From NCBI RefSeq assembly GCF_004570865.1, contig NZ_SPQS01000041.1:1-24000 (forward strand): 24,000 nt of DNA. The letters run 5' to 3'. Source of the DNA: Bradyrhizobium frederickii (GTDB lineage Bacteria > Pseudomonadota > Alphaproteobacteria > Rhizobiales > Xanthobacteraceae). Positions within the stretch are counted from its first letter, which is position 1, and every line of letters starts with the position of its first letter. The notes beneath the pieces were generated by a model. That model did no database searches. It had not been told where the DNA came from and saw only the letters and a program-made list of their open reading frames with translations. A program made the translations under genes and the position numbers. This document shows, one piece after another, positions 1-24,000 of this stretch.

Positions 1-129
1 GTCTTCGAGGAACCGCCAGTCGATCGAGCCCGACAGTCTGACCAGCGCATGGTCCGGATCGACGATTTGATCGAGCCTCGCCTTGAACAGATCGTTCTGT
101 CCGCTCTCCCGCCGCGCCTTCGGCCGCAT
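1..129 (-). mobile_element. IS5-family transposase gene, first 43 codons (continues past the left edge)
   Basis: The minus-strand ATG at 129..127 reads MRPKARRESGQNDLFKARLDQIVDPDHALVRLSGSIDWRFLED. This matches the conserved N-terminal block I recognise from IS5-group transposases (MRP..R..GQ.DLF..RLDQI.D..H.LV.L...IDW.FLE). The family call is from memory. Confidence 0.6.
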
Positions 130-364
130 TGCAATTGCCCGTCGTTGATTAGCCCGCCGCGACAGAATCACAGCGATCGCCCAAGAGCAATTTGCAAGAA
201 ACTGCGGGCTCACCCGCCGAAATCCTGCGAACAGAACCATGTCTGTTCGCCAAAAATCGATTCTCTCTCAACGGCTTGCGTGTTCTTCACAACCGACTCC
301 CTCTGGTCCCCTGTCGCATTCGAGCGGGTTCGGGTCGCGGAGCCCTCCACATCATAGCCGCTGA

Positions 365-451
365 AAACAGCCGCCCACCATCAAAGGCGGCTGTGATCGT
401 CTTGCGCCTGACCGCTGGAAACAGGAAGGGCAGAATCGTATCGTCGACCAT
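365..451 (-). pseudogene. IS1380-like transposase N-terminal remnant (about 28 codons)
   Basis: The minus-strand ATG at 451 reads MVDDTILPFLFPAVRRKTITAAFDGGRL, after which similarity is lost. LPF.FPAV..K.TAAFDGGR..SDGG is the N-terminus I associate with rhizobial IS1380-family transposases. The remnant was probably truncated by the adjacent IS5-like insertion. Confidence 0.35.
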
Positions 452-575
452 GGCCGGTGTGGTTGCCTCGATGATGTCAGCGCAGAATTGGTCTCAGCAA
501 CCGAATCCCACGTCCCATCAGCGGCTTACACCACACTCGCTAGCCACCCACAGGCCCTTCATGAATAAAGACGGG

Positions 576-1658
576 CTAGATACGGCCGAAAGCCGCCCAC
601 ACCCCGTTTTCGCCGTCCCAGCTGCCGCGGCTCGCCGCCTTGGAGTACTCCGTGGCGCGCTGCTCGAAGAAATTGGCGTGCTCGACGCCATTGAGAATCT
701 CGACGAGCCACGGCAGCGGATGCGCCTTGAGCTGTGTGAACCCGCCCTCCTTCGCCTCGAAGAAGCCGAAGACCGGGGCAATCCGGAGCTGGGTCAGTCG
801 CCAGTCGGCGACGTAGCGGACGTAGGCGTGGATGTGCTCAGGCAGCATGCCCTCGATCTTGCCAAGGCCGAAGGCGAGCTCGACGAAGTTCTCCTCCAGG
901 TTCACCATGGTCTTGGCGACGTCGACAATGTCGTCGCGGACGGAGCGCGTCACCGCGCCGGTTTCGCGGTGCCATTCGTGAAATAACTTGATGATGCCCT
1001 CGCAGTGGAGACTCTCGTCGCGCACTGACCAGCTTACGATCTGTCCCATGCCGTTCATCTTGTTGTGGCGCGGGAAGTTGAGCAGCATGGCGAAGCTCGC
1101 GAACAAGGCCATGCCTTCGGTGAAGGCTCCGAACATCGCCAGGGTGCGGGCGACATCGGCCACGGTGTCGACGCCGAATTCGTGCATGTAGTCCGCCTTG
1201 GCGCGCATCTGCGCATAGCCGCGGAATGCCTCAAACTCGGTCTTGGGCATACCAAGCGTCTTGAGCAGCAGCGCATAGGCGTCGATATGAACCGTCTCCA
1301 TATTGGTGAAAGCGGCCATCATCATCTGGACGGTGAGCGGCTGGAAGATCGGGATGTAGCGCTTGAGATAGTTGTCGCCGACCTCGATGTCCGACTGAGT
1401 GAAAAAACGGAAGATCTGGGTAAGCAGCGCACGCTCGTTGGCGGTGACGCGGTCCGACGCCCAGTCCTTGAGGTCGGTGCCGAGCGGTACCTCTTCGCCC
1501 ATCCAGTGGGTCTGCTGCTGGCGCTTCCAGAACTCGTAAGCCCAGGCGTAGCGATCGACGTCATAGCTGCCGGTCGAATCAAGGAGGCCGACGCGCCCCT
1601 TGCCGATCAGCGTGCGCGGATCGACGGACGACAGATCGATCATTGACATGCGAGGCAC
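576..1658 (-). CDS. nrdB: Ribonucleotide reductase class I small (beta, R2) subunit
   Basis: 360-aa ORF with ferritin-like di-iron motifs. FTNMETVHIDAY has E-x2-H with Tyr four residues after the His, which is the radical-Tyr spacing of class Ia R2. VRDESLHCEG supplies the second E-x2-H. The start is ambiguous: GTG 1658, ATG 1649, or ATG 1643. The ATG at 1643 forms an ATGA overlap with the nrdA stop. Confidence 0.95.
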   Translation of the reverse strand: MPRMSMIDLSSVDPRTLIGKGRVGLLDSTGSYDVDRYAWAYEFWKRQQQTHWMGEEVPLGTDLKDWASDRVTANERALLTQIFRFFTQSDIEVGDNYLKRYIPIFQPLTVQMMMAAFTNMETVHIDAYALLLKTLGMPKTEFEAFRGYAQMRAKADYMHEFGVDTVADVARTLAMFGAFTEGMALFASFAMLLNFPRHNKMNGMGQIVSWSVRDESLHCEGIIKLFHEWHRETGAVTRSVRDDIVDVAKTMVNLEENFVELAFGLGKIEGMLPEHIHAYVRYVADWRLTQLRIAPVFGFFEAKEGGFTQLKAHPLPWLVEILNGVEHANFFEQRATEYSKAASRGSWDGENGVWAAFGRI

Positions 1659-3577
1659 TCCTCATAGTCGGTGCGCTGCGGCGCCGGCGTTGCCGTGTCA
1701 TCCTCGGCAATCTTGCCGGCGAACGCCGCGCGCGAGATCGATTTTGAACGGCAGTAGTAGAGGCTCTTCACCCCACGCTTCCATGCCGTCCAGTGCAGCA
1801 TGTGGAGGTCCCACTTATCGACGTCGGCCGGCAGATAGAGGTTGATCGACTGGCTCTGGCAAATGAATGGGGCGCGATCGGCGGCAAGCTCGACGATCCA
1901 GCGCTGGTCGACCTCAAAGGCGGTGCGAAGGATCGCTTTCTCGTGCTCCGACAGGATGTCGAGATGGGCGACCGACCCCTCGTGCGCGATGATCGACTGC
2001 CAGGTCGCCGAGGTGTCGGCGCCCTTGGCGGCCAGCACCTTGGCGAGATGCGGATTACGCACCGAGATGGCGCCGGATAGCGTCTTGTGGGTGTAGATGT
2101 TGGCCGGGATTGGCTCGGTGCAGGCGCTGGTGCCGCCGCAGATGATGCTTATCGAGGCGGTCGGCGCGATCGCTATCTTGTGGCTGAAGCGCGCCATCAC
2201 GCCGCGTTCCAGGGCATCCGGGCACGGGCCACGCTCGCGAGCGAGCGCCACGGATGCCGCGTCGGCATCGCGACGGATTTTTCGGAACATGTTCAGATTG
2301 AACGACTTGGCCAGGACACTCTCCATCGGAATGCCCTTGGCCTGGAGAAACGAGTGGAAGCCCATGACGCCGAGGCCAACGGAGCGTTCGCGCAGGGCGG
2401 CGTAGCGGGCACGCTTCATGCCGTCCGGCGCCACTGTGATGAAGTGGGTGAGCACGTTGTCGAGGAGGCGCATGACGTCCTCGATGAAGCCGGGCTCCTT
2501 ATTCCACTGGTCCCAGGTCTCGAGGTTGAGCGACGACAGGCAGCACACCGCGGTGCGCTCCTCGTCGCGATGATCGATGCCGGTCGGCAGCGTAATCTCG
2601 CTGCACAGGTTGGAGGTCGAGACCTTGAGGCCGAGCTCGCGCTGGTGCTTGGGGAGCGCGCGGTTCACGGTGTCGATGAACAAGAGATAAGGCTCGCCCG
2701 TCTGCAGCCGGTTCTCAAGGATACGTTGCCACAGCTGGCGGGCATCGATCTCGCGGACGACCTCGTTAGTCTTCGGGCTGCGCAGAGCGAACGTGGTGCC
2801 GGCACCCACGGCACGCATGAACTCGTCGGTGACGTTGATGCCGTGATGTAGGTTGAGGCTCTTGCGGTTGAAGTCGCCGGACGCCTTGCGGATCTCGAGG
2901 AACTCCTCGATCTCGGGATGGTGGATATCGAGATAGACCGCCGCCGAGCCGCGCCGCAACGAGCCCTGGCTGATCGCCAGCGTCAGGCCGTCCATGACGT
3001 GGATGAACGGGATGATGCCCGAGGTGACGCCGCCCCTCACTTTCTCGCCGATCGAGCGAACATTCCCCCAGTAGGTGCCGATGCCGCCGCCGTTGGAGGC
3101 AAGCCAGACGTTCTCGTTCCAGGTGCCGACGATGCCTTCGAGCGAGTCCGACACCGAGTTAAGGAAGCACGAGATCGGCAGGCCGCGCGGGGTGCCGCCG
3201 TTGGAGAGCACCGGTGTGGCCGGCATGAACCACAGTCGAGACATCCCATCATACAGACGTTGGGCATGCGCAACATCGTCCGCGAAGGCGCAAGACACCC
3301 GGGCGAACATGTCCTGGAGGCTTTCGCCGGCGAGCAGATAACGGTCGGTCAGCGTCAGCTTGCCGAACGACGTCAGCAGGTTGTCGCGCGACCGATCGAG
3401 CGTGAGGTCAGACGGCCTTGGCGATGGCGCGAGGGGCCTTGGCAGCGGAGCCGGCGATGGCGGCGGCTGCACAAGACACAGCTCAGGCGTGGTAGGCTTG
3501 GCCTGCGCTGGGAGCGGCCGCACACTCGGCATCTCGATGAGATGACCATGCTGATCGAAATCGTAAGACGGCGACAT
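1640..3577 (-). CDS. nrdA: Ribonucleotide reductase class I large (alpha, R1) subunit, no ATP-cone, Pro-rich N-terminal extension
   Basis: The ORF is open to 3640. I prefer the ATG at 3577 (MSPSYDFDQHG...) because 3578-3700 looks like the riboswitch expression platform. Core motifs are STSNLCSEITLP (the N-x-C-x-E active-site loop), IAPTASISIICGG, and the C-terminal redox Cys pair ECLACQ. There is no VxKRDG-type ATP-cone. Residues about 20-80 are Pro/Ala/Ser-rich. Confidence 0.93.
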   Translation of the reverse strand: MSPSYDFDQHGHLIEMPSVRPLPAQAKPTTPELCLVQPPPSPAPLPRPLAPSPRPSDLTLDRSRDNLLTSFGKLTLTDRYLLAGESLQDMFARVSCAFADDVAHAQRLYDGMSRLWFMPATPVLSNGGTPRGLPISCFLNSVSDSLEGIVGTWNENVWLASNGGGIGTYWGNVRSIGEKVRGGVTSGIIPFIHVMDGLTLAISQGSLRRGSAAVYLDIHHPEIEEFLEIRKASGDFNRKSLNLHHGINVTDEFMRAVGAGTTFALRSPKTNEVVREIDARQLWQRILENRLQTGEPYLLFIDTVNRALPKHQRELGLKVSTSNLCSEITLPTGIDHRDEERTAVCCLSSLNLETWDQWNKEPGFIEDVMRLLDNVLTHFITVAPDGMKRARYAALRERSVGLGVMGFHSFLQAKGIPMESVLAKSFNLNMFRKIRRDADAASVALARERGPCPDALERGVMARFSHKIAIAPTASISIICGGTSACTEPIPANIYTHKTLSGAISVRNPHLAKVLAAKGADTSATWQSIIAHEGSVAHLDILSEHEKAILRTAFEVDQRWIVELAADRAPFICQSQSINLYLPADVDKWDLHMLHWTAWKRGVKSLYYCRSKSISRAAFAGKIAEDDTATPAPQRTDYEECLACQ

Positions 3578-3694
3578 CGGCAACCCCGCGATGTTTGAGG
3601 CTGGGGGGCCGTGCGGACGACTTGCGAGGAGACCGGGCAAATATCACCAGTTGCAAGCAACCCACCGGGGCACCCCGCCCGAGGACGTTCGTTC

Positions 3695-3880
3695 TGTCGC
3701 GGCAGGTCTCCTGGCTCGCGGGTCGCTGCGGCTGTCGGCCTTCCCAGCGCTGTCGCGCCAGTGACCATGATGACAACCGCTCGCCGCTTACAGTTGCGGG
3801 GGCAGCCTCGGAATAGCCGTTGCCGGCGCACCGGGTTCCCTCTTAGCTTCCATCCTACGAGATGCGGGAATGGAAGACCG
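3695..3880 (-). ncRNA. Cobalamin (B12) riboswitch in the nrdAB leader
   Basis: The minus-strand RNA carries all the conserved blocks. These are AAGAGGGAACCCGGUG (about 3830-3845), GGCUGCCCCCGCAACUGUAAGCGG, GUCACUGG...CUGGGAAGGC, and the B12 box AGCCAGGAGACCUGCC (plus-strand 3701-3716). A downstream GGUCUCC (plus coordinates 3628-3634) is complementary to GGAGACC in the B12 box, so alternative pairing is possible in the expression platform. Confidence 0.9.
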
Positions 3881-3917
3881 TGACGGGCTACATATAGGCG
3901 CCGCTCGCGGAGATTCG

Positions 3918-4141
3918 TCAAGGCGGCACCGTCAAGTTAACGAATTGGAGCAGCCCCAAGGTCGAGGTTCGGCGAGCGCTTGTCGTGGAGATCTCGCGCC
4001 AAGTCGCAAAGGCTCGCTCGCGCGAACCACGACGGAAGTCGGCAGTGACGGCTCCGAGAGAGAGGATGTGGAAAAGGTTCGCGACCTGATCATGAACTGA
4101 CAGAAAAGTTGAGCCTGACGGGACGATTTGAAACGCTTCAT
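3918..4141 (-). pseudogene. IS6-family transposase C-terminal remnant (frame broken)
   Basis: The minus strand reads MKRFKSSRQAQL. After a frame slip in a T-run near 4105 it reads FLSVHDQVANLFHILSLGAVTADFRRGSRERAFATWREIS..., stopping at 3918. This matches the C-terminal pattern I recall for IS6-family transposases (RFKS..QAQRFLS.H....N.F......TA...R..R..AF..W..I). No upstream catalytic part is present. Confidence 0.5.
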
Positions 4142-4527
4142 GATCCGATCGCGTCGCCTGTCACCCTTCCGGCGTTCGTGGTCTGGACTATCCCTTCACC
4201 CGGCGATGTCCGCTGTAGGTGCTTCCCGTCGAGTCTCTACTCCTCCCCCCTGGCAGGGGCTTGGCTCGGGATTGGCAATGAAGGTTTCCGCGACTTTGAG
4301 CAGTTCTGCTCCTCTTTCCCCAAGGGCCCCGCATCGGCCCATCTATACGGCGCATACGACCTCGGGGCAAAAGGACTAGAGTCTGTTCCGCTCACGGATT
4401 GAGCAGCCGAGCGTCAGGGCGTGTACTGTTGCCCGCCAGCATTTGATGCTAGTGAACAGCGGTTAATAAATCACTGAAAGTGCATTGCATGCCTTGGCGA
4501 GCAATGGAGTGCGAAGATCTTCCATCT

Positions 4528-4554
4528 GTGAACGCGATCGTAGATCGCGTTCAC
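4528..4554. repeat. Perfect 27-bp palindrome (12-bp arms, 3-nt spacer)
   Basis: GTGAACGCGATC gta GATCGCGTTCAC, read directly from the sequence. It lies in non-coding IS debris. Confidence 0.9.
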
Positions 4555-4605
4555 CTCAATTACCCTGAGGATGAGGCCGTATTCTCTGAGCTGGTCCCGC
4601 AAATC

Positions 4606-4799
4606 TGAACAGCGCGATAAGTGGAGTTTCTGCCTGACGGCGGGCAAGATTGACCCGCGAATCAGGAGAGACGATGAGCAGACGAGCACGGCGGAACCAC
4701 ACTCCGGCTTTCAAGGCGAAGGTGGCACTTGCCACACCGAAGGGGCTTGAAGCTTACGCAGCGTCAGGTTGTATATTGGCCAACCTTCGTGATGTCTAA
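4606..4799 (+). mobile_element. IS3-family element left end with truncated orfA (41 codons)
   Basis: TGAACAGCGCGATAAGTGG at 4606 is a TG-initiated putative terminal inverted repeat. An AGGAGAG Shine-Dalgarno lies at 4663-4669, followed by the ATG at 4674. The ORF reads MSRRARRNHTPAFKAKVALATPKG..., the typical IS3 OrfA N-terminus (MSRR.RRNH.P.FKAKVA), then diverges and stops at 4797-4799. No orfB follows. A second TGAACAGCG copy lies at 4453. Confidence 0.55.
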
Positions 4800-5060
4800 G
4801 GGAGCAAAACGGCCGGGAATGGTAACCAGCGCTGGTGATGGACGACGAGACGCACCGCATATGATGCTCAGCTGCGCCACCGAGTTCGGTCCGCTGATCG
4901 TCTTCCATGCTGTGAATGCGAAATTCCAGTTGATGGCGGAGGCTCAATTCTCAGGGTGGGAGCAAGGGGTATCGCGGAGAAAGACTGCACCGCACCTACC
5001 TGGATTGGTGGCCGCCGAATCCAACCGTTGGTCTATGCTGGTCCTTCAGGACTTGCAGAT

Positions 5061-5080
5061 TTAGGAGAGATTAGGAGAGA
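5061..5080 (+). repeat. Perfect tandem duplication TTAGGAGAGA x2 upstream of pmoC
   Basis: Read directly from the sequence. It lies about 140 nt upstream of the pmoC start. Confidence 0.9.
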
Positions 5081-5217
5081 CGAGAATGGCCGCCTCAAGG
5101 AGGTAACCAGAAAGCTGGGAGCTTGAAGACAGATCATATCCTTTCGGTCAACGATCGGAGTGAGCATCACCCTCGTAGACAACATCACACCTTAGGCAAT
5201 CTCCAGGAGGAGACAAG

Positions 5218-6009
5218 ATGTCGATCACGATAACTCATAGCGCCAAGTCTGCCGCTGAGGACCGTACTCAGCCGTTGGGGAATTTCAAACTTGCAGCAGG
5301 AGTCACTCTGGCGGTGCTAGCGCTGATGGTGTTCTGGCGCATCTTTCAGCAGGTCTATGCTTGGAGTGCCGGCCTGGATTCGACTGAGCCCGCGTTCGAT
5401 GCCGCCTGGATGACGTTGCTGAAGGTTGAGCTTAGCGTCATCCCTTTGCTCTGGGTGGTGACCTGGGCGTATCTATGGTTCACGCGAGACCGCAATCTTG
5501 GCGCGCTCAAACCGCGGGAAGAGCTCCGGCGCTACTTCAATCTGGTCCTGTTCAACTTCGTCTATGCCTTTTGCGTCTGGTTCGCTACCAGCTTCTTTGC
5601 CGAGCAGGACGCCTCATGGCATCAGGTTGTGGTCCGGGATACAAGCTTCACGCCAAGTCACATCGTGCTGTTCTACGGCACCATGCCACTCTACGTGCTG
5701 TTTGGCGTGGGATCATTTCTGTACGCGATGACGAGGCTGCCGAAGTTCGCAACGCAGATCTCAATTCCATTCGTGCTCGCGGTTGTAGGTCCGTTTCTAA
5801 TATTGCCGAACTTGGGCTACAACGAGTGGGGTCATGCCTTCTTCCTGATGGAAGAGGTGTTCTCCTATCCCTTGCACTGGGGTTTTGTCGTGATGGGCTG
5901 GAGTGTGCTGGCCTTGGGTGGGCTCCTGATCCAGATCGCGATGCACATGCTTGAAGTGATCGGGCGGCTTTCTCAAGAGGACCAAGCTTCGGTCGCCACC
6001 CAGCGCTGA
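5218..6009 (+). CDS. pmoC: Copper membrane monooxygenase subunit C (PmoC/AmoC family)
   Basis: An AGGAGGAG Shine-Dalgarno precedes the ATG at 5218. The protein is polytopic. Hallmark blocks are EQDASWHQVVVRDTSFTPSHIVLFY and YNEWGHAFFLMEEVFSYPLHWGF. Metal ligands D131/H135/H148 and N202/H206/H220 have exactly the spacing of the M. capsulatus PmoC ligands. Confidence 0.95.
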   Translation: MSITITHSAKSAAEDRTQPLGNFKLAAGVTLAVLALMVFWRIFQQVYAWSAGLDSTEPAFDAAWMTLLKVELSVIPLLWVVTWAYLWFTRDRNLGALKPREELRRYFNLVLFNFVYAFCVWFATSFFAEQDASWHQVVVRDTSFTPSHIVLFYGTMPLYVLFGVGSFLYAMTRLPKFATQISIPFVLAVVGPFLILPNLGYNEWGHAFFLMEEVFSYPLHWGFVVMGWSVLALGGLLIQIAMHMLEVIGRLSQEDQASVATQR

Positions 6010-6129
6010 AACCGCTTATGAACCATTAATCGCGGACAGCCCGGCATGCAAAGCTGCCGTCTTGTAATCAGTCGGGCGTCGGCTTCCAGGAAGGTCGATC
6101 TCAACTCGGTAAAGAATTAGGAGGAAGCC

Positions 6130-6987
6130 ATGCAAGGAGGAACGTCTGTGAGACTGTATGGCCTCGAATGGCCTAAAGAGTCAGCAAGAATCTCAAGAGT
6201 GTTTGACCTTCTCGTCGCCGCTATCCTTTTTCTGGCCGTCTCCGGCGCATTCCACCTGCATTACATGCTGACCGCAGGGGACTGGGATATGTGGATCGAT
6301 TGGAAAGACAGACAGTGGTGGGTCACCCTGACTCCAATTATGGCCATAACATTCCCTGCAGCTTTGCAGTATGTGTTTTGGACGAAATTTAGACTTCCAA
6401 TCGCCGCTACATTTGCGGTCGTTTGTCTTCTGTTCGGTCAGTGGATAAATCGATATTTCGGTTTCCACCTGTGGTCGTACTTTCCGATGAGCGAGGTCAT
6501 TCCAGCGCTGCTGATACCTGGCGCACTAGTCCTCGATGTCGCTCTTTTGCTGACCGGGAATTTTCTGTTCACGGCGATGTCCGGCGCCTTTGCATTCGCA
6601 CTGCTTTTCTACCCGACTAACTGGTTTTGGCTGGCGCCATATCGGCTACCCGTAGAAGTGATGGGGCAGCTTGTTTCCGTGGGCGATTACATCAGCTATG
6701 CATTCACCCGCACCGCGCTGCCTGAGTATATCCGGCTGATAGAGCGGGGCACGCTTCGAACTTTTGGTGGCCACTCAGCCATTATCGCGTCCTTTTTCTC
6801 GGCGTTCGTATCCATACTGATGTATTTGGCGTGGTGGCATATCGGAATGCTCCTCGCTCGTGTGGTAACGACGCCAAACGCCCTGAAGCATTTCATGGGG
6901 CTCACCGATAAGGATGAGCCAGCTGAGGCAGCCCAAAAAGCGATAGACGGTACCAGCCTGCAAGGGCGCTCCGTCGCAGCCGAATGA
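6130..6987 (+). CDS. pmoA: Copper membrane monooxygenase subunit A (PmoA/AmoA family)
   Basis: A TAGGAGGA Shine-Dalgarno precedes the ATG at 6130. Hallmark blocks are HLHYMLTAGDWDMWIDWKDRQWW, GQWINRYFGFHLWSYFP and TALPEYIRLIERGTLRTFGG. There is a C-terminal extension of about 35 aa compared with the PmoA sequences I remember. Confidence 0.95.
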   Translation: MQGGTSVRLYGLEWPKESARISRVFDLLVAAILFLAVSGAFHLHYMLTAGDWDMWIDWKDRQWWVTLTPIMAITFPAALQYVFWTKFRLPIAATFAVVCLLFGQWINRYFGFHLWSYFPMSEVIPALLIPGALVLDVALLLTGNFLFTAMSGAFAFALLFYPTNWFWLAPYRLPVEVMGQLVSVGDYISYAFTRTALPEYIRLIERGTLRTFGGHSAIIASFFSAFVSILMYLAWWHIGMLLARVVTTPNALKHFMGLTDKDEPAEAAQKAIDGTSLQGRSVAAE

Positions 6988-7014
6988 TTCTGCTGGGACT
7001 GTGGAGGACTCCAA

Positions 7015-8337
7015 ATGAGAACATTCTGTTTCCACGAAAGCTCATGCGTGCGTGTAGTCTTATCGGCAGCGGCGGCGATCATGCAGATCGGAATACTGAT
7101 CTTCGTCCCAGATGCTGCTCTGGCGCATGGTGAGCGTAATCAGGAGCCGTTTCTGCGGATGCGAACGGCTCATTTTTACGATGTGAAGTGGAGCACGAAC
7201 GAAACTCCCGTGAACGGTGAAATCGTTGTCACCGGCAAGTTCCGACTCTTCCCGATCTGGCCAGTCAACCTACCCCTTCCCGAAGCGGCCTTTCTGGGAA
7301 ACGGGACGCCGGGCCCGGTGCTAGCCCGAACCGAGAGCTACATTAATGGCGTCCCTGCAATTCAGTCCACCAAACTGGAGTTGAACCGGGACTATGAATT
7401 CAAAACAGTGCTCAAAGGACGAGTGCCAGGCCACCATCACGTCCATCCGATGATCAACGTGATGGGAGCCGGGCCGCTGCTCGGACCGGGAAACTGGCTG
7501 ACGGTGACGGGGAACGAAAGCGACTTCAAGCTTTCAATCAAAACTCTCAGTGGCGAGACTATCGACAATCTCGAAACCTGGGGCCTTGGCAGGGTGTTCT
7601 TCTGGCATGGCTTGTGGGTTGCGATCGCCATCGTGTGGCTTGTCTGGTGGTTGCGCCGGCCGCTCCTGCTGCCTCGTTTTCGCGCGTTGACGGAAAAAGG
7701 CGGCGATCGATCTCAGCTCGTTACCAGCACCGATCGCCTATTCGGGGCCGGTTTGCTCGTGGCGACGATTCTCATCGTATTCTTCGGCTTTCAGGCGACC
7801 GACACCGCTTATCCAAGGACGGTGCCGCTGCAAGGGTCCCGCGCAACCGTCGAGCCCCTACCGGAAGTGCCTGAGCAGGTCAAAGTTGCGGTCAACAAGT
7901 CAAACTATGACGTCCCTGGCCGCTCGCTTCGTATGAACGTGACACTGACGAACAATGGGAGCTCGTCAGCACAGCTTGGCGAGCTCTTAACTTCCAATCA
8001 GCGCTTCATCAACCATGAGGTTAGCCAGGCAATGGCGACGGTGGATCCGAATTACCCCAAGGAATTGCTTCCTCCGAATGGGCTAAAGGTGAGCGACAGC
8101 CGACCGCTCAAGCCGGGTGAAACGAAGACAGTCGATATCGAAGCGGCCGACGCGGCATGGGAGACGGAGCGCTTGAGTAGCCTGATCAACGATCCGGACA
8201 ACACGTTGGGAGGACTGTTGTTCTTCTATGACGAGCACGGCAAGCGGACAATCTCAAACGTCAGCGGCCCCATGGTCCCTGTATTCACCGATCCCGACAA
8301 CCGCACGGCTGAGAATCCGACAGGAGGTGCGGGTTGA
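7015..8337 (+). CDS. pmoB: Copper membrane monooxygenase subunit B (PmoB/AmoB family)
   Basis: A GGAGGA Shine-Dalgarno lies upstream. The signal peptide ends ALA|HGERNQEPFLRMRTAHFYDVKWS. GHHHVHPMINVMGAGPLLGPGNW contains the H-x-H copper ligands. There are two internal TM helices (VFFWHGLWVAIAIVWLVWW and LFGAGLLVATILIVFFGF) and a C-terminal cupredoxin-like half. Confidence 0.95.
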   Translation: MRTFCFHESSCVRVVLSAAAAIMQIGILIFVPDAALAHGERNQEPFLRMRTAHFYDVKWSTNETPVNGEIVVTGKFRLFPIWPVNLPLPEAAFLGNGTPGPVLARTESYINGVPAIQSTKLELNRDYEFKTVLKGRVPGHHHVHPMINVMGAGPLLGPGNWLTVTGNESDFKLSIKTLSGETIDNLETWGLGRVFFWHGLWVAIAIVWLVWWLRRPLLLPRFRALTEKGGDRSQLVTSTDRLFGAGLLVATILIVFFGFQATDTAYPRTVPLQGSRATVEPLPEVPEQVKVAVNKSNYDVPGRSLRMNVTLTNNGSSSAQLGELLTSNQRFINHEVSQAMATVDPNYPKELLPPNGLKVSDSRPLKPGETKTVDIEAADAAWETERLSSLINDPDNTLGGLLFFYDEHGKRTISNVSGPMVPVFTDPDNRTAENPTGGAG

Positions 8338-8900
8338 ACACCGTAAAAGCCGCAGTGCTTGGAATTCCATCTTTGCTCCTCATCCTAGACTGCGGTGGGG
8401 CGCGGCCAGCGATTGCACACGGGGGAGTATCGATGGAGAAAGACGTGTGCAAGCTTCGCGCAGGGCCCTATATGATGCATTTTACCGGATACCAGCCGGT
8501 CAAGCAGGGGAATCAGGAGTTTTGCGAGGACATTCCGGAAATCGGCCGCACCGTCATCGTCTTGGATACCATCGGCGATGTGCTACGTGATCTGCCCATC
8601 GAGGTGCGGTTGTTGCGAGACGCCGGCAACGACGTAGACAGCGAGGCCGTCCTTCGAATCCCGCCAAAAAAATATCCGACAGGCTCACTATCGTTTCAGT
8701 ACACGTTCCCCGAATCCGGGCGCTTTGTGGGCCTCGTGACAGTCGGCGACGGACCGAAATACGTATCGAGATTTCCGTTTTCGGTTGGTTACGGCAACGG
8801 GATTTGGGTCCGATATAGGGACAGTTTCGCAATCGTTCTAGGAACGCTGGCAGCCGGGGCCGCCATGTTTTGGTACTCCACGTTGCGGAAGGAAACCTAG
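8334..8900 (+). CDS. PmoD/AmoD-like periplasmic copper protein with C-terminal membrane anchor (family assignment tentative)
   Basis: The TTG start overlaps the pmoB stop (TTGA at 8334-8337) and follows GGAGGTG at 8323-8329. The protein has a signal peptide (AIA|HGG), a beta-rich domain with exactly two Cys (C39, C64) and a C39-x7-M47-x-H49 motif, and a C-terminal TM helix (FAIVLGTLAAGAAMFWY). The existence of the ORF is well supported. The family call rests on architecture, motif and gene position. Confidence 0.7.
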   Translation: MNTVKAAVLGIPSLLLILDCGGARPAIAHGGVSMEKDVCKLRAGPYMMHFTGYQPVKQGNQEFCEDIPEIGRTVIVLDTIGDVLRDLPIEVRLLRDAGNDVDSEAVLRIPPKKYPTGSLSFQYTFPESGRFVGLVTVGDGPKYVSRFPFSVGYGNGIWVRYRDSFAIVLGTLAAGAAMFWYSTLRKET

Positions 8901-8944
8901 GCTATCACTTTGTCGACCGCTGACTTGCAATAAGGGGCACACGC

Positions 8945-9472
8945 ATGTCTCACGAAAAACACGGAAACAAGAGCGATTGCATCCGAGTAGCGACGGGGCC
9001 ATCACTTGATCATGCTGGCACGCCAAACTTGACCGCCGGCACCGGCAGGGCGCGAACTAGGCTGATTCAAGGGACGGTAAAAGAACTCTCGTCCGCAAGC
9101 AGGCGTCCGGTATCAGCGCTTGGCATCACGTTGCTGTGCGTTGGCCTCGTGTGCCTGCCGACAGCTGTCTCTGCACATGCCGCTCTCGTGAAGTCCGATC
9201 CCGCGAGCCGGGCAGTGTTAGCTCATTCGCCGCAGCAGATCGAACTGTGCTTCAACGAACGCATAGAGCTCAAGTTTTCGAAAGTGGAGCTCAAGAACGC
9301 CAACGGTCAGTCGCTAACGCTCGGCGATTTGAAAGCAGGCAATGATCCGAAGTGTATGGTAACGGCAGTATCTGACATTAGACCAGGCAGCTATTCGGTT
9401 CATTACCGCGTGCTCTCGCAAGACGGGCATGTGGTGGACTACGGCTATCAGTTCACCGTCGAGGAACGTTAG
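8945..9472 (+). CDS. copC: CopC-family periplasmic copper-binding protein
   Basis: An AAGGGG Shine-Dalgarno precedes the ATG at 8945. The hydrophobic segment ALGITLLCVGLVCLPTAVSA is followed by |HAALVKSDPA, the CopC N-terminal H-x-x-L-x-x-S-x-P signature. The C-terminal SQDGHVVDYGYQFTV is also typical. There is no Met-rich Cu(I) loop, so this is the Cu(II)-only type. An unusual cytoplasmic leader of about 55 aa precedes the hydrophobic segment, so the true start is uncertain. Confidence 0.85.
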   Translation: MSHEKHGNKSDCIRVATGPSLDHAGTPNLTAGTGRARTRLIQGTVKELSSASRRPVSALGITLLCVGLVCLPTAVSAHAALVKSDPASRAVLAHSPQQIELCFNERIELKFSKVELKNANGQSLTLGDLKAGNDPKCMVTAVSDIRPGSYSVHYRVLSQDGHVVDYGYQFTVEER

Positions 9473-9481
9473 GCATGCGGA

Positions 9482-11473
9482 ATGACGGTATTGTTTCCAG
9501 CTCTGTGCAAGGCCATCGCTGACATTGCGCTTGCATGGGTCATAGGCGGAGTACTCTTTCTGTTGCTGGCAGGGCCGTCTTCCGATCCGTTCCTTGCCGC
9601 TTGGCAAAGACGAGTGAAGGTGAGCTTTCTCTGGGCAGCCAGCATTCACCTCTTCGCTACCGCTGGGTTATTTATCGCTCAAGTCGTGGTTGCGACAGAT
9701 ATGGCACTACCGGAGATAGTAGCGTCTGGCCAGACGCTGGAAAACTTCGGATTTGACACACATTACGGTCGGATCACGCTTGCAAGGTTAGCGCTCTCTC
9801 TTGTTTTGCTGCTGCCGACAGCGATCCTAATTCGCGGCAGGTCGAGGGAGCAGCAACGTTCAGCTTCAATCGTGACAGCCGGGACAGCAGCACTGATCGC
9901 GCTGATTGGTCCACTTGCTGGACACGCCGCCGGGGAAGACGACAGCCGTTGGCTCGTTCCGACCTATCAACTTCACGTGCTCGCGGTTTCTGCTTGGCTT
10001 GGGGCCTTACCGGCTTGGATCTGGCTGGTGGCTTCGGTCGCTGTCACCCCCACGGAGACTCGGCGCGTTTATGTCGCAGCGACGCTGCGACGTTTCTCCC
10101 AACTAGCAATCGGTTTCGTGGTCGTCGTCGTCACATCAGGTTTGGTGCTCGCGTTTAGCTCAGCTAGTTCGGCTGGCGAGTGGCTTGGCACGACCTACGG
10201 TCAACTAATTATAACGAAGCTTGCTCTACTTGCATGCATCCTGTTGGTGGCCAATCGGATTCGCACGCGCTTCCTACCCGTCATGGAAACCGTAGGAGCA
10301 AAACCCGCGGCTTTTCTTGCAGGAGCTGGATGGGCAGCAACTGAATTATTTTGCGGTGTTCTGATCGTCGGCTGCGCAGCCGCGCTCTCTTCAGTCATAC
10401 CAGCACGACATGATCAGCCCATCTGGTGGCTGCCGTTTCGCTTTTCGATCGAGGCCACGTGGCCGGCGTGGCCGACGCCCGTTATCGCGGCGGGCGCCTT
10501 CTCACTAGCACTATTGTCACTCTTCTGGGGCCTGCTCGTTTGTTTGAGAAAGCCGCAAAAGGTAAAAGCAGTTGCAGCAAGCGCCGCCGCCGTTATTTCG
10601 GTCGTAGGCGGTCTGTCGCAGATATCCGTGCAAGCCTATCCCGATACTTACCGCCGCCCGTCGGTTGCCTATTCGACGATATCAATAACCAATGGAAAGC
10701 GTCTATTTGCCCAGAATTGTGCGGATTGCCACGGCAGCGGAGGGCTTGGCGATGGTCCGGCGGCATCGACCCTTCCCAAGCCGCCCGCGAATTTGAGCGA
10801 ACCGCATACTGCGCTGCACACGGCCGGCGACATGTTTTGGTGGCTTAGCCATGGAATTCCAAAAAGCGGCATGCCCGGATTTGCTGATGTATTGGACGAA
10901 CAGGCCCGCTGGGATGTGATCAACTTCCTGCGGACGTTTTCAGAGGGATTTCAGGCGCGCCTCCTGTCGCCTGAAATCGTACCCGATCATCCGTGGCTGG
11001 GGGCTCCCAATTTTTTCTTAGAGGACGAAAATGGGGCGGAGAGGGAGCTGAAGGACTTCCGTGAGCAAAGCAATGTGCTGCTCGTGTTTCCCGAAAAGTC
11101 CGATGCAATGCGCGTTGAACAGCTACGCCTTGAGCAGAATAGATTCCGGAAAGAACGATTGTGGGCGATTATCGTGTCGCCGGACGCAAAGCTGGCGGCG
11201 GGCGTCCCGAATGTCCGGCGTGGAGCACAAGAGGTTAGAGAAAGTTACGATCTGCTCTCCCGGAGCACTACAAATCGTGGAGATCCCAAGCGTTTGGAAA
11301 TGGGAAGACATTCCATGGAATTCCTAATCGACAGGTTCGGATACATCCGTGCGCGCTGGTTGCGGGAGGAGGACGAATGTGGTTGGGAAAATTCCGACGA
11401 GCTGATCTCGCGGGTCCGAGTTCTCAATAGAGAGCCCAAAATTCTCCCGCCAGCCGCTCAACATGTGCACTGA
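9482..11473 (+). CDS. copD: CopD-family membrane protein fused to a c-type cytochrome domain and a Cys-less thioredoxin/peroxiredoxin-fold domain
   Basis: The first ~395 aa are a multi-helix hydrophobic CopD-like domain located immediately after copC. Heme motif CADCH is at nt 10718-10732, with a distal Met candidate in KSGMPGF. The C-terminal ~150 aa read APNFFLEDENGAERELKDFREQSNVLLVF...SMEFLIDRFGYIRARW, an AhpC/TSA-like pattern, but the usual Cys position reads FPEKSDAMRVEQL. Confidence 0.8.
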   Translation: MTVLFPALCKAIADIALAWVIGGVLFLLLAGPSSDPFLAAWQRRVKVSFLWAASIHLFATAGLFIAQVVVATDMALPEIVASGQTLENFGFDTHYGRITLARLALSLVLLLPTAILIRGRSREQQRSASIVTAGTAALIALIGPLAGHAAGEDDSRWLVPTYQLHVLAVSAWLGALPAWIWLVASVAVTPTETRRVYVAATLRRFSQLAIGFVVVVVTSGLVLAFSSASSAGEWLGTTYGQLIITKLALLACILLVANRIRTRFLPVMETVGAKPAAFLAGAGWAATELFCGVLIVGCAAALSSVIPARHDQPIWWLPFRFSIEATWPAWPTPVIAAGAFSLALLSLFWGLLVCLRKPQKVKAVAASAAAVISVVGGLSQISVQAYPDTYRRPSVAYSTISITNGKRLFAQNCADCHGSGGLGDGPAASTLPKPPANLSEPHTALHTAGDMFWWLSHGIPKSGMPGFADVLDEQARWDVINFLRTFSEGFQARLLSPEIVPDHPWLGAPNFFLEDENGAERELKDFREQSNVLLVFPEKSDAMRVEQLRLEQNRFRKERLWAIIVSPDAKLAAGVPNVRRGAQEVRESYDLLSRSTTNRGDPKRLEMGRHSMEFLIDRFGYIRARWLREEDECGWENSDELISRVRVLNREPKILPPAAQHVH

Positions 11474-11516
11474 ACTAGTGGAAATCTTTCGGGGCTCGCA
11501 AACAAAGGAGGAAAGC

Positions 11517-12029
11517 ATGCAAATATCATCGCGTCCCAGCCGGGTTGGCGATCGATTCGAACAGTTCATTCGGTGCATGATTCTTGTAGCTGGCGCTCTG
11601 GTCGCGGCTCCAGCCCACGCACAACACCATGAGCCGGGCACACACCATATGCACGGGTCTGACGGTGCGCCTGTTGCGAGATCGGGAAATACCGGCGGGC
11701 TGCCTGCATTGAAGATCCTCCTGCCGCAATCGGGTAATACCATCGGCGAGCGTGTTGCTTTCGTTTTCCAAGCCGACGATAACATCGCAGAAATGACCAT
11801 GAGCTCTGCCAATCCGAGCGTTCATCTGCATGTTGCAATGGACGAAACCGAGCTAATGCCAATGGCAGACCAACTGATCCAGCTTGGTGATGGCCGCTAT
11901 CTCTATGTTTTCGATCTACCTGCCAAGCCTGGTCGGCACATAATAAGACTCTATTGGGCGGATCCGCAGCACCACACAATCTCCGAGACGGTACAGACCC
12001 TCAACGTGGTTGTGAAGGAATCAAAATGA
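11517..12029 (+). CDS. Secreted His/Met-rich protein with DUF4399-like beta-sandwich domain (tentative)
   Basis: I prefer the ATG at 11517, behind AAGGAGGAAAGC, over the upstream 11463 start. The signal peptide is FIRCMILVAGALVAAPAHA. The mature N-terminus is QHHEPGTHHMHGSDG. The pattern LKILLPQSGNTIGERVAFVF...VHLHVAMDE...LGDGRYLYVFDLPAKPGRHIIRLYWADPQHH resembles the DUF4399 pattern as I remember it (P.dG..v..pv.v.F...GHhHl.iD...G.te..l.L.pG.HtL.l..ad..H). Confidence 0.65.
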   Translation: MQISSRPSRVGDRFEQFIRCMILVAGALVAAPAHAQHHEPGTHHMHGSDGAPVARSGNTGGLPALKILLPQSGNTIGERVAFVFQADDNIAEMTMSSANPSVHLHVAMDETELMPMADQLIQLGDGRYLYVFDLPAKPGRHIIRLYWADPQHHTISETVQTLNVVVKESK

Positions 12030-12126
12030 GCAAGCCGTCAATCATTGGGGGCTTAGGTGTGAGCGTTATCAGGAAAGTCATGCGAGTGCGCTAGCTGATC
12101 CGGAAGGATTTTGGGGGAAGCTGCAC

Positions 12127-12793
12127 TCAACTCCTCGCGCATTCGCTCGCGCCCCGCTGACGTGGCAAAGTTATGCTCCGCTCTCGCCAATAATGGTGCG
12201 TCAGGAAATCCCGCCGCTTCTTCGCGTCAGAGATCCTGTCCTTCAGCGCTCCCTCGAAGCCGCTAAATTTTTCGACGCGCCTCATCAGGTTTCCCATCGT
12301 CTGGGTGAATTGGTCATCCATGAGGGCGTCGAAATCGCGCTCGTATTGCTTCCGGTCGAACCCCTTACCTTTCGTCGCGATGTAATCGTCGCGCGCCTTC
12401 TTCATGAATTGCGCAAACAAAAGCACGTGTGCCAGCGCGACCTCAACGACCGAGGGCGTGTAAACCGTGCGGCCGTAATAGGCGACTGTCTCTCCCTGAT
12501 TTCCCAAGCGTGGCGCGTTGCCGTTCGCCGCGATGCCGAACACCGAGTTGGCTATCTGCCAGCGGAAATCGATTTCGCCGCCGGGCGGCTCTGTTGTCGC
12601 ACCAGGACACCTCAGGGCAGGAGGCGGCGCACGGACCACATCGCCAGCGTTGACGAATTCCCAGCATCGACGGCCACTGCCACGATTGAAACCGATGTCA
12701 GAGCCGCTTCGCTCGCAGAGCCGCGCGGCCAGACCACCGACAGCTGCGGCCAGTAATATGAGGACTATTGTGCCCTGGAGCAGCCTTTTTCAT
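12127..12793 (-). pseudogene. Membrane-anchored hypothetical protein with HEPN-like R-x4-H motif; frame broken at an A5 run
   Basis: The long frame (12127-12789) encodes ..KRLLQGTIVLILLAAAVGGLAARL.., an N-terminal TM or signal segment, but has no start codon until the GTG at 12639. The only ATG with a purine-rich Shine-Dalgarno (12793, in ATGAAAAAGG) is one nucleotide out of frame. Removing one A gives MKRLLQGTIVLILL.... The C-terminal helical part ends with DAKKRRDFLTHHYWRE (RDFLTH = R-x4-H). Confidence 0.45.
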
Positions 12794-12874
12794 CCTTCTC
12801 GACCAAAATCCCAGGTCAACGTTCTTGACGGTCTTCACGCAACGCGGATGCATGCCATGCGTTTGTCTGCTTGA

Positions 12875-13762
12875 TCAATTGATAGGGTTGGTAGGTGCCT
12901 GGAGAGATTGTGTCCGCCTCTGGGAATGAATGGCTCGTCTTCGTCTGTGCGGATCAGACGTCAAGGGGGCTTCAGCGCTCTTGGCGGCAGCCGGCACCAG
13001 ATGCACGATCCGATACCCGTTCTGATGCAGGTAGCGCAGGAACGCAGGCAGCATGGCCGCCGTCCGCGTCTGCGCATCATACAGCAGAATGATGCCCCTA
13101 CGAGCGGCCTCGAGCCGCTCGATCAGGATTGTGAGCTCCTGCTCTGGAGTTATGTTCTCCCAATCGCTCGCCCAAAGGTCAGCTCCGAATACGACAATTC
13201 CGCGCGCCTGCAAGAGATCGAGCGTCGCAGGTGTCGCGTCGAAGTAGGGGAACCGGAAGAACGGTGTCGAGGGCATTTTGGTGGACAAACCGTTGAGCCC
13301 CATTTCGACCGCGGCGATACCGCGCTCGATGTCCTCTTTCGCCTGCTCGAACGAGATTTTCGACATCATCGGATGCGACCAGCTGTGGTGCGCTACGGTG
13401 TGCCCCTGGGCGGCCATACGCCGCACGAGTTCGGGAAATTCCGCCGAGGATCGGCCGACCAGAAAGAACGTGGCTCGCGCGCATTCCTGTGCGAGCGCAG
13501 CCAGCACCTTATCCGTGTTCGGCGACCGCGGTCCGTCATCGAAGGTGAGGACGACTTCATAGTCCGCCAGAGGAAGCGTCTCTGGAAAGTTCTTCAGCCC
13601 GACGCGCGGGAAGAGTGCGGCATTGACAGCGAGCACCCACGCCGTGCCGAGCGCATCCCGCCGATTGCAGCTAGAGGCGTCTGGCACGGCAGTACCGGCG
13701 AGCAACGCCAGCCCGGCGCAGCCGATGCGAAAAGCTAATCTAGGCAGGCGCAACTCTATCAT
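12875..13762 (-). CDS. Polysaccharide deacetylase (NodB-homology / CE4 family), secreted
   Basis: The protein has a signal-like N-terminus. CE4 motifs are present: VLTFDDGP (TFDD) and HSWSHP (H-S-x-x-H). The region ATFFLVGR...GHTVAHHSWSHP is typical of the family. Confidence 0.9.
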   Translation of the reverse strand: MIELRLPRLAFRIGCAGLALLAGTAVPDASSCNRRDALGTAWVLAVNAALFPRVGLKNFPETLPLADYEVVLTFDDGPRSPNTDKVLAALAQECARATFFLVGRSSAEFPELVRRMAAQGHTVAHHSWSHPMMSKISFEQAKEDIERGIAAVEMGLNGLSTKMPSTPFFRFPYFDATPATLDLLQARGIVVFGADLWASDWENITPEQELTILIERLEAARRGIILLYDAQTRTAAMLPAFLRYLHQNGYRIVHLVPAAAKSAEAPLTSDPHRRRRAIHSQRRTQSLQAPTNPIN

Positions 13763-14016
13763 TGCGCGTTAGTGCGACCTCGATCGGTTGGTGAGCCCCG
13801 TGGTGCTCAGCAGACTATCTGATCGGCATCGCGGGATTTCGGCGCATCGAGGCTGTGTCGTGCGCAAAAAGGTCGTCGAACGTCCGTTATCCGCTCGAAC
13901 CGCTCCCGCTGCCTGACTTGCTTGAGCGGCGCGTAGGCCGCTTAGCTTTGACAATCGCTGCTGTTCGTCTGCCGCAAGATCAGTGCACCCCGCGTCTGCA
14001 GCACGCGCGGCGCGTG

Positions 14017-14250
14017 TCAGCGGGTATGACGGCGTACCCCTTGGCAGTTCCGGGTATTCGAACTCTGATGATCTTCACTGCCGCGACGTATATTTCCAGA
14101 TCGGCTTGTGAGAGGCCGGGACGGCCTGGATAAACACCCGAGCTGACGAGTGAACGGCAGATGTCTCACGAGGCTCGTCGAGCAACGCAGCAGTTGAGCA
14201 GCTTCGCTTTCCGTCCACATCTGCGAGTTCGGTTTGATTCTGCGCTTCAT
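14017..14250 (-). pseudogene. Possible AlpA/excisionase-type HTH gene remnant (frame broken)
   Basis: The ATG at 14250 reads MKRRIKPNSQMWTESEAAQLLRCSTSLVRHL, an HTH-like pattern (..EAA.LL..S.S.....). A second frame continues ..GRPGLSQADLEIYVAAV, resembling the C-terminal DLE.Y of excisionase-family proteins. The evidence is weak. Confidence 0.25.
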
Positions 14251-14544
14251 CGCGCGATTCAAACACGGTGCACCTTTTGTGTGTCGATATAACTAATTGC
14301 TCAATACGTGTTATACAAAATAATACAACTTAAACGGTGACATGGCCGAATGGCATTTCCTATTGTCGCGATGAGGTCCAGAAAACCTCGTACGGCAGGC
14401 GGAATAGTTTTTCCCCAAACTCCGGAGTCCTCGGGCGTATGTCCAGTGGCGCAAGCCTAAAGGCGCGAGGGAGCGCCTGTCGTTGCTTATTTCTGGCTCC
14501 GGACGACTATCTCGATCTCAGGAAGATCGACGGAGAATACGACA

Positions 14545-14769
14545 GTGAAAGCGGTAACAAAACAGAAGGCAGACAGAGCTTGCGCCAAAGAGTTGAAGAT
14601 TTTGGCGCGGGTCGAAAAGGATCTCGAAAATGCACGCGACTCCGGAGCGGTTGAAGACGTCTTCCTTGGGCTTGAGGAAATCTACTCGATGCACATGCAC
14701 ACCGAGCATCAAAGCGTCCGAGCAAGATGCGAAGCCATCTTGCGCGCCGGCAGTTTGCCGAAGGCGTAA
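14545..14769 (+). CDS. Small hypothetical protein (74 aa, charged/helical)
   Basis: GTG start with GGAGA 9 nt upstream. The composition is protein-like (MKAVTKQKADRACAKELKILARVEKDLENARDSG...). I recognise no family. Confidence 0.35.
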   Translation: MKAVTKQKADRACAKELKILARVEKDLENARDSGAVEDVFLGLEEIYSMHMHTEHQSVRARCEAILRAGSLPKA

Positions 14770-14865
14770 CTGACGATCGTAGAGCGCTCTACGCATTTGA
14801 GCAACGAGGCGGGCAAAGCCGGCATCTGATGGCCCCGGCACGCTCCTAAAAGGTGATAATAACCC

Positions 14866-15051
14866 GTGCGAGACCTGATCATCGAAGCCTTTGACAGCGT
14901 CATCCGCCGCGAGATCGCGGAAGCGGACGACGTTCGCAAGGAAATCGCCCAGCGCGGCGCCTATTGGGCCGGCGACCAGCTATGGAAGCTGCGCCGCCAA
15001 GTCGCCGCGCTGCGCAAGCGTATCGCCGAGGTTGAAGAAACCGACGCGTGA
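14866..15051 (+). CDS. Small hypothetical coiled-coil-like protein (61 aa)
   Basis: GTG start behind AAGGTGA. The sequence is MRDLIIEAFDSVIRREIAEADDVRKEIAQRGAYWAGDQLWKLRRQVAALRKRIAEVEETDA. I recognise no family. Confidence 0.35.
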   Translation: MRDLIIEAFDSVIRREIAEADDVRKEIAQRGAYWAGDQLWKLRRQVAALRKRIAEVEETDA

Positions 15052-15149
15052 TCTCAGCAGACCGCGAGTATCGCCAAGCAGCGCGAGAGGTCAAAGAGCG
15101 CGACTACCTTAGACAAGCCGAATTGGATTATCGACCTAGTCCGGCCGCA

Positions 15150-15400
15150 GATCGGTCATCTTCAGACCGGCGCCATCACGTCATCAGACGTGCTGGCGGC
15201 GCTTCGCAACGTGGAGGCAACTGGCCGGCATTGAAAGCGAGCCGGTACGAAACGACAAAGCGATGCCGGGCGCCCCTTAGCCGCGTATTCTCATACGCAG
15301 TCGCGAAGGACCTGCGCTAATTCGACCCGGCTGCGGCGTTTGCGAAGTCGGGCCACCTGACGCCGCCGAAACGGAGAACTAGCGAAGGCTGGGGATAGTC
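15150..15400 (+). pseudogene. P4-type tyrosine integrase, N-terminal/SAM-like-domain fragment with frameshift and in-frame stop
   Basis: Read across two frames: ..IGHLQTGAITSSDVLAALRNVEATGRH, then ..ETTKRCRAPLSRVFSYAVAKDLR*FDPAAAFAKSGHLTPPKRR. This matches the integrase pattern lG...i..It..dv...l..ie..G..etA.R.r..l..vF.yAva.g....DPa..l......ppk. No catalytic domain follows. Confidence 0.5.
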
Positions 15401-15404
15401 AAAA

Positions 15405-15426
15405 TGGTGCCGCTGAGGGGATTGAA
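15405..15426 (-). other. tRNA 3'-end-like sequence (possible att scar of an integrative element)
   Basis: The minus strand reads TTCAATCCCCTCAGCGGCACCA. This parses as T-loop/T-stem 3' half (..AATCCCCT), a 7-nt acceptor 3' strand CAGCGGC (implying G1-C72), discriminator A, and CCA. No 5' half or cloverleaf is present. It directly abuts the truncated integrase fragment. Confidence 0.35.
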
Positions 15427-15845
15427 AGCTAAATACAAGGGCTTGATAACTGATATCAATTTCTAAAATAACTCGGCGACATACCAACGTCGCTACGAAC
15501 ACGCCCCGAACGCTTGCGGAGATTTGCCGGGGATAACGCCAGCGGGAGCATGCCCGGCCAATGACGGCGCGTGTAATGTGCACTTGCACAACCGGGGGCG
15601 GAGCATGGTACCTGACTACGCGTTCACCGCAGGCACAATTGCTTTTGCAGGGGTCGGAATAGGAGCTCTCGCCCGCCGCGCTACTGAAACGGGTGCACGG
15701 CCACGGCGAGGATGAATAACGCCAGCGCCGCTTCAATGAACTACCGCTTCTTTATCGAGGCCGGCCAGCTGCTGATCGAAGATCGCGGGTCGCCGCTTTC
15801 AGGCGGCTAGGGCTTTCTTCGCATGATATCTTTTTTGACGATTGG

Positions 15846-16289
15846 GTGTCTCGCGCACAGGGTGAGAGCGATCGTCGACGCTATTTGATTGCGGCTAAGA
15901 TTGATGAAGTCAGCCGTGAGACGCGCGCCGAGGAAGCAGCGCGGAAGCGCGGGTGGATAGCGTCAGCCCGAATGGCCTTCCAACCTAGGCGACGCGAAGC
16001 CTGCTTCGTTTGCGGCAAATTCCAGTCCATCTCTCAGGCTCATCATGTTGTGCCATTGGGCGAGCAGTTCGACCGAGGGTTTTCGGTCGCCAACCACGAG
16101 CACGAGTTCCTGTGCCCCAACCATCACGCAATCCTCAACCTCTGGATTGATGACGACATCTCCCACCAGCGGCGCGGCCGGCGCGCCGCTCCCACGTTTG
16201 AGGATCTAACGAATGAAGAGGTGGAGCGAATGTTTCAACTGTCAGGTCGCGCTGGGCCAGTGAACGCAACAGCGAAGGGAACGGAATGA
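15846..16289 (+). CDS. HNH endonuclease-domain protein
   Basis: CFVCGKFQSISQAHHVVPL...ANHEHEFLCPNHHAIL has the C-x2-C ... H-H ... N ... C-x-N-H-H layout of HNH / zinc-finger nucleases. The GTG start lacks a clear Shine-Dalgarno, so the start is uncertain. Confidence 0.7.
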   Translation: MSRAQGESDRRRYLIAAKIDEVSRETRAEEAARKRGWIASARMAFQPRRREACFVCGKFQSISQAHHVVPLGEQFDRGFSVANHEHEFLCPNHHAILNLWIDDDISHQRRGRRAAPTFEDLTNEEVERMFQLSGRAGPVNATAKGTE

Positions 16290-16504
16290 ACCGACTGCAG
16301 AAATTCGTTGAACGAGGCGCCTTCGGAGAAGGTCCCGGTCGCACCGCCTACGTGCTCAATCCGATGAAGCTGCCCGATCCGAGCCGCGGCTTCGAATGGC
16401 ACATCGTGGGCGACTTCTTGCCTGGCGAGGCCATCCTCGCGGACCCTGGGCTAAAGCAAGTATACGAGGTGCCACTGAAACGCGGCTGCGCGGCGGTGGC
16501 CTGA
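16286..16504 (+). CDS. Hypothetical protein (72 aa), translationally coupled to the HNH gene
   Basis: Its ATG overlaps the HNH stop (ATGA at 16286-16289). The composition is protein-like. I recognise no family. Confidence 0.5.
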   Translation: MNRLQKFVERGAFGEGPGRTAYVLNPMKLPDPSRGFEWHIVGDFLPGEAILADPGLKQVYEVPLKRGCAAVA

Positions 16505-17268
16505 TGAAGAGCGACCGCTTTCCCTATGAAGCCTCGCGTTGGTCCCCGGCGCAGCCAGATCAAGCCAAACGATGGTTCGAAGAACTGGAAACGCAAAGTC
16601 CGCTGAACGTCCGCAACAGACTGACGCAAACCGACGCCGGCCCAGCCGGCGCGGTTACGATCGGAACGACGGAAATGACGATCGGCTTCGCCGAAGACTG
16701 GTTAGCGTGGCACGATCGCAAGCGAGAGGCATCCGAAGACAAACGACACAGGAAGCACTGGCTCGATTGGGCCGGGTGGGTGGTTGCGGTGATATCAATG
16801 TGCATTGCCGCGTTCACGACCTATCGCACGGTTCTTATCCAACGCGACGACATCCGTGTCGTTGTCGACGGTGTCCTGCGCGGCGCCGACGAGATTGCTA
16901 CCTATCTTTACGGCGAAGGGCAGGATTCTAGTGCTCTGATCGATGGCTACGTAGGTGTTCCCTTTAGTCAGCTGACGGACCACATCCCCGGTGTCACTGG
17001 CGCCTCGCAAGTCGATTTTGATTTATCAATGAAATTTCTCGATGACGCCGAGTTGGTAAAAATAGGGCCTATGGAAATGTACGACAATCCACCGGGCAGC
17101 CGCGTAATCGTTCTGGGTTTCTACAGCAAGCGTGAGTACGCGTACCTCACAGAGACGGGGTATCGAGTACCGACTGATGGCCGCAGGCGCGCCATCATCG
17201 CGAGCCAGAGCCGCGCAAATCCACATTTCCGGGGTCACATTTCACCAATCACAAATAGCTCTTGGTGA
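16504..17268 (+). CDS. Hypothetical single-pass membrane protein (254 aa)
   Basis: I prefer the ATG at 16504, which overlaps the upstream stop (TGATG), over the ORF-track start at 16396. There is one central TM helix (WAGWVVAVISMCIAAFTTY) between two soluble domains. I recognise no family. Confidence 0.55.
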   Translation: MKSDRFPYEASRWSPAQPDQAKRWFEELETQSPLNVRNRLTQTDAGPAGAVTIGTTEMTIGFAEDWLAWHDRKREASEDKRHRKHWLDWAGWVVAVISMCIAAFTTYRTVLIQRDDIRVVVDGVLRGADEIATYLYGEGQDSSALIDGYVGVPFSQLTDHIPGVTGASQVDFDLSMKFLDDAELVKIGPMEMYDNPPGSRVIVLGFYSKREYAYLTETGYRVPTDGRRRAIIASQSRANPHFRGHISPITNSSW

Positions 17269-17700
17269 GCGCGTGGCCCAGCAACAGCGCATTGAGGATG
17301 TGAATGATGCCGAAGTTGTTGAGCGTCTCGCGCAGCTTCTTTCAGCTTTGCGACTGCACTACGGCCATCACGACGGCGGTCGGCTTCCCGCGTGTAGCGT
17401 TCCGCTTCGGCGAGCGTCACTTCCTGGGCGGTCGCGCCAGCGTCAGCGAGCAGACGACCGAGGGTCTTGTGCAAACCGTGCGACTTACAGTCGAGCGGGA
17501 ACCCGGCCGCCGTCATGGCGTCCCGCATCCATCCTGAGAACCCGTCGACCGTGAACGGCTTGCCATACTCGGTGTTGATAATCGTGACGTGTTGCCGCGA
17601 CCACTTCGGTCCTAGGCACGGCGGTTACTCCTATGAGCACAGCCAGCTCGAACAGTTGCAGGCCGAGGTTTAATATGACAGGCACGCCGGGATGCGGCAA
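17235..17700 (-). pseudogene. Tyrosine recombinase (phage integrase family) C-terminal fragment, degraded
   Basis: Two minus-strand frames read ..ELAVLIGVTAVPRTEVVAATRHD.. and ..INTEYGKPFTVDGFSGWMRDAMTAAGFPLDCKSHGLHKTLGRLLADAGATAQEVTLAEAERYTREADRRR. The conserved HGLRK box reads HGLHK. The G-H box normally present between ...EI and TL..A.RYT is missing. Confidence 0.6.
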
Positions 17701-17710
17701 CCCACTGGTG

Positions 17711-17840
17711 CAGGTAGGTGCCCTCCGGTACTTTTCGACGACTTGTTTGGTAGCCCCCTTGGGAATTTAAGCCTCTCGGGAGCGAGCGCGGTCGGCTTTG
17801 CTACCAGACGGAACGCTGGCCGTGTTGAAGTTAACGGTGC
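17711..17840. repeat. Copy 1 of a ~130-nt imperfect direct repeat
   Basis: It shares CAGGTAGGTGC (11/11), CCCTTGGGAATTTAAGCCTCTCGGGAGC (26/28) and GAAGTTAACGG (10/11), in the same order and spacing as copy 2 at 18351-18479. Confidence 0.8.
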
Positions 17841-17985
17841 GTGGCAGAGACAGCGCTTATCGGTCCACTTTCAAGCGCCAGTCACTTCGCCGCTAACTTC
17901 ACTGGCAGCGCGGGCGTGGCAGCGACAGCGTCTGATGACCGGTGTCGAGTCGCGCCCGCGCTGCCTACGGTCACTGAGATTGAGA

Positions 17986-18291
17986 TCATTCGGGGCACTC
18001 GGGTAGGAGCGGGAGAACATTGTCTGGTTGAATGTCGTCGGCCGTTGTCTTGACGTACTTGTGCCCGTTGTGCGTGGCCCCAACCACACCAACCCTGCGT
18101 CCATTTTCTTCGACATAGAACTCCCATTCGGCGCTCTCGATATCTTTGACAACTTGGTCGATGGATCGCTTCCACGGCTTTCCATCGGGGTTTACTCCGC
18201 CGACATGTGTTATTCTTTCGTGAGGATTCTTTCTGCCCGTCTTGTTGGCGTAACGAATGCGTGCGCGTTTGGCCACTTGAGTCTCTCCCAA
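17986..18291 (-). CDS. DUF3892 domain protein
   Basis: The 101-aa protein reads ..ERITHVGGVNPDGKPWKRSIDQVVKDIESAEWEFYVEENGRRVGVVGATHNGHKYVKTTADDIQPDNVLPLLPEC. This matches the DUF3892 pattern as I remember it (I..vgg......w..s...ai..Ie.g...fyv...g..v.V.vv....kYl.T..D....dNLl.LPeC). Confidence 0.75.
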   Translation of the reverse strand: MGETQVAKRARIRYANKTGRKNPHERITHVGGVNPDGKPWKRSIDQVVKDIESAEWEFYVEENGRRVGVVGATHNGHKYVKTTADDIQPDNVLPLLPECPE

Positions 18292-18350
18292 ATCTGCAAG
18301 CCTGAGGCACTAGCTTAGACCGGAGCAGTCAATTCGACCGGCTGCCAATT

Positions 18351-18479
18351 CAGGTAGGTGCTTCCAGTCCTTCTCAGCGATACTCCTTGATCGCACCCCT
18401 TGGGAATTTGAGCCTTTCGGGAGCAAAGGTGGCCAGCCTCGGTCTTCGAGGACGGGCTGGCCACCGAAGTTAGCGGCTC
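18351..18479. repeat. Copy 2 of the ~130-nt imperfect direct repeat; contains a strong hairpin
   Basis: See copy 1. In addition, GGTGGCCAGCC (18428-18438) pairs perfectly with GGCTGGCCACC (18455-18465), and there is an inner CCTCG/CGAGG stem. Confidence 0.8.
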
Positions 18480-18508
18480 AAATCCATGGGCCCAGTACGG
18501 GCCAACGG

Positions 18509-18781
18509 ATGCACATATTCGAGCGGCACATCACGTCCCTGCAGTCGCAAGCGCTTGCGGTGCTTGCAGCCAATCAGGCCGGCGCGGTCGATCCGTCTCT
18601 GAGCTCATCAGCTCGCCAACTCGCGACATTTAATGCCGCTGAGGCTCAGGCAATGGTGGAGATACTCGATTGCGTGAAACCCAATCTCGGGCCGAAGGAG
18701 GCACGGAAGATCGCTGCACGCATACGCACTCTTCTAGGAGCGCCGCGTGAGTGCCAACCGGTTCGGGTGAGGTGCCTGTGA
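18509..18781 (+). CDS. Hypothetical protein (90 aa)
   Basis: ATG start with helical, protein-like composition. I recognise no family. Only weak coding evidence. Confidence 0.3.
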   Translation: MHIFERHITSLQSQALAVLAANQAGAVDPSLSSSARQLATFNAAEAQAMVEILDCVKPNLGPKEARKIAARIRTLLGAPRECQPVRVRCL

Positions 18782-18889
18782 GACTTTCGCCAGCGCGCCG
18801 CGCCCGCACTGCTCCCGGTGTGCGGGTTAGTCATAAAAGCACTGGGTGCGCTCGCGATAGCTGACGAAAGGCTGGCGGACTGTCTTGCT

Positions 18890-19462
18890 TCAATCACGAC
18901 CGACAGGCTGCCAGGACTCCAAGTCGGTCCCCGAATGAGGTGCCCCAGCGCGGGTAGCATGCCGGGGCGAGACGTTGTCTTTGGGACCCAACGGCCTCAT
19001 TGGTGATTCATTCGTCTGGAGCCGATCTTTCGCCTCATAAGCGGTGTAGCCGGATCCGGTATTCTCGCTATGCTCTTCTATGTTTCCGCGCAGCTCCCCG
19101 ATTGCGCCGAACAACTGGCCGGCCGTATCGGGCGCAAACCCTGCCTCTACCGCTGCTTTCTTGCCTCGCATGGCAAACTCAGTCCAGTCGCTATGCTGCG
19201 CCAGGATTTCCGGCATTGTAACGAAGCCCTGATTGCCGGGTGCGGAAAACCATTTTTTGCCCGCGGCCATGGCCCGCATAAGTTCGGCATGTCTTCCGAC
19301 GTTGAGCCAGGTGTGCTTATTGAGCGGGATTCCGGCATGATGGAGTTCGGCCAAAGGACCGAGGTCGCTGGCCTTAACCTGCAAATCTCCAGCGAAATCC
19401 ACCCCTCCGGCCACGGCCAGAGCGACATCGTTAGCAAGATCGAATGAAAGTTCGTGAACCAC
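18890..19462 (-). CDS. Hypothetical protein with GHKL-ATPase N-box-like motif, possibly truncated
   Basis: The GTG start lies 6 nt after the upstream stop, with GAGGG as Shine-Dalgarno. AIGELRGNIEEHSE resembles the E-x-x-x-N-x-x-x-H N-box of HATPase_c / anti-sigma-kinase-like proteins. The last ~40 aa (LQTNESPMRPLGPKDNVSPRHATRAG...) look non-native, suggesting truncation or frame loss. Confidence 0.45.
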   Translation of the reverse strand: MVHELSFDLANDVALAVAGGVDFAGDLQVKASDLGPLAELHHAGIPLNKHTWLNVGRHAELMRAMAAGKKWFSAPGNQGFVTMPEILAQHSDWTEFAMRGKKAAVEAGFAPDTAGQLFGAIGELRGNIEEHSENTGSGYTAYEAKDRLQTNESPMRPLGPKDNVSPRHATRAGAPHSGTDLESWQPVGRD

Positions 19463-19468
19463 GCGCCC

Positions 19469-20543
19469 TCATCCCGCCTCGCTGGCATAGTGAAGCGCGC
19501 GCAGGAGCGTTACCCGTTCCCGCAGGTTATGAAGGAAAAGACCGTCGAGCGGATCGCCCGGCCTGGTCGGGCTTGGCAGCCAGCGCAGCGCGTCGTTGCC
19601 GTCGCGCTCGGCGCGCTGGCGTTTCAGCGTCTTCATGAAGGCGCTGGTTTCGAGATAAATCACCTTGCGGAAATGTCTGCGCAGAAAAGCGATCACTTCG
19701 GGATCGCCCCGCACAACGATATCGAGTTCCCGGCCTGCCGCAGCCGCAAGACCGGCAAGCTGTTCAAGGTGCCAGCTGCGGCGCGCACGGCGTCCCGGGC
19801 CGGTCGTAAATTCATATGATAATGTCTCGACTTCAGTGCGAGCCGCGATCTCGGCGGCCCAGCGTTCGAAGTCTCGCTCGGTCCTGCCATGGGCATGAAG
19901 GGCGCAGGGAATGCCGCCCCGGGCGAACTCTTCGAAGACGATGAGAATGCGTTTCAGCGCATGCATATCATCGGTGCGGGGCTGGTCCAGCACCACGCTG
20001 AAGTTCGGCGTCGTGACCATGTCGATGCCGATGCCGCGCATCTGCTCGATTATACGAGCACGGTCTTCGCCCAGAGTCCACCACGGCTCGATGCGGTGAT
20101 CCTGATGCACGCCGCTGAGGATAATCCGGGCATTTTCCGGGATGTGGTATGCAGCGCAGAGCGAAGCGCGGTCTTTGAATTTGAGCGCCCTTCCGCGGAA
20201 GCTGACAATGTCCGGCAGGCGCAGGGCGAACGTCGAGCCTGCCAGCTGCCCGACGCGGCCGCTTCCATGGTACACGAGCGGCACAATATCGTCGCTGATC
20301 TGGTGCCTCACGAGCGGCGCGCGGTACGTTGTCGAAGTCGAAGCCGCCGATCTCGCGCAACTGCTCGGCAAAGCGAACGCTGGGCGCGTTTCTGCAAACC
20401 CGGGTGAATTTGTCAGGATTGTTGCAGCAAAGGCCAAGGCAATCGAAAAGGGAGTCCTTCACGCACAACCCGCCGCAGGCTGCGAAGTGATGGCAGTCGT
20501 GACAGCCAAGCGAAAGCGAATATGCCGTCGGGTCGTGGGTCAA
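19469..20543 (-). pseudogene. Cys-rich (8 Cys in ~45 aa) N-terminal module fused to an alpha/beta domain; frame broken near 20311-20327
   Basis: Frame A (20543 down to about 20320) reads MTHDPTAYSLSLGCHDCHHFAACGGLCVKDSLFDCLGLCCNNPDKFTRVCRNAPSVRFAEQLREIGGFDFDNVPRA. Frame B (down to 19469) continues PLVRHQISDDIVPLVYHGSG...ARIILSGVHQD...GIDMVTTPNFSVVLDQPRTDDMHALKR...GIPCALHAHGRTERDFERW.... The PNFS...D.PR....N..R...GIP segment faintly recalls DUF4417-type proteins (low-certainty memory). An ATG at 20592 has a strong Shine-Dalgarno (GAGGTGG) and an ATGA overlap with the upstream gene, but gives only 17 codons. This suggests a second frame break. Confidence 0.5.
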
Positions 20544-20589
20544 GCATTGATGATGGTCTCATCGCTGCGTGTGTCGAAATGAGCCGAAA

Positions 20590-20928
20590 TCATTTAATTT
20601 CCACCTCAACCGTGTTCGAAAGCGGGTTGACGCGGATGATCTCGCCAACCGCAATGCCAGCGCCCACAGAGAGGGCCTTCAGGATGTCAGACGGTGCAGA
20701 GAACTGCACCGAGTTTCCCACACAGCCCAGAAGCTTGCCCTTGTCCGCCTGTAGGATGTGGTCGCTGCCGACAGATGGGGCAACGCCCTTTTCCATCACA
20801 GCGATGAACGAGCGGGGATGGTCTTCGGGGGAGCGGGTAAAGAGATCGAGCGTGGCGAGCGCAACGCGCTGGCGATCAATGTACTTGTCGTGCGAACGGC
20901 GGCGCTTTTTGAGTTCTTCGGCCCCCAT
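20590..20928 (-). CDS. Hypothetical protein (112 aa)
   Basis: The ATG at 20928 overlaps the stop of the upstream wHTH frame (TGATG). The sequence is MGAEELKKRRRSHDKYIDRQRVALATLDLF...VGEIIRVNPLSNTVEVEIK. I recognise no family. Confidence 0.55.
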   Translation of the reverse strand: MGAEELKKRRRSHDKYIDRQRVALATLDLFTRSPEDHPRSFIAVMEKGVAPSVGSDHILQADKGKLLGCVGNSVQFSAPSDILKALSVGAGIAVGEIIRVNPLSNTVEVEIK

Positions 20929-21223
20929 CAATTGGCCTCCGTGAACAAAGGTTGATAAAACTTCGCGCGGCCTTGGGTAAATTCAAGGATCAGGCCCGCT
21001 GCCGCCAGCGATGCAAGGCGGTTATTCCAGACCGTAGGAGCGGTTACGCCGTCCGCTTCGCCGAACATGCGATTCAAGTCGCCGGCAGTTGTGCGGCCAA
21101 GGCTGGTGACGCGCTCAAACGTGGATGCCTGCTTCTCCTCTCGAACGCGGTTAGTTTGCTTCGCGAGCCGAAATCCTGCGACTCAAGCTGACCGCGCAGT
21201 TTCATGACGTGAGCGTTTTTCAT
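20928..21223 (-). pseudogene. Winged-helix DNA-binding protein, frame broken near 21150-21170
   Basis: The ATGs at 21223 and 21205 open a frame (MKNAHVMKLRGQLESQDFGSRSKL..) that stops after 49 codons. A second frame reads ..NRVREEKQASTFERVTSLGRTTAGDLNRMFGEADGVTAPTVWNNRLASLAAAGLILEFTQGRAKFYQP, a clear wHTH pattern (recognition helix plus L..L...GL....... wing), but it has no start codon of its own. Confidence 0.45.
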
Positions 21224-21375
21224 GGAAATTATGTTGAGAGATTATTTTTCATGGAGTACGATTGATTTTCGACATTTCGCAGCGGGGTGAAGGAAATTCA
21301 GGACTTGAGATTGTTTTTCAGGGACATCGGGATATAGCGTGCAATTTTCAGGACCAGTGAGTGTTTTTCATGATC
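21199..21375. promoter_or_regulatory. Array of eight TTTTTCAKG-type direct repeats in the divergent wHTH/fic control region
   Basis: The motif cores are GTTTCATGA, TTTTTCATGG, TTTTTCATGG, GATTTTCGAC, AAATTCAGGA, TTTTTCAGGG, AATTTTCAGG and TTTTTCATGA. The conserved C falls at 21203, 21221, 21250, 21270, 21299, 21319, 21349 and 21369, giving spacings of 18, 29, 20, 29, 20, 30 and 20 nt. The region is locally AT-rich. Confidence 0.75.
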
Positions 21376-22877
21376 GGCGGCTTCCAGAGACAGCCGCCCC
21401 GGCTGGCTATGCCGCCCTGATCCACGCCTGCGAGCTGTCCGTTCCGGTCCCCCGACTCTTGTCAGCCATCGGGTCCAGGCACCGCATCATCGAGCAGGAT
21501 GGCTGGCGCGTCTACACGCCACGCCACGCGCCCGAAGCTTCTCTTGAGGGGCATCTGACTTTCGCCCTCAAGTATGAGGGGCTGGACCTTGCCGTTCTGA
21601 AGCGGATCTTCCTCGCCGTGAAGGAAGGGGATATCGCCGAACTCGTGCGCCAAAAGCCGACCGGCCTTTACACGCGCCGTATCTGGTTCTTGTACGAGTG
21701 GCTGCTTGGCCGGGAGTTGCAGCTGCCGTCCGCGGATAAGGTATCGTATGTGGATGCTGTCGATACCGATCTTCAATTCGGCGGGACGGGACAGAACTCG
21801 ACCCGGCACCGCGTTCGCAACAATCTGCCGGGTACGCCGGAATTCTGTCCGCTCGTGTTCAGGACCTCCGCGTTGAACGAATTCATTGCGCAGGACTGGA
21901 AGGAGCGCGCGCGCGCCGTCGTCAGCGAAGTCCCGAAGGATTTGCTCGCGCGGACGGCGGCATTTCTTCTGCTGAAGGATTCGAAGTCCAGTTACGTGAT
22001 CGAGGGAGAGAGGCCGCCGCAGGACCGCATTCAGCGGTGGGGTCGCGCCATCGGCGAGGCAGGCCGCGCGCCGCTCGACGCGCAGGAATTCCTGCGGCTC
22101 CAGGGCATCGTCATTGGCGACGAACGCTTCGTGAAGATGGGCTTCCGCCAGGAAGGCGGCTTTGTCGGCGAGCATGACCGCGATACGCAACGGGCCATTC
22201 CCGATCATATCAGTGCGCGGCACGAAGATATCGCCTCGCTTATGGCGGGCCTGATCGCGTTCGATCATAGCGCGGAGAACGATCTCGATCCCGTTGTCGC
22301 CGCAGCGGTGCTGGCGTTCGGCTTTGTCTATATTCATCCATTCGAGGACGGTAACGGGCGCATCCATCGTTACCTGATGCACCATGTCCTTGCCCGCCGT
22401 GGCTTCAATCCACCGGGACTGCATTTCCCAGTCTCTTCGGCCATCCTCGACAGGATCACAGAATACAAGAGTGTGCTCGAAAGCTATTCCAGCAGATTGC
22501 TTCCATGCGTTCAGTGGGAAGCGACTCAGAAGGGCAACGTGAAGGTCCTGAACGATACCGCCGATTTCTACCGGTTCTTCGACGCGACGCCGCACGCGGA
22601 ATTTTTGTACGAATGCGTGCGACAGACGATTGAGCAGGACCTTCCCAACGAAACTAACTTCCTCCGAAGCTTCGACGCCTTCCGGGCAGGCATCGAGAAC
22701 ATGATCGATATGCCCGAGCGTACCCTCAACAATCTCTTTGGTTTCCTTCGGCAGAACGATGGGAAGCTATCGAAGCGTGCACAGGAAAACGAATTTACCC
22801 AACTGACTCGAGACGAAGTTCAGCAAATCGAGGCGCTCTATGCCGAATCCTTCGGCGAAGGAGGCGGCGGTGCGTAA
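21339..22877 (+). CDS. Fic-domain protein (class II, with intramolecular inhibitory motif)
   Basis: The canonical Fic motif HPFEDGNGRIHR (H-x-F-x-D/E-G-N-G-R-x-x-R) is present. An upstream SYVIEG matches the (S/T)-x-x-x-E-(G/N) inhibitory-helix motif. The GTG start at 21339 is uncertain because repeats 7 and 8 of the array fall inside the first 12 codons. Confidence 0.9.
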   Translation: MQFSGPVSVFHDRRLPETAAPAGYAALIHACELSVPVPRLLSAIGSRHRIIEQDGWRVYTPRHAPEASLEGHLTFALKYEGLDLAVLKRIFLAVKEGDIAELVRQKPTGLYTRRIWFLYEWLLGRELQLPSADKVSYVDAVDTDLQFGGTGQNSTRHRVRNNLPGTPEFCPLVFRTSALNEFIAQDWKERARAVVSEVPKDLLARTAAFLLLKDSKSSYVIEGERPPQDRIQRWGRAIGEAGRAPLDAQEFLRLQGIVIGDERFVKMGFRQEGGFVGEHDRDTQRAIPDHISARHEDIASLMAGLIAFDHSAENDLDPVVAAAVLAFGFVYIHPFEDGNGRIHRYLMHHVLARRGFNPPGLHFPVSSAILDRITEYKSVLESYSSRLLPCVQWEATQKGNVKVLNDTADFYRFFDATPHAEFLYECVRQTIEQDLPNETNFLRSFDAFRAGIENMIDMPERTLNNLFGFLRQNDGKLSKRAQENEFTQLTRDEVQQIEALYAESFGEGGGGA

Positions 22878-22915
22878 AAGAAACTACACGGCCCTGCTCG
22901 GATTAGCTCGGCGCT

Positions 22916-23474
22916 GTGGATCACCCCAATAACGATTGCCTGCTTGGGTGGGGTTCTCTTATATGGAATCCAGGAGATTTGCCGCTGCAAGACTGACGGC
23001 CCCGCTATTCCGGTGGAATGCGCACGGCAATCCAACAACGGGCGGATTACACTTGTAGTGACGCCAGATTCCCCTGACGTGACCGTCCTTTGGGCGTGCC
23101 TAGAAGCTGCGAACATCGACGCCGCAATACGAGAGCTTGCGCTCAGGGAAGAGGTCAAGCCACGCCATACCGATTCCAATATCGGATTTTGGACACGGGG
23201 AAGAACGTCGCCTCATCGAGAAGCTCACGAAATCGGCGTTTGGGCAAAGAAATACAACCTCGACGGCGTCGTATGGACCGCTTTGCGCCCGAAATTCGGA
23301 ACCGCGTACCGAACACCGACTGAACGCGAGGTTGTTGATTATCTTGCCGGACTTAAAGGAGAGGTTCGCACACGGGCGGAAGCCTATTGCCGCCTGGCCC
23401 CAACTCAAATTCGAACGCCATATCGCGCTGCTATCGAAGCGACCTTGGGGTGGAGTACAACGGAGCAGGAATGA
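22916..23474 (+). pseudogene. Hypothetical protein, frame broken near 22985-22996
   Basis: The GTG at 22916 opens VDHPNNDCLLGWGSLIWNPGDLPLQD*. GWGSLIWNP resembles the N-terminal motif of ChaC / gamma-glutamylcyclotransferase-like proteins. The 176-aa ORF-track frame continues ..TDGPAIPVECARQSNNGRITLVVTP.... Removing one nucleotide near CAAGACTGA joins the two frames. Confidence 0.45.
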
Positions 23475-23639
23475 CGCAGGAATTAGCACGACACGGGACG
23501 GCGATAAGCCTGTCGAATATTCGTTTCAAGAACCGCGTGAACTGAGAAGTCGACCATCGAAAATGCTCAGGTTTTGAAACGGACTATATAGTGCGAGAAG
23601 TCGGTCGGCAGAGCAACCTGCCGTTGGGTGGCATCCACA

Positions 23640-23880
23640 GGGGCAAAATGCTGCACCGCCTCCCGAAATGCATCAAAAACTAAGGCCGGCGTTCCCGGAC
23701 GCGCACACGGCCTCCGTAAGGCTGGCGCGACGATGGCCGCGGAGAACCTCGCGACGCCTCACCAGCTCAAGGCGATATTCGGTTGACGTACCCTCTCTCA
23801 GGCGGAGCTCTACACCGAGAAAGTCCGACAGCAAGTACTGGCAGGTGGCGCGATGAACCTCATCGCGTTCGTTCCCGCTG
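23640..23880 (+). pseudogene. Tyrosine recombinase C-terminal fragment with nonsense mutation
   Basis: The fragment reads ..KAGVPGRAHGLRKAGATMAAENLATPHQLKAIFG*RTLSQAELYTEKVRQQVLAGGAM. The HGLRKA box and the (A)E.YT box containing the catalytic Tyr are present. A TGA sits where Trp or His normally follows the Gly. No N-terminal part is present. Confidence 0.55.
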
Positions 23881-24000
23881 GTCAGAACCGGAGCTGAAGC
23901 CGATAGTGTGAATCCACAAGCTGCGGAACTGCCGCGCCGAAAATGCAGATCAACCTATGCTGAAATAGACGACGTCAGCCGTCGCGTCCTGATGTGCGCA

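Follow-up and report, generated by a model that had tools for sequence, protein, structure and literature searches.

A CopD-family membrane protein with a c-type cytochrome and a peroxiredoxin-like domain in copper membrane monooxygenase gene clusters

Copper membrane monooxygenases (CuMMOs) drive the oxidation of methane, ammonia, and short alkanes. To our knowledge, both their copper source and their electron source are unresolved. The window, a 24,000-nucleotide stretch of Bradyrhizobium frederickii DNA, carries a CuMMO gene cluster in which the end of copC lies 9 nt upstream of a long reading frame (9482-11473, + strand). An earlier note on this DNA had described the product of this frame as three joined modules. 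What is this protein, and would its haem serve the supply of copper to the enzyme or the supply of electrons? The features of the cluster and of the fusion are collected in Table 1.

The reading frame has 663 uninterrupted codons and is a single intact gene. Its product is 100% identical to Bradyrhizobium WP_126261868.1, and the identical 663-aa protein is found in NCBI in independent assemblies of several Bradyrhizobium species. Profile and fold evidence upheld the three domain calls of the earlier note, and the protein is confirmed to consist of a CopD membrane domain, a class I cytochrome c, and a C-terminal thioredoxin/peroxiredoxin-fold (Prx-like) domain. The architecture is contiguous and collinear in 73/73 complete genomic homologues. 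Members of the family are conserved proteins of about 640-700 aa. Clustering at 90% identity puts the homologues into 713 clusters, and tblastn confirmed at least 451 matches in genomes. The chance that a sequencing indel joined separate copD, cytochrome, and redoxin genes into an artefactual frame is practically nil. Unusual length is the sole point in its favour; against it stand the 713 clusters and 73 complete genomic copies with their collinear architecture, as well as the recurrence of the same protein in several independent assemblies. Besides, short matches are N-terminal truncations starting inside transmembrane (TM) helices. A frameshift or indel as the origin of the fusion was ruled out on the grounds of the identical proteins and the conserved architecture.

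Table 1. Features of the CuMMO cluster and of the 663-aa fusion protein (positions in the window)
Feature	Position	Strand	Basis
xmoC, CuMMO subunit C	5218..6009	+	Pfam AmoC E=1e-93; NCBIfam AmoC_BACT 380 bits
xmoA, CuMMO subunit A	6130..6987	+	Pfam AMO E=2e-94; identical in several Bradyrhizobium species
xmoB, CuMMO subunit B	7015..8337	+	Pfam Monooxygenase_B E=7.5e-141
pmoD/amoE-like gene	8334..8900	+	phmmer vs PDB 6cpd (PmoD) E=9e-19
copC	8945..9472	+	Pfam CopC 79 bits; domain aa 78-175 (nt 9176-9469)
CopD membrane domain, fusion aa 1-380	9482..10621	+	CopD profiles, AF2 helices, hydropathy and positive-inside rule, conservation
Class I c-type cytochrome domain, fusion aa 385-494	10634..10963	+	Pfam PF00034 and PF13442, phmmer, Foldseek
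Haem motif C413-A-D-C416-H417	10718-10732	+	sequence
Distal ligand candidate M464, in KSGMPGF	10871-10873	+	sequence
Thioredoxin/peroxiredoxin-fold domain without peroxidatic Cys, fusion aa 495-655	10964..11446	+	profile, fold, conservation
C-terminal tail ILPPAAQH661VH663 and stop codon	11447..11473	+	alignment; low pLDDT
orfX, 170-aa periplasmic protein	11518..12029	+	signal peptide; sequence

The fusion is not a one-off. Many extended CuMMO clusters, those of comammox Nitrospira among them, have it as their standard "copD". The comammox Nitrospira "CopD" belongs to the same three-domain family, and the best 120 matches of a Nitrospira-seeded homologue search are all Nitrospira-type. A word-indexed search with the C-terminal domain alone returned 17 matches, mostly fragments, and an exhaustive profile search was used instead. 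The Prx-like domain profile matched 475 of 1.84 billion representatives at E≤1e-3. Full-length profile matches are proteins of 600-750 aa with the Prx-like domain at the extreme C-terminus, and this domain is essentially confined to the C-terminus of the CopD-cytochrome fusion. Annotation pipelines label the relatives "CopD family protein", "c-type cytochrome", or ".../peroxiredoxin". The earlier note held the architecture to be uncharacterised, and a full-text literature search found no paper describing it; locus-tag and CopD-haem literature searches likewise returned nothing on a three-domain architecture. In the searchable literature, the fusion is uncharacterised and appears as plain "copD".

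Conservation was inspected in an alignment of 74 sequences from Alpha-, Beta-, and Gammaproteobacteria and Nitrospirota. Histidines H148, H165, H310, H417, H442, H446, H661, and the terminal His are invariant across the 74 sequences. The AF2 model has pLDDT below 50 in three segments, namely 307-311, 443-445, and the C-terminal tail, and each of these unplaced segments holds one invariant His, as would be expected of ligand-dependent metal sites. The most telling features of the family, which the earlier note did not name, are the invariant C-terminal His-x-His, the invariant periplasmic-loop His, the two additional TM helices, and the neighbouring genes for PmoD and the His-rich periplasmic orfX.

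The membrane domain matches Pfam CopD (PF05425) over aa 200-302 with a score of 58.9 bits (cut-off 32.1). Its aa 7-307 align with positions 5-294 of the 295-position NCBIfam CopD profile NF033808. Since this alignment is full-length, yet its score of 91.4 bits is far under the equivalog cut-off of 195, the CopD part is, as judged by sequence, a divergent CopD subfamily. Ten TM helices are predicted from the AF2 helices and hydropathy. TM1-8 constitute the canonical CopD core, which is followed by a conserved periplasmic loop (305-331, ARHDQPxWWLPFR) and then by an additional TM9-10 hairpin. Along with H148, H165, and H310, the residues K246 and E288 are invariant in this domain. The K/R-rich loops lie on one side of the membrane, and the acidic or His-bearing loops and the cytochrome lie on the opposite side. 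The positive-inside rule thus predicts an N-out/C-out topology, with residues 381-663 on the periplasmic side. Covalent attachment of c-type haem takes place only outside the cytoplasm. Because of this and of the 10-TM topology, both soluble domains are predicted to be periplasmic, in answer to the topology question raised by the earlier note.

The cytochrome domain matches Cytochrom_C (PF00034) over aa 403-485 with 58.5 bits against a cut-off of 21.3. The CADCH motif, which had been placed correctly before, corresponds to aa 413-417. C413, C416, H417, and M464 are invariant in 74/74 sequences, and so is the motif PH442TALH446TxGD in the family alignment. In a phmmer search of the PDB, the domain matched cytochrome c552 of Thioalkalivibrio paradoxus (7o9u/9vr0, E=3e-16), and Foldseek aligned the two with a TMt of 0.74, a root mean square deviation of 1.9 Å, and 38% identity over the aligned region. 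This c552 is the nearest solved relative of the haem domain; both have the MPGF motif with the distal Met and the H..H..GD segment. The termini of c552 are disordered and His-rich, and its redox partner, thiocyanate dehydrogenase, is a copper enzyme whose copper centres trade electrons with it (PMC9456337). Unlike the fusion, c552 is soluble and stands alone, without a CopD or Prx-like domain. H442 and H446 were considered as a firm copper site and set aside, as the soluble c552 has both His too. The pair may therefore be structural instead of a copper site.

The C-terminal domain is the least recognizable of the three when taken by itself. Its 170 aa alone gave a sub-threshold AhpC-TSA match in Pfam (E=0.0019, 18.6 bits vs cut-off 26), and a single-sequence phmmer search of the PDB found no significant match. 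The peroxiredoxin-fold assignment of the earlier note is nevertheless supported by the family profile, which matches the 1-Cys peroxiredoxin AhpE with E=2e-4, and by fold comparison. AlphaFold models with pLDDT of 87.5 and 87.7 resemble the structures of Bcp, AhpE, Prx1, ResA, and Sco. Foldseek retrieved 470 PDB chains at E≤1e-3, the best at 2.4e-7, and the AF2 model of the Prx-like domain (pLDDT 87.7) matched Bcp4, AhpE, and Prx1 with E of 2e-7 to 1e-5. By these models, the C-terminal domain has a thioredoxin-type fold. The fold is common to Bcp/PrxQ, AhpE, TlpA/ResA, and Sco1/SenC (Foldseek E down to 2.4e-7, TM 0.5-0.7), and the AhpE strand TFVVDRSGIIR resembles EFLIDRFGYIR of the fusion. 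Many relatives are annotated with PF00578, at least one such match being flagged weak.

The active-site motifs of these relatives are absent from the fusion. The peroxidatic segment reads FPEKSDAMRVEQL and has no PxxxTxxC, and the peroxidatic Cys of AhpE falls on a gap in the family-profile alignment. Reading the window protein's Prx-like domain, we found no CxxC or CxxxC motif. The domain therefore differs from peroxiredoxins, TlpA, and Sco in lacking the peroxidatic Cys, the CxxC, and the CxxxC plus His. ResA matches the fold with a TMt of up to 0.71, but its CxxC active site is missing in the fusion; BsSco (1xzo) also matches, but its CxxxC copper-ligand motif is missing. What the fusion has are invariant Arg residues and the C-terminal His-x-His. 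R544, R594, D617, R623, R625, and W626 are invariant in the domain, and no Cys is conserved there across the family alignment. The only Cys in the window protein's Prx-like domain is C633, which is unconserved; by our count, the last 170 residues hold no Cys in the window protein and 55/73 genomic homologues. The tail forms a proline-rich spacer whose last residues are His-x-His-COOH. All 74 aligned full-length members terminate in H-x(1-2)-H, with H661 and the terminal His invariant.

That the C-terminal domain is nonetheless a working thiol peroxidase, a thiol-disulfide oxidoreductase, or a Sco-type copper chaperone is very improbable. The likeness of its fold to Bcp, AhpE, ResA, and Sco, the weak AhpC-TSA profile match, and the label "peroxiredoxin" given to relatives by JGI speak for such an activity, as does a Beijerinckiaceae subclade that keeps two Cys in the domain about 35 residues apart. 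The missing motifs, the gap opposite the AhpE Cys, and the Cys counts above speak against it, and for the window protein an active peroxiredoxin, Sco, or TlpA identity is refuted by the absence of the catalytic Cys. The earlier view of a domain dead as a peroxidase holds accordingly, and its description as Cys-less fits the catalytic position and most of the family but not the Beijerinckiaceae subclade. Given the Cys pair of that subclade, a purely structural role of the domain may not hold for every member.

We then inspected the other genes of the cluster. The PmoD-like product has a periplasmic domain of cupredoxin type, which bears the motif Cx7MxH...C (CKLRAGPYMMH ... FCED), and, at its C-terminus, a TM helix. 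The true start of copC is probably downstream of 8945. Its product has a predicted mature N-terminal His (AVSA|HAALVKSDP), a DGH motif (QDGHVV), and one Met in the mature domain. In the CopC classification scheme of Lawton et al. 2016, the Cu(II)-only type is said to have an N-terminal His and a DxH motif and to lack a Met-rich Cu(I) site, and the predicted features of CopC here match that type. Downstream of the fusion, we place the start of orfX at 11518 in preference to 11463, given the AAGGAGG at 11506-11512. Its mature N-terminus, QHHEPGTHHMHG, is His/Met-rich. Profile searches with orfX gave a weak, sub-threshold DUF4399 match (17.6 bits vs cut-off 28), and a search of the PDB gave no match.

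The genes xmoC, xmoA, xmoB, the PmoD homologue, copC, and copD are collinear in the window, and the same order is kept in 38 related loci. Among 80 loci, copC is directly upstream of the fusion in 75, the remaining five having little or no upstream sequence. A PmoD-like gene is found in 48/80 loci, and an orfX homologue lies beside the fusion in 39/80. The xmoCAB genes are located within 10 kb of the fusion in 38/80 loci, or 38/50 when only informative loci are counted; comammox Nitrospira, alkane-oxidising Betaproteobacteria, and Nevskiales are among the carriers. The CuMMO link proposed earlier thus stands, as the fusion is widespread yet linked to CuMMO genes. As to the partner, xmoCAB is a frequent one while copC is the invariant one, and this speaks more for a role in copper handling than for a route of electrons to the enzyme. 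A complete xmoCAB is missing from twelve loci whose flanks are 8 kb or longer; among them is a paralogue from B. diazoefficiens that is encoded next to a PQQ alcohol dehydrogenase. Owing to such loci, the fusion is not strictly a CuMMO accessory. In Beijerinckiaceae methanotrophs the copC-fusion pair lies apart from xmoCAB, and in Cycloclasticus it lies apart from any complete xmoCAB.

We consider it somewhat probable that the fusion is a dedicated copper-supply membrane protein of the extended CuMMO cluster, in which the tethered haem alters the redox state of copper. Most likely, the haem would reduce the Cu(II) held by CopC, and CopD would then handle the copper. CopD-family proteins have been implicated in copper uptake together with CopC, and the site and manner of reduction of CopC-bound Cu(II) have been explicitly posed as an open question (PMC12362106, PMC8689200). 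Building on the domain architecture, the predicted topology, the conservation pattern, the operon structure, and the genomic linkage, we propose the following mechanism, in which the Cu(II)/Cu(I) chemistry, the haem attachment, the copper binding, and the directions of electron and copper flow are inferences. Periplasmic CopC would take up Cu(II) at a His-brace site, as its mature N-terminal His, its DxH motif, and the lack of a Met-rich Cu(I) site suggest. The c-type haem, tethered at the periplasmic face of CopD, would be reduced by the periplasmic cytochrome pool and pass the electron to the Cu(II) of CopC, turning it into Cu(I) and breaking the very tight grip of CopC. Invariant His residues on flexible periplasmic elements (H148, H310, possibly H442/H446, and the H661-x-H663 arm) would accept the Cu(I) and feed it into the CopD core. 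The core would either import the copper or hand it off, laterally or periplasmically, to PmoD, orfX, and the monooxygenase. The Prx-like domain, having lost its thiol chemistry, may be a structural platform that bears the His-x-His arm, and its conserved Arg-rich surface may dock a partner or the haem propionates.

The same parts could also work in the opposite direction, which we regard as unlikely: CopD would export cytoplasmic Cu(I), and the haem would oxidise it to Cu(II), either for loading onto CopC and from there onto the monooxygenase or for detoxification, much as PcoA/CueO acts on PcoC, with the fusion as its functional counterpart in the membrane. His/Met class I cytochromes are usually high-potential, which would suit the oxidation of Cu(I), and CopC here appears to be Cu(II)-only. 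The nearest solved cytochrome, c552, accepts electrons from Cu(I) centres (PMC9456337), and some periplasmic cuproenzymes are metallated with copper that is first routed through the cytoplasm (PMC8689200). The genetics of CopCD, YcnJ, and YebZ, however, indicate uptake and not export (PMC8689200, PMC12362106). The clusters also hold no terminal acceptor, and the linkage to a copper-demanding enzyme together with a low-copper lifestyle (comammox) suits acquisition better.

Another reading, rather improbable in our judgement, relays electrons instead of copper, the tethered cytochrome c passing them to the CuA-like PmoD or directly to XmoB/XmoC, with CopD mainly as an anchor or docking unit. The fusion shares its operon with xmoCAB and with a PmoD gene two genes upstream whose Cx7MxH...C motif is of CuA type. 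In haem-copper oxidases the canonical electron donor to CuA is cytochrome c, fused cytochrome c occurs in caa3 and CcoP, and the physiological reductant of CuMMOs is unresolved. The TM9-10 hairpin is dispensable for topology and could serve docking. Yet the constant neighbour is copC (75/80) as opposed to xmoCAB (38/80) or pmoD (48/80), the copC-fusion pairs of Beijerinckiaceae and Cycloclasticus lie away from complete xmoCAB, and the invariant polar and His residues kept in the CopD core argue against a mere anchor. Gammaproteobacterial methanotrophs such as Methylococcus are not known to carry copCD in their pmo operons, which also counts against a relay. A slim prospect is given to the version in which the tethered cytochrome c is the long-sought entry of electrons into CuMMOs, either through the CuA-like PmoD, through the copper in the His brace of XmoB, or through both, the CopD core and TM9-10 providing docking, or in which it first takes part in metallation and then re-reduces the active-site copper.

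The gene order of the window resembles known extended pmo/amo operons, in which CuMMO genes are followed by a PmoD/AmoE-like gene, copC, and copD. Methylosinus trichosporium OB3b has pmoCAB-pmoD-copC-copD-PCuAC, and beta-AOB and comammox Nitrospira have amoCAB-amoED-copCD (PMC6189053, PMC13374858). For Methylosinus and beta-AOB the likeness is one of gene order, and the OB3b operon ends with PCuAC whereas the window cluster ends with the His-rich orfX. The papers on these operons treat copD as an ordinary copper transporter and leave a haem or Prx-like domain unmentioned. Canonical CopC/CopD systems (Pseudomonas CopCD, E. coli YobA/YebZ) have the 8-TM core and the upstream CopC as the fusion does, and the fusion exceeds them by the periplasmic loop, two more TM helices, and about 280 periplasmic residues, which comprise the cytochrome c, the Prx-like domain, and the His tail. 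YcnJ of Bacillus subtilis (CopC-CopD-YtkA) and Corynebacterium CtiP (CopD-CtaG) are also CopD cores with fused accessory domains, extracytoplasmic or in the membrane, which serve copper acquisition or cuproenzyme assembly; these domains differ from those of the fusion, and neither protein has a redox cofactor. In eukaryotes, Fre/STEAP reductases act ahead of Ctr1, and the cytochrome domain of cellobiose dehydrogenase reduces the His-brace Cu(II) of LPMOs. The principle proposed for the fusion is the same in that reduction enables the next step, by analogy only and without homology. We know of no bacterial CopCD-linked reductase that has been demonstrated.

The "copD" of many CuMMO operons is hence a predicted haem protein with conserved periplasmic His and a thiol-free thioredoxin-fold domain, which suggests that copper supply to CuMMOs involves a built-in redox step. 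If the copper-supply reading is true, it would give a concrete and testable answer to where CopC-bound Cu(II) is reduced, and the fusion would be the first case in bacteria of a copper permease with an integral metalloreductase. PmoD, CopC, the fusion (CopD*), and orfX, together with haem, make up a conserved accessory set (five-protein by our count) for co-expression in heterologous CuMMO reconstitution.

A promoter and terminator scan of positions 4000-13000 found nothing above shuffle expectation. A tblastn search of PLSDB plasmids gave no match, though NCBI has a Sphingobium plasmid copy. The gene order of the window recurs on this Sphingobium plasmid as well as on a metagenomic contig of 746 kb. 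Among Bradyrhizobium species, only a seven-gene block is common, with 97-98% nucleotide identity, and the module xmoCAB-pmoD-copC-fusion-orfX looks transferable.

The fusion gene is a single unbroken ORF of 663 codons, and its product is 100% identical to WP_126261868.1, a protein deposited for B. frederickii, B. niftali, B. cajani, B. uaiense, and other Bradyrhizobium; the chance that the fusion is an assembly artefact is negligible. NCBI labels this protein 'c-type cytochrome' or 'CopD family protein', and close relatives in NCBI and JGI/IMG records are also named 'putative copper export protein/mono/diheme cytochrome c family protein/peroxiredoxin'. The earlier note divided the product into a CopD membrane domain, a cytochrome, and a peroxiredoxin (Prx)-fold domain, and Pfam, NCBIfam, profile, and fold evidence bears out all three calls. 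Residues 7-307 align over the full length of the NCBIfam CopD model, scoring 91 bits, far under the model's equivalog cut-off of 195. The haem motif CADCH lies where the note had placed it, and KSGMPGF supplies Met464. Among solved structures, the haem domain comes closest to cytochrome c552 of Thioalkalivibrio paradoxus (E=3e-16), which has disordered, His-rich termini and accepts electrons in vitro from the tri-copper thiocyanate dehydrogenase. Both His of the fusion's PHTALHT segment are also found in c552, which weakens the case for this pair as a fusion-specific copper site.

Coordinates of the features in the window, in the fusion protein, and at a related locus
Feature	Position	Strand	Remark
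xmoC	5218-6009
xmoA	6130-6987
xmoB	7015-8337
PmoD homologue	8334-8900		PDB 6cpd match, E=9e-19
copC	8945-9472
Fusion ORF	9482-11473	+
CADCH haem motif	nt 10718-10732		fusion cytochrome
orfX	11518-12029	+	170-aa secreted protein, signal peptide then QHHEPGTHHMHG
CopD (Pfam)	fusion aa 200-302		58.9 bits vs cut-off 32.1
Cytochrom_C (Pfam)	fusion aa 403-485		58.5 bits vs cut-off 21.3
Lone pmoC region, Methylocapsa acidiphila B2	L058 15054-16845

Residues 492-663 alone match Pfam AhpC-TSA only below threshold (E=0.0019, 18.6 bits vs 26) and have no significant match among PDB sequences. A profile of 25 family sequences reaches the 1-Cys peroxiredoxin AhpE (E=2e-4), pairing NVLLVF with NVLLVFF and EFLIDRFGYIR with TFVVDRSGIIR and leaving the peroxidatic Cys of AhpE opposite a gap. 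PF00578 is on record for many relatives of the fusion. A thioredoxin-type beta-alpha-beta core is present in AlphaFold2 models of both the full-length protein (pLDDT 87.5, pTM 0.78) and the domain alone (pLDDT 87.7, pTM 0.86). Foldseek structural matches of the domain include Bcp4 (E=2.4e-7), AhpE, Prx1, ResA, and BsSco and number 470 PDB chains in all at E<=1e-3, with TM 0.5-0.7. The description of this domain as Cys-less and dead as a peroxidase holds for the window protein, in which the active-site position lacks a Cys; across the family alignment, the domain shows no conserved Cys. The Cys-free state is not family-wide, because a Beijerinckiaceae subclade (Methylocella/Methylocapsa-type MAGs; loci L047, L050, L053, L060, and L073) keeps two Cys separated by about 35 residues, in LLFSC, behind the first core strand, and in GKTC; the rest of the family lacks them. 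The C-terminus of this subclade is HSQH or HDH, not HVH, and its copC-fusion pair does not adjoin xmoCAB.

The AlphaFold2 model and hydropathy concur on ten transmembrane (TM) helices. The loops at 31-47, 119-126, 187-204, 257-274, and 356-362 are rich in Lys/Arg, and those at 73-93, 147-157, 229-237, and 305-331, which bear His148 and His310, are acidic or neutral. This charge pattern gives a predicted N-out/C-out topology with residues 381-663 in the periplasm, in line with the periplasmic placement that the earlier note had raised as a check for the cytochrome and Prx-like parts. Attachment of c-type haem takes place in the periplasm. The canonical CopD model corresponds to TM1-8. Since TM8 already brings the chain out to the periplasm, topology does not call for the TM9-10 hairpin, which is an extra feature.

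The fusion belongs to a conserved family of considerable size that annotation pipelines have already labelled and whose function we infer. With the full-length protein as query, 713 homologous 90%-identity clusters score E<=1e-3, and among the matches listed, nearly all are 620-670 aa long with the same domains. A scan that took one genome from each GTDB species gave at least 451 tblastn-confirmed stretches. The Prx-like domain profile, run against 1.84 billion representatives, returns 475 proteins at E<=1e-3, 289 of them at E<=1e-10. Full-length matches are 600-750 aa, with the domain running to the last residue, while shorter ones begin within the CopD TM helices and are hence truncations. 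Judged from these match lengths, the domain is essentially specific to the CopD-cytochrome fusion. We then built an alignment of the query and 73 complete genomic members, drawn from Alpha-, Beta-, and Gammaproteobacteria and Nitrospirota. Invariant residues are H148, H165, W172, K246, E288, H310, W315, and R320 in the CopD part and loop, C413, C416, H417, H442, H446, D450, W454, M464, W477, and D478 in the cytochrome, R544, R594, D617, R623, R625, and W626 in the Prx-like domain, and H661 in the tail. All aligned proteins have a proline-rich stretch followed by a terminal His-x(1-2)-His-COOH, typically PPPDDHVH. In the fusion model, pLDDT below 50 is confined to 307-311, 443-445, and the tail, each containing an invariant His; these segments may be ligand-dependent metal sites.

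Extended pmo/amo operons with pmoD, copC, copD, and at times PCuAC are on record, pmoD disruption leads to a copper-dependent growth defect, and CopC and CopD are common in other prokaryotes (PMC6189053). The window's PmoD homologue has the motif CKLRAGPYMMH...FCED (Cx7MxH...C) and a C-terminal TM helix. CopC has a His as mature N-terminus after AVSA, a DGH motif, and one Met, a sequence pattern suggestive of Cu(II)-only binding. The copC ORF as listed encodes a 77-aa N-terminal extension (8945-9175) ahead of the signal-peptide cleavage site AVSA|H; the true start is probably an internal codon, since the CopC homologues in L081 and L082 are 124-136 aa. The ORF list starts orfX at 11463, and ATG 11518 is favoured because of AAGGAGG at 11506-11512. 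OrfX has no family above cut-off, only a weak DUF4399 match, and no relative was found in the PDB. Its mature N-terminus is rich in His/Met and the gene stands where PCuAC stands in Methylosinus operons; orfX is probably a further periplasmic copper-binding component. The NCBIfam bacterial AmoA/AmoB/AmoC equivalog models all score above cut-off on window 5218-8337, which is why NCBI calls the Bradyrhizobium CuMMO an AMO. This name may mislead: the Bradyrhizobium and Solimonas CuMMOs are of unknown function (PMC6215863), and Khadka 2018 lists that of Bradyrhizobium so.

The claimed CuMMO linkage recurs among 80 related loci, with complete xmoCAB within 10 kb of the fusion in 38, copC adjacent in 75, a PmoD-like gene in 48, and an orfX-like gene in 39 (in Polaromonas, Rhodoferax, and Methylibium it is located upstream of copC). 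The xmoCAB genes are near the fusion in Solimonas, Nevskia, Panacagrimonas, Stagnimonas, Polaromonas, Rhodoferax, Methylibium, Aquabacterium, and a Nitrospirota MAG (L077); most other Nitrospira contigs stop before xmoCAB could appear. A search seeded with the L077 protein gives 945 matches at E<=1e-20, and the comammox 'CopD' belongs to the fusion family. Contig ends cut 30 of the 42 loci lacking xmoCAB, and 12 have at least 8 kb on each side. These 12 include Methylocella-type, unclassified alphaproteobacterial, and Hyphomicrobiales MAGs, as well as Cycloclasticus 46_120_T64, where the fusion locus lies between flagellar and pilus genes. Also among them, Methylocapsa acidiphila B2 and a related MAG (L064) have a lone pmoC and a PmoD-like gene about 4 kb downstream of copC-fusion, with genes including a LysR regulator and DUF2165 in between; GlnD and OmpW are conserved upstream in both, and GlnD likewise in L047. 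Another of the 12, B. diazoefficiens SZCCT0138 (L075 8500-17000), has a 40% identical copC-fusion-orfX trio that lacks xmoCAB within 10 kb. The trio's flanking neighbours are a PQQ-dependent dehydrogenase, together with an SBP-cytochrome c protein, and a 2Fe-2S/molybdopterin/FAD (molybdenum) hydroxylase. Either a CuMMO is elsewhere in this genome or this copy serves another enzyme.

Between Bradyrhizobium species, sharing is limited to window ~4733-12093, at 97-98% nucleotide identity with differing flanks (L001 1181-8152 and L002 5249-12612; B. uaiense and B. niftali). This block comprises exactly seven genes, xmoC to orfX, and its GC content of 53-58% is lower than the 61-65% of the ribonucleotide reductase genes next to it (576-3640, minus strand). 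The shared limits and GC contrast make the block look like a discrete, horizontally transferred CuMMO module. A 746-kb metagenomic contig has the identical gene order, and so has plasmid CP026373 of Sphingobium sp. SCG-1 (L081), where an integrase and an IS66 transposase enclose the module.

CopD proteins putatively act as importers together with CopC, and the literature leaves open if, and at which site, Cu(II) bound to CopC undergoes reduction (PMC12362106; PMC8689200). The comammox copCD, located between amo operons, are viewed as copper-uptake genes (PMC13374858; bioRxiv 10.1101/138586). The invariant unit is CopC plus the fusion protein, which retains conserved polar residues in its CopD core and turns the haem, along with several invariant His, toward the periplasm. 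The best-supported reading, to which we give somewhat better than even chances and all of whose chemistry we infer, is a redox-equipped CopD supplying copper to the co-encoded monooxygenase. CopC would hold Cu(II); the tethered haem would alter the copper redox state, most likely from Cu(II) to Cu(I), freeing copper from the His brace. Flexible His loops and the terminal His-x-His arm could pass copper to the CopD core, which would import it or deliver it toward PmoD, orfX, or XmoC/XmoB, and the thiol-free Prx-like domain may serve as arm platform and docking surface.

Were the polarity reversed, the protein would export and oxidise Cu(I), which we consider unlikely. The cytochrome might instead relay electrons to PmoD or the CuMMO, an attractive idea because CuA is a canonical partner of cytochrome c and CuMMOs have no known reductant; the constant partner is copC, however, not xmoCAB or pmoD, and we find this relay improbable. 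That the Prx-like domain is an active peroxiredoxin, Sco, or TlpA is very improbable, as the defining Cys motifs were looked for and are absent. The observation of the earlier note is confirmed, and its interpretation is partly supported. As that note suspected, the architecture appears uncharacterised: none of the papers we found describes a CopD bearing a haem or Prx-like domain, a provisional absence. What is new is a CopD that incorporates a cytochrome, carries a thioredoxin-fold domain specific to its family, and ends in His-x-His. Two open questions become directly testable, the mobilisation of CopC-bound Cu(II) and the metallation or reduction of CuMMOs, with relevance to environmentally important comammox Nitrospira, Beijerinckiaceae methanotrophs, and alkane oxidisers.

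In window 12030-24000, 3' of the module, are a polysaccharide deacetylase (12875-13762, minus strand), a Fic/DOC-domain protein (21339-22877), and several ORFs without a Pfam family, none of them conserved in the related loci. Two ORFs overlap at 12193-12756 (+) and 12127-12639 (-), and either strand could be coding.

What the first reader, a model, noticed from the sequence alone, without database searches (positions are those of the whole stretch)
21199..21375. Helically phased array of eight TTTTTCAKG repeats between divergent wHTH and fic genes
Eight copies of a 9-10-nt motif (plus strand TTTTTCA[T/G]G, minus strand C[A/C]TGAAAAA) occur in the same orientation. The centre-to-centre spacings are 18, 29, 20, 29, 20, 30 and 20 nt. 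This gives four dyads, each with about two helical turns between its members, repeated every 49-50 bp. All sites therefore lie on roughly the same DNA face. Units 21293-21329 and 21342-21378 are also similar beyond the core (AAATTCAGGACTTGAGATTGTTTTTCAGGGAC versus AATTTTCAGGACCAGTGAGTGTTTTTCATGATC). The first two repeats contain the two candidate ATGs of the wHTH gene. The last two lie within the first 12 codons of the annotated fic ORF. This looks like a cooperative operator or iteron-like array, and the adjacent wHTH protein is the obvious candidate binder. It would control both transcription units.
Basis: seen in the sequence. Interest (0 to 1): 0.65.

Follow-up and report, generated by a model that had tools for sequence, protein, structure and literature searches.

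The report
Conserved repeat array controlling fic gene
The repeats are real and ancient: seven evenly phased copies of a short DNA word cover the promoter, the translation start and the first codons of a widespread stand-alone Fic toxin gene, most likely as binding sites through which the Fic protein shuts off its own gene, and not as sites for the neighbouring wHTH gene, which here is a dead remnant.

Summary
The array exists as described. Seven of the eight copies (window cores at 21217, 21246, 21266, 21295, 21315, 21345 and 21365) recur at the same 29/20/29/20/30/20 spacing upstream of about 80 Fic homologues (62-98% identity). These come from Alpha- and Gammaproteobacteria and from MAGs labelled Acidobacteriota, Binataceae and Nitrospinaceae. 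The eighth copy (21199) is not conserved.

The array brackets a conserved sigma-70-like promoter (TTGAGA-17-TACGAT, 21234-21262), the start-codon region and codons 3-11. Codon choice in those codons is forced to TTT-TCA and GTT-TTT, against the usage in the rest of the gene.

No neighbouring gene is conserved. The "wHTH gene" is a start-less remnant left by a 473-bp deletion, and it has homologues in only 3 of 104 loci.

The repeat unit changes with the Fic subclade, even within the single host genus Rhizobium, yet all copies within a locus stay alike. This points to a reader encoded in the locus, and the Fic protein is the only candidate.

Best reading: a cooperative auto-operator of a single-gene class II Fic (PADLOC PDC-S24). 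Binding is inferred, not shown, and no DNA-binding domain could be identified with confidence.

The parts
21216..21372 (+). Whole conserved array: seven direct repeats R1-R7, family consensus a.cgtTTTTCAyGg
   Evidence: Site positions relative to R7 are -148, -119, -99, -69, -49, -20 and 0 in 82 sequences (the window and 81 loci). Spacing of 20 bp holds in 77 of 78 cases; the other gaps are 29 or 30 bp. All 88 TTTTCA-N14-TTTTCA pairs found in 575 kb of loci lie in this zone.
21198..21206 (+).
   Evidence: No conserved site at this offset in the 82 sequences: 1 exact and 6 one-mismatch matches, which is the background level.
21216..21224 (+). R1 (TTTTTCATG), immediately upstream of the -35 element
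   Evidence: Exact match. Conserved site: 62 of 82 sequences have at most one mismatch to the core.
21234..21239 (+). -35-like hexamer TTGAGA
   Evidence: The only promoter-like hit in 20900-21500. TTG is conserved at -12 to -10 relative to the R2 core in 63 loci.
21245..21253 (+). R2 (TTTTTCATG), inside the 17-bp promoter spacer
   Evidence: Exact match. Conserved in 63 of 82 sequences with at most one mismatch.
21257..21262 (+). -10-like hexamer TACGAT
   Evidence: TAnnAT is conserved at +11 to +16 relative to the R2 core (T 52, A 52, A 51, T 40 of 63 loci).
21265..21273 (+). R3 (ATTTTCGAC), at the predicted transcription start, beginning 4 nt after the -10 element
   Evidence: Conserved position (core TTTTCA in most loci; 45 of 82 with at most one mismatch). 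The window copy is degenerate.
21294..21302 (+). R4 (AAATTCAGG), a weak site in the 5' UTR
   Evidence: Family consensus aAATTCA; the weakest site everywhere.
21314..21322 (+). R5 (TTTTTCAGG), the translation-initiation site. In most lineages it reads TTTTCATGG and holds the start ATG. In this window ATG has become AGG and a GGGA Shine-Dalgarno-like stretch follows.
   Evidence: the aligned column reads TTTTC-ATG in most loci.
21344..21352 (+). R6 (ATTTTCAGG), equal to codons 3-4 (TTT TCA)
   Evidence: Phe is TTT in 78 of 78 cases and Ser is TCA in 72 of 80, against 31% and 12% elsewhere in the same genes.
21364..21372 (+). R7 (TTTTTCATG), equal to codons 9-11 (GTT TTT CAT)
   Evidence: Val is GTT in 68 of 73 cases and Phe is TTT in 78 of 80, against 20% and 31% elsewhere.
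21339..22877 (+). fic gene: a 512-aa class II Fic protein (motif HPFEDGNGRIHR; inhibitory motif S-YVI-EG), family PADLOC PDC-S24
   Evidence: Pfam Fic E 3.8e-16. PDC-S24 E 2.5e-208. AF2 model pLDDT 91.9. Best solved relatives are CbFic2 and SoFic.
20928..21135 (-). Remnant of a STAS-like + wHTH gene (C-terminal wHTH part only); not part of the system
   Evidence: Relative to L003 there is a 473-bp deletion, with the junction at window 21133-21135.

Best explanation
The array is the cis-regulatory operator of the fic gene. Seven direct repeats of an asymmetric unit of about 13 bp (core TTTTCA) alternate at 20 and 29-30 bp. That is roughly 2 and 3 helical turns, so all sites face about the same side of the DNA.

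The sites lie just upstream of the -35 element (R1), in the promoter spacer (R2), at the transcription start (R3), in the 5' UTR (R4), on the ribosome-binding and start-codon region (R5) and in codons 3-11 (R6, R7).

The most likely reader is the Fic protein itself. It would bind head-to-tail and cooperatively, coat about 150 bp, and block both promoter use and early elongation. A toxic, self-inhibited AMP-transferase would thereby be held at a very low, self-limited level. This would replace the antitoxin-mediated autoregulation of two-gene Fic/Doc systems.

Shown here:
- the array, its phasing and its conservation;
- its overlap with a conserved promoter-like element;
- nucleotide-level selection inside the CDS;
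- the absence of any conserved partner gene;
- repeat-unit changes that track the Fic subclade.

Inferred, not shown:
- that a protein binds the array;
- that this protein is Fic;
- that the effect is repression.
For: 1. Seven sites keep fixed offsets and spacings in 82 sequences at 62-98% protein identity, from several phyla.
2. TTTTCA is about 90-fold enriched in the array zone. All 88 TTTTCA-N14-TTTTCA pairs in 575 kb lie there.
3. Conserved TTG-17-TAnnAT elements sit with R2 in the spacer and R3 at +1. R1 and R2 therefore lie upstream of the predicted start and would not be transcribed from this promoter.
4. Synonymous codons are forced to the motif inside the CDS. In the sister clade with a different unit, the same Val-Phe-Gln residues use GTC TTC CAG (L085).
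5. No conserved flanking or small ORF was found. The wHTH gene occurs in 3 of 104 loci and is a deletion remnant in this window.
6. The unit is uniform within a locus but differs between Fic subclades in the same host genus Rhizobium. L085 has TTTTCGAT, L103 has ATTTCCACA and L104 has TTTnGCGACAT. Conversely, the unit stays the same across phyla within one subclade. This pattern requires a reader encoded in the locus.
7. There is precedent. The Fic protein CccR represses its own promoter (PMC9755527), and CbFic2 binds DNA, which switches its activity (PMC10628234). The AF2 model's best solved matches are this CbFic2/SoFic class.
8. No Rfam hit and no consensus RNA structure were found.
Against: - No DNA-binding domain could be identified in the Fic protein. 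The C-terminal profile hits no HTH family or DNA-binding chain.
- The family-specific N-terminal domain (residues 1-125) gives only non-significant Foldseek matches to the wHTH antitoxins Rv2827c and AbiEi (E 0.3-0.65, TM 0.39-0.40).
- Direct repeats do not fit the two-fold symmetric dimers seen in solved Fic-wHTH proteins.
- The promoter is a consensus match only. If transcription starts upstream of R1, all seven sites would be in the mRNA.
- No binding, transcript-mapping or expression data exist.
- Many loci come from MAGs, whose taxonomic labels may be wrong.
Confidence: 0.55

Rival explanations
1. The array is read by a host-encoded factor (a global regulator or nucleoid-associated silencer), or it acts through intrinsic curvature from T-tracts phased at about 10 bp. 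Fic itself would play no part in recognition.
For: Each unit carries a T4-5 tract, and the 20/29-30 spacing puts the tracts nearly in phase. The region is AT-rich (43% GC, against about 58% for the window), as expected for a horizontally acquired gene. No DNA-binding domain was found in Fic.
Against: Conservation extends to the non-T positions (C, A, and the flanking cgt...yG). The same unit is kept in hosts from different phyla. Three different units occur in one genus, Rhizobium, each uniform within its locus. A host factor or curvature alone explains neither pattern.
Confidence: 0.17
2. The repeats work at the RNA level. UUUUCA units in the 5' UTR and first codons would bind a protein (possibly Fic) or the ribosome, and control translation or mRNA stability.
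For: R3-R7 lie downstream of the predicted start. R5 overlaps the Shine-Dalgarno/start codon, and R6-R7 lie in the first codons. All units are on the sense strand.
Against: R1 and R2 are as well conserved as the others but lie upstream of, or within, the predicted promoter. Spacing in multiples of about 10 nt is a property of duplex DNA. There is no Rfam match. RNAalifold predicts 0 consensus pairs on 60 sequences. The R3-R5 segment folds no better than shuffles (mean z -0.45).
Confidence: 0.12
3. One reading: the adjacent wHTH protein binds the array and controls two divergent transcription units.
For: In this window a wHTH-encoding fragment lies next to the array. Its homologues are annotated as STAS-like/DUF4325 proteins.
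Against: The window copy lacks its N-terminal half and its start because of a 473-bp deletion. Homologues are present in only 3 of 104 fic loci, while the array is present in essentially all. In L003 the intact gene starts about 175 bp upstream of R1.
Confidence: 0.02
4. The array is an iteron-type replication origin or a recombination/transposition site of a small mobile fic cassette.
For: It consists of phased direct repeats. The fic gene plus the array appears as a solo module of about 1.8 kb in unrelated contexts, on chromosomes and plasmids.
Against: No rep, transposase or recombinase gene is conserved next to it. No flanking inverted repeats or target duplications were noticed. The array overlaps the promoter and the coding start of fic in a fixed register, which fits gene control.
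Confidence: 0.03

Closest known systems
CccR of Yersinia pseudotuberculosis (a Fic toxin that is also its own transcriptional repressor; PMC9755527)
   Same: A single polypeptide with a Fic AMP-transferase domain that, as inferred here, binds its own promoter and represses it. Both are class II-like Fic proteins, and the fold class matches (one search lists 7xux and 3eqx among the hits).
   Different: CccR is about 380 aa with a clear C-terminal HTH. It binds one inverted repeat (AGATAATCAT-N26-ATGATAATCT) as a dimer. The protein here is 512 aa, has an extra N-terminal domain of 125 aa and no recognisable HTH. Its target is seven direct repeats spread over about 150 bp and reaching into the CDS. 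Binding has not been shown.
CbFic2 / SoFic class (Fic proteins with DUF4172 and a C-terminal wHTH; PMC10628234, PMC12249575)
   Same: These are the best structural matches to the AF2 model (8cil E 1e-7, TM 0.65 on the target). CbFic2 binds DNA, which switches its activity. SoFic is a single-gene anti-phage system, and the present family is also a PADLOC defence candidate.
   Different: Sequence similarity is confined to the Fic core. CbFic2's DNA binding was not shown to depend on a particular sequence (PMC10628234). E. coli SoFic has a small downstream antitoxin, AS1, and no such conserved ORF exists here. No repeat array is reported for these proteins in the papers read.
Type II toxin-antitoxin operators (for example phd/doc, where Doc has the Fic fold)
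   Same: A toxic enzyme gene under tight negative autoregulation through repeated operator sites over its promoter, with cooperative occupancy.
   Different: In those systems the DNA reader is a separate antitoxin that binds palindromic sites. Here there is no second gene, and the sites are direct repeats that continue into the coding region.
Plasmid iterons (RepA, TrfA and pi-type origins)
   Same: Several direct repeats in one orientation, helically phased, read by a protein encoded next to them. The unit sequence co-evolves with that protein.
   Different: There is no replication initiator, DnaA boxes or AT-rich unwinding element. The array is found on chromosomes as well as plasmids, and it is locked to the promoter and start codon of fic.
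PADLOC PDC-S24 (phage defence candidate, single gene)
   Same: The Fic protein matches the model end to end (residues 19-506, E 2.5e-208).
   Different: The model describes only the protein. No function, trigger or regulatory DNA is described for it in the literature searched (one search found 0 papers).

Membership tests
Fic/Doc (Fido) AMP-transferases, class II | Active-site motif HxFx(D/E)GNGRxxR | tested here: met
   HPFEDGNGRIHR at residues 333-344. H333, P334, D337, G338, N339, G340 and R341 are invariant in 116 sequences. Pfam Fic E 3.8e-16.
Fic/Doc (Fido) AMP-transferases, class II | Inhibitory helix motif (S/T)xxxE(G/N) N-terminal to the core in the same chain | tested here: met
   S218-Y-V-I-E222-G223. 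E222 and G223 are invariant and S218 nearly so. The motif definition is from PMC9755527.
PADLOC PDC-S24 | Full-length match to the PDLC04966 HMM | tested here: met
   E 2.5e-208, 691 bits, residues 19-506 on profile positions 4-490 of 497.
PADLOC PDC-S24 | Anti-phage activity | not testable with these tools
   This is a candidate family only, and no paper was found. Some loci sit next to OLD-like ATPase, R-M or integrase genes.
CccR/SoFic-type Fic-wHTH autoregulators | C-terminal winged-helix DNA-binding domain | tested here: inconclusive
   The whole-model Foldseek alignment spans nearly the full length of CbFic2 (379 columns on a 365-aa target). The C-terminal profile (residues 405-512) finds no HTH family or DNA-binding chain. 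The model shows three helices and no wing.
CccR/SoFic-type Fic-wHTH autoregulators | Palindromic operator bound by a dimer | tested here: not met
   The sites are direct repeats in one orientation.
CccR/SoFic-type Fic-wHTH autoregulators | Demonstrated binding to, and repression of, its own promoter | not testable with these tools
   This needs EMSA or footprinting and reporter assays.
Iteron-containing replication origin | Adjacent gene for a replication initiator that reads the repeats | tested here: not met
   No conserved neighbour was found in the 83 main-clade sequences compared. The only constant gene is fic.
Iteron-containing replication origin | Multiple phased direct repeats | tested here: met
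Type II toxin-antitoxin module | Adjacent small antitoxin gene co-transcribed with the toxin | tested here: not met
   No conserved ORF of at least 70 aa in the flanks, and none of at least 25 aa within 700 nt downstream.
Known structured RNA (Rfam) | Match to a covariance model or a conserved secondary structure | tested here: not met
   0 matches at E up to 1. 0 consensus pairs in 60 sequences.

The most novel reading that the evidence does not exclude
The array may be more than an operator. It could be a DNA scaffold that serves as the missing 'antitoxin' and sensor of a one-gene defence system. Fic molecules would be held as an inactive head-to-tail filament on their own gene. This echoes the DNA-induced switch of CbFic2 between AMPylation and deAMPylation. 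Phage-induced changes to the DNA or to transcription would then release or activate the enzyme. The forced codons at the N-terminus would tie the protein's first residues to its own docking sites.
Probability: 0.12. Interest if true: 0.85.

Novelty: new variant of a known kind. Interest (0 to 1): 0.62.

Why it matters
Single-gene Fic proteins are toxic enzymes and candidate anti-phage systems, and how they are kept silent without an antitoxin is unclear. It carries a fixed, seven-site, helically phased repeat array over its promoter, start codon and first codons.

The repeat word co-evolves with the protein. That gives a direct, testable handle on self-regulation: a defined 160-bp fragment, defined point mutations, and natural specificity variants for swap experiments. 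It also gives a clear example of regulatory DNA dictating codon choice, and it flags an uncharacterised N-terminal domain as a possible new DNA-reading module.

Tried and rejected
- The wHTH protein as binder was rejected. The gene is a deletion remnant and occurs in 3 of 104 loci.
- A conserved partner or antitoxin gene was sought by clustering flank ORFs (at least 70 aa) and downstream small ORFs (at least 25 aa). None was found.
- A known RNA family was sought. Rfam gave no hit.
- A conserved RNA structure was sought. RNAalifold found 0 pairs on 60 sequences. Some loci show hairpins with R4 in the loop, but the fold energy is not better than shuffles overall.
- A DNA-binding domain in Fic was sought.
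  - Pfam and NCBIfam hit only the Fic core.
  - The C-terminal profile against PDB and Pfam was negative.
  - The N-domain model against PDB by Foldseek gave only weak matches to AbiEi and Rv2827c.
- Per-segment identity was compared between subclades with different units. Residues 1-60 diverge most, but this is also true between loci with the same unit, so it is not decisive.
- A residue-to-motif mutual-information analysis was considered and dropped, because phylogenetic confounding would dominate.
- A literature search for PDC-S24 found no papers. Searches on Fic autoregulation and operator repeats returned only CccR as a self-repressing Fic protein, which binds a single inverted repeat.

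Full report
OBSERVATION. Taking the hexamer that aligns with TTTTCA, the copies start at 21199 (GTTTCA), 21217, 21246, 21266 (TTTTCG), 21295 (AATTCA), 21315, 21345 and 21365. All are on the + strand, and the spacings are 18, 29, 20, 29, 20, 30 and 20.

Four copies match TTTTTCAKG exactly. Chance predicts 0.48 in the 24-kb window, and none of 100 shuffles reached four. A fifth copy has one mismatch and three are degenerate. Five of the seven + strand TTTTCA hexamers in the window fall in 21217-21370. Only 1 of 200,000 composition-matched shuffles of the local 191 nt reached four or more. The repeat finder also recovers the longer units.

CONTEXT. The window carries ribonucleotide reductase genes, a pmoCAB/amoCAB-type copper monooxygenase operon and copCD-like genes. 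The ORF 21339-22877 is a Fic protein (Pfam E 3.8e-16). Its closest relatives are from Bradyrhizobium (98-99% to B. niftali).

THE ARRAY BELONGS TO FIC, NOT TO THE wHTH GENE.
- A megablast of the region against plasmids hit Bradyrhizobium plasmids from query position 718 (window 21217) onward. The similarity therefore starts at the repeats, not at the gene.
- Those loci have the same repeats and no annotated upstream gene.
- I fetched 80 genomic loci encoding relatives of 62-98% identity. They come from Alpha- and Gammaproteobacteria and from MAGs labelled Acidobacteriota, Binataceae, Nitrospinaceae and Bryobacterales. All show the array.
- Anchored on the last copy, TTTTCA-like sites pile up at 0, -20, -49/-50, -69, -98 to -100, -118 to -120 and -147 to -149.
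- Chained site-finding gives seven conserved sites, R1-R7. The spacings are 20 (77 of 78), 29/30, 20, 29/30, 20 and 29/30. The consensus is a.cgtTTTTCAyGg. R4 is weak everywhere (aAATTCA).
- In 575 kb of fetched loci, all 88 TTTTCA-N14-TTTTCA pairs lie in the array zone. Single TTTTCA hexamers are about 90-fold denser there than elsewhere.

No neighbouring gene is conserved. Clustering all flank ORFs of at least 70 aa gives no family present in more than 6 loci, and those few are spurious ORFs across the conserved DNA. No ORF of at least 25 aa downstream is shared by more than 10 loci.

Homologues of the window's wHTH ORF occur in 3 of 104 loci. In L003 the intact gene encodes a 196-aa STAS-like (DUF4325) + wHTH protein. 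The window aligns to L003 in two blocks, 20500-21135 and 21133-21450, which skip L003 2322-2794. This is a 473-bp deletion that removed the start and the N-terminal domain. The "frameshifted wHTH gene" is therefore a dead remnant. Its supposed ATGs are the CATG of repeats R0 and R1 read backwards, in DNA that is intergenic in L003.

ANATOMY RELATIVE TO EXPRESSION SIGNALS. The only promoter-like match in 20900-21500 is TTGAGA-17-TACGAT at 21234-21262 on the fic strand. Across 63 loci, TTG at -12 to -10 and TAnnAT at +11 to +16 relative to the R2 core are conserved, with a 17-bp spacer. The sites are therefore placed as follows:
- R1 abuts the -35 element.
- R2 fills the spacer.
- R3 starts 4 nt after the -10 element, at the expected start.
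- R4 lies in the 5' UTR.
- R5 holds the start ATG in most lineages (TTTTCATGG). In the Bradyrhizobium group that ATG is lost or out of frame, a Shine-Dalgarno-like stretch follows R5, and GTG 21339 is used.
- R6 and R7 are codons 3-4 and 9-11.

NUCLEOTIDE-LEVEL SELECTION INSIDE THE CDS. In 82 sequences with a mean CDS GC content of 60%, codon use at the two in-CDS sites departs sharply from the rest of the same genes:
- Phe is TTT in 78 of 78 and 78 of 80 cases, against 31% elsewhere.
- Ser is TCA in 72 of 80 cases, against 12% elsewhere.
- Val is GTT in 68 of 73 cases, against 20% elsewhere.

In the sister clade, whose unit is different, the same Val-Phe-Gln residues are written GTC TTC CAG (L085).

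NOT AN RNA ELEMENT, AS FAR AS CAN BE TESTED. Rfam gives no match at E up to 1. RNAalifold on 60 sequences from R3 to 36 nt past R7 predicts no pairs. The R3-R5 segment folds no better than shuffles (mean z -0.45), although a few loci have hairpins with R4 in the loop.

THE UNIT CO-VARIES WITH THE PROTEIN. More distant homologues also carry upstream direct repeats at 20/29-30 (or 50) bp spacing, but with other words:
- The 56% clade has GTGAnnn(a/t)TTTCAC.
- A clade found in Rhodospirillales and Terriglobia MAGs and in Sinorhizobium has tTTTCGAC.
- Rhizobium L085 has aatcgaTTTTCGATg.
- Rhizobium L103 has TAATCnATTTCCACA.
- Rhizobium L104 has AATCGTTTnGCGACAT.
- Pantoea has tatcgTTTTCGGGCA.

Seventy-nine metagenome loci show the same picture, with a generic unit TAATCG-TTTTTCA-T. 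In many of them the last two sites again sit 22 and 2 nt before the conserved Phe codon.

The copies within a locus match each other, while loci differ. The differences follow the Fic subclade and not the host: there are three units in one genus, and one unit across phyla. This pattern calls for a specificity determinant encoded in the locus, and the only constant product is Fic.

THE PROTEIN.
- It matches the PADLOC model PDC-S24 end to end (E 2.5e-208). PDC-S24 is an uncharacterised single-gene phage-defence candidate, and no paper on it was found.
- It has the Fic motif HPFEDGNGRIHR and the class II inhibitory motif S-YVI-EG.
- An AF2 model built from 116 sequences has pLDDT 91.9.
- Its best solved matches are CbFic2 (8cil, E 1e-7, TM 0.65 on the target), SoFic, a Mycobacterium marinum Fic and 7xux. 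For CbFic2, SoFic and CccR, a C-terminal wHTH is documented in the papers read (PMC10628234).
- CbFic2 binds DNA and is thereby switched (PMC10628234). CccR represses its own promoter through an inverted repeat (PMC9755527).

I could not pin down a DNA-binding domain here. The C-terminal profile finds nothing relevant. The family-specific N-terminal domain (model pLDDT 88.5) gives only non-significant matches to the wHTH antitoxins Rv2827c and AbiEi. Residues 1-60 are the most divergent segment between subclades, but that is also true within a subclade. Candidate contact elements are a conserved basic hairpin S-x-RHRVR-x-N (residues 154-162), R113/R114, and the LSKKRR patch.

MECHANISM PROPOSED. 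Fic binds its own array head-to-tail. Twenty bp is about 68 Å and 29-30 bp is about 100 Å, which puts all sites on roughly one face of the DNA. Binding would occlude the promoter, the start site and the early transcribed region, giving tight negative feedback on a toxic enzyme that has no antitoxin gene. The steps from "a protein binds" onward are inference.

Rivals considered:
- A host factor or intrinsic curvature from phased T-tracts. This is contradicted by the clade-specific units.
- An RNA-level element. This is contradicted by R1 and R2 lying upstream of the predicted start, and by the lack of conserved structure.
- The wHTH model. This is contradicted by the comparative data.
- An origin or recombination site. 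No such genes are present.

NOVELTY. Autorepression by a Fic protein is known (CccR), and phased direct-repeat operators are known. What I did not find described is this family-wide architecture:
- seven sites in strict 20/29-30 alternation;
- running from -50 to +100 relative to the predicted start;
- fixing the codons of the protein's N-terminus;
- co-evolving with a stand-alone Fic defence candidate.

I rate it a new variant of a known kind. It is of moderate-to-good interest, mainly because it makes the regulation of single-gene Fic systems directly testable.

Noticed in passing
window 5218-11473 (+): A pmoC/amoC, pmoA/amoA, pmoB/amoB-type copper monooxygenase operon, followed by CopC and a CopD-cytochrome c fusion. 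The genome's fic gene is 98-99% identical to that of Bradyrhizobium niftali. I did not check whether such an operon is known in Bradyrhizobium.
   Followed up: no
window 20928-21135 (-), junction at 21133-21135: The 'wHTH gene' is the C-terminal remnant of a 196-aa STAS-like (DUF4325) + wHTH gene. A 473-bp deletion relative to L003 removed its start and N-terminal domain.
   Followed up: yes
window 19469-20543 (-): A Cys-rich ORF (CHDCHHFAACGGLC...) is split over two overlapping frames (191 aa and 322 aa) and has no Pfam, NCBIfam or PADLOC hit. The L003 copy is also broken. It looks like a decaying gene of unknown function.
   Followed up: partly
window 23628-23786 (+): A short ORF ends in ...HGLRKAGATMAAENLATPHQLKAIFG. 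From memory this resembles the catalytic C-terminus of a tyrosine integrase, which would mark a genomic-island edge. It has no Pfam hit at E up to 1.
   Followed up: no
L024, L034, L035, L039, L042, L047, L071, just downstream of fic: A shared ORF beginning MHLSRITIENFRNFSKL...GENKVGKSN (AAA/OLD-like ATPase by its look) follows fic in 7 loci. Other loci have integrase or restriction-modification genes nearby. This fits a defence-island setting.
   Followed up: no
L103:740-1000 (Rhizobium sp.): The repeat unit of this subclade, TAATCnATTTCCACA (6 copies), ends in TTTCCACA. From memory this resembles a DnaA-box-like word. It is probably coincidence, but it was not examined.
   Followed up: no
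window 21314-21341, compared with other loci: The start codon has moved. Most lineages start at the ATG inside R5 (TTTTCATGG). In the Bradyrhizobium group that ATG is mutated (AGG in this window) or out of frame, and GTG 21339 is used, while the R5 DNA word is kept.
   Followed up: partly
several loci, between R3 and R5 (for example L025, L031, L041, L072): Locus-specific hairpins place the weak site R4 in the loop, with different stem sequences in different loci. This is not significant overall (mean z -0.45), but it could modulate R4 or mRNA 5'-end stability in some lineages.
   Followed up: partly
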